NCBI GenBank assembly: GCA_030704615.1
Contig: CM060731.1
Location: 78,492,001-78,556,000, forward strand
Source: Takakia lepidozioides
Lineage: Eukaryota > Plantae > Bryophyta
Direction: 5' to 3'
DNA length: 64,000 nucleotides
The notes beneath the pieces are model-generated. The model made no database searches, was not told the origin of the DNA, and worked only from the letters and a program-made list of their open reading frames with translations. The number at the start of each line of letters is the position of its first letter. The first letter of the stretch is position 1. Positions 1 through 64,000 of this stretch are shown piece by piece. A program made the translations under genes and the position numbers.

Positions 1-153
1 ACTCTTTAGGGTCTGTCAGGGCTTTGGAGGTCTGTGGCATTGCCAGAGCCTTTGATGACAAGGAGTGTCTGATATTTTGCTTGCTTCCTTCAGACAGGAT
101 ATATTTCATTTAAAGTAGAGATTGCAAGACACTAACCAGTAACTGGTTATTTC

Positions 154-941
154 CAGTGTTGGCCGGGTACCATGTTTTGAGCCCTCTTCCGATCCCGGTT
201 ATAGCCTACTCTTTGAAAAAAATGGAGGGCCGGGGCAGGGTATACCAATAGGTTTAAAAAACATCTCGGTTACAGGTTCTCATTAAACACATGAATTTTT
301 TTTGTCCGGTTCTCAATCTACGGGTCATATCATCTTAAAAAATGCCGGTTCCATGGTACTGGTTATGGGATTCATCCATTTTTATTTTTTTTACTTTTTC
401 TGGACTTTTTGTGTATGTGTGTAAAACTACACAAAGAGGGCTGTGGCCTCATCTGTTGGCCTATGGATCTGATTTTCAAATGTTAAACCCCCGACATCTA
501 TCTCTGGGGGCTCCGCCCTTGTAATACACTAAGCTTGCAGCTTACAACTATTATTTTAGCCAAATGCCCAACTAATTAATTTCCTATCTACTTGGACATT
601 CTCCCTAACCATTATAAATGTATTGTAACTAAGTAAAGACATAACATTCCCCTCAGCATCTGTCCATCTGTAATGTTCTTAATTACCATCACCAACCCCC
701 TACATGTATTATCTAGAACCGCCTCTACGACATCCACATTTGTTCCGGATCTTGCACCGGGTATAACATCCTTACAATCACGATGCCGGTGCTCTAGCCG
801 GTTAGGAAGCTCGATGGCTTTTGCTGGTTCCCTTCCATAGCCGGTTCCTACGGGGGCTACACTTTCCGGTCGTGCATATGTGCATAACCGGCAAATAACC
901 GCCGGATATGCATGTCCAGATGCCATACCCGGCCAACACTG
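154..941. mobile_element. Non-autonomous hAT-type MITE
   Basis: 16-bp perfect TIR CAGTGTTGGCCGGGTA (154-169 / 926-941), perfect 8-bp TSD GTTATTTC (146-153 / 942-949), many subterminal (A)CCGG(T) motifs, no real ORF. Confidence 0.9.
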
Positions 942-2439
942 GTTATTTCTGGTTATTGGACTCTTGTTATGCCAGGTAACTCTCTTAGGCAGTTTGTTCC
1001 ACTGTGGGACAAACATATGAGGGAAGAATCTACACTCCAGAAATCTCAGTCGTCAATGACTGCAAATTCTATGGCAACTGATATAGATTTCGCTTGATTG
1101 TACAATTTACAATCATGTCTTTATTGATATAGTTGAGCATAATGCAATACAAACTATTGCTGATATTTTTTGGTGAAAGGAAATAAATTTGATTTGCAAG
1201 AAGCAAATTAAATTCATATACTACACAACTTATTAGTTTATCATTCCTCCAATAAATTAAATAATACAATATAGAATACACAGACACACAGTAAGAAATC
1301 AAAAAAGAAGAACTATCACAAAGAAGAACAGTACAGAAAAAACTCCTGCCAGTGTGATATAGTCCATATATTACCAGCTTGAGGTGGTCTGACAGTTAAC
1401 CACACAATGCAGGTTGTGATGACTCAAAAAAGTAAGGTGATACCAAACACCTCTGGACATGAGAAGATAACCTACTATCTGGTAATGGAACCTACCCTCA
1501 CAACTAACCTCCATCATCTAAGAAGCTTCAATCTAAAAGAATCCTTGGCTCATATCAAGTGTTGTGGTAGTCAGTCACTGAAGACGCCTGCCAAATTTTG
1601 GCGGCACCTTCTACTGTCCTTCCTCATTCTAATCCTCGCCAATTTGCTAATTGCAATTCCTCAGCTCATATCAAGAGTGAAGTTAATCAAAGGTGAAGAC
1701 ACCTGCAGTTTCAGTGGCACCTTCCTCATTCCAATCCCTGCAAGGCCCATCTCTTCCTTCTTGCTTCTCTAGCTTGCTTAACCTAAGATTCCGACCTTGC
1801 AACAATCAGTAGTCATACCCACATGTCCAATCTTCTGCTCTACTCTAAACCTGTGTGACAGGAGACATTGTTTCCAGCCTTAAAGCACAAACTTCAGAAC
1901 TCTGGCATAAAACTGCATGTACAGGGTACGAAGGCCAATTCCTATGCGTTAAGAGTTCTGGACAAATATGCCAAGCACTTGCAGAACAACATCAGTACTG
2001 CCAAATTAAAAAAACAATCATCAATTGCTTTGCCAAGATAACATTCAACATAACTATGCAGTTCTCAATGCACCTCAATAAACGAGAGGAATGTCCTGAA
2101 ATGAAATGGTGTTAATAATGAAAAGAGAAGACAAATGTGTGAAAGTAGTACAGATACTACTTACATGTGACTTTCCATTGTAGAAAACATGGACCATGAT
2201 AAGTAAGAGATGACTAGGGAAGGCTGGCTGGTGCAACAAAAAATGGACCTGTGCACTCCTCGGCTGCGGATGTTCTCCTGACCTCTAGCTTGCTATCGGT
2301 CACCTAAAAAGGACATCCACAGACTTCTGCGCGTGCATAAGTAACCCTAATAAATGTTTGAATGAGACTGACAACATATGTAGGTAGGTAAGTGCTCAAT
2401 TCTTAGATTGGCAGTAACTTTACAATCTGTTGACCACTG

Positions 2440-3710
2440 GGTCATGCAGCCATTCCAGCATCAAACATGTCAATGGTTATGGATGACAACATTCCTAGAT
2501 GGACTAGATAGCCCCACGCTGAGATGAATTGGTGGCTACCTACAAGGCTATGGAGCACAACAAGCTGGTCAATGGGCACAGGTAGACAGCAGAGGGAGAG
2601 TTTCAGGCCTGAGGCTTTCTCGGTTGCTTTGTCTTCTTCATTGCCTATACATCAAGCTATTCTCAATTTCTTCCAGAAGCCTGTATAAAGGCCCTCCCAG
2701 AACTTGGCAAGGCATCAAGACACTGAAGCAATTCACCTGTTCGACAGAAACCCTGGGGTTCCGCCATGGCATCAGCATCAGTGTCACAATGCCCCGCCAA
2801 AAGCCTTAAGAAGCCCTCACAGACTACAACAGAACTGAGAATGGAAGACAAGGGCTGAGATTTGGCTAGATAACATCATCAAGCCTCCCCCTACATCTAA
2901 CCATACTGAGGCAGAAAAGTCAGCGGAATTACCAATGAGAACGCAGACCTAGACAGAAGGTGGAAGTGGTCATGACCATCACATACATAGAGCAGTCTTA
3001 CACAGTAGAGACTTCCCTGATTGGGTGAAGTTGACTGGGCAGGGAATTCTCGCCAGTCTCACTTCAGATCCTTGGAGTTTAAAACCCAGCTAATAAGCTT
3101 TAGAGCTGCACAAACCATGGGGATTGTGTGGATGCTCCAGCATTAAAACATGATACTGACCACCATGCTATGAATGACAGTATCCCTAGGTGGACTCATG
3201 ACCACATTTCAGACGGACAAACAGCTACAAGGCTATGGAGCATCACACATGATAACATATTTTGGCTAGTATATCCATGTAAGAATGGGAGGCAACTCCA
3301 TTTCCCATAGTATGCTCTTACCAGGAAAGAGACAACAAGCTGTGGGTGGGCACAGAAATACAACAAGAGGAGAGTTTCAGGCCTGAAAGGCTTCCGCAGT
3401 TGATTTGTCTTCCTCATTGCCGACCATTCAAGCTATTCTCAAATCCTCCCTACAGAGCCCTTCTAGAACTTGGAAAGGCATTGACAAACTCAAACAATCG
3501 AGCTCCAGGGACAGAACCCTGGGATGACAGCAGCTTCCATCTCTCAGGTCCTGGGCAGAGCTGCAGGTTGAAGCTCATTTAGCCCACTCCGACAGGAGGC
3601 AGTACTGCCAGGGGAAGTGGCTCTTATTTCTGCTGGCTTCACCCTGCGTCTTCTATTTTTCTCCAAAAGTCCTGTCAAAAGCCTTAAGCCGTCTCATAGA
3701 CTGCGGAAGA
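2440..3710. repeat. Degenerate local duplication (~2440-2830 vs ~3140-3710)
   Basis: Shared blocks in the same order: CTACAAGGCTATGGAGCA, GGAGAGTTTCAGGCCTGA, TCAAGCTATTCTCAA, GACAGAAACCCTGGG, CAAAAGCCTTAAG. Confidence 0.6.
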
Positions 3711-3795
3711 CTTGAGCTGTTTGCATTCATAGCCGCGACAGAGGATTCATTTTCCTTCACAAAAAGGCCCTGTTGCTGAAGCTTATGTTTCATTG

Positions 3796-3881
3796 GTCAA
3801 TAGTACTTATCTGTCAATTTGTAGAGTTTACATCGTCTCACTTTGTAAACTCTACAAATTGACTGGATAATTACTATTGAC
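3796..3881. repeat. AT-rich inverted repeat / hairpin
   Basis: ~37-bp arms, including GTCAATTTGTAGAGTTTACA paired with TGTAAACTCTACAAATTGAC, and an ~11-nt loop. Confidence 0.85.
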
Positions 3882-3937
3882 TAATACTGTTGCGTCATCT
3901 TTTAGGGATACACTTTCTTTTAGGCAATTTACTCTTC

Positions 3938-4430
3938 TCACCAGTAATCCCCACAAGAACAAACCCCGTCATGGAAGTGGTCATGGAAGTGGTGAAAGCG
4001 GCTGGTATCCCGTACAGTAACAGTTCGCCCAGCAATCTTCGAGATGCACTTGGTGGCGTGTGACACTCACCACATACCCGAAGGTTCTTATTGACATGGA
4101 CTGGCATCCCAGCTGTGGTGCTGATGAGCCCAAAGGCAATGGCCAGCTTCTCACTGGTGGCAAAGAGAGAATTGCTTCATGTCCTCCTCCACATCATGCA
4201 ATACAAAGTCTGTGTTACGCACATACCCAGCCTGCTTCATCCACCCAGACAAGCCGTTCAGCTCACCATGGATCTCCTCAAGTTGTGGATGCAACTCATC
4301 TTCTACAAAAAAATGTGTGCACCTGATTACCCACCTCAATCCAGCTGCACCCTGGCTCCTTTCTGATACCTTTGTCCTCCATCATTTTTCTTACCTTAGC
4401 TCCACCTCCCAGCCGCAGCATAGATGTTTG
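3938..4430 (-). pseudogene. PLS-class PPR protein C-terminus (E/E+/DYW deaminase domain), frameshifted
   Basis: Pieces in different frames: [92 protein letters not shown]-stop. Contains a 12-bp internal duplication; no PPR array visible upstream. Confidence 0.9.
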
Positions 4431-5619
4431 ATAGCAGCACATAAGTTGGAGCATGTGTGGACCCACTTCAAGATAACAGCTCAGATTTCGATAGGTTACA
4501 TGATCAAGCTTCCCAAAGCGCTGCCCCGTGGTGGTGAGAGGCAGAACAGAAAAAGAACTTACTGATGGGAACACAGACCTAGAAAGAAGTCGGACGAGGT
4601 TGAGCCCAAAGAATATCTAAGACAGATTCATACTATGTCATAGTTAAGGAAATACAAGTATACAGAAACCGTAGTGGTTAGGAAGAGGAGGATATATCAT
4701 GCACTGTCATTGTCATCTACTTGCGACCAGGGAGAGGATAGAAGTTAAACTCTGTCTTAGAAAGGTTGTCCAGTACATCTATGGTGCGTAAGGGTGATAA
4801 CCTACACCCAAATCCTAAAGACAGGGAAACCCACCCTAAGCTGTATCGCATCGCAGGATAGATGCTCGAGGAGCAGGGCTGGAGGCTGGAACGATCTCAT
4901 GCTTTCTAGCACAGTCGTCCCCTGGTAATCTAAACCGGACTGTCCTGCGGGATAAAGCCCCTTAAGCTGAAGAGTCGCAACTGTAATCTCTTCCCTTTTG
5001 CACTTATGGTGCTCGCTCACATGATACCTTTGAACAACACTCAATATCCTTTAATCGTACTACTTCATTGACTGTACACAATGCGTGCATATCGTGGCGA
5101 ACATGCAAGTTTTAACTTCGGCTTTGAAACCATATGTGCTTTACAATAGACGAAGAGAAAGAGTTGCAGTAGTGCCAATACCTCCAAAACACCCTTATTC
5201 ACCACAAGGAAGCCAGAAGCAGCCGTTGTTAACTTCAGCCAAGACGCGGGATCCATGCAACATGCCATTCTTGTTCTGCTCAACAATACTACACACACCA
5301 GATGCATTGGGTGAACAGCCCATGTGCGTAGCTTTACCATGTTATGATATTCATAACCAGGCCAGCTTTCTTCCGGATTGAAAACAGCGTTTCTGGTAAC
5401 ATCCTCAGAACAGCCATGATTCTCCTCCATGGCACATTAGAACCTGGGAACAAGCTGACTAAAGGTTGCAGCTCTACTCCACAATCTGAAGATGCCCCCA
5501 CTTCGCTTCCATCTATCTGGACACAACTAGCCTCCTTTCGCTTTGGTCCTTGAGCGAGGCGGCTTATGATAGTTAGGTCTCGGAAGCATCAATGCTCGCA
5601 AATCAAAGCACTTTGTTTT

Positions 5620-6542
5620 TTGGTTTTTTTTTTTTCTTAAGAAAGGGGACGGAGGCCCTCTTAATCAAATTAAAACGAGGAAAAAATAACCTCGAGGCCA
5701 TAAGGTTCACAAAGCGAGGCCACTTCAGGGCCGCAGTAACCACAGAGTCAAACTAGCAACAAACCAACTCGCTACCAGAGCCTACAAAGAGCATAATCAG
5801 AAACCAGAGCATACACCCAAAAGCTGAGATAGCTACACAAGATAGGATCAACGTGGAGCATTAGGGGCCTGAAAATCCAAATGGGCATGAATCTTGGAGC
5901 TTCTAAGCTTGCGGTGACGCCGATTGATGTCCTCGTTGCGCTCTGCAGGGGGGGGGCAGTGATATGCTTCCACATTGCTTCCCAATTCACCTGGAAGGGC
6001 ATGATATGAACCCACTTATCAGCCCACTTTGACATGGGAACCGAGAACCCCAATGACATGGAGTAACCCATATTAGCAGAATACTTGAAGAATGGGATAT
6101 TCCCATGCCAAGACCACTCCCCTGTATCAAATGGGAGGTTCACCAAGGCTTTCTTCCCATACCAGAAGAGCCAAGAAGTTCGGGCCCACAGGGCCAGGTC
6201 ACTGGAAGGATCAAATAACGGGTCAACCACGCCCGAAGCACCATCCACCACCCGAACAGAGAAGAGTTAATCTGGAGGACGAGTCCATTGCTAACCTGCC
6301 AGTGTTATAAACCTGAAAGCTGAGACCAAAACCCAGGTTGCCTGAGATGTTCGAGCAATAAGATGCATTGAGGAATAGAATCCTTGCACCCTTTCCAAGC
6401 AGGGAGCTGATTATGGACACCACTGAGCAAGGAGGACCAAGCATTTGGTTATAGCACTAATAATGGTATTCCAAGTATGACGGGTCGTTGAGCCCCTACA
6501 TATTGAACAGCAAAATCAGCAGCGAGTGGACCAGAAAGCCCT
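5620..6542 (-). mobile_element. 3' part of a decayed L1-type LINE (continues at 20836-21110)
   Basis: Poly-T tract at ~5620-5636 (poly-A tail on the minus strand) and Trp-rich sequence resembling the region C-terminal to a LINE RT. Confidence 0.5.
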
Positions 6543-8865
6543 TGTCAAGTTATTTTACCACTAGTGTGAAGTTAGCTAGGAAATAACTAGCTTTTATATA
6601 TTGACATTTGGGATTGACCCAAGTGTATCTTCACGGCAGATCGCGGTGGGCTCATCTTTCTCGAGTTGAGCCTCACCGTGTCTAGCTATGGCGTCGTAGT
6701 GTGGATTCCCCATGGCATGGGGTGCACTTGGCTCGACTTAATATATGAGTGATGTTTTCATGTGCAAGTATGTGAGTTTGAGAGAGCTTGTGTGCTTGTA
6801 TCATTTCTTTCTTTATCACTCGAGAAAGATCAGCTCAAGTCTGTGAATGCCAGGTTCGAGTTAGTTGTAGCACTTGTGTTTTCAGTTCATGAGAAGCGGT
6901 TCAGCCTAGAGTGCAAAGGCGAACAGGTTGCAGGTTTGCAATGGATAGAGAGGCGGGTAGCCTATGTTGAAGGGCGGCGTTGCATAGCTCAACGCTATGG
7001 CAACCAAGTTTGGGCTTCTAGTGTGAAGCGGAGGAGATGCTGGCCACAAGTGGGCGAACTGGTGGTCGTCTTCTTCAGCTGCAGGCCGAGTTAAGGAGCT
7101 GCAGGAATGTGTATTGCGTATGGGAAGCTAGCATGTTACAGGTTGAAGATGATATGATCAGCTCCAGGTATTTCTGCCCGAAACTAGTTGTTGCGGGTAG
7201 ATGAGGAGCAGCCAAATGGTGGAGCTGTGAGGGGATGCATCGCAGCCCATTGGGAGCTTCAGCTCCAAGCTCATGAAGAGGTATGAGTGAAGAGAGGGGA
7301 TTGGTCCCTCTTGTGTGCAAATTTGTGCACTTGTGAAGCATGTGCTGAGTTGGAGTTTCAATTTGAAACTCAGCAGTGTAAGGGCTCTTGGAGTGGCAAG
7401 AGCGGGGCTGGAATGGCAGCAACGAGGCGCTCTAGAGCCAGGGGATAGTGCAGGTGCACCAAATTTGTAAATGTGTGTATTTTCAAATTTGTTTTTGTGA
7501 GCTTCATGAAGAAATGGAGCTTGTTGGGCAGCATATTGCTTGCTTGTTGAGTTTAGGGTGCCTTTGGTGGGTCGTGAGAGCCCAAGAGAGCATGGCAATA
7601 GGTCTGGTTGCTTCGCAGAAGCCATAGTTCGGCGGCAGCAGGTGCAGGAACAAACCCCGGTTCGGGGAGAGCTCGGGAACGCGTGGGAACGCCCAGGAAC
7701 GCCTCGGGAATGCATGAGAACTCGTGGGGAGTTCCAGGGAACGCAGGGAACAGTGGCCGTGATGGGCTGTGGGGGCGGTATCACAAGATACCACGAGCCC
7801 AGGCCGTGACTATTGACCGTGACCGTTGACCGTGACTGTGGGAAGCCATGGTGCAGATACCACGGGTTGGCACGGTGACCAGATGGTGGGGATGGCGGGC
7901 CGTGAAGGCTCGTGGGCGTGGTACCACGGGGTATCACGGGGCAGCCCGTGGCCAACGAGCGCCTAGGGCGGGCCGTGAGGAGTCGTGGCGGTTGGAGCCA
8001 CGGAAGGCCGCGAACAGGCAGAGTAAAAATAAAATTATTTAAATTAAATTTAAAAATTTAAAAAAAAAATCACTCGTTTCGTGGGACCTTGATGGGGAGG
8101 CTGGGCTCTAAAGAACAACGGTTTTGAGCTAGCTAATCTGGCAGAACAGTCGGAATTGCCTCCCTGTTGTGTTTTAACAAAGGGGATTACTTCCCTGTAG
8201 GTAATCTTTTCGGGTTCTCAGCCCAATTCTTAACTATGGGGGAGACCAGCCTGCAGGTAATTCCTTTGGACAGAATGTTGTTGGGGCCTATATGTACCTC
8301 TATTTGCTCCATTTTTGAACCTTCAGCGAATGGTGTGGTTTCCTGAGGTGGTTCCATTCTGAGGAATGGCTGGTGGACGTAAGGAGGCACTGGCGGACCC
8401 TATGGAGGCTTGCATAGGGCCTTGGAGGCCAAGTTTCATGAGCTCGTGGAGAGCGGTTTGAGGAGTGTCTACATGATGCTCTCATGGTCATGCAAGTGAG
8501 AGAAGTGAGAAAAAAGAGGGTGTTGGGATGAGAGCGTGTTGGGGATAGGCATTGCTTTAGCTCCCGGGGGGTGCACTCTTTATAAACTGTGTGTATCACG
8601 TGCGTTCGTCGCCTAATAAAAAAACCCCCTGTATACGGGTCCTTGGATAATTTATACCCCCTCCGTACATACTTTTTGAAGATTATAAAATCCCCTCCTG
8701 TAAATATACAAAAAATTTACAATTTTCGAAAAGTACCCCTTCTGTATGTATATTCTCATTTTTCATCATTAAAAATAACCCTCCAATATGTATATGTATG
8801 TTTTTATATTATATCGAATTTATTCATTTAAAACATAATAAAATCTAACAAATTAATTAAAAAAA

Positions 8866-9360
8866 TTATTTGCCTTTGATAAAGTTGTCAAAGACTTTTC
8901 GGTCATTTGCATCAAGAACATATGTGTTTGACTTGACATTGTACTTTAAACATGCTAACGCGATAATGGAATCCAAATCAACCATCATGTTATCCGTCAA
9001 ATCGTACGTATAGACCCCTCCTCGAATTTTTTGGTACCATGCTAACCCAATCTCCATATGAGAAGGACGCTCCAATAAATCAACAGAATCCCTACATTCT
9101 ACAAACCGCTTATTGATTTTCTTCCGCATTCTTTGAACCCTGCCCAAATACCAAGTGCCTTTGGTTGCTCCTCTGCAGGTTTTCCCTGGTCTACCTTTCC
9201 TGTTTGTAGTTTGGATCGCAGTCTCCCCATCAACAAAAAATACAGCACAATCCGAACCCAATCCCAAGCTCGTGGCTTTGTTGCTGGTAGTTGGTTTGTT
9301 TTCTCGGCTTTGTTGCCGCTGCTGTTTCCAGTTGACCATCCACCCACATTGTCCCACCAT
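8866..9360 (-). pseudogene. Probable C-terminal fragment of the transposon-encoded protein
   Basis: Protein-like 164-aa ORF (DCAVFF..GTWYLGRVQRMRK..WY..YTYD) ending just inside the left TIR and cut at its 5' end by LINE sequence; family not recognised. Confidence 0.4.
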
Positions 9361-9379
9361 TGACTGGGGTCAGAAAAGT

Positions 9380-10060
9380 GTCTCATTCCAAAGCTTCTCT
9401 TCATATCTGTGGTGCTATTGTAGGGTGACTTCAATGCCCAAGTGGGCAAAGGGCTCCATCAGGACGATATCATTGGGTCTTATGGTGAGGACGAGCTGAA
9501 TTCTAATGGCAGACGGTTAATTAACTGTCTGGAAGAGCTTCAGCTTTTGACCTTGATTAACAAGACAAGAGGTGACCAAGTGCAGTGGACTCGTGAGAAA
9601 TCCCAAACTGGGGAACGTTCCATTGTGGACTATATAATGGACAAAAAATTTGTTCCCCCAGTGTGCCAATGTGTTGATCGACAGAACTGATATTGGTACC
9701 TCTGACCACTTTCTGGACTGAGATCAAAAGATGTTTTCCCAAGGCCAGAGTAGAAGAGATTCTCAAGGACCTGGACCTGGATCCGCAAGTCTTGACCCTG
9801 CTGGATAAATCAGACTTAGAGGCTGTAGTGTCCAAAGCCATGTCTATTGCCATGAGATTGTCTGATGAAAATGAAGTTAGGCATAAAACTTCCCTGAACT
9901 TGTTTCTAGTCAGTGACATGGGGGAGGACATCTTGGATGACCTAAGGGTCCACCCACTCTCGGCACTAGACTGAAATTTAAACTCAGGGAAGGAAGCCTA
10001 CCTTTGAACATGAAACAGAAGCAGAGAGGAAAGGGGGAGTGCACTCTCCCAAGTGAACCT
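9380..10060 (+). mobile_element. Non-LTR retrotransposon fragments (APE endonuclease + C-terminal region)
   Basis: GDFNAQVGKG..NSNGRRL..SIVDYI..DH endonuclease motifs. 9745-10050 is an inverted homolog of 10935-11230. Confidence 0.8.
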
Positions 10061-10819
10061 GCATCATTCAGTTGGCAAGACCGTGTCTGAAAAATTGATC
10101 CATTTGAAGACACCACGGTGCAGCTGAGCACAGCCTGACATGACAACAATTAAACATCATACTGAGACAAGAGAAGCAGTCAAGGACACAGTCATGCATA
10201 TGGCAGCAAGTGATCACCCTTCAAACATGATTGAAAACATACATGAGGTCAAAGGCAATAAGAAATCAGCGAAGGGTACTGCAGCTAACAGTTGGAGTGT
10301 CTTTAAAGACAAAGGGAAGAGAAAGAAACACTTCACTGGCAATGAGGGGAGGCTGTGGAAACGCCAAGAGGATGGCACAAATGATAGAAATAACAGGGCT
10401 GGGCAAAGGATCCTGTAGGAAGAAGAAAGGGTATGTCAGCATGGAAAGGACGTGCGGCTCATTCCAACAGAAAGGGGAACATTCGTGCAGTTAAGTACAA
10501 CAACCAATTGCCCTTCAATTATGGCTGGAATTTTCCAAAAGGCGAGGGATGATAAGGATGAGATTGTACTCATAAGACGTTGTTTGCCGTAGCCTTGTGG
10601 CCATTGACCCGCGCCCAGTTTCAGTGGGAACAAAAGGAACAGGGCTGACGTTGGTAGTAAGATTTACCATCGTATAAGGAATTAATCGGGTTTTCCATAT
10701 ATCCTCTAGAAAACCCTTCACACAAGCATCAATCTGCTGTGTGTGATTTGCCCAAAAACTAGGCCTCAGGAGGGCCTGGGCTTTTGGCTCAGCCTCGAGA
10801 CTTTCAAAGTTGGTAAACA

Positions 10820-13200
10820 GGGGTACAGGCACAATTCCCTTGATAGAATTGAAGAGAGCTCTCTTTGGTGAGAGAACCCGGACAGCGTATCAGAAAATGA
10901 ATACTGTCTTCAGATTGCCCACACAACGGACAATTGCACTCTCCCTTTCCTCTCTACTTCTGTTTGCTGTTCAAAGGTAGGCTTCCTGCCCTGAGTTTAA
11001 ATTTCAGTCTAGTGCCGAGAGTGGGTAGACCCTTGAGGTCATCCAAGATGTCCACCCCCATGTCACTGACTGGAAACAAGTTCAGGGAAGTTCTCTGCCT
11101 AACTTCATTTTCATCAGACAATCTCATGGCAACAGACATGGCCTCAGACACTACAGCCTCTAAGGCAGATTTATCCAGCAGGGTCAAGACTTGCGGATCC
11201 AGGTCCAGGTCCTTGAGAATCTTTTCTACTCTCTTCTGCCAGGACTTAGCCTGTTTGACAGGGCGGTCCTGTTTCCAAGATATAGAGTCAATCAACTTAG
11301 GATATCTGGTGTTGGGCATATGTTGCAGCTGACCCCACCATCTGACCTTGAATTCATCTCGTCGGGAGCTTAAGGATGGAATGCCCAAACTCACCCCGAA
11401 CAGCCACATTGGCTGTTTTGGAGCATGCTGACATACACTCCTTAAGCACCCCCACTTGAATGGATTCTAAGACTTAGCCTGGTTGGAGTTATCAACCCAT
11501 ATAGCAGATCCGTACTCCAAGGCAGGTCTAATAACGCGACAAAGCATGGTTTTCTTAACCTCAGAGATGACCCCTCTGCAGTGGAAAAAATTAGTGAGCC
11601 CCAGAGCTTTGCCCTTGCCAGTTCGAACAACTTTCCGGATATGTGCATCCCAATTACAATTGGAGGAAAACTCAACGCCCAGGTAAGTGTAGGAAGGGAG
11701 GACCGGGATCTCTTGGCTACCCCACTGCCACTTAAGATCACTTCCTCCCTCTCCTCTGTCGTTGAATGCTACCACTGCACATTTGCTGACATTAGCCTAG
11801 CCCCCAAAGATCAAAGTATCTCTTCGCGCAATTAATCAACTCCTGAGTGTGATGCCACGGTAGTTCCCCGGTTCTTCTCTGTCACCCTTCTTGTATAGAC
11901 TGACAATGACCCCCTGTCGCCAGCGAAAGGGGATCATTTCAGTCTTCCAGATAAGGTTAAAGAGGAGAACTAGGGCCTCTATCATGGGATCGCCACCGTG
12001 CTTGATAAGCTCGTTGACAATACCATCAGGTCCACCAGCTTTATATCCATTTAAATGTTCAATTGCTTCCACAATCTCAGAAGAACTAATGGGAGCGTTA
12101 TAAGCCATTGAAATATACTCCAGTTCATCAGGGCTGTTTTGAATCATAGGAACAATTTTTCCAACTGTGTCCCTCCATTCAGCAGAAGACCCCTCACTGT
12201 TAGACCTAGAAGTTCTGCCAAGGATACTGTAGTGATTTTCAAAGGTTTTGACAATGTCAACCGATGAAGTCACCACTGCACCTTTAGTAGTCTTCAGCGC
12301 TTGTACTTGCTGACCGTTTTTAGGCTTGTACAAACGTTGAAGGGCCAACCATAATTTCTTGTTATTACCACCATGGTGGTTTGAGTTTATTTCACTGTAT
12401 AACTTATCCCAGTATAATTTCTTCTGAGACCTAACAAGCTGATTGATATCTTTCCGGAGCTGATAGTACCTCGCCCACAATTCTCTGTTGGTTTTCAAAT
12501 TGCAGCACTCTTTATAGAGGGCTCGTCCTCACCAAAAGGCCCAATGATATCGTCCTGATGGAGCCCTTTGCCCACCCGGGCATTGAAGTCACCCAATAGC
12601 ACTACCTGACCTTTGGCAAGGAATGAAGCACAGTCCAGCTTTACATCTTCGAAGGCTTTGTCTGCGTCAGCACTAAGGGTCCCCTCTGTGGGCATGTAAA
12701 CACAACCCACAAAGAGGTCCTTCATACTCATGCCGCCTTTCAGATTCAGTTTTAGCCAGATACTATGTTCGTACCTCAAACCCTTCTTGATAATTTCACA
12801 ATATCAAACAAGAAATCACGGACAAAGAATCCAACCCCTTTTTGACCGCGTTTGGCAGAGGCTGCCTTGAGAGTACACATCCTACCTGCCCATTTATAAC
12901 CATTGACATCTCCAACCAGTTTATCCGAAGTTTCCCATGTTTCTTGCCCAGCACAGATATGAATATCATTAGTCCAAAGGACTTGTCCCACTTCGAGTTG
13001 TTTCCTTTGGTTAGTAAGCCCTGAGAAGTTGAAAGTGGCCAGCCGCAAGCCAGCCCTTTGCATGTGAATTGTTTGTCGTCTAGGTAGGCTTGGGATTGCT
13101 CCTGGTATCCCAACCGTTCTGCAAAGGGGGACAGTTCCCCCATGTGTAGATTTTGCTCGTCTTGTGTGAACTCTTGAGTACAAATCCTTCAGATTCAGGA
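10820..13200 (-). mobile_element. Internally deleted LINE (APE endonuclease + RT), probably RTE/L2-like
   Basis: ATFNFSG..QETW..GVGF, CVYMP..LLGDFNARVG, KAGGPDG..W..YKKGD..NYRGITL, YTYLG, RPALEYGSAIW, C-terminal Cys/His motif; frameshifts and deletions. Confidence 0.9.
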
Positions 13201-13721
13201 CGTTCAGGTTCTGTACACTTAGGGGCATCTTGTTCCCTCTGGCTGTTTGGATTCAATAAGGATGAGAATAAGGCCTGATACAGTGAGTACAACCAGTTGT
13301 GTCACGCCATCATTATAGGAGAAGAAAATAGGCCTAATGTGCTCATTCCTCTGATGATTGGGAATCTTGATGCCCCAGTCCTCCTTTCATTGCTGCACAA
13401 CAACCACCACCACACCCGCATATCATCAACCGATCAGCCCAGGCTGCCCCCACATTCCCGCGCACTTACTTCATCCCCTTCGATTCCTGGCCTCTACATA
13501 CATCACAACCCAAACCTTCTCCCATCAGTGCCCCACCACATTCTGGTGCCCTCCCATTGTCCTACCATGCCTGTGGAGAGGAAGGGGAGACGAGAGGAGG
13601 AAAAAAGAAGCCTCGGAAGGGAAGGCGAACACGGAGAGGAGGAGAAAGAAAAGAGAAAGCCGCGGGAGGTCATGGGAGAAAGATCGTGGGCGAAAAAAAA
13701 AAAAAAAAACAAACATAAACA

Positions 13722-13792
13722 AACGACGATTCCACGATTCGATCCCGGATGCATCGCGTCGTAATCGCCATTCTTACCACTACCCTATCCCC
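13722..13792 (-). pseudogene. Degenerate tRNA-derived sequence
   Basis: Minus strand has GTAGTGGTAAG (A-box-like) and CCGGGATCGAATC (B-box-like) followed by a T-run; the acceptor stem does not pair well. Confidence 0.3.
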
Positions 13793-14405
13793 TAAAAAAC
13801 TCAACACCCCCGCCTGTAAAATTTATTTAAGGTTTTTTAAACCCCCCTCTGTATGTATAATGTTGTACATGGGGGGGTTTAAAATACCCCCTCCCTGTGC
13901 ACGCACTTGGCTGGTACATTAATGAGGAGTGTAACCCCCCGGCGTTTTAGCTTCCCTTCCTCGTAGTTTTCCACCTTCTCTGTAGGCCGAGCCTTTCCGT
14001 AGGTGAGCAAGTGTCAGTAGACACTGTGGAGTTGTAAGTGTGTGGGAGTTGTTGTTTTCTTCTTGTGTTTGGATCCCTTCCTACACCTCATGCTTGATGT
14101 GCCCATGCTAGTTTTGTGTGGTCGCTTTGATTTTATAGGTGGTTGACTCGGGCTTTAGATCGCCGATCCAACCCTAGAGCATGCTGTCGATGGTGAGGCT
14201 GGGTTGATGAGCAGTCAGACCATCTTTGTTTCTCATGTGGTGAGGTTAGAGGTGATGACAAGCCAACCATGGAGTGCCTGCGGTTGATGCAAGTGCAGAT
14301 GCAGGCTAGGTTAGGACCTAGTATTCCAAACCACTAAGCCGCATCAGGTTCTCTACCCAGTTACCTTGTGGAGAGGGGTTAGGGACATTTTCATGACCGG
14401 TTTGA

Positions 14406-17400
14406 GTGTCAGTTTGTCAACACGGGGTGCCACTAGTTGATGGGAAAAGTGCTGGTACGAGCACTAGCGATACTAGCGGGGTTACGAGACGGGTGTGCGG
14501 TTTAGGCCCCTTCACCCTCCTGTGTCTTCTACGGAAGGTTCCAATTTGGATTGTGAATCAGGAGAACTCAGCCACCTCCAGCAGAGCAGGATGACATGCA
14601 TGGTACGGCGGAGTTGCCTGCCATGGTTGCTCACACTCCATGATGGATACGAGCAAGGATTTGCGCAGGCTGCTATGGACTGGTACAACAAGCCTGGGTA
14701 GAGGCCTTCGTACCGTCAGGAGAAAGGAGAGTGCAGTGATTGCACCAGGAACCACCTTAGTTGTTGCCATTGGACACCACACCTCTTGTGTGGCATTGCC
14801 CGGATGAAGACATATGTCTTCTGGACTTGTTTGGCGGGATCAGCACTGGATTGGCTTGGCAGTATTGCAGGCAGGTGTACGAGTTCGACGTTACCTGTAT
14901 GTGGAGAGGGATGAGACTGCATGTGCTTGTCTCACTGCGCCATGTGCTCATTTAGTACCAGCAGTACGGCCCGATTTGTTGGCAGTGTCTGCAGTTCGTG
15001 GATACCAACAAGCTTTGGCCAGCAAAGTTCCACGACCGGACTTGATGCACACTGGCCATCACCCTGGCCCGAGAATCACCCATCAGTGGCACATTCTCCA
15101 AGATGGTTCTGCTGGAGATACAGCTTGATGAAGCTACAAGTGGTGCAAAATCCGCACCATCTCCCAAAACAGACCCGTCCTCGAGTCTCGCAATCCATTG
15201 CCATGCCCAACAGTGTTGCTGGATGCAGCTGCAGTGGGTCATGGGCTCATCGTCCACGGCTATGGTGGACTAACTTGATGCCACCCGCACTGCTCAAGCG
15301 TGCATTTGATGGGGGTGCAGCGGTCAGCACCCTCACAGTGGATAGCATTTTGGACACACAGGGAAGCAGTCTCAACGTGTGAGACACGATGACCGTTCCG
15401 CCTTTGGCAGTGGTCAACAGGATGGGTCACACAAGCAGCATGTCCCTACACTGCTCAGCTTCCCAGGATCCCATGCTTTTCGGGATGGTGACCTGGCCTC
15501 TTGTGGGATAGCCAGTTGCAACATTAGTGGAGCCCAATGCTGACGAGCTCGAGCGGGCGATGGTTTTTAACACAGGTCCCACCACGGCGGTGCATCTCTT
15601 TCTGAGCATCACGTCGTCAAGGTGGGGGCAAGCAATGGATCTCATTGCTTGACCTAGATTATCAGCTTGGCTATGGCTGAGCAGCGCAGAGTACGGAGTA
15701 CACTTCCCTTCATGGTCTCCCTGCTACCGAGAACGGTACAGGTAGCGAGTTGGGGCGAGCAGGTGAGGACCACGAGGTGCAGGCCGCATCCATGGCATAC
15801 GTGGGATGTGCTCGAGGTTCAGAAGGAGTTGGCAGCCAATCGGCGGTGATGGATCAGGTTGGGGATTTTTTCTCGGATTGAGGAGGTCCTCAAGGATGGG
15901 ATGATGGGGCAGGATGAGATATTGTCACTGACAGAGAAGCAATGGTCACTGCTCAAGGGTTGCAGCATAGCAACCACGGGACGCGTCTTCTACCTCTAAG
16001 CCTGTTGGACTCAAGGTTGCAGTCACGAGGACAACGGGAGCCTGATGTTGGACCTATAGTCACCGGAGGAGAGAGAGACGACGTATACGGCGGTTCTTGA
16101 GGGCTTACAGGAACTGCTTTGCCTTCAGTTTGAAGGACTTAGGAGCACTGAAGGGTCAAGAGATTCGCATTGAATTGGCTACTGACACGCCAATCTTTCG
16201 GAGACCCTATAGATACAGTGACATGGAGAGGTCCTTGATTCAGATGAGAACTCAGGACCTTTGGAGGCTGGTTTGGTGGAGCTATCTGGGGGAGAGTATG
16301 CTTCAGCCACAAGTGATGCCAGCCAAGAACGATGTCTTTGGCAATTGGACGGAGAGACGTATGTGCGGTGATTACCGGCCTGTAAATCGTCAGGACCAAG
16401 TCCGATAGGTATGCCATGCCAACACCAGAGGAGATCTTTGATGCCATTGGGCATGCCAAGGTCTTTAGCATGTTGGATTTACAATCCAGATATCACCAAT
16501 TGCCGATCAAGGAGGCAGATAAGCAAAAGACGGCATTCTGTGGGATCAATGAGCACGGGAAGTATTGCCTATACCAGTGGCGGTTCTTACCATTTGGGCT
16601 TAAGAACGCTCCGATAGAGTTTTAGAGAGTCATGGACAGGATTCTAGCAGGGGTGGAGTTTGCTCGGTGCTACATAGATGACATCATCATCTTTAGTGCT
16701 ACGGTGGGAAGAGCATGAGAGACATCTTCAGGGGGTATTTGAGCGCTTGAGGGCACACGGATTCAAGATACATCCGGGAAAGTGCAAGTTTTTCCACAAC
16801 CAGATTGAGTATCTGGGTCACATGATATATCCTGGGGATTGGGGGGCAGCTAAGGTAGAGTCCATTGCACAGGTTCCACGCCCCACGGATATGAGCCGAG
16901 TTTTGAGCTTTCATGGGGTTAGCAAACTATTATAGACGGTTTGTTAAGGGTTTAGTGCCATTGCAAAGGCTCTAACCAAGCTGACCAGGTGGACCAGGAG
17001 TGGCAGTGGGAGATGAGCAAGAACAAGCTTTTCCAAGAGCTCAAGGCGAGGTTGACCTCGGCGCCCATCTTGAGACGACCTATCAGGGGGCGTCCTTTTC
17101 AATTGCATACAAATTGGAGCATGCTGGGGCTTGGAGCGGTGCTCACACAGGTGGATGATGAGGGAAGAGAGTTCGTAGTGGCTTATGCTAGCTGCTCGAA
17201 CAACGTTGCAGAGTCTAAGTATAGCTCATATGAGGGAGAATGCTTAGCTGCAGTGTGGGCCGTGGCACACTTCAGGTGCTATCTATATGGCAATCTCTTC
17301 ACCCTTGTCACGGATCACCAACCACTCAAGTGGTTGATGGAGTCGACAAGCTTACGGGAAGCTTGCACGGTGGGCACTCATACTTCAAGAGTATGACTTT

Positions 17401-18297
17401 CAGGTGGTGCATCGATGGCATGGTGAGACGGACGAGGAGATGATGCCCGGATGGCATGCATCTGCATTTCTGTGTATCTTGGCAGCGGAAGGCCAGGTTG
17501 GACCTGCAATAGGGATGACTATAGATCAAGTGTCTGAGGACCCTGAGGCCAGCAATGAGCAAGGTGGCGCCAAAGATATACATGAGGATTCAGTTGTGTT
17601 GGACTACCTCCGCACTGGAGACACTGCAGCCACTGTGACTGCCAAGGAGAGAGATCAGATCCTACAACGAGCCAAGAGGTTCAAGTGGGAGGGGACACAC
17701 CTGCTCCGAGTGTGGGAGGATGGTCGAGTGAGGATTGTGCCTCACCCAACACAGCGGGCACGGTTAGTGCGGCATGCCCATGAGGAGTTGGGGCATTTTG
17801 GGGTGCGACGCACTCATAGTCTACTGCAGGGGCAGTATTGGTGGCGTGGTATGCACACAGAGGTGCAACAATTTGTGGGGTGCATGGTGTGTGACAGGGT
17901 GCATGCTTCATTCAATGCCCCTACTCCACAATTGCACCCTCTTCCGATCATGGGATTGGGCTACAGGTGGAGTTTTGACTTCGCAGGGCCGTTGCCACTG
18001 ACCATGCGCCACAACAAGTACGTGTTGGTGATGGTGGAGCACTTCTCCAAGTGGATTGAATTGGTTCCATTGCCTGATAAGGCTAGTGAGGGAGCTGCTA
18101 TGCATTCTTGCATTATGTGCTTAGCCGATTCGTTGGTGCCCAGCTGAGGTACTCACGGACCAAGGGAGAGAGTTCTTGGGGGAGTTTCAGGCTTTGTGTG
18201 ACAAGGCCTTGATAGACCAACGCACCACTTCTCGGGATCATCCTGAGGCCGATGGCTTGGCAGAGAGAGTTGTTCAGACAGTAAAGAAGGGTTTGCA
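14406..18297 (+). pseudogene. Gypsy copy 1 polyprotein remnant: gag N-terminus, (gag/PR deleted), C5-MTase, RT, RNase H, integrase
   Basis: ICLLDLFGGISTG, HRPRLWWTN, RMCGDYRPVN, PFGLKNAP, YIDDII, LHTNWSMLGLGAVL, HEELGHFG..CMVC, DFAGP; many indels. Confidence 0.9.
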
Positions 18298-18299
18298 AC

Positions 18300-19029
18300 G
18301 CTACATCTATGTATCACAAAAAACAATCTATATATAAATATATATATACATATAAATATTTCCTTCAAGTTCCTTCAAGTTCATCATAAGGGGGTCTCTC
18401 TTGTGACGCCGGGGAGTTGTAACCTCCACAGCCTTTAGTGCCCAGCCCCAGCCCCAGCCCAGCATCGTCGCCGTTGTTGAACCCCCCACCGTCAGGCGCC
18501 CCAAGCGACGTCTTATGTGGACCTAAACTAACCACAACACCATTGCGACCCCCCTGTGGCGACGCCGTTCGGACCCCCCGACGTCGCAACGTTGGGCGTC
18601 CCAGCGCGGGGCGCCCCAACGACGCTTTTGTGAAGTTGAGGGCCGCAAAGCCCAAAAAAAAAAAAAAAAAAAAAACTCTCACTGTGGTGATGTCGTTGCG
18701 ACCCCTGGCGTCGCAGAGGCGCTGGGGCGCCTTTAGTGACGCTTTTTGCGACACTGAGGCGTCGTTATTTTTATTTTTTATTTTACTTTACTTTTATTAT
18801 TTTATTTTTATTCCGATGCGGGGCGTCGGAAGAAAAAAAATCCGTCGCATCAAGAGCCATCTTCCTCTTCATGCCACCTTACGACGGCTGGGGGCTCGTA
18901 ATGGTGTCGCAGCGGGGGTTTGCGACGCGGGGCGTCGCAAAAAAACGTCGCGGGCTCGCGTCGCGGGCTCAGCCGGCGGGCGTGGGGGCGCGGCTGGCGT
19001 CGCAAACCCCCCCCCCATTTGCTATAGTG
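18300..19029. mobile_element. One end of a CACTA (En/Spm) element
   Basis: Terminus GCTATAGTG (reverse complement CACTATAGC) with many direct and inverted GCGACGCC subterminal repeats; opposite end not found. Confidence 0.65.
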
Positions 19030-20520
19030 CTGTGCTGAGGCTAGTGATGAACAAGTGGTTCCATATAACATGAGGATTCGGTTGTGTTGGACTACCCCCT
19101 CCGCACTGGAGACACGGCAGCTAGTGTGATTGCCAATGAGAGGGATCAGATCCTGCAACGAGCCAAGAGGTTCAAGTGGGAGGGGATACACCTGCTTCAA
19201 GTGTGGGAGGATGGTCGGGTGAGGATTGTGCCTCACCCAACACACAGCGTGCACGGTTAGTGCGGCATGCCCTGAGGAGTTGGGGCTTAATTTTTTGGAG
19301 TGCGACGCACTCATGTCTATGCAAGTCTACTGCAGGGGCAGTATTGGTGGCGTGGTATGCACACAGAGATACAACAGTTTGCGGCTAGGTGCATGGTGTG
19401 TGACAGGGTGCCGTGCTTCATTCAACGCCCCTACACCATAGTTGCATCCTTTATCCATCATGGGATTGGGCTACAGATGGAGTCTTGACTTCGCATGGCG
19501 TTTGCCAATGACGATGCTTCACCAAAGATACGTGTTGGTGATGGTAGAGCACTTCTCCAAGTGGATTGAGTTGGTTCCATTGCCTGACAAGACTAGTGAG
19601 GGGTTTGCGTGATGCATCCTGGATCGTGTGCTTAGCCGATTCGGTGCTCCAGCTGAGGTACTCACGGACCAAGGGAGAGAGTTCTTGGGGGATTTTCAGG
19701 CTTTGTGGTGATAAAGCCTGGATAGACCACCGTACCCCTTCTCGGATCATCCTTGATGCCAATGGCTTGGCAGAGACTCTCGAGTGTACGACGGTGAAGA
19801 AAGGTTTTTGCGCAGGTAATTGGCCTTGCAAAAGGGAAACCTAGGAGATTGGGATCTTCAGGTACCTTGTTACCATGGGCTACAGGTTTAGCAAGCAAGC
19901 ATCACTTGTCTCCTTATCACCATATTTCGTTCTCTTGTTGGCGAGCCGGATTTGCTGCATCTATTCGCATGATGATGCAGTAGTCCTCAACCTGATTATC
20001 CGGATAGGTGACACAAGCATGTGCCCCGAGGGCAGAGTTGGTTCAGAGAATCATGTCTATGGGCTTGAGAATCTTGCTATTGTCCCAACACCGAGACATA
20101 TTGAGGTATGCCACATACGTGGAGGGGGATATCGGCCAGGTGTTCGGCGTTTCCACCCTGGGACTATGTTGTATCTGCAACACAGCGCCTACGAACTTGG
20201 ATGTCACAGGCAGGACGGATTCTAAGGGTCAGGGAGGTGTTACCTTCAGGAGTGTTGATTCTGGAGGGTCAAGATGGCTGGTAGGAAGGACCATGTGCGT
20301 AATATGTGCCATCACCTTCCACATGTGGATAGGAGGATAGATCCCCAACCTTGTAGTGGTACCTGCAGGATTGCGTTGCATGCTATGTGGGCATGCTCGT
20401 GGTGCCGCCACTATGCTGGTGTGTGATCGATGCTCAAGAGGTTAGCACATGGGATGCTTGACACCACCTCTTGAGAGGGTTCCTGATGGAGATTGGTTAT
20501 GTCCACACTGCTTGGGATAG
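19030..20520 (+). pseudogene. Second, more decayed integrase + PHD segment of Gypsy copy 1
   Basis: Homologous to 17540-18297 and 32720-34185; ends LRCMLCGHARGAATMLVCDRCSRG*HMGCLTPPLERVPDGDWLCPHC. Confidence 0.85.
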
Positions 20521-20835
20521 TGATAGTGGATATGACTAGTGGCAGCTAATAAGACATGGGAGGCCAAGCTCATAGGGGCTTGTGGCTACCTGGACTTAGG
20601 GCACCTAAGCTCCAGCTAGGGGGGCGATTGTGATGGACTAGTGGCTGCACTAGTGGTGGCTAGTGGCAGCCTAGTGGTGGACTAGTGGCTGCACTAGTGG
20701 TGACTAGTGGCTGCCTAGTGGCAGCCTAGTGGTGCACTAGTGGTGGACTAGTGATAGACTAGTATTTGGTGTGCACATGTATTGTGTGGTTTTGGACAAC
20801 GATGTAGTTGTGTAGCGATATGTATGCGCACGACA

Positions 20836-21110
20836 CCCCAAACATTACCGACCGTAGAGATCCCATGCTCCTCCCATGGAGCCCACCTGGCAACACAAGA
20901 TTCCAGCCCCATCTACAGCCCACCACCAAACAGAGGTTGCCTGATAACCTCGTCCCTGGTAACAGGAGGGGAGCGTTGAAGATGAGTGCGGACCTTAATC
21001 CATGCCGCCCAAATGGCAGACCAGAGGCTGGAGCCGATAACAGATTTTTTGTTAGCAGATTTAATGACCTGTTGAGAGACGTCATCCACTCACATAACCA
21101 TGCTGTAAGT
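20836..21110 (-). mobile_element. Upstream continuation of the L1-like LINE split by Gypsy copy 1
   Basis: Minus strand reads ..RDEVIRQPLFG..WAPWEEHGISTVGNVWG up to the TSD, and LINE-like sequence resumes at 6542. Confidence 0.5.
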
Positions 21111-21129
21111 GATATTGTATATTCTCAGT

Positions 21130-21597
21130 TTTCATAGAATGACTCTGTGAGTCATTTCGTGACCCCTCAACAAGTGGTTTCGGAAGTCATTGAATTTTTC
21201 ACTCCATCCATTTCGTAGCACCGACACAGGACACGTGTCGATGTTGAGAGTGTCACCACGTGTCGACATAATCTCCAATATCATCCACGGACCACCGGCT
21301 TACACGTGTCCACTGGAAAACGGAAGTGGTTACTTTACCACTATGACACGTCAGTTTACCACTGTGACACGTCATAAGTGGTTGGTTTACCTCAGTGACA
21401 CGTCAGTGAACAGGTGGACCCAGACGTAAGTGGTTCAAACCACTGTCCTTAACCACTGGTGCCACGTAATGTCTTTTACCACTCACTTGTCCTAATCCAC
21501 TGGTTCTTCATCACTCTGGGGCCAGAGTGGTTTAGTGTCTTTTACCAGTCAAAATGAGTGGTTAACAGAGTGGTTATTCCGTGTTTTCCTTCTAGTG
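21130..21597. mobile_element. One end of a CACTA element
   Basis: Terminus TTCCTTCTAGTG (reverse complement CACTAGAAGGAA) with AGTGGTT/AACCACT and GACACGT subterminal repeats. Confidence 0.65.
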
Positions 21598-24500
21598 GGT
21601 GACGGTGGGGTATTCACGGAGGAGGGGAGCGGGGGCACACGACCGGGGGGGAGCGACGGAGGGTAGTGCGGAAGGACAGCGGGGGACGAGGGGAAGCGCG
21701 AGGAGGGCAGGAGGGGAGCATGGAGGTGGGGTCAACGGCATGAGTAAAGTCATATACTTAGGAGGAAGGGCACTCTAGAAGGGGGAGGAAGATAACCCCA
21801 ACCAAATGAAGGGAGCGGGCGGGAGGAATGTAACGGAGAAGGCCAGCAACGACGTCTCATAGCAAGCAATACATGGAGGGGAGCGAAGATGTTACGGAGG
21901 ACGACCACATAAGGGCAGCGGAGAATGCAACTGACGAGGGCAGAGCCCGGTTATAAGATTCGGGAACGTGGAGTAGAACACAATGACATGAACAGAGAAG
22001 GATGGAGGAAGGAGTCCATGAATTCAAACGAACGAACAACAAAGAGGGGAGCACGGTGAGAAAACCAAAAACTTTAGGATGTTGCGGCGTTTTTGCACAA
22101 TGCCTCATCATGACATTGCGTGACAACGCCAAGACGCCCGAAAGTGGTTGTACATCACACAATAACGAAAGTGAGTCCAGGAGGGCAGATATTGAACGAA
22201 GCGCAAAACGGAATAGAACCGGCGACGAGGGGAGCACGGTGGGAAGAGCGACAACTTCCAGATCTCTTGCCGGCTGCACAATGTCTCATAATGAAAGCTC
22301 TACGAGTCTTGCTGATGTGGCAGTAGGCTCGACCTCAGGTGGAGCTTATTGTCACATCCAAAAGACCCGTAGGGCTTTTCAAACATGGTGGGACATTGTG
22401 TGCGAACGACACAGGCTAGGAAGTGCTCGAACATCACACAATAAGGAAAGGCAATATTGAATGAAGCACAATCTCACAACATTCACGTAGTAGTAGCATA
22501 GTACTAGAACGCTTCGAATGCTGGCGAGCGATGCTGCATGAAATGGGACAGGACACATTCGTTGGTGGAGAACACCCATCCGGGAACACGGGGGATTGGA
22601 GCTATGGTGCAAGAAGGCCGCCGTTGCAAGGCAGGTGAACAAAACGTACATCTATCAAAATCAACTAACCCTGCACACATATATATGGTGCGAGGCCACC
22701 CGCTCCCCTCCGGCGTCGCTCGTCGCTCCCCTCCTGCGGCGCTCCCCGCGTATGTGTCGCGTGGGCGCTCCGCTCCCTTCCGGCGCTACCACCCGCTCCC
22801 CTCGATTGGGCCACCCGCTCCTCACCCACCCCGCTCCCCGCTACCCTCCCCTGGGGGTCCCCGCTCCCCTCTGGCGCCTCTACCCGCCCCACCCTCGCGG
22901 GTGCTCCCCGCTGCCCTCCGGCTTCACTCCCCAGCCCACTCGCGAGGTCAACCAGCTCACCGCTCCCCTCTTGTGGCTCCCCGCTGCTCTTCTGCTCTAG
23001 TCCCCGCTAACCTCCGGTGAACGGTAACGATAGAGCCACATGTCTGTACAAGGACCGATGATGGTGGAACCGGGCAGAAGGGGAAGGAAGAGCGGAGACA
23101 TCACGGGGAGCGGCGGAAGAGGGCACCGGAAGCCAGGGCAGATGGGGGGGAGTGGGCCCAAGTGAAGGGGTGAGGACAACGGAGGGGAGCGATGGAGGGG
23201 GAGCAGGCAGGAAGGGCATGCCAGCGGGGAGCAGGGGGCGAATGAGGGGAGCGGGGACTTCACGGGAAGCGCGCCGGAGGGGAGCGGAAGCAGGTTGGGG
23301 GGGGGGGGGGGGGGGGGGGGGGGGTGGGGGAGCGTCGCAAGACGGGAGCAGGAGACAAAGGGCGAGAGGGGGGGGAGCGGAGCAGGAGGGGAGCGTGGGA
23401 GCGATGGTAACAGGGGAGCGGGGTAGCGATGCGTCAGGGGAGCGGGGAGAAAGACGGGGGGCGGGGACCCCTTGCCGAGGGGAGCGTGCGAGCGGCGAAG
23501 GAGGGGAGCGGGGCAGCCATGCGACAGGGGAGCAGGGAAACGTCCGGCAGCGGGGACCCCAAGTGAGGGGAGCGTGGGAGAGCCGAAGAGGGAGCATGGG
23601 AGCGGAGAAGTAGGGGAGCGTGGAGCCACGTGGGAGGGGAGCGGGGCAGCGATGGGACAGGGGAGCGGCGAGACGTCCGGCAGCGGGGAGCCCTAGCGAG
23701 GGGATCATGGAGAGGCGAAGAGGGGAGCAGGGAGCGACGTGGGAGGGGAGTGGGGAGCCGTACCGAGGGGAGCGTCGGAGCGGCAAAGAAGGGGAGCCTG
23801 GGAATGGCGAAGGAGGGAACAGGGGAGCGGCGAATGAGGGGACAGAGGGTCGACGGAGGGGAGCGACCTCGAGGGTTCCACGCGAGGGAGCGGCGGGCGG
23901 ACGAGAGCAGTGAAGAGGGGAGCGGGGGAGCGCAGTTGGACGGGCGTGGGGTCGACGAAGTGGAGTGGGGGAGCGACATCGGAGAGGACTGGGGATGGGG
24001 GAACAAGGTGCGGCGCGGGAGGAGGGGAGCACGGTGAAAAGAGTGACTACTTGAGGACCTCCTAGATTTCTTGCACAATGCCTCATCATGGCATTGCGTG
24101 AGAACTGCAAGAGGCCCGTAAGTGGTCGCATATCACACAATAACGAAAGGCAATCCACCAGGGACACGTTTGCATAGTAGTAGCATAATAGCAGAACCAT
24201 GGAATGCTTGGAATGAATCAGGATAAGGGGAACGAATCCCAAAATGACATGACAGGGAAGCATTGAGGAACGAATCCACGAACAGAAAGTCGGAGCGGAA
24301 ACGAGGGGAGCACAGTGAAAGAGCTCCAATTTATGGACGACTTGCCGTCTGTGCACAAATGTGTCATCATGAAATGAAAAGCACAACGACTCTTCCAAAC
24401 GTTACAGTAGGCTCGATATCATTTCGCATAGATGGAGAGCCTACTGCGACATCCAGAAGGAACGTAAGGCTTTTCGCACATGGGTGGACAAGTCCGCAAG

Positions 24501-25671
24501 TGATCGTAGATCACACAAACAACGAAAAGCGTTCCAACAGGGCATGCAAACTCATGGAATGCTGGCGAGCGCTGCTGCATGAAATGACACATTCCTCGTT
24601 GGAGAACAACCATCCGTGAACACCCGGGATTGGAGTGAGGGGAGCGGGGGAGCCGCTGTTGCAAGACAGCCGAACAAAGCAAACGTCTATGAAAACTGAG
24701 AAGAGCATACATGCATATATATAGAGCAGTGAACGGTGACGATACAGCCACGTGTCTCTGAAATCATCGCGGCGCAGCAGGGGTGCGGGAGGCGGAGGGG
24801 ACCGGGACACGGGGAGCGCGCCGAAGGGGTGCGAGGAGAGGCACCGGAGGGGAGCAGAGAGCGCCCAGTCGAGGGGAGAGGGGAGCGGCCCTTCAGAGGA
24901 GCGGGGGGGAGCGCCACACGTGGGGAGCGGGGACTCGCACCGAAGGGGACCGCCACGCGAGGGGAGCGGGGAGCGACACGCGAGGGATGCGGGAGCGCCA
25001 CCAGAGGCACGCGAGGGGGACGGTAGCGGCGCCGGAGGGGAGCAGAGCGCCACGCGAGGGTGGCGGAGAGCACCGTCGGAGGGTGCGGGAAGCAGATCCG
25101 GAGGGGAGCGGGAGCGACACACGAGGGGAGTGCCACCGGAGGGGAACGGGGAGCGGCACCGGAGGGGAGCGAGGACCTGCCACGCGAGGGGAGTGGGGTG
25201 CGGCGCCAGAAGCTGGGATCGCCATGCGAGGGGAGCGGGGAATGCCATGCGAGGGGCGTGGACCGCCAAGCGAGGGGAGCTGGACCCGCGCCGGAGGGGA
25301 GCGGGAGCGCCATGCGAGGGGAGCGTGGACCCTGCGCGAGGGGAGCGGGGACCCACCGCGAGGGAACAGGGGAGCGTGGCGCGCGGGTTCGAACCGGGGA
25401 GCCGTTTGGCTGGCGTGTGCGAGGCACGACCACGGAGCTACCCGAGAGATAGTGAGGGGCCTAGCCGTCGCGACGCTTATAAGCGGGCGGGGGTGGGCAG
25501 GCATGCGGGTGCGGGCGGGGGTGCCGGGGAGCGGCGCAGCGCGGGGCGGGGGGTTTGGACGGGGGGCGGGGATTTGACGCGGCGGGCCGCGGCTCCGGGG
25601 GCAGCATGGACGTCCGGGCCGTCAGAATCGCACGCGCGCATTAAACTCCTCGGGTAAGGGTAGTCTCTTCG
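21598..25671. repeat. GC-rich repeat element with GGGGAGC(G) arrays and a duplicated ~700-bp block
   Basis: Dense GGGGAGC/GCTCCCC motifs (22700-24030, 24770-25400); 22025-22690 is homologous to 24020-24725. Right end GTAGTCTCTTCG-TA resembles the TIR of the neighbouring MITE. Confidence 0.7.
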
Positions 25672-26301
25672 TATGAATAATTAAGGGAAATTTGATAAAG
25701 ACTTTATAACCAAGGGAGGTACATTCATTGTAAGTTTTATCATGTGGGAAAGTTATAACATGGACTTACCATTTATTGGCTCGTCTTTATTCTAAAGAAG
25801 AGACTACGCATCAGTGTCAAAAATCGCTAAGCCCCTGTTCGTTTACTTAGAGGTGAGCCAACAAACGGCTAGTGGCTCCTCCTTGTGAATAGCGAAATCT
25901 ATTTTCATCTATAATAAACTTGAAAAATCATCCATTTATTTTTCATCAGTTTGTCAAGTTAAATAAGCACAGTGTGAAAACAGCTAGCATAAAACTAGTT
26001 GTTTGTATTTAACACTTGGATTTAGGTCAAGTGTTAAATCAGGTGTCAAGTTTAGTTTGACACCTGGTCCGTCTTATCTTCACGAGAGCGGCAGTCGCGT
26101 GGCTCATCTCTCTCGAGTTGAGCCTGCGCGACCGAGCTCTTGCATCGTTTAGGACTGAGTGTGCTTATGATGGGAGTATAGGTTGTTGTGGGGTGGAGTC
26201 CCCATAGCTTGGGGTGCCCCTGGCTCGACTTCTATTCTAAAGAGTGATGGTTTTGGTTGTCATGTTTTGTGTCAACAGTGTGTTCTTAGCTTTTCTTATC
26301 A

Positions 26302-26317
26302 CTCGAGAGAGATGAGC
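26302..26317 (+). promoter_or_regulatory. Self-priming primer-binding site
   Basis: CTCGAGAGAGATGAGC lies directly after the LTR end TTATCA and is the exact complement of GCTCATCTCTCTCGAG at 26102-26117; it lacks the TGG start of a tRNA PBS. Confidence 0.8.
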
Positions 26318-26687
26318 TCTATCTAGTTTTCTAGTGCTAAGCTAGATACGATGTTTTTGTTTTTAAGCACTATTATAATGTAGCTTGGTCACGGGGAGCC
26401 TGCAGTTAGACTGGTTAGGTGTGCAGAGTGGAGCAGAACAAAAAGCTTGAGATGTTGTTACGATTTTTGTCAACCTGTGTATATATCTGAGAATGGGGAT
26501 TAAGTGGCAGCAATAAAGAAAGAGGATATAATGAGGAAGCGGCCAATGGGTGACCACTGGAGCGGTGATTTCAGGGCAGGCTGTGGTAGCATTCTAGAGT
26601 TGTTCGATTAGTGATGCGGCTGCAACCAGCCACCCAGCAGCGACGCCGCATTGTTCTAGTCTTGGAGACGTAAAGAACAAACACTTC

Positions 26688-28150
26688 ATGGTGGATGCTC
26701 CGAAGGGCCATCTGGGAATTAGGGACTGCTATGCGGAGTTTGTGGACGAGAAGGGTATGTCTGTGCCTCTGAACAACGTGTACCTGCACCACTGGATCAC
26801 GTACGAGTTCTCTGTACCGAGCAATGATGTAGACACCCATAAGGAGATGCTACTGAAATCTGTGGAGAAGAAGCACTCTTCGTCTCAATCTACCTTACAC
26901 GCTGCCTCATTTGAAGGCTGCTGGCTCCGGCGTGAAGCTCTCAGCTGGACAGACATTGATGCAGTACTTTGGTGTTGGTGCGGAGACCAGGCGCACCAAG
27001 TCAACTATCCCCGCGCCCTTTGCTGAAGAGACTGCAGCTCCTTCCCTGCTTGCTGAGGGCTACAAGCCGATATGGATTCTTAATGTCCACGGCCGTGACA
27101 CACGGGGGGCCGTCAACAAACTAGGGTGCAGTGAGTGCCGGTTGCTTCTTTTCTACTCTTCTCTGAAATCTTTTACACCTGTTTTGAGGAAGTTCTCTAT
27201 AGGAAGACAATGTGTAAGGGCCTCGTCCCCACCAGTCACTAAATGCCTCACAAATGGCTGCAGCCCACAAGGTTTACCTTAGCCCATAATCCCTATTGAC
27301 CTGGCACAGAGCTATAGCGGACAACAATCCGTTGCAGGGAGCTGAGTGATAAATTATGGGCTGACGTTGGCGTCATTTTAAAAGCATGAGATGGATTCCA
27401 GTACTGCTTCTCCAGCCCCTAGCTTATCATGTGCCGTCGTGTTAACCCTTACAAAGGAGGGTAGAAAATAGAGAAGAAGCTAGGGGCCGGTGTACTGCCA
27501 TAAGGTCGACAGTGCCTGAGCGATCCAGTTGTGTTTATTATTTTACCCGAATTAGAGGCTACAACAATTTGCAGTCAGCTACTGGATTTGGCGTGTAATC
27601 TTCACAATGTGACTGTGGACTGCAAAGGAGATCCTTTAGTAGAAAGTTACCTGGGATGCCTTTAGTGCTGCACAGATGGGAAGCGCTGTGTTGTGAAGGA
27701 GGGCTTTGAAGGCGATGAGCTTGAGATGACCATCTACCTACAGTACACATGGGAATATATTACCTGGGATGAGTGCGTTGAGCCCTGTCAAAGGTGGTCA
27801 TCGGGTTCACCAAATCTATCGAGTATATTGTCGAGGGATGTGGCAACACTGATCCCGCTTCTCCGGAATGTGTAGATACACGGGAGAGGATAATAGGTGC
27901 CCCTGTTTGAAGAGATTGGTGATTTAGCCGAGGCAAATGGGAAGAAGGGAGCGGGCCTTCTGTTATGGCTGCCACCAGGAACTCCTGTTTGCAGGCATCT
28001 CTTTCACAAGCTAGTTGCCCCTTTGGAGATGATGTGATCTGCGCAGTGTCGCACTTGCATCCTTCAGCCCTGGATTGTACTATGTTTGGGGAAGATGGGC
28101 GTGTGATTTGCTACTCTCCTCCAATCTGTGGTACTGGACAGGCGGCTGAC
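26688..28150 (+). pseudogene. Stress up-regulated Nod19 (SURNod19)-family gene fragments inside Gypsy copy 2
   Basis: PKGHLGIRDCYAEFVDEKGMSVPLNNVYLHHW, QYFGVGAETRRT, WILNVHGRDTRGAVNKLGCSECR, YLQYTWEYITWD, VICAVSHLH..FGEDGRVICYSPPICGTG match the recalled family pattern; frameshifted. Confidence 0.75.
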
Positions 28151-28237
28151 ATCAGATGTATCGCATCAGCATACACCATTGCGTTGGTGAATCCAATTTG
28201 GTTGGTGCATTAATCGATGGGCACCTGGGAACGGTGA

Positions 28238-29468
28238 CTATACTGTAGCATAAGCCACTACGAACTCTCTTCCCTCATCATCCACCTGTGTGAGCACCGC
28301 TCCAAGCCCCAGCATGCTCCAATCTCTATGCAGCTGAAAAGGACGCCCCCTGATAGGTCGTCTCAAGATGGGCGCCGAGGTCAACCTCGCCTTGAGCTCT
28401 TGAAAAGCTTGTTCTTGCTCATCTTCCCACTGCCACTCCTGGTCCACCTTGGTCAGCTTGGTTAGAGCCTTTGCAATGGCATTAAATCCCTTAACAAACC
28501 GTCTGTAATAGTTTGCTAACCCCATGAAAGCTCGAACTCGGCTCACATCCGTGGGGCGTGGAACCTGTGCAATGGACTCTACCTTAGTCTGCTGTACCCC
28601 CAATCCTCCAGGATATATCATGTGACCCAGATACTCAATCTGGTTGTGGAAAAACTTGCACTTGCCCGGATGTAACTTCAATCCGTGCGTCCTCAAGCGC
28701 TCAAATACCCCCTGAAGGTGTCTCTCATGCTCCTCCACCGTAGCACTAAAGATGATGATGTCATCTATGTAGCACCGAGCAAACTCCACCCCTGCTAGAA
28801 TCCTGTCCATGACTCTTTGAAACTCAGCGGGAGCGTTTTTAAGCCCAAATGGTAAGAACCGCCACTGGTATAGGCAATCCTTCCCGTGCTCATTGATCCC
28901 CCAGAATGCCGTCTTTTGCTTATCCGCCTCCTTGATCGGCAACTGGTGATATCCGGATCGTAAATCCAACGTGCTAAAGACCTTGGAATGCCCAATGGCA
29001 TCAAAGATCTCCTCTGGTGTTGGCATGGCATACCTATCGGACTTGGTCTGACGATTTACAGGCCGGTAATCACCGCACATACGTCTCTCCGTCCAATTGC
29101 CAGACATCCTTCTTAGCTGGCATCACTGTGGCTGAAGCATACTCTCCACCAGAGAGCTCCACCAAACCTGCCTCCCAGAGATCTTGAGTCCTCATCTGAA
29201 TCAAAGACCTCTCCATGTCACTGTATCTATAGGGTCTCCGAAAGATTGGCGTGTCAGTGGCCAACTCAATACGGATCTCTTGACCCTTCAGTGCTCCCAA
29301 GTCCTTCAAACTGAAGGCAAAGCAATTCCTATAAGCCCTCAGGAACCGCCGTATACGTCGTCTCTCTCCTCCGGTGACAATGGGTCCAATGTCAGGCTCC
29401 CAATTGTCCTCCGTAACTGCAACCTTAAGTCCAGTGGGCTTAGAGGTAGAGGACCCGTCCCGTGGTTG
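28238..29468 (-). CDS. Gypsy reverse transcriptase + N-terminal RNase H (one frameshift near 29105)
   Basis: RRPYRYS, RMCGDYRPVN, LDLRSGYHQ, PFGLKNAP, YIDD, YLGH, DWSMLGLGAVL..VVAYA. Confidence 0.95.
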
Positions 29469-30850
29469 CTATGCTGCAACCTCTTGAGCAGTACCCCCTT
29501 CCTGCTCAGTCAATGACAAGGCCTCATCCTGCCCCATCATCTCATCATTGAGAACCTCCTCATCCCGAGAAGAATCCCCAACCTCATCCATTACAGCTGC
29601 CTTCGCTGCCAACTCCCTCTGAACCTCGAGCACCTCCCACATGTGCCATGGATGTCTACACCTCGTGGTCCTCACCAGCTCGCCCCCACTCGCTGCCTGT
29701 ACCGTCTCGGTAGGCAGAGAGACCGTCAAGGGAAGTGCACTCCGCACTCTACGTTGCTCAGCCATAGCCAAGCTGACAATCCAGGTCAAGCAATTGAGAT
29801 CCATTGCTTGCCCCAACACCTGACGACGTGATGCCTCAGAAAGAGAAGGCACCGCCGTGGTCCCAGTGGAAAACCCCATAGCCCGCTCTCGCTCGTCGGC
29901 ATTAGGCTCCACTAACTGCTGCAACTGAGCATCCCACAGGAGGCCAGGTCCACCATCCCGAAAAGCATGGGATCCTGGGAAGCTGAGCAGTGTAGGTAAT
30001 GCTGCTCGTGGTTGACCCACCCTGTTGACCACTGCCAAAGGCGAACGGTCATCGTGTCTCACACGTTGAGACTGCCTTCCTGTGTCCAAAATGCCATCCA
30101 CGGTGAGGTGTGCTGGCCGCTGCACCCCATCAAATGCACGCTTGAGCAGTGCGGGTGGCATCAAGTTAGTCCACCATAGTCGTGGACGATGAGCCCGTGA
30201 CCCCACTGCAGCTGCATCCAGCAACACTGCTGACCCAAGCCACGACCGGACTTGATGCACACTGGCCATCACCCTGGCCCGAGAATCACCCATCAGTGGT
30301 ACATTCTCCAAGATGTATGCTGGAGATACAGCTTGATGAAGCTGCAAGCAGCGCAAAATCCGCACCATCTCCCAAAACAGACCCGTCCTCGAGTCTCGCA
30401 ATCCATTGCCATGCCCGGCTGATGAATGCCCTTGGCAGGGCCAACCTGCCACTATCAGATCAATGGAGCCAACCTGCTCCAAATCTTGCGCCCCCAACAA
30501 GGAAATGTCTGCTGGCAAGGCTTGTTGGTATCCACGAACTGCAGACACAGGCAACAAGTCAGGGTACTGCTGTACCAATTGAGCCACATGGCGTAGTGAG
30601 ACGCGTCGTGCAATCTCATCCCTCTCCACATACAGGTAACGCCTTACCCGCACACCTGCCTGTAGCACAGCAGCCAATCCGGTGCTGATCCCGCCAAACA
30701 AGTCCAGAAGGCAAATGCCTTCATCCGGCCGCTGCCACACAAGAGGTGTGGTGTCCAATGGCGACAACTGAGGTGGCCCTGGTGCAATCACCGCACTCTC
30801 CTCCTCTCCTGACGGTACAAAAGCTTCTTCCCAAGCTTGTTGCACCCGTC
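29469..30850 (-). CDS. C5 cytosine DNA methyltransferase domain (DNMT3-like) within the retrotransposon polyprotein
   Basis: Ordered motifs I LLDLFGGISTG, II VERD, IV AGWPCQ (catalytic Cys), VI ILENV, VIII AHRPRLWWTN, IX ERERAMGF, X RRQVLGQAM in an uninterrupted frame. Confidence 0.93.
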
Positions 30851-32284
30851 CATCTGCAACTTGCCAAATCCTTGCTCGTACCCCACAACGGAGTGTGAGC
30901 AACCATGGCAGGCAACTCCGCCGTACCATGCATGTCATCCTGCTCTGCTGGAGGTGGCACATCCTCTGCATGGGCATTGCCTTCCAGCAACTCTCCAGGC
31001 CAACTAACGGCAACTGTGAAGGCGGCTAGTGTTGGCATCTTGCCCCGCTGGGCAGCTGCAATACCCCCAATGAATGTCACAGGGAGCTGTGCACGGCGAC
31101 CATCCCCTGACTGCCATCCAGGCCTGTAGGATGCTGTCTCCTCCCAGAAATCCAGGGTGAAGCCCATGGGGTATAACACTGCCCCACCAACGAGGACATC
31201 GTAAGAGACCGCGTCTGTCACAATGGCCTTGGCTCGCATCACTGAGCCATCTACAGGATGATCCGGCTGCAGTCTAATAGCCAACTGATGCCGTGTCATG
31301 CCGCGAGCCTGCTCTGATCCTCCCAGAGATGTCTGTATCTGGAAAGGACAAGGCTCCATATCCGCCTCCATGAGGCCCAAACCTGCAATAGCAGCTCTGC
31401 CCAACATCAGTGGCTGAGCTCCTGAGTCCAACAAGACCCGCAGTGGCCGGTACTTCTTGCCTGCCGGTCCACTCAAAGTGAAAATGCCTCCCTGGTTGTC
31501 TAACAAGACAACTCCAGGTGTCACCATGGCGCGCTCAATGGCTGGCCTAGCTGGCAGCTCCGTCAACCTGGCAGCTGCAACTTGCCATGGCGCAGCCGTG
31601 GCAGTCTTGACCCTCAAATCCGAGGATCCCTCTGCCACTATACCTTCCACTAACTCCGCAGAAGATGAAGTGACCTCCCCACTCTCACAGAGAGTTGCTG
31701 CTAGTCTGAACACTGCAGCTGGTCTCACCCCCGGCGTCGCAATCATGGTTGCCGAGAACAGTGGGGCTTGACACACAGAGGTGGCTGCCCCCAATAACAC
31801 ACCGGCTGCACTAGCCTTGGTAGCAGGTGTCAGTGCTGCACGTGTAGCTCTCCCCAATGGCATAGTAACCTCCGCCTCGGTAACAGTCGGGCGAGAACTA
31901 GGTGCCATGGATGGCGTTGACACTGTCTCCGCCAAGGTGAATGACTGAGGCAGCCTCGCCTGACGGCTTGCCTCCCCACGTTGTGGATCCAACTCCACCT
32001 CTGCACCTCGTGGCTCAGGAACTCGTGCTGCTCCTCGAGTCACGGCTGCAGCAGACTCCACCTGCTCTAGTGGTAGTGCTGCTCCGCACATGAATCCCAT
32101 GCCTCCCATATCTCCTCCCTCAGGAGCAGGAGGTGGACCATCCCGCCTGGGAGCCGGTACCGCCTGAGCTATAGCCATGGCAGCGAGCCTCTGCTCTAGC
32201 TGCTGAAGCCGATTGGCCATGCCTTGGTCAACACCCTGACCTCCGCGTCCTTGGCCATGTGGAGCTTGCCCTTGGCCTGCACCT
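30851..32284 (-). CDS. Gag C-terminus / linker + aspartic protease
   Basis: LRVLLDSGAQP active site and YDVLVGGAVL flap/GxD-like region; homologous to 58283-59690. Confidence 0.85.
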
Positions 32285-32288
32285 CGTC

Positions 32289-34188
32289 AATGCTGCAGAG
32301 TCTAAGTATAGCTCATATGAGGGAGAATGCTTAGCTGCAGTGTGGGCCGTGGCACACTTCAGGTGCTATTTATACGGCAATCTCTTCACCCTTGTCACGG
32401 ATCACCAACCACTCAAGTGGTTGATGGAGTCAGACAAGCTTACGGGGAAGCTTGCACGGTGGGCACTCATCCTTCAAGAGTATGACTTTCAGGTGGTGCA
32501 TCGACCGGGTTTGGTCAATCGAAATGCAGATGGGTTGAGTCGCAATCCATGCACGAGCCAGCAGGATGACACTGGAGCTCGGTGGCATGGTGAGACGGAC
32601 GAGGAGATGGTGCCCGGATAGCATGCATCTGCATTTCTGTGTATCTTGGCAGCGGAAGGCCAGGTTGGACCTACAACAGGGATGACTGTAGATCAAGTGT
32701 CTGAGGACCCTGAGGCCAGCAATGAGCAGGGTGGCGCCAAAGATATACATGAGGATTCAGTTGTGTTGGACTACCTCCGCAGTGGAGACACGGCAGCCAC
32801 TATGACTGCCCAGGAGAGGGATCGGATCCTACAACGAGCCAAGAGGTTCAGGTGGGAGGGGACACACCTGCTCCGAGTGTGGGAGAATGGTCGAGTGAGG
32901 ATTGTGCCTCACCCAACACAGCGGGCACGGTTAGTGCGGCATGCCCATGAGGAGTTGGGGCATTTTGGGGTGCGACGCACTCATAGTCTACTGCAGGGGC
33001 AGTATTGGTGGCGTGGTATGCACACAGAGGTGCAACAATTTGTGGCTAGGTGCATGGTGTGTGACAGGGTGCGTGCTTCATTCAACGCCCCTACTCCACA
33101 ATTGCACCCTCTTCCGATCATGGGATTGGGCTACATGTGGAGTCTTGACTTCGCAGGGCCGTTGCCACTGACCATGCGCCACAACAAGTACGTGTTGGTG
33201 ATGGTGGAGCACTTCTCCAAGTGGATTGAATTGGTTCCATTGCCTGATAAGGCTAGTGAGGGAGCTGCGTATGCATTCTTGGATTGTGTGCTTAGCCGAT
33301 TCGGTGCTCCAGCTGAGGTACTCACGGACCAAGGGAGAGAGTTCTTGGGGGAGTTTCAGGTTTTGTGTGACAAGACCTTGATAGACCACCGCACCACTTC
33401 TCGGGATCATCCTGAGGCCGATGGCTTGGCAGAGAGAGTTGTTCAGACAGTAAAGAGGGGTTTGCGCAAGTATGGCTTGCAGAAGGGACACCTAGGAGAT
33501 TGGGACCTTCAGTTACCCTGGCTAGCCATGGGCTACAGGTTCAGCAAGCAAGCATCACTTGCCTCCTTCTCACCATACTTTCTTCTCTTTGGCCGAGAGC
33601 CGGATTTGCCTACATCCATTCGCAGAGAAGCTGCTACAGTTCTTAACCTTGACGATCCGGACGTGTGGGCACGTGCATGTGAGCAGCGTGCAGAGTTGTT
33701 CAAGAGAGTCATGCCCATGGCTTTCGAGAACCTTGCCATTGCACAACACCGTGATACGTTGAGGTATGCTACCATACGTGGTGGGGGCTATCGTCCTGGG
33801 GTTCGGAGATTCAACCCTGGTGACTATGTCTATCTGCAGCAGACTGCTCCTACGACCCTGGATGTGACTGCAGGACGTGTTATTTTGAGGGTTCGAGAGG
33901 TTTTGCCCTCAGGCGTCTTGGTCTTGGAGGGTCGGGATGGCATAACTTGGAAGGACCATGTGCGTAATTGTGCGCCATGTCACCTTCCGAATGTCGATGA
34001 CAGGATTGACCCAAACCTGGCAGTGGTATCTGCAGGTTTGAGGTGCATGTTGTGTGGGTCTGCTAAAGGGGCAGCCACCATGCTGGTGTGTGATCGATGC
34101 TCTAGAGGTTGGCATATGGGATGCTTGACTCCACCTCTTGAGATGGTTCCGGATGGGGATTGATTATGTCCACAATACATTGGATAGT
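32289..34188 (+). CDS. RNase H C-terminus, integrase and C-terminal PHD finger (two nonsense mutations)
   Basis: YSSYEGECLA..TDHQPL..NADGLSR; HHCC (HEELGH..CMVC); DDE (LDFAG, TDQG, AER); PHD CMLC..CDRC..HMGC..(W)LCP. Confidence 0.95.
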
Positions 34189-34435
34189 GGGAGTGGATAC
34201 AACCATAGAAGGCTAACAAGCAACGCAAGGCCCAGCTACAGGATACCTTGAATACACGAAGTCCTGGCTCAAGTTCACAGATTGCAAGACGGCGACTAAC
34301 GATGGGGCTACTCTTGTACCCGGCCTCTTGGTCTATAGAGTTTGAGTACGATAGGGACAGTGATAGAGGACTTAGTACGGCTATGGCTATTACGTCTTGT
34401 AGCTATCTGGAGGTAGAGGGACCTATCCACCAGCT

Positions 34436-34445
34436 AGGGGGGCGA
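34436..34445 (+). promoter_or_regulatory. Polypurine tract
   Basis: AGGGGGGCGA followed by T-TGTG (start of B1); the same motif precedes B in copy 1 (~20618-20627). Confidence 0.8.
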
Positions 34446-35342
34446 TTGTGGTAGACTACTTTATTGTGCATATATGTGTGGTGTGGTTTGGACAGCGATG
34501 TAGTTGTGTAGCGATATGTATGCGCACGACAGCTGTCAAGTTAAATAAGCACAGTGTGAAAACAGCTAGCATAAAACTAGTTGTTTGTATTTAACACTTG
34601 GATTTAGGTCAAGTGTTAAATCAGGTGTCAAGTTTAGTTTGACACCTGGTCCGTCTTATCTTCACGAGAGCGGCAGTCGCGCGGCTCATCTCTCTCGAGT
34701 TGAGCCTGCGCGACCGAGCTCTTGCATCGTTTAGGACTGAGTGTGCTTATGATGGGAGTATAGGTTGTTGTGGGGTGGAGTCCCCATAGCTTGGGGTGCC
34801 CCTGGCTCGACTTCTATTCTAAAGAGTGATGGTTTTGGTTGTCATGTTTTGTGTCAACAGTGTGTTCTTAGCTTTTCTTATCATTGTGGTAGACTACTTT
34901 ATTGTGCATATATGTGTGGTGTGGTTTGGACAGCGATGTAGTTGTGTAGCGATATGTATGCGCACGACAAGTTGTTCAATAACATGGATATCACCTAAAA
35001 GAGGTGCATCTAGAAAAGACACATCATTGAGAGGAGGTGACATGTAGGGAAGGCACAACAGTGGCTTAGTGATTTTTGACACTAATTCGTAGTCTCTTCT
35101 TTAAGAGCCAATAAAGTAAAACAAAAATAAAACACTTAAGAATAGATAAATATAACCGGATCACTCAATAACCAGTGTGACAACCGGAACTACTGATAAT
35201 CTACGGTTCAAATGGCTTTCGCACTATTGATTACCGAGGGGTATGAGATTTTATTTTTTTTGAGAATTTAAAATTTGACTAATCACCGGCAGGTATGAAA
35301 TTTCCAAAAAATTGATGTCTGTAATGGGCAGTTATAGAATAA

Positions 35343-37042
35343 GGCCCCGGCCGCACCTGCCAATTAGTACGTCAATCAAGTTAGGTAATTGACGTTAGCG
35401 GCAGGGAGACGGCCGCATACGGAGAAGCCAGTTAGATAACCGGCCGATTAACAGCTGTTAAACGCTGTAACGGGGAGAGGGCGAGATTTAACACCTCCAT
35501 GGAGCATGGAGGAGGTGAAACTCGGTCAACAATTAAAAATCGGGCAGTGGTGGAGAGGTGCAGGTGCTAGACGCTCGCGATGGCGGGGAGAGTAGAGAGG
35601 TTCTTGCAGGGCAGGCGCTCGCGATGGCATAGAGTGTAGAGGGGAGAGGCTCTTGCAGGCAGTGTGTGTCTCATTTTTTTTATCCAGAGATTGCAAGGGA
35701 GAGTGTAGGAGAGAGTGTAGGAGAGAGTATAGCATGTCTTCCACAGACACCACATGCAGTGGTGATGGCTTTAGGGCTGGTTATGAACTCACCAAACTTG
35801 ACCTGCATTAATATAGTTGGAAGCTGGTTAGAATTCACTGACCATCATGACATAGAATGTTGTCAAGCATGTCTGGTTATAAGTTTGATGAAAAGCTAGT
35901 GTGCTCATTCACCATTCCCTGGAAACACCGCCTACTACGTAAGATTATGGGCTAAAAGTGGGTTGCACATGGTTCATTGCACCAAGCTGAGGCCGATCCG
36001 ATTAGGAAAACTGAGGATCTGTTGTGCAGGCTTGTATATACAAGAACAGTAATTCAGATTCAGACAAGTGAAAACAATAATTCAACAAACAATAAATCAT
36101 TTGTCTAATTAATCACCTCTTGCGCTTACTACAATCAGAGGGCAAGAGAGACATCTCACCTAAAAAGTTGATGAGCAGTTGCTGGTGCAGTGGATGTTAT
36201 GCCAGTACCAGGAGCCCATAAAACAGTAGGTGTGGTAAGTGCATGCATTTCTCCATTACCCAACTCAGTATTCTCCCTCCTTGTCAAGCCCCCTCAAATT
36301 CCACAAGCCAGACCATAAAATTAGCTTCAAGCAGGAGCATTCACATTGTGATTATCACAACAGCTTCATTAATGTAAAGGAGAAACGCACATTTCCAGTT
36401 TCCAACGTGTTAGTGAGAGTCCGCACAACCTCCTCTTGATGTGCACGTCATTTACCTGCCTGGGCCGACTGCCATGACATCCAACCCCCTAAACTTAAAC
36501 TACTTCTTGCTCAAGTTTATTCAACTTGATGCGACTTGATTCAAGCTGCTGCACATATGCCTGTACTACACAACCAACCACCCCTCACTCTCAGCTAAAG
36601 ACCTACATATGTTCACGGCATTCGGTGTCTACTTGTGCCACAGACTTGAAACTGAAGCATACAACACATGTATCAGCCTTTGATCCAAGAGAAAACTACC
36701 TTTTTGCTGAGCGGGGAAGCTTCGTAACTCATGTGGAAAAAAAAAGACACCATTTTGGAATGCAATTGTGCGGCGCTAGGAGAAACGTCCATGCCAGTGA
36801 CCAAGTAGAGAAAGAACAGGATTGCAGGGATTGTAGGGACGACCGAGGAGGCTGAACATGGGAGGAGAGAAAGTGGTTCACGCGGGCAGGAAAGAAAACC
36901 GGGCAGCAGCACGGTTTCTTAACCGCGACTTGCCCAGTTAACTAGATGGCAAGGGCGGCCGGGTCCTTAATTAACTATCGGGCCGGTCACTTAACTGTCC
37001 GGTTAGCCGTCGGTTAGCTAACCGGCAGGTGCGGCAGGGGCC
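35343..37042. mobile_element. Non-autonomous PIF/Harbinger element
   Basis: 19-bp TIR GGCCCC(G/T)GCCGCACCTGCC and TAA target duplication (35340-35342 / 37043-37045). Confidence 0.85.
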
Positions 37043-37477
37043 TAACAATGATAACCGCCGAACACTGGTATATAGTAGTATATACCAGATACAGGGGTTG
37101 ATAACACCCGGGGTCGGTTCAATCCAAGATCAAACAACACTGGTCTACACCAAAATTTGACAGAATAATAAGTTATGTGGAAATGCACAGATATTTTGTG
37201 GGGTGTGCTGACTCCTCACTGCCTGCTCTTTATCCACTTCCTTCCGCTTCTGGGTCCCCCTACAACAACTCGGGGAAGCTTGTTGTGCTTGTGACTTCGA
37301 TTGAACAGTTGGGTTGTAATTTGAAGAGAGCGAGAGAGAGAGAGACCAGTGGGGAAGTGCGGGAGAATTGCATAGGAGTAACTTCAACCTTTGAAGCTGA
37401 AGACGAAGAGAGGAAGCCCAGAGGTAGACAGAAAGGTGAGATTAGGGGAGGAGGAAGTTGAGAGGGAGGAAACAGAG

Positions 37478-38929
37478 ATGGTGGTGGCAATGGCGCCCAT
37501 AATCCCGCTTCCCCTGCATGTGATATCTCCGCAAGCACAGGCTCAGAGCCAGGCCCGGACCTGCAAAGTAAGTCCAAGGGGAACAGTGGCATGCATGTCA
37601 TCGCACAACAATACGCCCAAACTGGAGCCCTTCAGTCGCAGCCGCATCAGTCGTCTCGTGCGGGAGCCTTCTCTTCTCGAAAAAGCTGAGCATGCTCTTT
37701 CTGGTAAGAAACTTGTCGTTAGAGCAAGACCGATTAAAGATTCTCCCCCCTTCCCATATTTAAAAATGCACTACCTACCTCTTACCCTGCACCCTTTATA
37801 TGGAATATGGAAGGCAGATTCGGGAAAGAGACGAAGTCGGTGTTTCATATACATTTCTAGCAGTGTGCTTCACATGTTTTGTGTAACTCTTGCCCACTCA
37901 GGATTGGCTGCTCCTTGCGTGGCCTTCGTCATCCAAGTATTCTCGCGCATTATTCTTGGAAACATCTGGTGTGCCTTCTGTTGGGTTGCAGATTTTGTAA
38001 ATTGGACCTTTGAGGATACATGTTGACGATGTTGCAGAGAGTTTTCAGGGAGATTATTAAGACACCTTGATTTCTAATCCAGCAGTGTGTGGTTGCAGAG
38101 CGGTGTACTCAGTTGGAAGGGGATGAGGCATATCGCTGTTGGGAAGCACTTTTTGAGTTTGAGGACCTCAAGGTTAGTTAATTGTAAGGGAGCACATGCC
38201 AATTGCGAGGATCATAACAGTTGCACTCTCATAATCAGTTAGAGACTGGGCCACGAGAGCTAGCAAGAGGTAACGACCAGTGGTAGCAACTTATTCACGT
38301 TGGTCTCTCAGGTTGTGCCTTCTGACAAGGCATCTTGCAAGAGTTTCCCGAAGAGGCTAGGAGTGGATGCTCAGATATATCAGAGAAGCCACTTCAAATG
38401 TTGATGTGGAGAGGTCTGCAAAAGATTGACAATGAGATTGGTGCATTTGTGCAGGAGGAATATGAGGTGAAGTGTGGCAAAGCTTCCAGTGATGATCGAG
38501 GAAACGCATGCCGCCCACTCGAGCGCTTTGAGAATTTGGTTCGCCAGTCAGGTCAATTTGCTTTTCCCTCTTCTACCTTCCTTGGCCAATGATCACAGAT
38601 GGAAGGAACCTTACCCATTTTGATGCCGGGATGACAGTTTCTTTGTTAATGTTCTTCCCTCTGTATTTCTTGGTCATGCAGGTGGGGTGTCAGGGTTGAT
38701 AGACAATGTGAGGATGGTGGCAAAGGCCACTAAGCTGCACCAGCACCCTGGTGACATAGCAGCTCCCAACCCCAGACCAATATTTCCAGAGGACGGGGCG
38801 CTGCCTAAGAGTGTGGAAGAGGAGCACATGGATGATTCTGCACTCCTGCCTGAATCATCAAACACACGGATGCTACGCCACCGAGGTCCCACGGCTCCTT
38901 GGTTCACCCATCCTCCTGATCACACCTGA
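37478..38929 (+). CDS. MEE14: CCG-binding protein 1 / MEE14-like protein (4 exons: 37478-37703, 38099-38172, 38455-38551, 38682-38929)
   Basis: PKLEPFSRSR..EPSLLEKAE..CTQLEGDEAYRCW..GGVSGLI..LPKS..PES..TRMLR..WF..PDH; GT-AG introns preserve the frame. Confidence 0.8.
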
Positions 38930-39927
38930 CTGCAAAAATCCTTCACTTGATCTTGCCGCCCACGATTTGTACAATATATGCGAGGAAATTTTGTAAATAG
39001 AAGCTGATACAGCAGGCGTGTATAAACCTGAGCAGAGTATTATGGACTTGCCCATTGGAAAACAGGTGGAGATGGTGTGAGGTAGATCTCCACCATGAAT
39101 GCGAGTTTAAGAGAAGGACACTAGTCGTTTGTACATACGTTAGTGAGTGATGAAAGGAGGTGAGTATGGCGATTTCCATGCTTTTGTAGATAACATGGGG
39201 TGTGTGGAACATAGGTTCTTGTTTAAAGTTGGATTGGAGTTTTTGAAGAAGGCACATTTCTGCGTAGAAGTTAACAGTGATGGAAGATCAGGTCTCCAGT
39301 TACATTAGGAGAAAGGAGAGCTCCATCTGTGAGCCACTAGTTTGATGTAAGTAGCAGGTGTTCTAGGTTGCTCATGATAAGCTGTACATATCTTAAACCT
39401 TGTCAGAGTTGTTGGCCTCTGCTTCCATTACAATTTCTAAAGAGACCACAACAGATGATTCTACTTCGCCCTATTTTGTATGTAATGTCAACCTATATTT
39501 GCACACTCGAATACTCTCATGTACATCAGTAGTTGATATTCTACTGACACAGCAGGGTGCTACAAACATCTGCAATTTCTGTGGGCTTGCAAATTACAGG
39601 TGCTAATCCAACCAAACCTGGGTCTCCAGCCTTAGGGCTAAAGCTGCTTCACCATATTTCCTTTACTCTTAGTCACTGATGCAGTTAGAAAGGTCCTCTC
39701 TAGGTTGTGCAGTCAGTGACCCTAGAATACACATCATTTTGCTCCAAGTTAATGCACCATTATGCTTTCTGATGATACAAGTTGCCTGGAGTTGATCTTT
39801 AAAACTCCACCCTAGGTCTGTCATGATCAATATGAAAAGATCTAAAAGCATTTTTAATGTCCAGTTGAAGATGATATGAATACATGCTATTTACTGTCGG
39901 AAATTACGCCAAATAATGCTCTGAAGT

Positions 39928-42735
39928 TCATCTACTTACTTCTAAATTATCCAATCGAGTACACAAGGGGCTCATTGCTTTTTTAAACGCAGCATCAAAT
40001 GTAGATTCAGAGAAGCGGGATGCCCGCAGTCTTGCTGCTTTGGCAATATGTATCCGCTCATCATCCACCATTGAGAGTACACAGCACATAGCATCTGCAA
40101 ACTCGGCAGCAGTACTAGCCAGAAAACCTGTGCTTTCTCCTCCTTCCTTGACCACTATGTCCAGCTTGGGCCCTGCTGAATTATGAGCTGCAACCACAAG
40201 AAAGTGATACGCGATCTTAATTAACCAGGAAGAATCCAGTATAGTCAAATTTTTGTTCTACTTTTAATTGATCACATTGAAACTGATTGTTTTAATTGCA
40301 TCCATGGACTGGATGTGCGATTTTTACATGGAGAGGAGAGAGGAGAGTACTAACCAATAGGGACAGCCCCAGCAGCCATGTATTCCACCACACTGATGCC
40401 GAAGTGTTCGTCTGTCATAGTGTGAAGGCCAGCAACTGCACCCCCCAGCAATTCCACGAGCTCCCTGTTTGACATGCCGGTTGCAAGTTAAGGTCATGAT
40501 GAGAATTTGCATGGCAATAAGCACAACTTTGAAAAAGATGATTGAATGTTTGCTTGGTGACAAAAAGTAGGGTAGTGCACAAACCTATAGGGCACACTCA
40601 GGCAGAAGTCAACGTGCTGATGTAAGCCTAATTCCTGGCACTTGAATTTAAGATTTGCCACTCGCTCCTCATCTTCCTGATTTCTACAGCTGCCGACCAG
40701 CTTCAAGCGTGCCCCTTTGTGCTGCTCGGACAACTGCTCCATTGCCAGAGCAAATGCTTCTAGCTGCAACCCATGCGCCTGCAATCACTGCTTGTCAATT
40801 ATAACCTCTGTACACCGTCCCCTGCCACATGTGCAATATGCCTTCACACAGATGTGCAACCAGCACAATACTAACAGTTGTGAATGCTGTCTTCAAAACA
40901 GATAAGAAAGATGTGATGGATTACCCGAAGACTGCAATATAAAATGTGTGTGCTAGTTACTGCTCTGACTTTTTGTTTTTAAATGTCACAGCAAAATGTC
41001 TTGTACTGTAGAGCTACAGGCCACAAAGCAAAATGGGAAAATGTGGAGAGAGATGGGACAGGCAGATACAAGCCGAGGGAGAGAAAAGAATAGAAACGGA
41101 GGACAGGGTAAGTACCTTCTCAGGCCGAAATTGAGCAACAGAGATGATGTAGGGGGGTTTTACTGACCGCTCCAGGGGAAGCGCCTGCTTGCCAGAGGTT
41201 ATGAAACGGTCAACATCTCTGCAAGCCAATGCCCACAACCAAAATCACCTATACTCTGTCCTTCCTCTGAACTGCATACAGTATATAGGTCAGGTCTGTA
41301 AGAAGCCAGAAACCCTTGCTACCTACCACATTTGTCTGCATCTTCGAATCCCTAGCAAGTTACCTCGTCAAGTCGTCACAGCTGAAGACCAAATGTAAGG
41401 TGCAACAGCAAGTAAATTAAGCTGACCTGGCTAGTTGGCAAAATGGAAATGGGTCAAACTGATCACATATTTCTTGACTTCCATCTGGGCTCCCAAACAA
41501 AAAAAGCAGGGAAACAGGGGGATGGAGGGGGACCTGAAGGGTGAGAGTGTCACAAGGCGGGTAGACAAGAAAAATGTGATTTGGAATCTTCCAGAGCTGA
41601 CTGATGTGTGTCTTTGTCCATGATGAATTAACCATGGCCAGATGCACACAGCAGCCTGCCAAACCATAGAGCCAGGCCATCATTCTGTAGTATGCTGCCT
41701 TCCCTGCTGTCAACCAATAGCTGCACCTCCAATGACCAGTACTGAGATGCAGTTTTTTCAAATCAAATTAGCAACTCATGTCCATTGTGCAATTGACTGT
41801 CATTCCACTGCATACTGCATTCCTCCCTGACAGCCACTACAAAAGGACATACCTGGAGGCCTCAAAGTATGATAAAGTGAGGGGACTTTGTTCATTTGCA
41901 GCCTTAATCACGAGATTGCTCATCACAAGTAGGAGTATACACCTGCCTGTGGGCAATGAAGGCGTCATTGTTGTAGAGAGAGGCCCGACTCCACACACGG
42001 TCCAGCATATCTGAGCTGATGGTGGGGTAGTGTGTGTAGCAAGCCACGAGGCAGCCTGCGGTGCGTGCCAGCACATATGTGAAGGCGTAGCCACTGGTGT
42101 CCACAAATAGCAAAGGGGTCACAATACTCAGTGCCTCCCATGCCAGTACCATCGACCCCAAGCTCTGCCCTATCAATGTGGCGTGCGGGTAAGTGCTTGC
42201 CTCTACCAACTTTCTCCATTGTAATCTCACCACCTGCCACCCCAAACACATTTGATAGATATCATGGGGTTCGGTGTTTTGTAACACAATGCATCCATTC
42301 TCTGTTGTCATAATAAAATCTCTTTTAACTGTTATCCGTGCAGACTTGCCCATCCTGTTCAGTGCTCTATTCTTAAAAGTGTATCGGTGGTCCCAGCATA
42401 GGTAGAGAGAAAGTGGAAGGAGGTGGAGGGTGGATAACAACCATTGGGGGTTTTATGAGCCGAACTCCAAATAGGTCCAAAGCACGGGCAGCCAACTCCT
42501 GAGATGTGGTAGGGTCACCCGTGTAGATGACAACGTTCAGGTCGGGCAACATCTCCTGAGTGGCCCTCACAGCGCACCACAGCACTCTCTCTCCTCCGCC
42601 CCCATCGTTGGTAAAAGGGTGAAAAAATCCCACCACTCTGTGCTTCCTCCTACTCCGCAAGCGCAAGAAGAGCGATGAAAGACCCAGTGCGACGATGATA
42701 AAAGCCCAGCAAATTACAACCCAAGCCAGCATCAT
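39928..42735 (-). CDS. ALG11: GDP-Man:Man3GlcNAc2-PP-dolichol alpha-1,2-mannosyltransferase (multi-exon)
   Basis: N-terminal TM helix, [82 protein letters not shown]. Confidence 0.95.
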
Positions 42736-43855
42736 CTCGTCAAACCCGCCCTATCCCCCCAGTCTCCGGATATCACGTACAACAGTAACAAAAACCCTAG
42801 ACTGTACAAACGCACAGACGAACGATCGCCCAGCCTGCGTTGCTTGCAACAAGCAACCCGACTGAGACAGGGGCTACGATACAAATCCTCCCACAGATCC
42901 CACACAAAACTGCATCGATGCTGAAAATCCCACCAGATCCTCAATTAAGCTATACATCCTCAATCCTCAATCCTCGATCCAGAAAGACGTCCACAGATGT
43001 GCGGAAATCCTCCCCATTCCATTCCATTCTCTAAAATCTTTCACACAGCACTGCCCCACCAGGGATGCGAGATGCATGGCAAGTACTTACCAGCATGCCT
43101 GGAAGAGAGAAAGGTAGCACGCCAGTCAGCGACCGCGGTCGTCCGCGGCTGCCGCGCGGTTGATGTGGCTTTCCTCGTTTTTTTTTTTTCCCCCTCGTAT
43201 TCAAACTTCAACGTACTTTTTTCTTAAAATCAAAAATCGAACAGCAAAAAAAAAACACAGCGAAATCAGCATTTTTTTTAAAAAGAACAGCGAAAATCGG
43301 AAAATAAGAAACGGCCCCATAATTAGAGAAGGTGAATAGGGAGTTACCTAGTACACAGACGAAAGACATCCGTGTTGGATGAACGTTGTCGCTTACGAAT
43401 GAAAATACCCCTCGTTTGAGAAAGGTAGGAAGACGGAGGCGAAGAAGAGAGCTTAGGCATGGCGAAGAGGTCGAGAGCAGCAGGGGGGCCCTGCTGTCGT
43501 TTGCGTGCGGACCATGCAACCCTGGACTAAGTTACTTAGTGCAGGGTCTGCAGCCACATTTGGTACTTTTGCCGCTGCGTTTTTCGTTCAAACGTGGCGG
43601 TGGTAGATTTTATTTCGACTATGCAGGGGTATGATGGACTAATGTATGTCTGAGAGCTCTGGTCGAGTTTCACATCTTGTGACACAGAGGACAATCTTGC
43701 AGCTTCACAAGGAAAAATGACTGTAAATAGGTCACATATAGAATGGTTTTAGCTCCTTCTGTGAATCTCTCTGGTTTCATCTGCTCTTGCCTTTTTTCTG
43801 GTGTCCCTGGCCCTTGGTTGTCGGTTCCACCTCCGTAATCTTCTTGTGCTGGTGC

Positions 43856-46800
43856 ATGGAGGGGCCGATGGATCTGAATGTTGCCCCATCGACGGACGAA
43901 GATGAAGATGAGAGACAGGAATCTGCTGTTGACACTATGCGCCGGGTGTGTTCCCCTGTGCCTCACTGTGACTATGTAGGGTAATGTCATGTATGTTTTG
44001 CTTCAGTTGAACTGTATTGGACAGTTTCCTTGACAGCAGGTGGTTTTTGGTCCGACTTCAATTCTTGTAAAAGTTCCGTCAGCATTCATGTGGGTCGCAA
44101 AACAGTATTGTAGAGCTAAGTTACTTTCTAACTTAACTTGCTCCAGAGGTTTTTCCTTTCCTATCCGCCTGTCTTTTCGGACAGAAGCCCCCTCGTCCGA
44201 CACCGTTCTTGAATTTCGGTTTAGGTCTCATCTTTCTCCGTGTTCTCAACAGTAGTCCTCAGACTTCTTAAACTCTCACCGTTGTCCTCGTCTGCTGCGT
44301 TAATTTACCTCCTCGGCGTGGTTGCCATGTCGAGACCATTACCTTGCTCTTGTGGCGCCTTGTGTAGGGCCATTGTTGTACTGAATATCTTCAAAGTGTT
44401 TTCTTCAGTAGTTTGTACCCGTACAGAACCCTAAACCCCTAAGTTTAGCTGGAGCAATGCAGTCACACTCATGCTTTTAAGCGTTCGTCATTAAGTCCTG
44501 GACCCTATGTGGAGAGTGCGAGGATTTCGACAATGACTATACCATACACGTGCAGGAAAGAGCGGAGCGGATGCTCAGAATGAAACGTCAGCGTGAAGAA
44601 GAAGGCTCAGAGGACAAGACCACCAAAATTTCAAAACCATCTTTCCCTACACCTGCAGGCAAGCCTAACGAGAGGCTCCGGTCTGTGGGACCTATACCTG
44701 AAGGTATCTTCAAGCATCTTGCAAGATGAGTGAAAGAGAGGTGGAGAAAAGGTGTCCATTCAGTATTGATGTGCAGACATTTGGGTTGTATGTTAAGCTC
44801 TGAATTTCCCGTCCAGTAGTAGATGGTTATTAAACAATAAGAGGGGAGCTGTGTTATAACCACAGTGATTCGGAAGGAGTCCTTATGCATTGGCTTGCAT
44901 TCAGCTGTCAAATGTCTAGATCGATTACAGTGCATGTTGAACTGTGTTGATGACGGAGGTTGTGTGTTTTTCCAGGATGGATGGATTGTCCTGCTTCTGG
45001 AGAGCCTATTGCAGGTTTGATTCCATCAAAAGTTCCACTGGGTGAATCATTCAACGAGGTCATTGATGCTGGCAAGCGTTACTCCCGTCTGCATGTGGTG
45101 CGACATCAACGAGCTGTAGGCCGTGAGGTCAGCTTTCTAGCTGTTATGAGCTGTGTGTGTGTGTGCCTGTGTGTGTGAGAGAGGGATGTGGAGTTGCGTG
45201 TCATAGTCTTATGGCCATGGAGTGTGCTGCCAATTGAAATGAACTATTCTATTCCTCCAGACATCAACTCAACCACGTAAGATAACATTAGATTGCCACA
45301 TACTATGATCGGTAAATGTATCGCCTAACTTGCTTCAAGTGTAAAGTTGGTGCCTATAACCTAGCTGACCACAAAGTATAATCCCGTTAATCAACCTGTG
45401 AGCTTTGTGAGGCCAGTTTAAGTTTAGTTATGTTTATACATCCACTTGTCCTCCCCCTGTTGTCTATTTGTTTCTCAGACCTTGTTGTATACACTGCTTG
45501 GTATCAGGTGGCAATGGTGATTGACCTTACAAATACATCCCGCTACTACAATGCAAATGAATGGACAAATTCAGGCGTCAAATATGTGAAGGTGCTTACA
45601 GTTTGCTTTGTGTTTATACATGATTGGTGACATGGTTCTGAGGTTGGGGTTCTAGGTAGAAACTCAGACACTTGATGAGTGCCTTTGCAGGTTGCTTGCC
45701 GAGGCCGTGATGAAGTTCCAGACAACGAATCAGTGAATACTTTTGTGTACGAAGTATGTCTACAACCTCCTTCCTTTCCAGATATGAGTGGCAATGCATA
45801 TATGTTTATTGTAGACATCTCCAGGTCTCAGATGATTCTGTTAAAGAGACTGTAGTACTTGTCCACTTCCTCTGAAATAGCTGTAGTCTGCAGATGGTTT
45901 TCTGTATTTTTAGTTCCATAAGCTTGTGGGATTTGGTACAGGTTTTGCGGTTCTTTCATCAGCAACAAGCAAAAGGTGCATTGGCTGGTAACAAGTATAT
46001 ACTGGTGCACTGTACTCATGGCCACAATCGCACAGGCTTTATGATTGTTCACTTCCTAATGCGCACGCAGTGCTCCACTGTTGACCAGGTTCTTCCTGCT
46101 CTTTGCACCTCTCTGGTTAACTTCATAAATAGCTGTTTGCAAGCAACGGAGAGGAAAATACGTTGCCAGTTGAGGATCAGGAGTGCCTGATAGGCATTCA
46201 ACAAACCTTGAGCAAGAAATGAAGAGAAAAGGGAAACTATGTCTTTCTGTCGGGCTTTCTGTCTGAGTATTTGTTTTGTGACTTCCACAGGCAATTCAAT
46301 TGTTTGCACAAGCAAGACCTCCTGGCATCTACAAGCAGGACTACATTGATAGTCTTTTTACCTTCTACCATGAGCACAGATCACAGTCGCTCATTTCTCC
46401 CCGCACTCCTGAATGGAAAAGGCCTGCAACCGTTGATCTGAATGGTGTTGCCAGTGGTGATCCTGATGATGATGACGACGATGATGGTGGCATTTTGGCT
46501 GCACTGCAGGTGCGTGGATTTGGTAGGAGAGGACTTTGTGTGATTCCAAGGTATTACTGGTGTTGTGTGGCATATTGACATTTTGTGGGTAGTCTAACGA
46601 TTGCAGTGCTGAGGTAGATTATGGTTTGTAGAAAGCATAATGTCACATGAGCTGGATTGAGGGCACAGGAGGAGGATCCAAAACCAATGACAAATGATGA
46701 TGTGTTGGGGGATGCAATCCCTGAGGAGCAGCAGCGGGAAATGCAGAGCATGTGTTGCTGGGGCCTTGGCGTGGTGAGTGACCATTTCTCTTATGTGTTC

Positions 46801-49800
46801 CACTGTTCACAGTGACAAGCTATGGAGATAGTCAGGGTTGTTCAAATGTGTGACTAGTGTATCTACTTTAACTTTAACCGAATTAGATACTCCATCTCTC
46901 TTCTCGGGTTTGTGGCTTGAGAGAATTCTGGAAAGGTCACGAAGTTCAAGTTTGGTGTTGCTGTGTCTTTTGGTTGAAGTTATTGGCTGGACTGTTGTTG
47001 CTTGGCCACGTCTCCCCGTGTGTAGAACTAGTCTCTTGTCCCATATTTCAGTGTAGGGCAAACAACAAGTTTGAGGTTTCCCTGCAGCAGTTGGAGTCAG
47101 CCAGTGGGTTTTTGGGGATAGAAGATGGCTGCTTATGTATGGAGATGATGCAATGGGCAGGGCAGGCAGCGTTGGTTTCCAGGGGGTGGTGCTGCTTGTC
47201 TCATCAACACTCTTCTTTGATAGTCCCTTGCGCTGACACCTGCCTATGTTTCATCGGCTTGGGCAGCCTCAGCAAGGTCGTGGGGGAGGAACTCTTCACT
47301 TTCCAGGATCCCAGCCAGTGTCCTTGGACAGGTTTGTCTCCTTCGCCCCATCCCTCTCCTCCCCTTCATTCTGCCAAACATATCTACTGATTGTCATGGA
47401 GAGGGAGGAGATTAAGAGCCAAATGGAGGGAGTTGGGCGGAATAATTTCTTATGTATGTTGTACTTTGGACAAACAAGTTGCATTTGCTTTTACTAGAGT
47501 GTATAAGATGTACTGCATATGATTGTTTTTCATTTAAATTCTAGACCATAGATCCTGTACCTAAGGTTACAAATTCTTCACATCCTCTTGTGGGTCTTGT
47601 AATGCCGCACATAAATGAATAACAAGTCATATAAATATCTTCTTTTTACAACAATTGACACCCTGCAGAATGGGAGATGATCTCTAAAGGTCCTGAACAT
47701 GGAAATTCTAGATAGTACTAATCAATTATGGAGTTGTGGGAGGGTATCCTCTCAATATTGGACCGTGGTTATTCTTAAATCAAGCACATGAAATTATCCT
47801 ATTGAGGACTGGTAGTTTCTGAATATGAAGTTGCAGAGCTTGTTAGATGAGCCACCAAGAGCATGAGAAATTTATTGTGTCTGGTTGGGTGTGGGCAGGA
47901 ATAATTTGCAATTGTTGAGGCAAAAGTACTATTATGCCACCTGGAAAGCAGATGGAACACGCTACATGATGCTTGTCACGAGGGATGGCTGCTATTTGAT
48001 TGACCGGAACTTCCGATTTAGACGCGTGCAACTCCGATTTCCTGTAAAGGTGTCATTGCTTTTCCTCTTCTCTATTCTTTGCTTAACCCTCAGCTTCATG
48101 ATTTCTTTTCGCTGAGGACTCTGCTAAGCAGCTTCTGAACCGTCTCAGGCCAGTTTGTAGAAATCAAAAGCACAATAGCTGAACAGGGATGTTGGGCAGG
48201 GTATTATGTCCAAGGAAACCCCAGCAGAAACTCAGCATCTGACACTGCTTGATGGCGAGATGGTGATTGATAAATTGCCTGATACTGGCGAGTTCAAGCG
48301 GCGATATCTGGTCTATGACCTCATGATGCTCAAAGGAAAACCGCTTGTCAAGGTACCTTCTTGAAGAAGCAAAAGCAAAGTGATAGTATAGATACAAAAG
48401 GCTGGGAAGTACTTTTGTAAAAGAATGTAGGTGACATGTAGATTGTGGGTGATGGATGTGGTATACACTGTCATATTGGTAAACCTAATTTCTACGACAT
48501 CTTACCTATCCTGGACCATGTAGAAGAGCAATCCAAGTGGAGTTTACTGGCATCCTATACATTTATTGGCTAACTTACAACAGAGGTATGAATAGAAAGT
48601 TGAGGGTTGTAGCCTCCTAAGGTCTGTGACAACTAGTACCTAGCAAAGGACTCGCGTGAATCAGGTGCAGTGCCCATTTTTTAAGCATGTGTTGTCCTAG
48701 GATGGGTAAAAAATTGGAACATTGGGCCCAGAGGCCATAATTCTGTTGGCTTCATGATGGCTGGCTTGTGTGGCTCTGCTACACTCGTTGTCAGGAGGCC
48801 CTTGAGCAACAGGCAGGTACTTTGAAAGCTAAGAGGTTGCTTCTGAGTCTCAGTTAAAGACTATTAGGGAACACCTTAAACTTTCATATTCCAGGAGGGC
48901 AGAGGGGATTTGCTCTTAGCAGATCTGGTCCTAATGTTGTCCTCTATCACTCAGGATTTCACAATCCATTTCTGCAGATGCCCATACATTTGCAGCTTCA
49001 ATTACATTACTCACTTCCTTATCTATGGAAGTGACTGCTGGATATTACTAAATTGGGTTGTTTCTGAGGCATGCAGGCGCAGTTTCATGAGAGGTGGAAG
49101 ATGATTGAGAAGGAGGTGTGTGAGCCTCGTCTGCAAGATGCTGCAGCCCTTAAAAATATCTATAACTCTCAGATGGAGCCTTTTTCGGTTTGTTTCTACT
49201 TTTTTTCCGTGACATTGGTTATGAGCCACATCACTTGTATTTTATAGTTTTACTGATTCAGGATCCTCGCACCTGATGCATATTATGAGGTTTTTTGTTG
49301 AATTTGTTTGAGTGCTTTATCTACCCTATTAAAGCCCTATTATCGAAATAAAGCATTCTTATGGAGAAGCAATTCTATTTAATTAGTTTGGTAGGGTGTG
49401 GGACGACCTTGCACAGTACTTGAAGCACACCTTGTGACGTTGTTGATCCCACTTGCAATTTCAGATTTCTAAACATACGTAACCTTCAGAAGCAGCTTAG
49501 GGAGGACTGTAAATCAAAAAGTCTGCTGGGCCTAACCAGTTCATACCGAGGGCATTTTGTACCTATGAGATTCATGTATTTAAATAAGTATTTTTAACTC
49601 CAACACTATCTGCAGGTGAGACGAAAGAACTTTTGGATGCTTTCAACGACTGAGAAGCTCCTTCGTCAATTCATTCCTGGGCTCCCTCACGAGGCAGATG
49701 GCCTCATATTCCAGGTATCTCCTACCACCCTGCTGATGTGTTCCTCCCTTCTTATCTCTTTGGACTCCCAGCATGTGAGCCTAGATGCAGTGTATAATTT

Positions 49801-50976
49801 TCTAAATTGTTGGTGGTGTTTTTCCTGATTTCAGGGTTGGGAGGATCCATATGTGCCACGCACTCACGAGGGTCTTCTTAAGTGGAAATATGCCCACATG
49901 AATTCAGTTGATTTTGTCCTGAAGGTTTACTTTCTCATGCACTGTTTTCCCTTTGTAAATTGCCCTCATCCTTAGGGCTTATGGTTACTTACCTACAAAG
50001 CATTGAAGCTGCTGTGATGTTGGTTCATCTATCCTCTAAACTCCTTTTAAATTTGTTTGTTAAAAGAGTTGGTTGATAGATTTCACCATAGATATCTGTA
50101 GGTTTCTCCTAAATTGTATAAATTTGTGGTCATTATCTAGACCTAGTTGACAGACTTTTCTTATGGGTGGATACAGCAACTCTCTCATGTTTGGAAAGAT
50201 TGAGATATTGGCTTTGGTTCATGCAGGTTTCGCCCACTGGAACACAGTATTATCTCCTATTGATGGAAAAGGGAGGGAAGTTAAAACAGCTTGATCACGC
50301 AAAAGTCATATTTCCAGGTAGGTGATACCTTGTTTGTGTTCTAATGGATGTTAAGGCTGGATGTTGAGGCAGGCTGGCTGGCTGATTGTTCTGGTGCCGT
50401 TGGTGTTTGGTGGCAGAGGGACAGGATGTTGGGAGCATGTCTGGCAAGGTGATTGAGTGTGGCTACATTCGTGAATCTGAGACCTGGAGCTTCATGCGTA
50501 TCCGCTATGACAAGGAAAAACCCAATGCATACCATGTCTACCTCAAGGTCTGTGCATGTCCTGTGGATTTTCTGTACTCTCAGCAGCTAGGCTGGTAGAT
50601 GCAGAGAGCAGAAGTCAAAGGGCTTCTTCGTACAGAGCCAACATGCTGTATGAGGCCGAGGAATGCATGGCTATGTCACTATTAGATGGTGAATTAGGGG
50701 CGTGCAGTGATGTCAACATTCTGATTACAGGTTCTTTCTAGCCTTTTACAAAAATGAGACTATCTTTTCATGATTGGGGGGAAAACAAGGATCTTCCTGC
50801 TTTTGTTGGAGTTGTTGCCTGAAATGGAGGCTCTGACGCAGGTAATGGCAAGCATCAAGGACAACATCACAGACGAAGTGTTAATGGCGGAAATTGAGGA
50901 GATAATCAAGTTGCCCTTATATATAGAGCGTATTGGACGTGACCAACAGCAGGGCCAGCATGCTCGTCGTCGGTGA
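43856..50976 (+). CDS. mRNA capping enzyme (Cys-phosphatase-type RNA triphosphatase + guanylyltransferase), multi-exon
   Basis: MDLN..ESAV, IPSKVPL, IDLTNTSRYY, VHCTHGHNRTG, ARPPGIYK, FPGSQPVSL, TWKADGTRYM, TLLDGEMV, HEADGLIF, LLKWK, MRIRYDKEKPN. Start codon uncertain (43856 or 43868). Confidence 0.95.
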
Positions 50977-52042
50977 CGGTTTTTTTGCTGTGTGGTTTAT
51001 CTGACTGTGCACTGTTATGTACATTTTCTTGGATTGTGCTACAGCTTGATTACAGACAGTTCAGATTTGTGTAGTAATCTGAGAAATGATGGGCTTAGCA
51101 GAGGCTTGTTATTTGTACTCCTTCCTGAGCTATTTTGGGATTTTTACATTTAAGGTTTACACTGTCAGAGGTAGATTTCTAAATTTTTACTTGTGCGGGT
51201 TTTCATCTCTGCATCAATCAAAGCTCATTAAGAATCAATCTTTAGTCAATCTGCAATAGGCATTTTTTTTTTGCTTAGACAAAGAGCGTTCCTACCATTT
51301 GGGGCCAGACTCTTAAGGTTCTTGCTACACAATAAAACTGTACTGTCTTGTTGATTCAAGGATGAGTTAAGACTTGAGTTAAGAAATCCATATGTTTCTA
51401 CAGTGGGTCAATGCATCTAAAGTTGACTCTGTACATTGGACAGGATGATTTTTTTGAGTTGATGTCCCAGGGGCAGTATGTTGTAGGATCAGTGCCACAT
51501 TTTTTTCATCAGGTTACATGTTGAGTGGACAGTAAATTCAGTAGTGTGATCATAACATCCTGATGGATTACTGTTCTTTGTTATCCCAGTGCAGTTTTGA
51601 TGCACGCCTAGTTGTTAGTAGATTGGGATAGCCTATGATCAAAAGGTCAGATCTTTTACCACTGTGAATGCAATTTGTTCTCACCGATATAAAAATCATT
51701 CATTTCTTCACTTGTGTGCTGAAACTCCTGAAGTCCACAGCGTTTTTACTCTTCACTTGCATTGCCTGGACTTCAGACAACTCTCTGACGTGCTGACCTC
51801 CTGTGATTATAGTGTGATTTGCCATCACAGTGCTCATAGCAATCTGCATACTGGTACCATTGCAGAATTTGGGAAGTAACAAGCATCCTTTCTCTGCGTG
51901 GGGTGCCATGTGAGCACATGCAGTACTCCTTCATCCATTGCTCTTGTTACAAGCTCTCAAAGATTATCATGACGCTTTCCAAAGACACTCTCGAGTCAGT
52001 CATGAGGACAGCTCTCATCGAGGACCCCTAGGGACATATCCA

Positions 52043-53249
52043 TTATAACCGTGAATGAAGAGTACTAGAGAAGAAAGTGGAGGTGGGAACAGCTGCAAGA
52101 TTGCTCCTGCCTTCATTGCTGGCACCACCTTCCACTCTGCTGTGTGAGGCATCTGCAGCAGCTTCTGATTTCCTGAGAACTTCCTCTTCCATGTCTTCCA
52201 CAACCTGCCAATCAATTTCCGGACACAATCACTTTCTGAAGCTTACAGGCATATCTAAACTCACCCATATCGAAAGCTATGCTCTGTTTCAGTGATAGAT
52301 CAGAAGTTCTCTAGAAATTGGAGACTTAATTTGTGAGAGACTGAGAGAATTCGGACGAAATCTTCATCTGAGATGCGTGTACCTGACGCGCCTCTGAAGC
52401 ATGAGAAGGGTTGAGGGAGGAGGGCAAGATTTCGAGCAGACGCAGCTTGGTGCGCTCCACTGCGTCCCGCGTGGTGGAGTAGACCTCCTTGAGGCTTGCC
52501 TCCAGGGACCGCCGGGCCGCCTCCAGGGCTTCAGCGGGGACCTGCAACGCTGCTAGCCTCTCCATCACACGATCCCGCAGTTGCACCAGTGTATCGCCCA
52601 CCTCTACTGCCACGCCCTTGGTGGCCTCCACTACACCGGCTCTACTAGTGCCGGTCTGCTCATCATCCTCATCAGTTTTCGTATCCTCTCTGGCCGACGG
52701 CGACTCATCACCACTCGCTCCCCAAAATCGAACACCCCTTGCCGAAAGCCTTGCTGAAGAGGACCTGGCACTGTTACTGGAATCTAGTTCTTGCCATCTC
52801 ATGGCGCCTGCCACGTTGTTGAGCTTAATTTCACTGGTTTTATCGCTGGGCTGCAGAACGCGAGTGACGGCTTGTGGGGAGTACAAGCTACCCATGTCGG
52901 ATCCTTCAAGAGGCCCGATTTCTAGATGAACAGCCCATTCGGGGGAATAAAAGCTTCCTATTTCAGATCTCTTATGAGGCGGCCCGTCCGACTCTCTTTG
53001 TGACTGGTTCTTCTCGCCGGTGAGGCTAGTTCTTGGACAAGGATCTGTAGCGGATTCTGGTGAATACTGTAAGCTACCCATTCCAGATTTGTCATGAGCC
53101 GGCCCGTCAGACTTTGTAGTGCTTGGTAACTGCTTCTCGTTTCCAGTGTGGCTAGTATTTGGAGCACACGGTGCTCCCTCTGCTAGAGCAAAGGCGGCAG
53201 GGTTCTGCCCAGGAAAGTATACACTGGCCTGTCTACCCGGCTCCCTCAT
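52043..53249 (-). CDS. Uncharacterised plant protein ending in SRL (PTS1); two exons, intron 52205-52382
   Basis: Helical domain TLVQLRDRVMERL..RTKLRLLEILPS splices in frame to VVEDMEEE...LHSRL-stop; true start uncertain. Confidence 0.6.
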
Positions 53250-55159
53250 TGTTTCGGTAGCGGTGTTCTACCAACAAAAGGACTATTGTTTCAACAGCTT
53301 CGTCCGCAAGCAGTCTGAAAGAAATTTTAGCGGCGGGGCGAATTGTCCTACACAGCTGCTGGAGAGCCCACGTTGCAAGAAGCATGGTAGCGATATTCCC
53401 TGACGCGCACACGTGTCTAGAGTTACCATTCTGAGTAAGCACGAAGTGAATCTTGCCATAAATCGAAGCTTTTGTCGACATCAATTGGGTGCAGCGTTTT
53501 TATTTTCATTTAAGAACTTCAGCCACGTTGGCTCCTGGCTGGCCTATGAGGAAGATCAATTGGCGACTCTATGGCATGTGATCTCGAACAGGTGGCTACT
53601 GTCAAGAATGTTTGATGCGTTTTATGCGCACTCAACTCATGTAGTGTTCGGTTTGTGGGAGCGACAAGAGAGGTAATTTTTTCTAAGTAACAACGACACT
53701 GCATATTGCAAAGCCTAGCACAACTCTATGACTAATCTTGTCCAAGATCAGCAACTCTGCTCAAAGCCTCATGTGCCAGTGCAAGAGGCGGTGCAAGTCT
53801 GCTTAAATGGAGATGCATGACACGGATACTAGGCGGGTAAGCGAAACCTAAATGAGAGTTCCCTCCATAGCTCGACCCCTTGGCGAAAGCGGGAAGAGTT
53901 TGAACCCAAGGCTTTGCTCTTTGTGCGCTGGTAGGGTGGTAGGGTTTCTAGAAATCCATAGGCAAGAGCATCTAGATCTAACGAACCCAAATGACATGTG
54001 GCTCTTTCCCTGTGCGACAATTGTACAGACGACGTCTTCATTGCAGCGACATGATGGCATTAGGGAGGGCAGTAATGCGAAACAGTGCCATATTTTAACC
54101 CATAATTCCTTTGTAAATTTCGTGAGGCCAATTTCTGGATCGAAAAGTGGCAAAATTTCGCGCAATAAAAAAATGCTGATTGGGTGATTCAGGTATGTTT
54201 AAAGGAACGATTAAATCTTTTTGTATTTGGTTCGATCGCCTTGCAAAGAGAGAGATGGGATTAAATAAAGATCAACACCTCGCTGTCTCTTCGTCTAACT
54301 AGGGTCTTTTGCGAATATCGCCTTTGTTTTTCGATCTACTGTGTGCGTGGATGGTTGAGCACGGTGGCATTAGTTGGTGTGGAGTAAGTTGGCAACTCTT
54401 AGGCATGCCTCCATCGCCCAATCTTTGTATCGATTGCTCTGTATTTCATTCTCTGAATGTCCGCCTTCCTGCTTACAAATCAGGCCCCTTAATTATAGTG
54501 AGACGAGATTTAGACTTTCAAAGTCACAGGCTCGCCAGAAGTTGAATCAATGCACTGTGGCATCTTGATATAGTTTTTTAAAAGTTCAGGGACAAGCACA
54601 CACATCCACCAAAGCAAAACCCAATTTCATCACATCAATATGCAGGCTGCACTTTTGTGTTTGTTCTGCATGGAGGGACGTGACTTCCGCGTGAGCGTGA
54701 GCGTGAGAGCGTACGCTCACGCGGAGGTGATGTGGCGTGAGCGCAGGCTGACACCAGCTGATGTGGCGTGAGCGTGGGGTCGCGCTGACGTGGCGTGAGC
54801 CTGAGGCTGACGTGTCGTTATCCTGCCAACGTGGCAATCGTCTGAATGACGTGGCATTTGGACAACTTGCCAGATGTCATGTCATCATAAACATATAGCA
54901 CCTATAGCCGAGGGGCCTATAGTCGTGACATTCATTCATGCAAAACACCAGAAATTAAAATGCAGAAACGACTTGTGAAAGCATTTGCATCCATTCCATT
55001 TATTTTCGAACGACTACACACAAGAAAGAAATGGCACACATTGCACAACATAATTGGAGGCTGCATTGGCATCAAATATATGAAGGGACATCAAGTTCAA
55101 GTTTCAACTCTTGTGAAATGCAGTAATGGAATTTGCAGTTGACCAAAGTGAAGATGATG

Positions 55160-58100
55160 CTATGTGCTCCTATCCCGCTGCATAAGTGTATTCACCTCGT
55201 TGAAACTCATGGTGGCCTGGTGAATGAAGATGTCGCGTCTGGGATCACAAACCATTCTGTTCAAGAAGATAAAATACAGATGTTTGCAGGGTATAAATTT
55301 GCCTGTCTTTCCCAAACTTGTTGTAAGCATGCCAACAAAATCAGGACAGGTGCAGTTGGGGAAATTTGAAACTGTGATGTCGTACAACCGGTCGTGCATA
55401 GCGAATGTGGAGGTCATCATAGTGTAGATTCGTCCATACCCTGGATGTGGAACTTCCGTAGTGCCTGTAACACGACCTTGAAGCATTCAAGCGGATTCTA
55501 CCTTGCCGAAATGCTCGGCAGTCGAAGGGAAACGACGAACCAGCTTCTCATTTTGTTTTGTTGGCCATGCATCAGCGTTCGGTGGTGGCACTCCAGAACT
55601 TGCTGAAGTAGAAGCACCTGCATGTACAGAGGGGGATCGCTGAAGGGAGAAGCCTGCCTCCTCCAACATGGCAATCTCGTGAGTTGTGAGATGTGTCCCC
55701 ACCTTCACAGGCCAAATGCTTGGTGGAGGAGACTTCATGACAACCGATGGTCGCACAGTCCCACGCACGCACCTAGCACAGTCGTCAGGGCAGAACCAGA
55801 ATTTGTGGTTCTTTGCCTCGGCTTGCCCGTAAGGCGTGAACAAACCAGTGAAGGTCGGAGTCGGAGTGCGGACCTTGCCTCTGGATATGGAGGACTTGCA
55901 TTTCTCGCGATTGGTTGCTCTGATTGTCGTGCACTTCACTCGAGACCCAGCAGTGGTGCGTTCTATGTGCCAGACTTCGTCGGGGCACATGGACTCCACC
56001 ACAGGGGGGGAGCACGTTCGCCTCCTGCCCCATTGCACTCACTGTGGGAGATGGCTGCCTTTGGCTTTGTGACAAAGGATCGTCCGCACTGGATATGCCG
56101 GAAACGAACCTATGATGAAATGGAACATGCGGCATGGAGAAGTTGTCCCTGTCCGGCCTGTGGGAGTCCGCATCTGACCCAAGAGGTGTGTTCAATTTCC
56201 GTTTACAAGACCCGAATCTCTCCTCACCCTCTAGATGGGGAACTCTGGACACCAGTGGAGCTCCTTCCGCACACATGCTGATAGCCCTGACAATCTTGTT
56301 CGGATCCCCTGATCTTCTTGCTGCTCGCAATATCAACTTGGACTTGTCTGGACCTTGCCACCAACGCCACCCCGCAAGAACTCCCGATATCTCGTCTGTT
56401 GCAGTAGAGCTCGAATCAGATCATCTGCCGTCGCCACATACAAATCCCGGCCCCGCTTTCTAGATTGTTGCAACCATACATTGTGCATTGTCTCCGCAAG
56501 ATTGCAAGAGTGCATGTCCGCCATCTCTTCAATTGAGAAGTGCTGCAAAATGGAAAAACATATATCAGAAAGAGGACAGGCACACCCCACCACAACAGAC
56601 ATGATTGGAAATAGATACAAACTCAATGAAATTTGCAAGTTTTCAAATGCATGCACCGTTGTCATGCATGCTCCCCATTGTCTGTACCGGAAGTGCCAAA
56701 ATGTCAGCAAGTCTTCTAGCGCTCTCATACTGTCTTCTGATGCAGCCCCAGATGAGAACCACCAAGCACAAATTGTCTGGAACAATGTATTCACCTCTGC
56801 CATGCTTTTGGCATCTTTGTACTGTTTGCATAGCCTAAGATGAATAGGCTGCATTTCCGGTTTGATGTCTGCCTTTGTATGTTTCTCAAGGGACTGGATC
56901 CAATGGAAAAGACATGTTCGCTCTCTTCCTGGCATTGGCACCTTTGGATCTCCTGATCCAAACACAATGCAAATAGCATTGAAATTCGCTTGAGCACTGT
57001 CGGCAATAAATCCGGCGAAATTTGGAGATGGGAGACCCTGGGAGTCCATAACGCGAATGAGACTTCTCCACATTAGCTGCTGCAAATCCGCATCCTCTGA
57101 TTGCATGTCACACACTGCAATTGTCATGACACGTTGGTAGAAAGGATCGTAAACATGACACGCCATTGTAGTCCAGTCTTTCACTTGTTTGACGTGATCA
57201 AACATAAGGAAACAGTTCTGAAGATCGCCACCCTTCTGCATACGCTTCACAAGACTGACTCCGCTGCCCTCCCCGGCTGTGGACATTTTGAAAATGTACA
57301 CTTTGTTCAATCCTTGACCTGGGAACACACTCTCTTGAATGTAGTCATACATGCTCCGTCGCTTCAACTCGAAAATGTTATCAACATACCCTCTGTTAGC
57401 AGAGCCCATCCTCAATGCATTCACCTGGTTTTTAATGTTCGGCGAGCTCAAGGTAGAGAAGTGATCCATAACATTGTCCAAGGCTGCCCCGTCGAGTTTC
57501 CTGCCAACAGAATCTCCTTCACTAAGAATATGGTTCCAGGAAAGTCTTGCTTGCTCCAAGAACAATTGTGGAGGTGGTGGCTGTTGGATTGCTCTCATAC
57601 TCTTGTCTTATTGGATATTGTTTCAACGCTTTCCCTGTAATCCCCCTTCGACACTGGATGGTTGTGGAACCTGAAATGCACACCGGCTTTAGTCAAGGTT
57701 GGAAAACGGTGCACCACATAGTACATTCTTGCTCCACACACTGCCACATAGGAAGGCGCTCGTTTACAGCAGAAAATGTCTATAACTCAAATTCTCGCAC
57801 CTTAGGTGCTCATTGCACACCGCTCTCCTGAACACAAGCTTGCCATCATTTTGAATATTGGATGTCTTCGTTCTGCACCATGGGTGTCCATCGTGTCTCT
57901 TGTCCATTCCGTGCATCAGGCTCGAAACAGGTCCACCCCACCCGGGTGGAGGCAACTCGAAGACGACATCCCCATCAAAAGATTCCGGAAGGTACTGCAC
58001 ACGCTCAACAGGGACAGTGTCCCAGTCAATCCCCCGCAATTCACTCTTGAAACCGGGCATTCCTCCCATTGACTTCAGTAATGACACTACACAGGTCCTT

Positions 58101-58240
58101 CAATTCCGGCACCACGACCACCGGAGAAGGAGCCACAAAAGGAATTTTCGGGACGTCCTCCTCCGAGGAGTCGGAGAGCTTAATGTCCAGGTCATCAGTC
58201 TACAATGGTCCTCAAATGATTTAATGCCATGCTAATGTGG
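55160..58240 (-). mobile_element. Mutator/MULE-type transposase with SWIM zinc finger, frameshifted
   Basis: FDHVK, FIADSAQA, CLFHW, CNLAETMH (DDE core) and CTCPDF..PCKH (SWIM); N-terminal DGHPW..C..C region; GACGTGGC-type repeats at 54670-54880. Confidence 0.8.
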
Positions 58241-58282
58241 TATTTTACGTTGTTGTCATCAGTGTAGAATGGTTGTGGATCA

Positions 58283-61200
58283 TCCCGCTGCAAATCCGTG
58301 CTCGTGCCCCACAATGGAGTCTGAGCAACCATGGTAGGCAACTCCGCCATACCATACATGTCATCCTGCTCTCCTGGAGGTGGCACATCCTCTGAATGAG
58401 CGTTGCCCTTAAGCAACTCTCTAGGCCAACTCACTGCTGCTGTGAATGCTGCTAGTGTCGGCATCTTGTCTCGCTGGGCAACCGCAACTTCTCCTATGAA
58501 CGTCACAGGGAGCTGCACACGTCGGCCCTCCCCTGACTGCCATGCAGGCCTATAGGAAGCTGACTCCTCCCAAAAATCCAGGGTGAAGCCCATGGGGTAC
58601 AACACTGCCCCACCAACCAGGACATCGTATGAGACCGCGTCTGTCACAATGGCCTTAGCTCACATCATTGAACCATCTGTAGGGTGATCCGGCCATAGTC
58701 TGATAGCCAACTCACGCCGTGTCATGCCCCGAGCCTGCTCCGATCCTCCCAGAGACGTCTGAATCTGGAAAGGACAAGGCTCTATATCCGCCTCCGTGAG
58801 GCCCAAGCCTGCAATAGCAGCTCTGCCCAGCATCAATGGCTGAGCTCCCGAGTCCAACAAGACCCGCAGTGGCCGGTACCTCTTGACTGCCGGTCCACTC
58901 AAACAGAAAATGTCATCCTGGTTGTCTAACATGACAACTCCAGGTGTCACCATGGCGCACTCAATGGCTGGCCTAGTTGGCAGCTGCAGCTTGCCATGGC
59001 GCCGCCGTGGCAGTCTTGACCCTCAAATCCGAGGATCCCTCCGGCACTACACCTCCCACTATCTCCGCAGAAGATGAAGTAACATCCCCACTCTCACAGA
59101 GTGTAGCTGCCAGCTTGAACACCTCAGCTAGTCTTACCCCCGGCGTCGCAATCATGGTAGCCGAGAACAATGGAGCCTGGCACACAGATGTGGCCGCTCC
59201 TAGCAGCACACTAGCTGCCGTAGCATTGGCAACACTAGGTAGTGGTGCTACCCGTGTAGCTCTCCCCAATGGCATAGTAACCTCCGCCTCGGTAACAGTC
59301 GGGCGAGAACTAGGTGCCATGGATGGCATCGACACTATCTCCGCCAATGTGAATGACTGAGGAAGCCTAGCCTGACGGCTTGCCTCCCCACGCTGTGGAT
59401 CCAACTCCACCTCTGCACCTCGTGGTTCAGGAACTCGTGCTGCTCCTCGAGTCACGGCTGCAGCAGACTCCACCTGCACTAGTGGTAGTGTTGCTCCACA
59501 CATGAATCCCATGCCTCCCATATCTCCTCCCTCAGGAGCAGGAGGTGGACCATCCGGCCTAAGAGCCGGTACCACCTGAGCTGTAGCCATGGCAGCGAGC
59601 CTCTGCTCTAGCTGCTAAAGCCGGTTGGCCATGCCTTGGTCAATACCCTGACCTCCGCGTCCTTGGCCATGTTGAGCTTGCCCTTGGCCTGCACCTTGTG
59701 GCTGGCCACCTTGTCCTCTCTGGGCTGCTCCACCTCGCCCCCGGCCACCATTGTTCCCTTGGAACTGGCCTGGGCGCAACTCAGGATGCAAACCATAACA
59801 CTAGGCCTCTCCATGCCCGTGCTTGCCACAATGCCCACACTGCAACTGTGCAGGTTGTGCATGTGCCGGCCCTTTGCCTCCCTCTGGGCAATCCTTCTTG
59901 ATATGGGGTCCTCCACATGTCTAGCACACCACATCCGCCCGTTGTTGGCCAACAAATGAAGGGAGAGACCCCTGCATCTGAGGTCCTCTCTGCCCTTCCC
60001 TGAGCTTCACCTGAGCCCCATTGTTGCCTTGAGCACGTTGAGGTAGTGGTTGGCTAGGAGCACCACTACCCCGTGGTGTCTCCTTAGCAAATCCCACCAT
60101 GACCACTTGTTCCTCCACCATGTTGAGCTCTATCCGCTCTGCCAGCAAAAACACATTTGCTAAGGTGGGTTGGGCCGCTTGTAGGAGAGTTGCATCCCAC
60201 ACCCTTTTCCTCAGATCCTTGTCCAATATCCCATACCAGAATTGGACTGCCTGAGCTTCCGTAACCCCTTGGGTTACATTTATCAAGCGCCTCATGCGAG
60301 TGAAAGCCTCCCTCAAGCTCTCGGTCGGCTTCCGTTGGAACTCTTGCAAGCTCCGCAACTTCTCTGTCCTCACCCCTTGGTAGTTCCCTCTCAACTCTTC
60401 GAAGAACTCCACAACAGGGTTGAAGGCAGGCACGGGTACTAGTGCTGGTGCAGTAGTGGCTTGGGTGGACGTCGTAGCTACTGTACCACCAGTCCTACTA
60501 GTCCCACTGCTACTGGCTAAAGCTGCCGGTGCAGCGGCAGGTGTAGCCACTGCCCTCGTGGCTCTAGTGCCCCTAGTGATGGAGACATAGTCGGGTGACC
60601 AGTACATCCTCCACTCCTCGATCTCAACCTCATGCCCCCTCCTGAACTCATGGTAATCATCCATAGGCGGCCCCTCAAGGTGCTGAAACAGCCCCTTCCA
60701 TGCCATGAAAGGCGTAAATAGTTGTGGATTGCGCATATGCTGCAAATCACACCAACTATCAAACTCTTGGATAAAATCATCCAACTCGATGGTGCCCACC
60801 GCCCCAGAGTACCTTCGTGGCCCCTTGGTAGCTCCATACATCTCCTCCATTGTGTCCCACAACAATGGCAAAGAAACAACTTGCACCGCCGGTATGAGTC
60901 CTCCTGATTCACAATCTGAATCAGAACCTTCCGTAGAAGACACAGGAGGTGAAGGTGGCCTAAACCGCACACCTCGTCTCGTGTACCCACTAGTATCGCT
61001 AGTGCTCAAACCAGCACTGTCCCCAGCAACTAGTGGCACCTCCGTGTTGACACTCAACCGGTCAGGAACATGTCCCTAACCCCCTCTCCACAAGGTAACC
61101 GGGTAGAGAACCTGTTGCGGTTTATGGTTTGGAATACTAAGTTCCTAACATAGCCTACACCTGTACCAGTCCTTAGGCAGTCCACCAGTGCCTCCACGAG

Positions 61201-64000
61201 TCAGCACAGGCCGTCCACAAGTCAACACGAGCCACCACAGACCAGCACAGGCCCACACAGCTCACTGGTCACAGCCGTCACAGTCCCACAGGCCACTGGG
61301 CACAGCCTGTCACAGCCCCTCATAGCCCGTCACAGCTCACCACAGCCTGTCACAGCCCGTCATAGCCCCACAGGCCACAGGCCACAGGCCACAGGCCACA
61401 GGCCACAGCCCGCCACAGCCTGTCACAGCCCCGCACAGCCCGTCACAGCCCCACAGGCCACTGGGCACAGCCTGTCACAGCCAGCCCCAAAGGCCTCAGG
61501 CACGGCCTGACACAGCCCCTCACAACCCCAAAGGCCTCATGCACGGCCTGTCACAGCCCCTCACAGCCCGTCATAGCCCCAAAGGCCTCAGGCACGGCCT
61601 GTCACAGCCCCTCACAACCCATCACAGCCCTAAAGGCCACGGGCACAGCCTGTCACAGCCCCGAAAGGCCACTGGCACAGCCCCTCACAGCCCCAAAGGC
61701 CTCAGGCACGGCCTGTCACAGCCCCTCACAGCCCGTCACAGCCCCAAAGGCCTCAGGCACGGCCTAACACAGCCCCTCACAGCCCATCACAGCCCCAAAG
61801 GCCACGGGCACAACCTGTCACAGCCCCTCACAGCCCCAAAGGCCATGGGCACAGCCTGTCCCAGCCCCTCACAGCCCGTCACAGTCCCACAGGCCACTGG
61901 GCACAGCCTGTCACAGCCCCTCACAGCCCCTCACAGCCCCAAAGGCCTCAGGCACGGCTTGACACAGCCCCTCACAGCCCCAAAGGCCTTAGGCACGGAC
62001 TGTCACAGCCCCTCACAGCCCGTCACGGCCCCAAAGGCCTCAGGCACGGCCTGTCACAGCCCCTCACAGCCCGTCATAGCCCCACAGGCCACTGGGCACA
62101 GCCCGTCACAGCCCCACAGGCCACTGGGCACAGCCTGTCACAGCCCCTCACAGCCCCTCACAGCTCGCCACAGCCCCTCACAGCCCCAAAGGCCACCGGC
62201 GCAGCCCGGCACAGCCCATCACAGCCCTGAAGGCCACCGGCACAGCCCCTCACAGCCCCTCACAGCCCCATCCATGGCCGCTCTGGCATTTTAGCCATTT
62301 CTCCAAGGGGTTTAACCACGCCAAGCTAGGGTTTATGTCTCTTGGACTCTAGGCTTCTTTCCACCGAGCTATGGCGGCTGTGAGGAAATCAGCAAGGTAT
62401 TCTTGCTCTTTCGGCTCCCACACACCCCATAGTAGCCCTAAGCCATGAGGTGGTTGCCACAAACCAAGCCTTCTTTCTCACTTAGCCTCCCCAAACACGC
62501 CACTAAACTCAATGGCAAACAACCAAGCCCTGCTGGTTCCCAGCCCTTGTGAGCACTCATTCAAGCACTCTCCTGGCCATAGCATCTGTCTTAGAGCCTA
62601 TTCCAGCCCCCTACACCTGCTGCTTCAAGAGTTGCGCTCCTTTCAAGCTTGAAGTTGAAACCCCAACTCACATAGGCCCTACAAGTGTTTTTCTTTCACT
62701 CCAAGTGGAAACCAGCCCTAGACCTTCCGTTCTAGCTCTCTAAAGCTTGAAAACAAGAGCCTCAATGGGCTGAAGGCATGCTCCACACATGCCCCACTCT
62801 CACCATAAGAGAATCAGCTCCTTTGCTTCATTTCTTGCACCCACAAACCTGAAAATACAAGCTTCAGCAGGCTGAAAGCATGCTCCACATGCCCTACAGG
62901 GAAACCAGCCCCTTCCTTCCTTTCTTGCACTCCCACACCTGAAAGTGCAAGCCTTCACCAGGCTGATAGCATGCTCCACACATGCATTGCCCTCACATAA
63001 GGGAAGTCAGCCCTTCCCTCTTCCTTGCTTGCCCTCCAAGCTTGAAGATGGAAGCTTCAATGAGCTGAATACATGCTCCACACATGCAACCTCTTCACAC
63101 AAGAGATATCAGCCCCCTATCTTGGCTCCTTGGCTCCTTGATGCTCTCTAAAACAAGACTAAGCACTCCACAGCCTTTGCCAAGCTCCTAAAACCCTAAG
63201 GCTTACATTTCCAGCCACAAGACACTTCTCTTGTGGTGCAAGAGCTCTTCTTCCAAGCTCTGAAACCCTAGGTGCACATTCCATGGCCTTGCCGCACCAC
63301 TTAGCTCCTGTTCCAGCCCTGCTCTTGCCATGACAAGAGCCCTCTCAATGCTGAAGCTCGAGATTGAAACCCAATCTCATCATACTCCACAAAGTGCACT
63401 GATTTGCCCAAAGCCAAATCAGCCCTTTCGCTTGGTCTTGCAATCCTTCACACAATGAAAGCTCACATTCCCAAGTCCAGTTCTCAGCTTTGCCACCAAA
63501 GCCACTATAACCTGCTCTTGACTGGTCCTCTTCCCAATCGTGCTTGCTCATGCATGTACACAATCTGAAACCATCAAGGTGCTCTGGAATTACCTGCAGC
63601 ATGGTGCTTTCATCTCTGAAGCTGAAGGTCTACCACCTCGTAACCCACATCGCCTCTGCTTCTAACAACCAAGAGCTCCACGGTGCTCCTTGCATAACAA
63701 CTTGGTTTCTCTCATTCTCAAGCAAAAACCACAAGTGCTACAACTAACTCGTATCTGGCACTCACAGATACGAGTTCATCTTTCTCGAGTGATAAAGATG
63801 AAGAATACAAGCACAAGCTCATGCGAGCTCACAAAGCTGAAGCATAAACTCATGCATATATAACCTCATCACTCAAATACAAGTCAAGCCAAGTGCACCC
63901 CACGCCATGGGGAATCCACACTACGGCGCCATAGCTAGGCGCGGTGAGGCTCAACTCGAGAAAGATGAGCCTCCCGCGCTTGCCGTGAAGATAACCACTC
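58283..64000 (-). mobile_element. Ty3/Gypsy MTase-family copy 3: A segment (runs off window), long 5' UTR, gag, protease; truncated before the MTase
   Basis: 63790-64000 is homologous to A of copy 1; PBS 63775-63789; gag 59921-61057 plus two zinc knuckles; LLDSGA protease; in-frame TAG mutations. Confidence 0.9.
61240..62270. repeat. Minisatellite (TCACAGCCC / AAAGGCC units) in the Gypsy 5' UTR
   Basis: Dozens of 10-30-bp variant units; a shorter related GCCGTGA/GGGAAC array sits at 7670-8010 in copy 1. Confidence 0.9.

Follow-up and report, generated by a model that had tools for sequence, protein, structure and literature searches.

A Ty3/Gypsy-family copy without terminal repeats in Takakia lepidozioides, and a predicted integrase site inside its LTR

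In a 64,000-nucleotide stretch of the Takakia lepidozioides genome (the window; GCA_030704615.1, contig CM060731.1, positions 78,492,001 to 78,556,000), we find a retroelement copy, copy 1 (6543-20835), that runs from a repeat A to a repeat B and has no terminal repeat. It is likely one insertion and likely took this form as it inserted, with the integrase, on our prediction, cutting at a palindrome within the LTR rather than at the ends of the cDNA; for this reading as a whole we see an even balance of probability. Copy 1 is an old, dead, nested and mosaic member of a Ty3/Gypsy family that has a Dnmt3-like methylase and a PHD finger.

Ends, interior and flanks of copy 1

The permuted ends, the near-duplication of the target and the missing terminal repeat described in a first-pass annotation were all recovered. 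Copy 1 starts with TGTCAAG at 6543, ends with GCGCACGACA at 20835, and lies between CCCT (6539-6542, plus strand) and CCCC (20836-20839, plus), which agree at 3/4 bases; no further A or B repeat was found within 6400-21000. As judged from flank 4-mer pairs, a 3/4 match has a chance of 5.8%, and target duplications of this type also occur in 3/6 old A..BAB relatives with readable ends. Repeat A (6543-6818, plus), probably the 3' part of U3 plus R-U5, begins at the right half of the palindrome. A chance 7-mer at its start is ruled out, as 6543-6818 aligns both to the A of copy 2 (80% over 258 ungapped columns) and, at 63993-63790, to that of another copy, element 3 (91% over 185 columns). Repeat B (20628-20835, plus), probably the 5' part of U3, is extended by an 11-bp tandem array and terminates in the palindrome's left half, its final 84 bases being 86% identical to copy 2. 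Reads link the end of B via GC to the start of A, and the end of A to the start of B (6817 to 20627).

The outer A and outer B belong to the same subfamily, as judged by contig joints: B-GC directly precedes a copy-1-type A in 26 contigs, and a copy-1-type A is joined to a copy-1-type B in 5 + 2 contigs. The left junction is spanned by one exact contig that reaches just 27 bases into A; a contig spanning the right junction was absent among the contigs listed. Many 1-bp indels separate copy 1 from the family contigs. We regard copy 1 as a likely single insertion.

Adjoining A is a site predicted to bind a self-primer (6819-6836, plus; 0/200 shuffles reach its score, fold z = -5.6), complementary to the predicted primer at the RNA 5' end (6647-6665, plus; inverted repeat I8). 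The 5' internal non-coding region (6837-8555, plus; patches 63-72% similar to element 3) leads to a later nested insertion with DNA-transposon-like end sequences (8556-13945; empty-site joint 8555 to 13946 in 3 + 2 contigs), which contains a minus-strand LINE (about 10560-13270; 268 loose ends at 10560). A 5' remnant of gag (14293-14570, plus; 91% to element 3) is followed by a deletion that removed some 2.5 kb of gag and protease sequence, where the element 3 alignment jumps from 60895 to 58384. Beyond it lie a broken Dnmt3-like cytosine methylase region (14571-15643, plus; tblastn with the copy 2 protein P0001), inverted at 15030-15208, and a broken reverse transcriptase and RNase H (16118-17357, plus; domain and protein matches).

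The integrase is indeed duplicated (17543-18294 and 19035-19807). The first piece (17539-18296, plus) is of a copy-2-like subfamily, 97% identical to copy 2; the second, with the PHD finger (19035-20511, plus), is of another subfamily and is 90% and then 81% identical to it. A foreign 738-bp piece separates them (18297-19034; 46 contigs diverge from the window sequence at 18296) and has one end, at 19029 in a motif scan, that we take to be CACTA-like. A single tandem duplication is excluded, because the pieces are 10% apart and just one is near copy 2. A polypurine tract (20618-20627, plus) adjoins B, at the position equivalent to that in relatives. Nested insertions, deletion and a subfamily swap later damaged the interior. 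The earlier proposal that copy 1 independently supports the unusual ends stands insofar as these ends occur family-wide, but is weaker than claimed for a two-subfamily mosaic with nested insertions; since the interior mixes two subfamilies, copy 1 alone is weak evidence, and its relatives carry the case.

Both flanks, which may be halves of one L1-like LINE on motifs spotted by eye and a similar base composition, have an AT skew and are depleted in CpG, which sets them apart from neighbouring DNA. A LINE relative of the flanks was not found in two word-based protein searches, Pfam and PDB, in a 1.8-billion-protein HMMER search (3 inspected of 7 matches were repetitive or unrelated proteins), in two Atlas searches (all under 0.9), or by tblastx against related loci and the window. 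The 6542-to-20836 joint was absent among the 15 contig joints listed. The reading frame over the insertion site appears closed by eye, which is uninformative, as the remnant carries other frameshifts.

The family: coding content, LTR landmarks and forms

Copy 2 (25952-34969, plus) shows the reference form A-internal-B-A-B (A1 25952-26301, B1 34446-34531, GC, A2 34534-34883, B2 34884-34969) with an AGTT target duplication, and its repeats match along their whole length (A1/A2 99.7%, B1/B2 100%). Its protein P0001 matches PF00145, with DNMT3A as best PDB match; a methylase inside Pol, as in KnitGypsy-Dnmt3, is thus present in copy 2 and as a remnant in copy 1. Gag is found in element 3, the protease was recognised by eye, and the order reverse transcriptase-RNase H-integrase is present in copy 1 and in relatives L018 and L003. 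The best PDB matches of the DDE integrase are Ty3 and foamy virus. No tyrosine recombinase turned up in copy 1 (six frames), in copy 2 (four large ORFs) or in L018 and L003 (55/63 ORFs), and within these frames and ORFs we reject a tyrosine-recombinase element of DIRS/Ngaro type. A search of viral contigs found no relatives.

As in Ty3/Gypsy elements, which have TG..CA termini and 4-6 bp duplications, the 11 full copies have such termini, with duplications that are perfect in 6, three-of-four in 4 and unreadable in 1. Two full terminal LTRs are absent: copy 1 lacks any terminal repeat, and the direct repeats of copy 2 and of 7 distinct relatives are split as in DIRS/Ngaro elements. The A-coding-B-A-B order is seen in copy 2 and relatives; copy 1 itself is A..B only, in a subfamily with B-GC-A joints. 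A primer site and a purine tract are present, yet both frame B-GC-A and not the inserted ends. Because the purine tract precedes B and the self-priming site follows A, in copy 1 and relatives, the copied LTR would be B-GC-A, with the insertion ends inside it. In 9/12 A repeats the self-priming match is equalled by 0-1 of 200 shuffles; L021 and L074 were marginal and L003 failed.

In full copies B is joined to A by CA-GC-TG, and in 15/15 distinct loci the spacer between B and A measures exactly 2 bases, GC or transition variants, while A|B joints vary among loci in a pattern independent of the tree. The palindrome at the insertion ends, GACAGCTGTC, persists in relatives whose integrase identity is as low as about 45% and occurs in 9/26 more distant loci. 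Pattern matches number 23 vs 2.8 expected. In the other 17/26 a clear palindrome was not found within 2.5 kb of the integrase, and several of these loci end too soon. The unusual ends are found family-wide: among the loose ends listed, contigs whose flanks are unrelated stop at the B end in 42 and 35 cases. Canonical ends at the B start or A end may exist in this genome.

The A..B form is real and common in relatives: when counted in related loci, 19/34 distinct 3' ends are B-only. Summed contig depth entered neither form ratios nor copy numbers, and the relatives come from metagenome assemblies, which could systematically collapse B-A-B. Two complete A..B copies, L003 and L021, have perfect 4-bp duplications, and form is constant within all 12 same-flank pairs. 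A..B copies are scattered over the tree, and their age does not exceed that of BAB copies (p = 0.68), a weak test because every relative is at least 6% from its nearest neighbour. ABA..B was seen in 0/11 5' ends, and the two-LTR-type copies are A..BAB in 8/8 cases with no ABA..B (p = 0.004 if both sites are equal). This weakens the plain two-LTR-circle picture, and with ABA..B missing we reject a symmetric two-LTR circle.

Proposed route and its alternatives

In relatives the repeat-free form is about as frequent as the full form, a frequency that integrase cutting at the conserved internal palindrome would probably explain, and we lean slightly towards A..B arising at insertion rather than later by B x B recombination. 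We propose that: (i) RNA from mid-A1 to A2 would prime itself and be copied into linear BA-internal-BA DNA; (ii) the DDE integrase would make a staggered cut at CA/GC/TG, leaving two already processed ends; and (iii) these ends would be inserted with the observed 4-bp duplication. The unused cDNA ends might then be end-joined, giving A..BAB with the variable A|B joint that is seen, or be lost, giving A..B; the loss could pass through a 1-LTR circle, follow cutting of both sites, or come from annealing of the repeats in the course of repair. A..B copies would retain one R region and so be dead ends. Of the routes to A..B, the first-pass annotation named a 1-LTR circle and B1 x B2 recombination at a later time, either of which may apply; double cutting at the internal sites and annealing repair as the copy inserts are two further candidates. 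The absence of ABA..B needs a left-right asymmetry beyond what the model explains, and counts against it.

With the family mechanism unchanged, copy 1 could instead have inserted as A..BAB and then lost GC-A2-B2 by B1 x B2 recombination. Its subfamily does have BAB members, on the evidence of the B-GC joints in 26 contigs and the A-B joints in 5 + 2, B1 and B2 lie a mere 300-470 bp apart, and copy 1 carries several other rearrangements; however, B is just 86-183 bp long, and B-only ends equal BAB ends in frequency and are not older, and we consider such a loss unlikely, though a serious candidate. It is improbable that copy 1 owes its two ends to separate insertions which ectopic recombination or an assembly error brought together, with A..B an accident. 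The two subfamilies inside (integrase pieces 10% apart, 97% vs 90% to copy 2), the 1-bp indels, the imperfect duplication, flanks whose LINE continuity is only putative and the right junction missing from the contigs listed would all fit such a join, whereas the shared subfamily of the outer ends, the 5.8% chance of the duplication, the composition common to both flanks but not to their neighbours, and the perfect duplications of A..B in L003 and L021 speak against it. Slightly less probable still is a cycle like that of Ngaro/PAT split-repeat elements, with RNA from A1 to B2, ends rebuilt from an internal B-A template and A..B a truncated by-product: it matches the DIRS-type layout as described (PMC5890265) and would account for the missing ABA..B, but the purine tract and self-priming site indicate an LTR-type cycle, A1/A2 and B1/B2 match over their full length, the variation of the A|B joints does not track the tree, and the family has 4-bp duplications and a DDE integrase, with no tyrosine recombinase found in the ORFs and frames searched.

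Known systems and meaning

The A..BAB layout was already noted once, in 2018, for KnitGypsy-Dnmt3 of Klebsormidium nitens, described as having Gypsy domains, a Dnmt3-like methylase in Pol and repeats arranged as in DIRS, A-coding-B-A-B (de Mendoza et al. 2018, PMC5890265). Compared by description, the family here shares both the methylase in Pol and this arrangement. The passages on KnitGypsy-Dnmt3 in that paper mention neither a target duplication nor a palindrome, and describe no priming site, no mechanism and no repeat-free A..B form; its Fig. 4c may show more. Among named proteins the nearest belongs to Coleochaete scutata (69%), and the protein searches yielded no named sequence of K. nitens.

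Foamy virus and HIV-1 integrases are described as cleaving 2-LTR junctions (PMC1180852, PMC1905944, PMC4372172). The foamy virus cut, staggered at a palindromic CA..TG junction and leaving two processed ends with 2 bases lost (PMC1180852), resembles the one predicted here, and its 2-base spacer provides a precedent for a CA/GC/TG cut. In those accounts the palindrome arises where the cDNA ends are joined, and a colinear provirus carries two full LTRs, whereas here the palindrome lies inside U3, would be copied from RNA and goes with a permuted insertion. Tf1/Sushi and Tcn1 chromoviruses, described as having no tRNA site (Neumann et al. 2019, PMC6317226), are likewise predicted to self-prime from the RNA 5' end, but have canonical two-LTR ends and a chromodomain, which was not seen in the family here. 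The split-direct-repeat elements Ngaro, PAT and TOC1 share the A..BAB layout (PMC5890265). Unlike them, the family here has 4-bp duplications and LTR-type landmarks. Ngaro, PAT and TOC1 use a tyrosine recombinase, not a DDE integrase. A further likeness is to the circle-junction transposition of IS3/IS911, in which an rve-type enzyme cuts abutted ends with a short spacer, although these are bacterial DNA transposons without reverse transcription.

LTR elements are usually taken to insert both ends produced by reverse transcription, and the DDE integrase family here seems normally to go through an internal site instead. Tentatively, and with slightly less than even confidence, we propose a widespread green-lineage Gypsy clade in which the integrase attachment site has left the cDNA ends for a palindrome within U3 and is cut with left-right bias, and in which about half of copies are already A..B dead ends, free of repeats, when they insert. 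Whether circles or internal junctions are true integration substrates becomes testable in a natural, high-copy family. Reference sets built with LTR-FINDER, as described, require two LTRs at 95% identity (PMC6317226), so that A..B copies, and probably A..BAB copies, would be missed or misdated along with their Dnmt3-like genes. If the proposal is true, LTR retroelements would have a third route of integration, one that LTR-based annotation largely fails to see.

Ends and flanks of copy 1

Copy 1, a member of a Ty3/Gypsy family with a Dnmt3-like methylase, starts with TGTCAAG at 6543 and ends with GCGCACGACA at 20835, bordered by CCCT on the left and CCCC on the right (three of four bases match). 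A repeat comparison across the element found no second copy of A or B, the two parts of the split LTR, within it. The ends proposed in the first-pass annotation are confirmed. The first 276 bases of copy 1 are truly homologous to repeat A in copy 2, the full-form reference in the window (80% of 258 ungapped columns), and are closer to the A of element 3, the family member at the right edge of the window (91% of 185 columns); the terminal 84 bases of copy 1 are 86% identical to the B of copy 2. Contigs link the end of the copy 1 A to the start of its B (5 + 2), and also the end of its B to the start of its A via GC or AC, joints that assign its outer A and outer B to one subfamily. Another 26 contigs, placed on the B-GC of copy 2, run on into A of the copy 1 type. 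That copy 1 is one insertion is very probable.

The element had been described as splitting an L1-like LINE. Protein, Pfam and PDB searches, and tblastx against related loci and the window, found no LINE relative of either flank. Both flanks have an AT skew of +0.19 to +0.27 and low CpG, in contrast to neighbouring DNA, and their minus strands carry, in the right order, motifs that we take to be those of L1 ORF2; a putative LINE contiguous across copy 1 is plausible. Plant-type genes occur near copy 1. Plant host genes in the window comprise an ALG11 exon (PF15924; 41907–42452, minus strand) and, presumably, a PPR/DYW-like remnant recognized by eye (4050–4400, minus strand).

Interior of copy 1 and its neighbours

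The duplicated integrase had been taken as a sign of a complex history; its two pieces are 10% divergent, and the interior is mosaic and damaged. A nested insertion of 5390 bp (8556–13945) holds a LINE, and its empty-site joint is seen in reads; at 14570, gag and protease have lost about 2.5 kb by deletion, and 15030–15208 is inverted. Identity to copy 2 is 89–91% at 14571–16200 (97% within the small inverted piece), 96–98% at 16200–18294, and, past a foreign 738-bp piece, 90% and then 81%; these steps place a copy-2-like tract inside the frame of another subfamily. Nested LINE pieces lie in inverted duplicate (9747–10043/10935–11232 and 9409–9496/12521–12605; 91–94% identical).

Copy 2 (25952–34969) reads A1..B1-GC-A2-B2 and is flanked by AGTT at either end; its A repeats are 99.7% identical and its B repeats 100%. 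As assembled, its gag-to-RNase H segment (28246–32287) is inverted relative to its integrase, which is either real or an assembly error; at the corresponding point, a 5-kb contig from another species (sequencing run X8) keeps the same order and orientation as copy 1. Although its A repeats are nearly identical, its 5' region holds fragments of the host SURNod19 gene (PF07712; 26640–26951). Around it lies a 47-bp inverted match (91%; 25793–25839 and 35057–35103), which may represent the termini of a small DNA element that served as its insertion target. Element 3 (58291–64000, minus strand) is truncated at 58291, has the start of its A outside the window, and contains a long tandem array (61236–62270).

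Coding content, copied unit and internal site

The family encodes gag, a C5 methylase, RT, RNase H, an rve integrase and a PHD finger; in structure database comparisons the best solved relatives are DNMT3A for the methylase, and Ty3 and foamy virus for the integrase. Among named proteins, the nearest belongs to Coleochaete scutata (69%); chlorophyte elements follow at 43–50%. The six reading frames of copy 1, the four large copy 2 ORFs, and 55 of the 63 ORFs (at least 70 aa) of L018 and L003, two related metagenome loci, yielded no tyrosine recombinase. The more distant relatives L050, L069 and L077 have a long further coding-like region after the PHD finger and before any end repeat. DIRS-type repeats combined with Gypsy domains, as here, are given for KnitGypsy-Dnmt3 in a legend of de Mendoza et al. 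2018 (PMC5890265), the only source of that name in the literature searched. A 2026 preprint, in the part available, mentions streptophyte Gypsy-DNMT3 without end structure, and in the accessible text of the literature searched neither an internal attachment site nor the A..B form is described.

Window copies and relatives alike have a G-rich purine tract immediately 5' of B. The sequence that follows A1 is complementary to the middle of A: in 9 of 12 cases the match was reached by 0–1 of 200 shuffles, with offsets 0–3 allowed for the real sequence and only 0 for shuffles; L021 gave 4, L074 gave 8 and L003 failed. Between copies 1 and 2 the pairing has one difference, matched in both arms, and the predicted fold has z = -5.6; in five cases from the more distant lineage, the primer segment is preceded by a TATA-like box at a distance of about 30 bases. 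From these landmarks, the predicted copied LTR is B-GC-A; by the logic of the standard LTR cycle, the cDNA is BA-internal-BA, with the inserted ends inside U3. The predicted self-priming in A follows the pattern described, in the text available, for Tf1/Sushi and Tcn1 (PMC6317226).

The B|A spacer is exactly two bases in 15/15 distinct loci (GC, AC, GT or AT, all variants being transitions from GC). The A|B joints of one lineage (n = 11) comprise 2 blunt, 5 with two shared bases and 4 otherwise different by eye; this variation does not track the tree, and reads likewise show varied joints. The palindrome also recurs at greater distance, in 9 of 26 loci (roughly 45–66% integrase identity; one family accounts for two of the nine), and its pattern over all loci, repeats included, has 23 matches versus 2.8 expected. 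TG..CA is not kept at the natural cDNA ends of the distant lineage. On this evidence the internal site appears to be the attachment site. A staggered cut at CA/GC/TG, like that proposed for foamy virus junctions (PMC1180852, in the part available), would yield two processed ends; HIV-1 junctions offer a comparison (PMC1905944, PMC4372172, likewise in part).

Insertion forms and the origin of A..B

Ends of the copy 1 type are common to the whole family. At the B end, at least 42 and at least 35 contigs from this organism's sequencing runs depart into unrelated flanks (agreement 0.36–0.37). An integrase-alignment scan gave 80 metagenome loci, those with the same flank being merged before counting; the 34 distinct readable 3' ends, a census that leaves out three cut or damaged ends and loci without a match to the A/B probes, are 19 B-only, 14 B-A-B and 1 B-A. 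One B-only end is directly followed by an inverted A fragment (L015:1628–1929); the sole B-A end (L045:3510–3985, = L046), which runs into unrelated sequence, is either a canonical end or a failed joint. Among nine distinct 5' ends in relatives, seven are A..BAB and two A..B. Two complete A..B copies, L003 (TACA) and L021 (TCAT), have perfect target duplications; those of A..BAB relatives are perfect in three, 3/4 in three and unreadable in one, so a 3/4 match, as in copy 1, is normal for an old copy. Where two different contigs share a flank, they agree in form in 12/12 pairs, which argues against random collapse but is compatible with systematic assembler bias. Internal duplications or nested family members in L002:2438–5457, L045:717–5156 and L060:2540–6345, and two B ends of different lineages in L061, suggest that self-nesting may be common.

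The first-pass annotation derived A..B from a 1-LTR circle or from A..BAB by B1 × B2 recombination. That interpretation is supported in part: the unusual ends are family-wide, and the A..B product would be identical whether it came from a double cut or through a 1-LTR circle. B × B recombination may have produced A..B later; B-only copies occur all over the tree, and their divergence does not exceed that of BAB copies (median 0.083 vs 0.087, p = 0.68; CG counts p = 0.76), in a comparison of 14 vs 11 rows (one locus entering twice, as L060 and L067) that is weak because every copy is at least 6% from a neighbour. All 11 5' ends, both window copies included, start with A after the flank, and a circle with two equal sites fits poorly unless biased, since the two-LTR-type copies are 8/8 A..BAB and 0 ABA..B (p = 0.004 for equal sites).

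We lean towards A..B having formed at insertion. One possible course of events fits the lack of ABA..B: (i) cutting and insertion would precede resolution of the free cDNA ends; (ii) use of the left site would leave ends that then either become joined, giving A..BAB, or anneal via B, giving A..B; and (iii) use of the right site would mostly end in annealing through the longer A, giving A..B. It is highly likely that the family inserts via its internal site.

Follow-up and report, generated by a model that had tools for sequence, protein, structure and literature searches.

An attachment palindrome inside the long terminal repeat (LTR), CAYGACA-GC-TGTC (hereafter att), is confirmed here as the insertion terminus, as a rule, in a group of Ty3/Gypsy elements that carry a DDE integrase. 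Judged by their sequence, the insertion products argue against an integrase acting on linear cDNA ends, and the reading that we favour, with some reserve, is that the enzyme cuts att and inserts circularised cDNA.

The 64-kb stretch of DNA analysed here (the window) holds an insertion at 25952-34969 with the layout A1-internal-B1-GC-A2-T-B2, the termini TGTC...GACA and a 4-bp target-site duplication (TSD), AGTT. All the coordinates given for it by an earlier, sequence-only reading were reproduced when recomputed from the sequence, including the AGTT copies that flank its ends. Its repeats and priming sites are as follows:

25948..25951, plus strand: TSD AGTT, left copy
25952..26301, plus strand: A1, the 3' part of the LTR (distal U3, R, U5), beginning with the att half-site TGTC and ending TTATCA
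26102..26117, plus strand: 16-nt stretch inside A, exact complement of the primer-binding site
26302..26317, plus strand: primer-binding site (PBS), putatively self-priming
34436..34445, plus strand: polypurine tract (PPT), AGGGGGG-CGA
34447..34531, plus strand: B1, the 5' part of the LTR (U3 start), ending with the att half-site CACGACA
34528..34537, no strand: intact att palindrome GACA-GC-TGTC
34534..34883, plus strand: A2
34884..34884, plus strand: A2/B2 junction base T
34885..34969, plus strand: B2, ending GACA at the right terminus
34970..34973, plus strand: TSD AGTT, right copy

The sequence GACAGCTGTC occurs once within the 64-kb window, at 34528-34537, and the GC spacer of att (34532-34533) is missing from the insertion ends. 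As set by PPT and PBS, the LTR is B-GC-A. The claim that the insertion ends are displaced from those defined by PPT and PBS stands; the account in which it was made left out the rearrangement of the interior (a SURNod19 fragment and an inversion, see below). A1 and A2 differ at 1 of 350 bases, B1 and B2 are identical over 85 bases, and the 4/4 match of the flanks has a chance probability of p about 0.005; the focal copy, a derivative of Ty3/Gypsy, inserted recently. T 34884 equals T 34446, which lies between the purine tract and TGTGG, so that A2/B2 reads as a clean join of two reverse-transcription ends, with no filler; B1 probably starts one base earlier than 34447, at 34446. A PPT-like tract also precedes B in related families.

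The PBS is not of the tRNA type. Its complementarity to 16 nt inside A points to self-priming, like that described for Tf1/Sushi and Tcn1 (PMC11054761, PMC6317226), and the stretch at 26102-26117 is likely to be the transcript 5' end serving as primer. Among the relatives, namely, the best 80 of 568 metagenome loci picked by integrase similarity (short-read contigs, from another host), L011, L050 and L056 have the same complementarity between PBS and A over 12-16 nt, and in L050 and L056 the complementary stretch lies about 30 nt below a TATAAA.

By its coding sequence, the focal element derives from Ty3/Gypsy, carries Dnmt3-like and PHD domains and encodes a DDE integrase, and its interior comprises:

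26613..27800, plus strand: captured SURNod19 host-gene fragment (3' limit set by eye, approximate)
28246..32287, minus strand: inverted internal segment, with the gag C-terminal part/protease, Dnmt3-like methyltransferase, reverse transcriptase and RNase H 5' part
28241..29122, minus strand: reverse transcriptase 3' part and RNase H 5' part (Pfam)
29766..30725, minus strand: C5 cytosine methyltransferase domain (PF00145)
32289..32618, plus strand: RNase H 3' part (Pfam)
32622..34163, plus strand: DDE integrase (H2C2, rve core; PF17921, PF00665) and a PHD finger cut short by a stop

The SURNod19 fragment matches PF07712 at 26613-27023 (E 7e-15), and several near-identical copies of it are indicated by a contig depth of about 450-500 in short-read run X1, versus about 70 for unique flank (depths are summed, and the junction types below were counted without them). 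Several stops and frame breaks interrupt the inverted segment, whose uninverted order (joint 28246/32288, opposite strands) was found in all four short-read runs examined. The closest solved relative of the methyltransferase domain is DNMT3A (best PDB match, E 9e-11); the integrase core has its D, D and E all present, with Ty3 Gag-Pol (E 3e-19) and foamy virus integrase as best PDB matches. In the full-length relatives L001, L011, L032, L041, L049, L050 and L056, gag/protease, DNMT, reverse transcriptase, RNase H and integrase lie on one strand, giving the Pol order protease-reverse transcriptase-RNase H-integrase, of which the focal copy has part inverted. A DNMT match occurs in 30 of the best 80 of 568 loci. 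The protease is matched weakly in L050 (Pfam E 0.002), and the window ORFs gave no Pfam match for it. The focal copy, which is non-autonomous, probably moved in trans.

In the window's own organism, short-read contigs cross from B2 into the right flank with 0 differences, the B side spanning 25-27 letters, below the 31-letter threshold. X1 and X3, both from one sample, each have one contig in which position 25951 is followed directly by the right flank; this hints weakly at an empty site. Other copies are seen in contigs of X1, X2 and X5 that cross the A-T-B junction with 2-6 differences, and in contigs that switch to unrelated sequence at 34531, 34534 and 34969. The window itself contains another copy's end at GACA (20835) and another's start at TGTC (6543), which, on their colinearity with a minus-strand copy at 64000-58290, would belong together:

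6543..20835, plus strand: probable second, older element of a sister family, A..B form

This element starts with TGTCAAG after the flank CCCT and ends with CACGACA before the flank CCCC, a 3/4 match.

The relatives include two families, F0 and F1, with integrases about 75% and 54% identical to the focal one, and their ends were tallied among the best 80 of 568 loci, with the following results. First, all 38 distinct right ends stop at the att half-site of B, 23 in the A..B form and 15 as A..BAB; the final letters are GACA in 33 and one-base variants in 5, and the first two flank bases are mixed (GC in 3 of 38). Second, the whole left ends begin at A, after a non-B flank, in 8 of 8 cases. Third, eight complete copies have an exact 4-bp TSD in five cases, a 3/4 match in two and none in one; at least five exact TSDs would arise by chance with p about 1e-10, and the duplicated sequences, the focal one included, are varied (AGTT, TACA, AAGG, CATA, TGTG, CCAA). 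Canonical termini, lying where reverse transcription sets the LTR ends, were found at 0 of 38 right and 0 of 8 left ends in these best 80 of 568 loci, which is why the group is not filed as a canonical Ty3/Gypsy member. The sequence-only reading had named beforehand a family of mostly canonical BA...BA copies as what would speak against it, and an att half-site was found at every one of these ends instead; the A..B copies that it predicted are the commonest form.

Beyond the termini, the A-coding-B-A-B layout of the window is complete in L011, L032 and L056, and among the loci listed B always starts after a PPT or an A end, and A always ends before a PBS or B. Conservation of att extends to the window family, F0, F1 and three small families; its spacer is 2 nt in 21 of 21 junctions (GC 9, AC 7, GT 3, AT 2) and absent at termini. 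Unlike att, the PPT-side starts vary between families. BLAST with F0 and F1 references detected no solo A-junction-B or solo B-GC-A copies in the best 80 of 568 loci plus the window, a small sample, and in a viral contig collection the DNA pattern and a single integrase each gave 0 matches, and alignment gave 44 pattern matches, 0 of them confirmed. Exceptional loci are L005, which ends B-GC-A-PBS-inverted A; L003, with B-att-A-PBS (tandem or collapsed contig); L049, without a 4-bp TSD; and L027, with a deletion across att.

These tallies largely refute the notion of a canonical LTR element rearranged after insertion, of a rare aberrant event or of an assembly error. The focal interior is indeed rearranged, with its inversion and captured gene, and the related loci are short-read contigs, where repeats can collapse; yet canonical termini are absent from every end counted, TSDs of random sequence sit at att half-sites in two further families and other data sets, and the layout is in print for Klebsormidium (PMC5890265), making this account very unlikely.

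Split repeats are typical of DIRS-type elements, and a tyrosine recombinase supplied in trans by such an element, possibly encoded elsewhere in the host genome, might integrate circles. We regard this as extremely improbable. DDE enzymes characteristically leave CA-3' ends, remove a 2-nt spacer and duplicate 4 bp whose sequence varies, all of which is seen here; the integrase has kept its catalytic triad; and Pfam matched no tyrosine recombinase among 61 ORFs (95 aa or longer) of L011, L032, L050 and L056, nor among 13 window ORFs. A circular intermediate is probable for PAT, TOC1 and Ngaro, as for the focal group, and PAT, Ngaro and DIRS elements are not known to make a true TSD.

Regarding the A/B junctions, 12 of 17 distinct ones show their family's common clean form, and the remaining five comprise two with two extra bases, one deleted, one with extra PPT bases and one with filler, 11 bases of which are shared with nearby A. 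This variation resembles end-joining products; inheritance could be an alternative source of the 12 junctions of one form per family. B1 and B2 of one copy are at a distance of 0.066, versus 0.082-0.109 between B copies of different loci, and have private variants in common, so that B2 must be copied anew in each cycle.

The favoured cycle would run as follows. First, a transcript starting at R of A1 and ending at R of A2 would be converted by standard reverse transcription into BA-internal-BA, for which the self-complementary PBS, the PPT and the LTR of B-GC-A provide the observed basis. Second, the cDNA would close to a 1-LTR circle or, via host end-joining that generates the variable A/B junction, to a 2-LTR circle. 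Third, as the product suggests, the integrase would nick after CA on both att strands, leaving a 2-nt GC overhang, and insert the two half-sites into target DNA at positions 4 bp apart; a 1-LTR circle would thereby yield A..B, and a 2-LTR circle opened at the 5' LTR att would yield A..BAB. Fourth, A..B copies lack a downstream R and are predicted to be unable to replicate, and the lineage would therefore persist only via the end-joined A..BAB form. Speculatively, the 5'-LTR att may be preferred as the first to become double-stranded after second strand transfer. Retroviral integrases are able to cut the LTR-LTR palindrome in circles (PMC1180852, PMC4372172), and A..B copies can also originate from linear cDNA cut at both att or from B1xB2 recombination.

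The sequence-only reading, in which circular cDNA is opened, was borne out for the att ends, and its circle step is one that we infer from the insertion products. A symmetric 2-LTR-circle model was not supported: with two equivalent att in the circle, it expects ABA..B to be about as common as A..BAB, yet among B-ended copies this form was seen at 0 of 5 left ends (p about 0.003 if symmetry is modelled crudely, on a small sample). An extra asymmetry between the two att must therefore be assumed.

The same products would result from linear cDNA if the integrase paired across the 5' LTR att and inserted both half-sites with no circle, a route that we consider possible but doubtful. A chromosome break would be left between the free A2 end and a short B piece, to be end-joined into A..BAB or closed by B1/B2 annealing into A..B. 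This covers both forms and the variable junctions with filler and deletion, covers the absence of ABA..B if the 5' att is ready first, and retains the textbook linear substrate (PMC11054761); moreover, 2-LTR circles are 2-12% of circles in Drosophila (PMC12951756), versus A..BAB at 15 of 38 ends here. However, break repair would be needed at every insertion, yet a TSD of at least 3/4 is found in 7 of 8 complete relatives and in the focal copy, 12 of 17 junctions are clean, and the preference for one att stays equally unexplained.

A cycle like that of PAT/Ngaro, whose A-coding-B-A-B layout is identical (PMC5890265), appears improbable. Split repeats and the A/B junction would be inherited, non-standard reverse transcription would give a circle with a single B/A junction, namely att, and the DDE enzyme would act only at the final joining. 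Such a cycle explains why one junction form prevails in each family (12 of 17) and, with no added assumptions, why ABA..B is absent. Nevertheless, the PBS comes directly after A and the PPT directly before B, as standard reverse transcription requires, five junctions vary in the manner of repair products, B2 follows B1 of its own copy, and the 23 of 38 ends without A2-B2 are left unexplained by this cycle alone.

With canonical Ty3/Gypsy elements and retroviruses the focal group shares PR-RT-RH-IN, a DDE integrase, TG...CA ends, 2-nt trimming, a 4-bp TSD and a PPT (PMC11054761, PMC6317226). The integrase is of the rve class, with the PBS after the 5' repeat and the PPT before the 3' repeat, but the insertion ends are not those defined by PPT and PBS, and there are no two equal flanking LTRs. 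In circles of the bacterial IS3/IS911 and IS30, which come from DNA excision or copy-out and not from reverse transcription, a DDE enzyme acts on a pair of inverted ends that abut across a short spacer, and att, with its abutted inverted half-sites and short spacer, resembles these. The Panganiban-Temin model, foamy virus and HIV-1 likewise have an integrase cutting a palindrome of abutted att half-sites in circles, there the LTR-LTR junction, with an ordinary provirus as product and a route that is minor or disputed (PMC11054761, PMC1180852, PMC4372172). In the focal group, by contrast, every LTR carries the palindrome at a fixed internal position, insertion gives a permuted product, and att is used as a rule. 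PAT, TOC1 and Ngaro share the A-internal-B-A-B split repeats (PMC5890265). The focal group differs from them in that it encodes a DDE integrase, not a recombinase, makes a genuine 4-bp TSD, carries a PBS and a PPT, and commonly takes the A..B form.

The earlier statement that there is no described precedent fails for the layout: a figure legend of de Mendoza et al. 2018 (Fig. 4c, PMC5890265) describes KnitGypsy-Dnmt3, from Klebsormidium nitens, as combining Gypsy domains with repeats of the DIRS type. By this published description it is alike in its Gypsy domain set and in the Dnmt3-like domain inside Pol, which is present here too; the cited passages describe neither termini and TSD nor an att palindrome, the A..B form, self-priming or a mechanism (PMC5890265). 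A literature search, with subscription papers, Repbase and theses outside its scope, found no description of internal-att integration, or of the TSD or mechanism of such elements. K. nitens integrases are 50-55% identical to the focal one, about as close as F1, and a quick tree with long-branch outgroups places three of them (maybe not the published copies) at a polytomy shared with F1 and the window's clade; no K. nitens name appears among 58 long DNMT matches.

LTR circles as true integration precursors have been debated since 1984. They are widely regarded as dead ends or sinks (PMC11054761, PMC12951756), and here a DDE integrase group leaves the product expected from an internal att cut, repeatedly and in at least two hosts. 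We are evenly divided on the broader reading that in an old green-lineage clade (charophyte algae, liverworts, mosses) the integrase attachment site moved from the cDNA ends into the LTR, with end-joined 2-LTR circles obligatory for replication-competent copies and 1-LTR circles giving copies that are dead ends; this would be the circle-precursor model, since abandoned for retroviruses, realised naturally and on a genome scale. Even with linear cDNA as substrate, integrase specificity would be uncoupled from the reverse-transcription ends and host end-joining would become part of the replication cycle. An integrase reading one short palindrome is also of interest as a tool. LTR detectors need paired LTRs with TG...CA and a TSD (PMC6317226); because the insertion ends depart from those set by PPT and PBS and two equal flanking LTRs are lacking, standard LTR finders would miss or mis-bound these elements, a repeat class very abundant in bryophyte-type genomes. 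Chlamydomonas Gypsy-7a_cRei, with a PHD, 'LTR subparts' and activity in the laboratory (PMC9940879), is a lead only, and in Marchantia polymorpha close relatives are annotated, with a DNMT domain up to 75% identical.

The sequence-only reading had described a Gypsy insertion with the layout A1-internal-B1-GC-A2-T-B2, whose ends lie inside the long terminal repeat (LTR), and the sequence bears this out. The LTR defined by reverse transcription is B-GC-A, with B as its 5' part and A as its 3' part, and the insertion begins with TGTC at 25952 of the window and finishes with GACA at 34969, with AGTT on both sides. Since A1 and A2 differ once over 350 bases, and B1 and B2 are identical over 85 bases, this insertion is young. 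B1 adjoins the purine tract on one side and is linked to A2 by the palindrome GACA-GC-TGTC (att), which occurs once within the window. A2 and B2 are linked by a single T, which is also the base between the purine tract and B1, and thus A2-T-B2 is a clean join of both expected reverse-transcription ends. Directly after A1 come 16 bases that are exactly complementary to 26102-26117 within A1, which points to self-priming, as outlined for Tf1/Sushi and Tcn1 in PMC6317226.

A Pfam scan of 13 ORFs of the window identified integrase, PHD finger, reverse transcriptase, RNase H, C5 methyltransferase and a SURNod19 fragment, with the integrase located as follows.

32622-34163, plus strand: H2C2-rve integrase with PHD finger (Pfam)

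The nearest PDB relatives of the integrase are those of Ty3 and foamy virus, and that of the methyltransferase is DNMT3A. The segment 28246-32287 is inverted with respect to another copy in the window and to contigs from all four short-read runs compared; in contigs of one run (X1), depth is approximately 450-500 over the captured-gene part and 70 over unique flank, with pol far deeper. The focal copy therefore belongs to a small number of recent, non-autonomous derivatives within a family that is very abundant. The SURNod19 host-gene fragment (26613-27800, plus strand) is present in several near-identical non-autonomous copies, by the same depths.

Other copies in the short-read contigs end at 34531, begin at 34534 or end at 34969, each beside different sequence, and the A-T-B junction is also found among them. 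Within the window, a related stretch stops at CACGACA (20835), followed by unrelated sequence, and A of a sister family begins with TGTCAAG at 6543; these are probably the two ends of one A..B element, flanked by CCCT and CCCC.

The tally of copy types and target-site duplications (TSDs) that the earlier reading had proposed was done on relatives. Metagenomes were scanned with an integrase alignment; of 568 confirmed stretches, the best 80 were used, and they include two large families, F0, with 26 loci and an integrase identity of about 75%, and F1, with 23 loci and about 54%. The 45 rows comprise 23 from F0, 19 from F1, loci L041 and L071, and one copy on the minus strand of L028. Excluded were L063, L042, L077, L054 and L031, where the contig stops too early, L027, which has a deletion spanning att, and L005; the remaining 28 loci have short downstream sequence, are interrupted, or belong to small families read by eye. 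Merging shared flanks left 38 distinct right ends, with the following results. First, 23 finish at the B1 end and 15 at the B2 end; these positions were set by projecting a reference B, the actual test being the sequence beyond. The final four bases are GACA in 33 of the 38, with one-base variants in five, and the two bases beyond are mixed (GC in 3/38). Second, all eight distinct whole left ends begin at A, with non-B sequence before; L008/L009, whose A is truncated, was left out of this count. Third, TSDs at these eight are exact in five (TACA, AAGG, CATA, TGTG and CCAA; p ~1e-10 for at least five by chance), agree at 3/4 bases in two, and are absent in L049. Plain flank directly after the end of A or directly before the start of B was not found in the tallied relatives. 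All right and left ends (38/38 and 8/8) thus fall at att half-sites. Permuted, att-ended insertions are a real and surprising phenomenon that extends generally over families and hosts, and we hold it very probable that att-directed DDE integration is the family norm. By the terminal-LTR criterion, the element is not a canonical (BA..BA) member. The F1 copy in L049 (2325 and 11389) sits within LTR-like sequence of another element, and a longer duplication of some eight bases, now decayed, may be present in its flanks.

All 21 B1/A2 junctions compared (window, F0, F1, L003, L043 and L078) read CAYGACA-NN-TGTCA, allowing point changes, and the spacer is exactly two bases in every one: GC in nine, AC in seven, GT in three and AT in two, the last three being one or two transitions away from GC. 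PPT-side bases vary from family to family. The constrained motif is the internal palindrome and not the cDNA end. The marks of a DDE reaction, as summarized in PMC11054761, are CA at the joined 3' ends, a two-base loss and a 4-bp duplication. Among 61 ORFs (95 aa or longer) of four full-length relatives, none showed a tyrosine recombinase domain. The proposed mode of action resembles IS3-type or Panganiban-Temin circle integration; descent is from Ty3/Gypsy. In F1, B (e.g. L045 7160-7240) carries at its end two or three repeats of 15 bases, all of which end in ACGACA, with one fewer in L046 B1 and L057, and A begins with short repeats; both resemble the subterminal binding repeats of DNA transposons.

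Among 17 distinct A/B junctions (the window, eight F0 and eight F1), 12 have their family's common clean form. Two in F1 have two additional bases, one has a deletion, one in F0 has extra PPT bases, and one carries filler with 11 bases in common with nearby A. This is the pattern expected of end-joining; polymerase-theta repair typically leaves templated fillers. B1 and B2 of the same copy diverge by a mean of 0.066 in both families, compared with 0.082-0.109 between copies (seven loci each), and share private variants, which argues that B2 is copied anew from the same template each cycle.

These products suggest a route in which a transcript reaching from the R of A1 to that of A2 would, by ordinary reverse transcription, become BA-internal-BA; a 1-LTR circle opened at att would then yield A..B, and a 2-LTR circle opened at the 5'-LTR att would yield A..BAB. 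As A..B lacks a downstream R, it should be a dead end, so that any new active copies would have to come from end-joined molecules. Cutting the second att of a 2-LTR circle should give ABA..B, a form shown by none of five left ends in copies that end with B; a crude symmetric model gives p ~0.003 for this. The 5' att might be preferred through being the first to become double-stranded. This also fits a linear route, in which integrase pairs and inserts both 5'-att halves on linear cDNA and the host joins the free chromosomal ends; the resulting genome sequence would be alike, and we regard this route as rather unlikely. From the insertion products, we lean towards the circle-first route as moderately probable, and hold an inherited PAT/Ngaro-like scheme to be quite improbable. 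Two loci also count against the circle reading. Locus L003 reads B-att-A-PBS, which may reflect a tandem or contig collapse. The right end of L005 (3361-3878) reads B-GC-A-PBS, followed by A in inverted orientation, running back from the self-priming site as far as the att half-site, and then by flank; it looks like a fold-back product of PBS/R complementarity, still inserted at an att half-site.

The claim that no precedent is described stands in part. A single line in print covers the group and its layout: the Fig. 4c legend of De Mendoza et al. (2018, PMC5890265) gives KnitGypsy-Dnmt3 the repeat structure of DIRS elements, defined there as A-coding-B-A-B, together with Gypsy domains. Termini, TSD and mechanism are not given in the accessible text of that paper, and that of later papers from the same group (PMC11244446 and PMC12344493) adds nothing on this repeat layout. 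Apparently undescribed so far are the att site, the TSD, the A..B copies and the pathway implied; full-text searches turned up no LTR-internal att in the literature outside subscription journals, Repbase, theses and the PMC9940879 supplement. The Fig. 6A legend of PMC9940879 notes, for Chlamydomonas Gypsy-7a_cRei, a PHD finger, 'LTR subparts', a left LTR eight bases short, and activity in laboratory strains. According to PMC11054761, the 1984 circle-junction model gave way to linear precursors, and Drosophila circles are regarded in PMC12951756 as sequestered from integration. Foamy virus and HIV-1 integrases can cleave an LTR-LTR palindrome, as stated in PMC1180852 and PMC4372172; unlike the permuted insertion here, however, their product is an ordinary provirus.

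Named relatives occur in Calypogeia, Riccia, Marchantia, Sphagnum, Klebsormidium and chlorophytes, and liverwort proteins are nearest to the window integrase in a quick tree. A Dnmt3-like methyltransferase is encoded in the window (29766-30725, minus strand) and in 30 of the 80 metagenome loci; this retrotransposon enzyme, described from Klebsormidium, occurs widely among elements of liverworts and mosses. Since numerous annotated genes of Marchantia polymorpha share 62-75% identity with it, some of the DNMT genes annotated in bryophytes probably represent transposon ORFs.

The older window copy has a B part (20628-20760) enlarged by short tandem repeats based on CTAGTGG, a small inversion within its methyltransferase (14958-15217), and nested inverted repeats within 9409-12605, 91-94% alike, which are probably a separate insertion or fold-back.

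9747-10043 and 10935-11232: inverted-repeat pair 1, older element
9409-9496 and 12521-12605: inverted-repeat pair 2, older element

G+C-rich arrays of approximately 22-base units, and tandem repeats of 10, 41 and 51 bases, occupy 21600-25600 and 61270-62280 of the window, the latter repeats belonging to the 5' region of the sister element on the minus strand.

Follow-up and report, generated by a model that had tools for sequence, protein, structure and literature searches.

The window, as we call the whole stretch of 64,000 nucleotides analysed here, contains a retrotransposon (copy 2) that we judge, with somewhat better than even confidence, to be a dead moss Ty3/Gypsy copy from a family that encodes a DNMT3 in its Gag frame, likely packages this enzyme, likely methylates its own cDNA with it and likely inserts from circles. 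The DNMT3 cargo is less new than the preliminary description implied, as the same kind has been published in Klebsormidium. The surprising part is a stop codon and the anatomy of the element ends, and it is from these features of the sequence that we infer the mechanism.

The enzyme frame (29469-31025, minus strand) has 518 codons from stop to stop, lacks a start of its own and matches Pfam DNA_methylase with an E-value of 3.6e-13. Every motif that had been named in the preliminary description was found, namely LDLFGG (30707-30690), GWPCQ (30446-30432), ENV (30308-30300), AHRPRLWWTN (30194-30165), ERERAMGF (29894-29871) and RRQVLGQAMD (29828-29799). The described location between protease and RT was also correct, since the LLDSGA of a protease is found upstream of the frame and the YIDD of RT downstream, all on one strand; the region homologous to the protease has Asp_protease matches in the related loci L061 and L070. 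Resemblance to DNMT3 was evident in several ways. The best PDB matches were DNMT3A and DNMT3B, with the single sequence (E 9.5e-11) as well as with a profile (E 1e-20, compared to 5.5e-9 for DRM and 2e-5 for M.HhaI), motifs I to X are colinear with DNMT3A and the circular permutation of plant DRM is absent. This was further supported by an AlphaFold model (pLDDT 82.7, pTM 0.86) for which the top Foldseek match was DNMT3A (E 2.4e-17). Sequence and model together confirm a DNMT3-type cytosine methyltransferase with an intact domain and predicted activity.

Copy 2 reads AGTT, repeat A (350 nt), coding region, repeat B (87 nt), GC, A, B and AGTT (Table 1). It is non-functional, with gag lost, the pol block 28246-32287 inverted relative to RNase H-integrase and frameshifts near 30864 and near 29101. 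The preliminary description had made no mention of this breakage, of the missing start of the enzyme frame or of the in-frame stop between enzyme and RT. Public contigs from the same organism have a colinear joint without inversion in 4/4 runs and 2-base differences from copy 2 at both frameshifts (at 29101 in 4/4 runs), and in a contig from another study the enzyme end is followed colinearly by RT, RNase H and integrase. In run X1 the summed depth of pol including the enzyme was about a thousandfold that of the flanks; single-contig depths in run X5 differ about a hundredfold. Such figures are not a copy number, but they suggest a large family with equal abundance of enzyme and RT. The SURNod19-like fragments had a depth far below that of pol, and contigs covering them (window 26598-28245) had about seven times the depth of the flank in run X1, which suggests a small non-autonomous subfamily with a captured host gene.

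Table 1. Positions of the retrotransposon copies in the window and of the features of copy 2
Feature	Position	Strand	Basis or remark
Copy 1, A-coding-B form, decayed	6543..20835	+	flanks CCCT and CCCC
Copy 2, left 4-bp target-site duplication AGTT	25948..25951	+	identical bases recur at 34970-34973
Repeat A1, begins TGTCA; putative remainder of U3 plus R-U5	25952..26301	+	99.7% identity over 350 nt with 34534-34883
Putative self-primer, transcript 5' end	26102..26117	+	exact reverse complement of 16 nt 3' of A1
Predicted primer binding site of self-priming type	26302..26317	+	pairing with A1; compensatory change in copies 1 and 3
SURNod19-like captured host gene fragments, where gag is expected	26598..27279	+	Pfam PF07712, E 7.6e-15 and 1e-20
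RT and N-terminal half of RNase H, in inverted block	28241..29468	-	RVT_1, E 4.2e-33; frameshift near 29101
Conserved in-frame stop TAG, then CAA CCA (leaky-stop type I context)	29463..29471	-	same in copy 1
DNMT3-type C5 cytosine methyltransferase domain, 341 aa, unpermuted motifs	29745..30767	-	Pfam, motif, profile and fold matches
Gag C-terminal linker and aspartic protease (LLDSGA near 31417-31434)	30768..32287	-	frameshift relative to enzyme near 30864
Remaining RNase H, DDE integrase (H2C2, rve) and C-terminal PHD finger, with stops	32288..34160	+	Pfam
Polypurine-tract-like AGGGGGG(CG), directly 5' of B1	34436..34444	+	conserved before B in related loci
Repeat B1, ends ACGACA; putative first part of U3	34445..34531	+	100% identity over 87 nt with 34883-34969
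Internal attachment-like site ACGACA-GC-TGTCA	34526..34538	+	other 2-nt spacers in L007, L046, L053, L061, L070
Repeat A2	34534..34883	+	match to A1
Repeat B2; element terminates in CA	34883..34969	+	match to B1
Right target-site duplication AGTT	34970..34973	+	matches left flank
Copy 3: part of repeat A, primer site, gag, protease	58290..64000	-	stops short of enzyme; leaves window

A decayed homologue of the enzyme had been reported in copy 1, and we found it at about 14650-15940 as a relic with many indels and a small inversion (15030-15208); the protease region of this copy is deleted. Copy 1 also has two integrase regions (17412-18296 and 19035-20570), which represent a partial duplication or a nested insertion, and nested inverted repeats within 9409-12605 (9409-9496 with 12521-12605, and 9747-10043 with 10935-11232) that are probably inserted DNA transposons. 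GC-rich, strand-skewed degenerate tandem repeats occupy 22000-25700 beside copy 2 and 61250-63120 in the 5' region of copy 3. Adjoining copy 3, a SWIM zinc finger and long frames (55163-57607, minus) possibly belong to a Mutator-like transposon. The window further holds a PPR E-motif fragment (4299-4616, minus), a dual-specificity phosphatase exon (45876-46187, plus) and an intron-containing host ALG11 mannosyltransferase gene (39955-42750, minus). In a tree of 27 ALG11 rows the window gene grouped with mosses (100/99), where it formed a third branch next to Sphagnum and Ceratodon, and because of this position we regard the host as a moss of a lineage apart from these two.

The land-plant setting that had been proposed was upheld by this tree and by the family's range, as named relatives at 60-75% identity occur in Marchantia polymorpha, M. 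paleacea, Calypogeia, Riccia and Sphagnum. Cymbomonas is a distant named relative. None of the matches listed (69/69, and the best 120 of 196) bore the name of a vascular plant, nor was any Klebsormidium-named sequence among the matches listed. In the 50% library, 273 clusters matched at E up to 1e-30. In 154 long proteins the enzyme lies between protease and RT in 55, between RNase H and integrase in 97 and is unclear in 2; the second layout corresponds to a larger sister group (P0033-P0064 and many of P0368-P0508) whose hosts are probably green algae. Quick, midpoint-rooted trees of 44 elements (16 plus a random 28 of 61) separated the two layouts both for the enzyme and for RT (SH-aLRT 93 and 98). 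Such matching trees fit long co-inheritance; a single capture is not implied by them. We also kept 80 of 160 metagenome loci, in which the order, where reached, was gag-protease-enzyme-RT-RNase H-integrase-PHD except in a few rearranged or nested copies. One Sphagnum-like cluster, with up to 92% identity to named Sphagnum proteins, accounts for 75/80 loci, so that these represent only four or five independent groups. One locus (L061:976-8226) appears to be an intact element, its two open frames parted by one stop. That the enzyme is a family trait, as had been suggested, was thus borne out by the colinear contigs in other runs and by the domain being present at the same position in related loci.

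The ends of the element are unusual. In copy 2 the 16 nt 3' of A are an exact complement of a stretch within A, copies 1 and 3 have a compensatory change in primer and primer binding site (PBS) with 14/15 paired, and the Sphagnum-like family has different letters and the same pairing in 16/23 left ends (10 nt or more). The purine tract sits before B and not before A. With the primer site after A and the purine tract before B, the functional LTR is therefore B-NN-A and the element ends inside it. The B-NN-A site ACGACA-NN-TGTCA was constant wherever seen (Table 1). Nine loci had both ends, and the 4-bp duplication was exact in six, retained in 3/4 bases in two and absent in one; of the complete window copies, copy 2 has an exact duplication and copy 1 one of 3/4 bases. 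The right ends that were complete (n = 22, omitting L044, where the contig ends, L062 and L063, with a deletion over the site, and the rearranged L073) stop at B in 19 cases, corresponding to 17 distinct insertions, and run on into A in 3. Copy 1 and most loci have the form A-coding-B, and A-coding-B-A-B was seen in copy 2, L053 and L046. The joint between A and B is different in each of the window, L046, L053 and L073, where it retains letters from the side of the polypurine tract (PPT) or of the PBS, or filler, and judged by these letters the variation resembles end-joined circle junctions.

Integration from circular cDNA best explains these ends. A transcript would start inside A and prime itself on the site after A, and plus-strand synthesis from the tract before B would generate B-NN-A as the functional LTR. 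The cDNA would then close into one-LTR or two-LTR circles and be methylated, probably at CG, and integrase would cut CA-NN-TG within the LTR, so that a one-LTR circle gives A-coding-B and a two-LTR circle A-coding-B-A-B. The former product would be a dead end because it has no second R; the latter could replicate again. For retroviruses and LTR elements, circular cDNA is considered a dead end. Joints of the CA-NN-TG type were also observed in other repeats behind a PHD-bearing integrase, in L023:8097-8414 and L048:16585-17237, possibly from related elements with similar ends.

The mirror form A-B-A-coding-B, which should arise when a two-LTR circle can be opened at either of its sites, was found in 0/23 left ends (about 3 expected, p ~0.03 by our own estimate), therefore cutting of circles would need to be directional, or else free circles are not involved. 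A one-directional template switch like that of DIRS/Ngaro could instead produce A-coding-B-A-B, and later B-B recombination A-coding-B. We find this unlikely, yet it deserves serious weight, since the similar repeat layout of the Klebsormidium element has been described as DIRS-like, and B-B recombination after insertion would retain the 4-bp duplication. It sits less easily with a B of merely 87-117 nt, as 19/22 complete right ends nevertheless lack A-B, or with joints that differ from copy to copy and retain letters of the PBS or PPT side, and a normal PPT and primer site predict ordinary LTR-type cDNA.

The second unusual feature is the stop between enzyme and RT, a TAG (29469-29471) followed by CAA CCA. 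Both neighbours were present in 61 loci, of which 3 with large insertions were excluded, and in the remaining 58 a stop was present at the orthologous site in 56 and followed by CAR in 53. The strict CARYYA context was found in only 5/58 loci, and 46/58 have CAACCC, with an ATG following in that Sphagnum-like family. Stops elsewhere in enzyme, RT or integrase were seen in at most 31% of loci at any other codon, and the reading frame was kept across the stop in 46/58. In L061 the two open frames, of 1369 and 1047 aa, are in one phase and parted only by TAG-CAG-TTA. The Marchantia models P0001, P0002 and P0007 (protein only) end 74 residues past the enzyme, compared to 91 in the window, and 41/154 long proteins are gag/protease-enzyme products whose end coincides with or follows that of the enzyme. 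A few distant relatives, P0028 among them, have a single open frame without the stop. This stop is a trait of the family. Tobamoviruses have UAG-CAR-YYA as their type I read-through signal (PMC3542737, available text), and it is matched exactly in the window copies, L004, L061, L065 and L070, whereas the Sphagnum-like family has CAACCC; in contrast to the viral case, it would here part Gag-protease-enzyme from RT-integrase. Most ribosomes would stop after the enzyme and a few would read through TAG-CAR into RT, RNase H, integrase and PHD. Given the conserved stop, the enzyme likely rides on Gag, with Gag-protease-enzyme as the likely major product and RT-integrase likely made by read-through.

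RT-integrase might also arise by re-initiation or from a separate RNA, with no read-through of the stop. The Sphagnum-like family has an ATG two codons past the stop, and about a third of its stops are TAA, both of which would suit this scenario. We nevertheless regard it as improbable, although not negligible, as the ATG is absent at this position in the window copies, L004, L061, L065 and L070, all of which have the strict CARYYA. The frame conservation in 46/58 loci and the one open frame of distant relatives such as P0028 likewise argue for read-through.

Selection on the enzyme was estimated with a purpose-written Nei-Gojobori script for window against loci. The enzyme had a median dN/dS of 0.105 (74/76 pairs unsaturated; median dS 2.3, hence near saturation), and the values were 0.072 for RT (10/48 unsaturated), 0.073 for integrase (24/32) and 0.155 for protease (26/52). 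The unsaturated pair L061-L065 gave 0.113 at a dS of 0.27, and two decayed copies gave 0.48. The family enzyme is thus under purifying selection with a dN/dS of about 0.1, rather than a value near 1. Two outcomes that the preliminary description had named as refuting, a dN/dS near 1 and absence from other full-length copies, were not observed. The possibility of a neutral passenger or of an assembly chimera can be considered refuted, since although both window copies are broken, this dN/dS, the same order in related loci and the colinear contig from another study all speak against it.

Made at Gag levels, the enzyme would likely be packed in the particle and could act there on the cDNA. Insertion is likely guided by the PHD finger to chromatin in which H3K4 is unmethylated, and pre-methylated DNA would match such surroundings. 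Fingers of the CHD4, PHF21A and KDM5A type are readers of unmethylated H3K4, as are the ADD domains of animal DNMT3. The PHD finger of L061 has its best matches in CHD4, PHF12, PHF21A, KAT6A and KDM5A (best 60 of 80 matches). This would also suit an enzyme that acts mainly on host DNA, at the insertion site or genome-wide, through the integration complex and the PHD finger instead of on cDNA. We give that option little credence, as the stop ties the enzyme to Gag and not to integrase, and Gag-level synthesis would fit a role in the particle better.

Still less credence goes to the idea that the domain is kept for nucleic-acid binding or RNA methylation and not for 5mC in DNA. A footprint of self-methylation was looked for, and CpG o/e of the element (0.51) was not below that of host DNA (0.37-0.46), i.e. 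there is no CpG loss beyond host level. The available text of PMC5890265 adds that the Klebsormidium homologue gave no methylation in yeast, a result its authors judged inconclusive, and that the DIRS-borne enzymes, as in the retrotransposon-borne SymbioDIRS-Dnmt3, methylate CG de novo in yeast; the latter counts against a role outside DNA methylation. So does the fold, which is that of DNMT3 and not DNMT2, and the Pro-Cys, which is preserved in no fewer than 63 of the 66 readable loci (14/80 dropped for gaps or stops; Pro-Cys lay outside the search patterns).

The closest known system is KnitGypsy-Dnmt3 of Klebsormidium nitens (de Mendoza et al. 2018), a Gypsy element with Dnmt3 in Pol, DIRS-like repeats and a Ka/Ks under 0.2 (PMC5890265, available text). 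According to the same text, the two share the Gypsy order protease-RT-RNase H-DDE integrase, an intronless, unpermuted Dnmt3-type polyprotein enzyme with catalytic residues, purifying selection and A-coding-B-A-B repeats. Compared by description, they differ in the conserved in-phase stop that parts enzyme from RT in the moss family, as the authors' reply to reviewers places the algal enzyme in one ORF with RT and RNase H (PMC5890265, available text), and in the host, a moss here and a charophyte alga there. On self-priming, an internal LTR attachment site, target duplications, the A-coding-B form and a PHD finger, the available text of PMC5890265 is silent.

Other elements share single features. 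DIRS/Ngaro elements use a tyrosine recombinase, whereas the moss family has an rve and H2C2 DDE integrase and 4-bp duplications. EpiLTRs are likewise retrotransposons with a cytosine methyltransferase, which is, however, sister to DNMT4 and accompanied by DAM and a chromodomain (bioRxiv 10.64898/2026.05.21.726589, available text). Tf1/sushi and moss Tcn1 have, like this family, a PBS complementary to their own 5' LTR, but as described in the available text they have two complete terminal LTRs while the ends here are split into A and B (PMC4600332, PMC6317226). Most Tcn1 have a chromodomain, in contrast to the PHD finger after integrase and the additional enzyme found here (PMC6317226, available text). 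Canonical LTR elements (REXdb Tcn1, Phygy) also have two complete LTRs at the ends, which the moss family lacks. PpDNMT3b, a host DNMT3 of moss, is a de novo CG and CHH methylase of the same family as the element enzyme, yet a cellular gene, whereas the latter is intronless and within a retrotransposon polyprotein (PMC6453930, available text).

According to Morozov et al., land plants such as tracheophytes lack transposons that encode a methylase (PMC6338049, available text), and later papers, in their available text, refer to streptophyte elements solely through citation of de Mendoza et al. 2018. In the literature searched, as far as its available text goes, Gypsy-DNMT3 elements are described only in an alga and not in a land plant. 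Relative to this literature the land-plant range is new, and since Marchantia, a genetic model, harbours the family, the role of a DNMT3 encoded by a retrotransposon can be tested. A sharp prediction follows from the stop, namely enzyme at Gag stoichiometry inside the particle, and the anatomy of the ends suggests an unusual mode of replication with circles integrating via a site inside the LTR. Tentatively, and a little short of even confidence, we extend this to a DDE-integrase lineage from green algae to mosses and liverworts in which the attachment site moved inside the LTR, circular cDNA is integrated and a Gag-linked DNMT3 provides pre-methylated copies, a lineage invisible to standard LTR finders. 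Surveys with such finders would miss the family because they require two full LTRs (PMC6317226, available text). The circle route, if true, would explain this, and it would also explain the DIRS-like repeats of the algal element.
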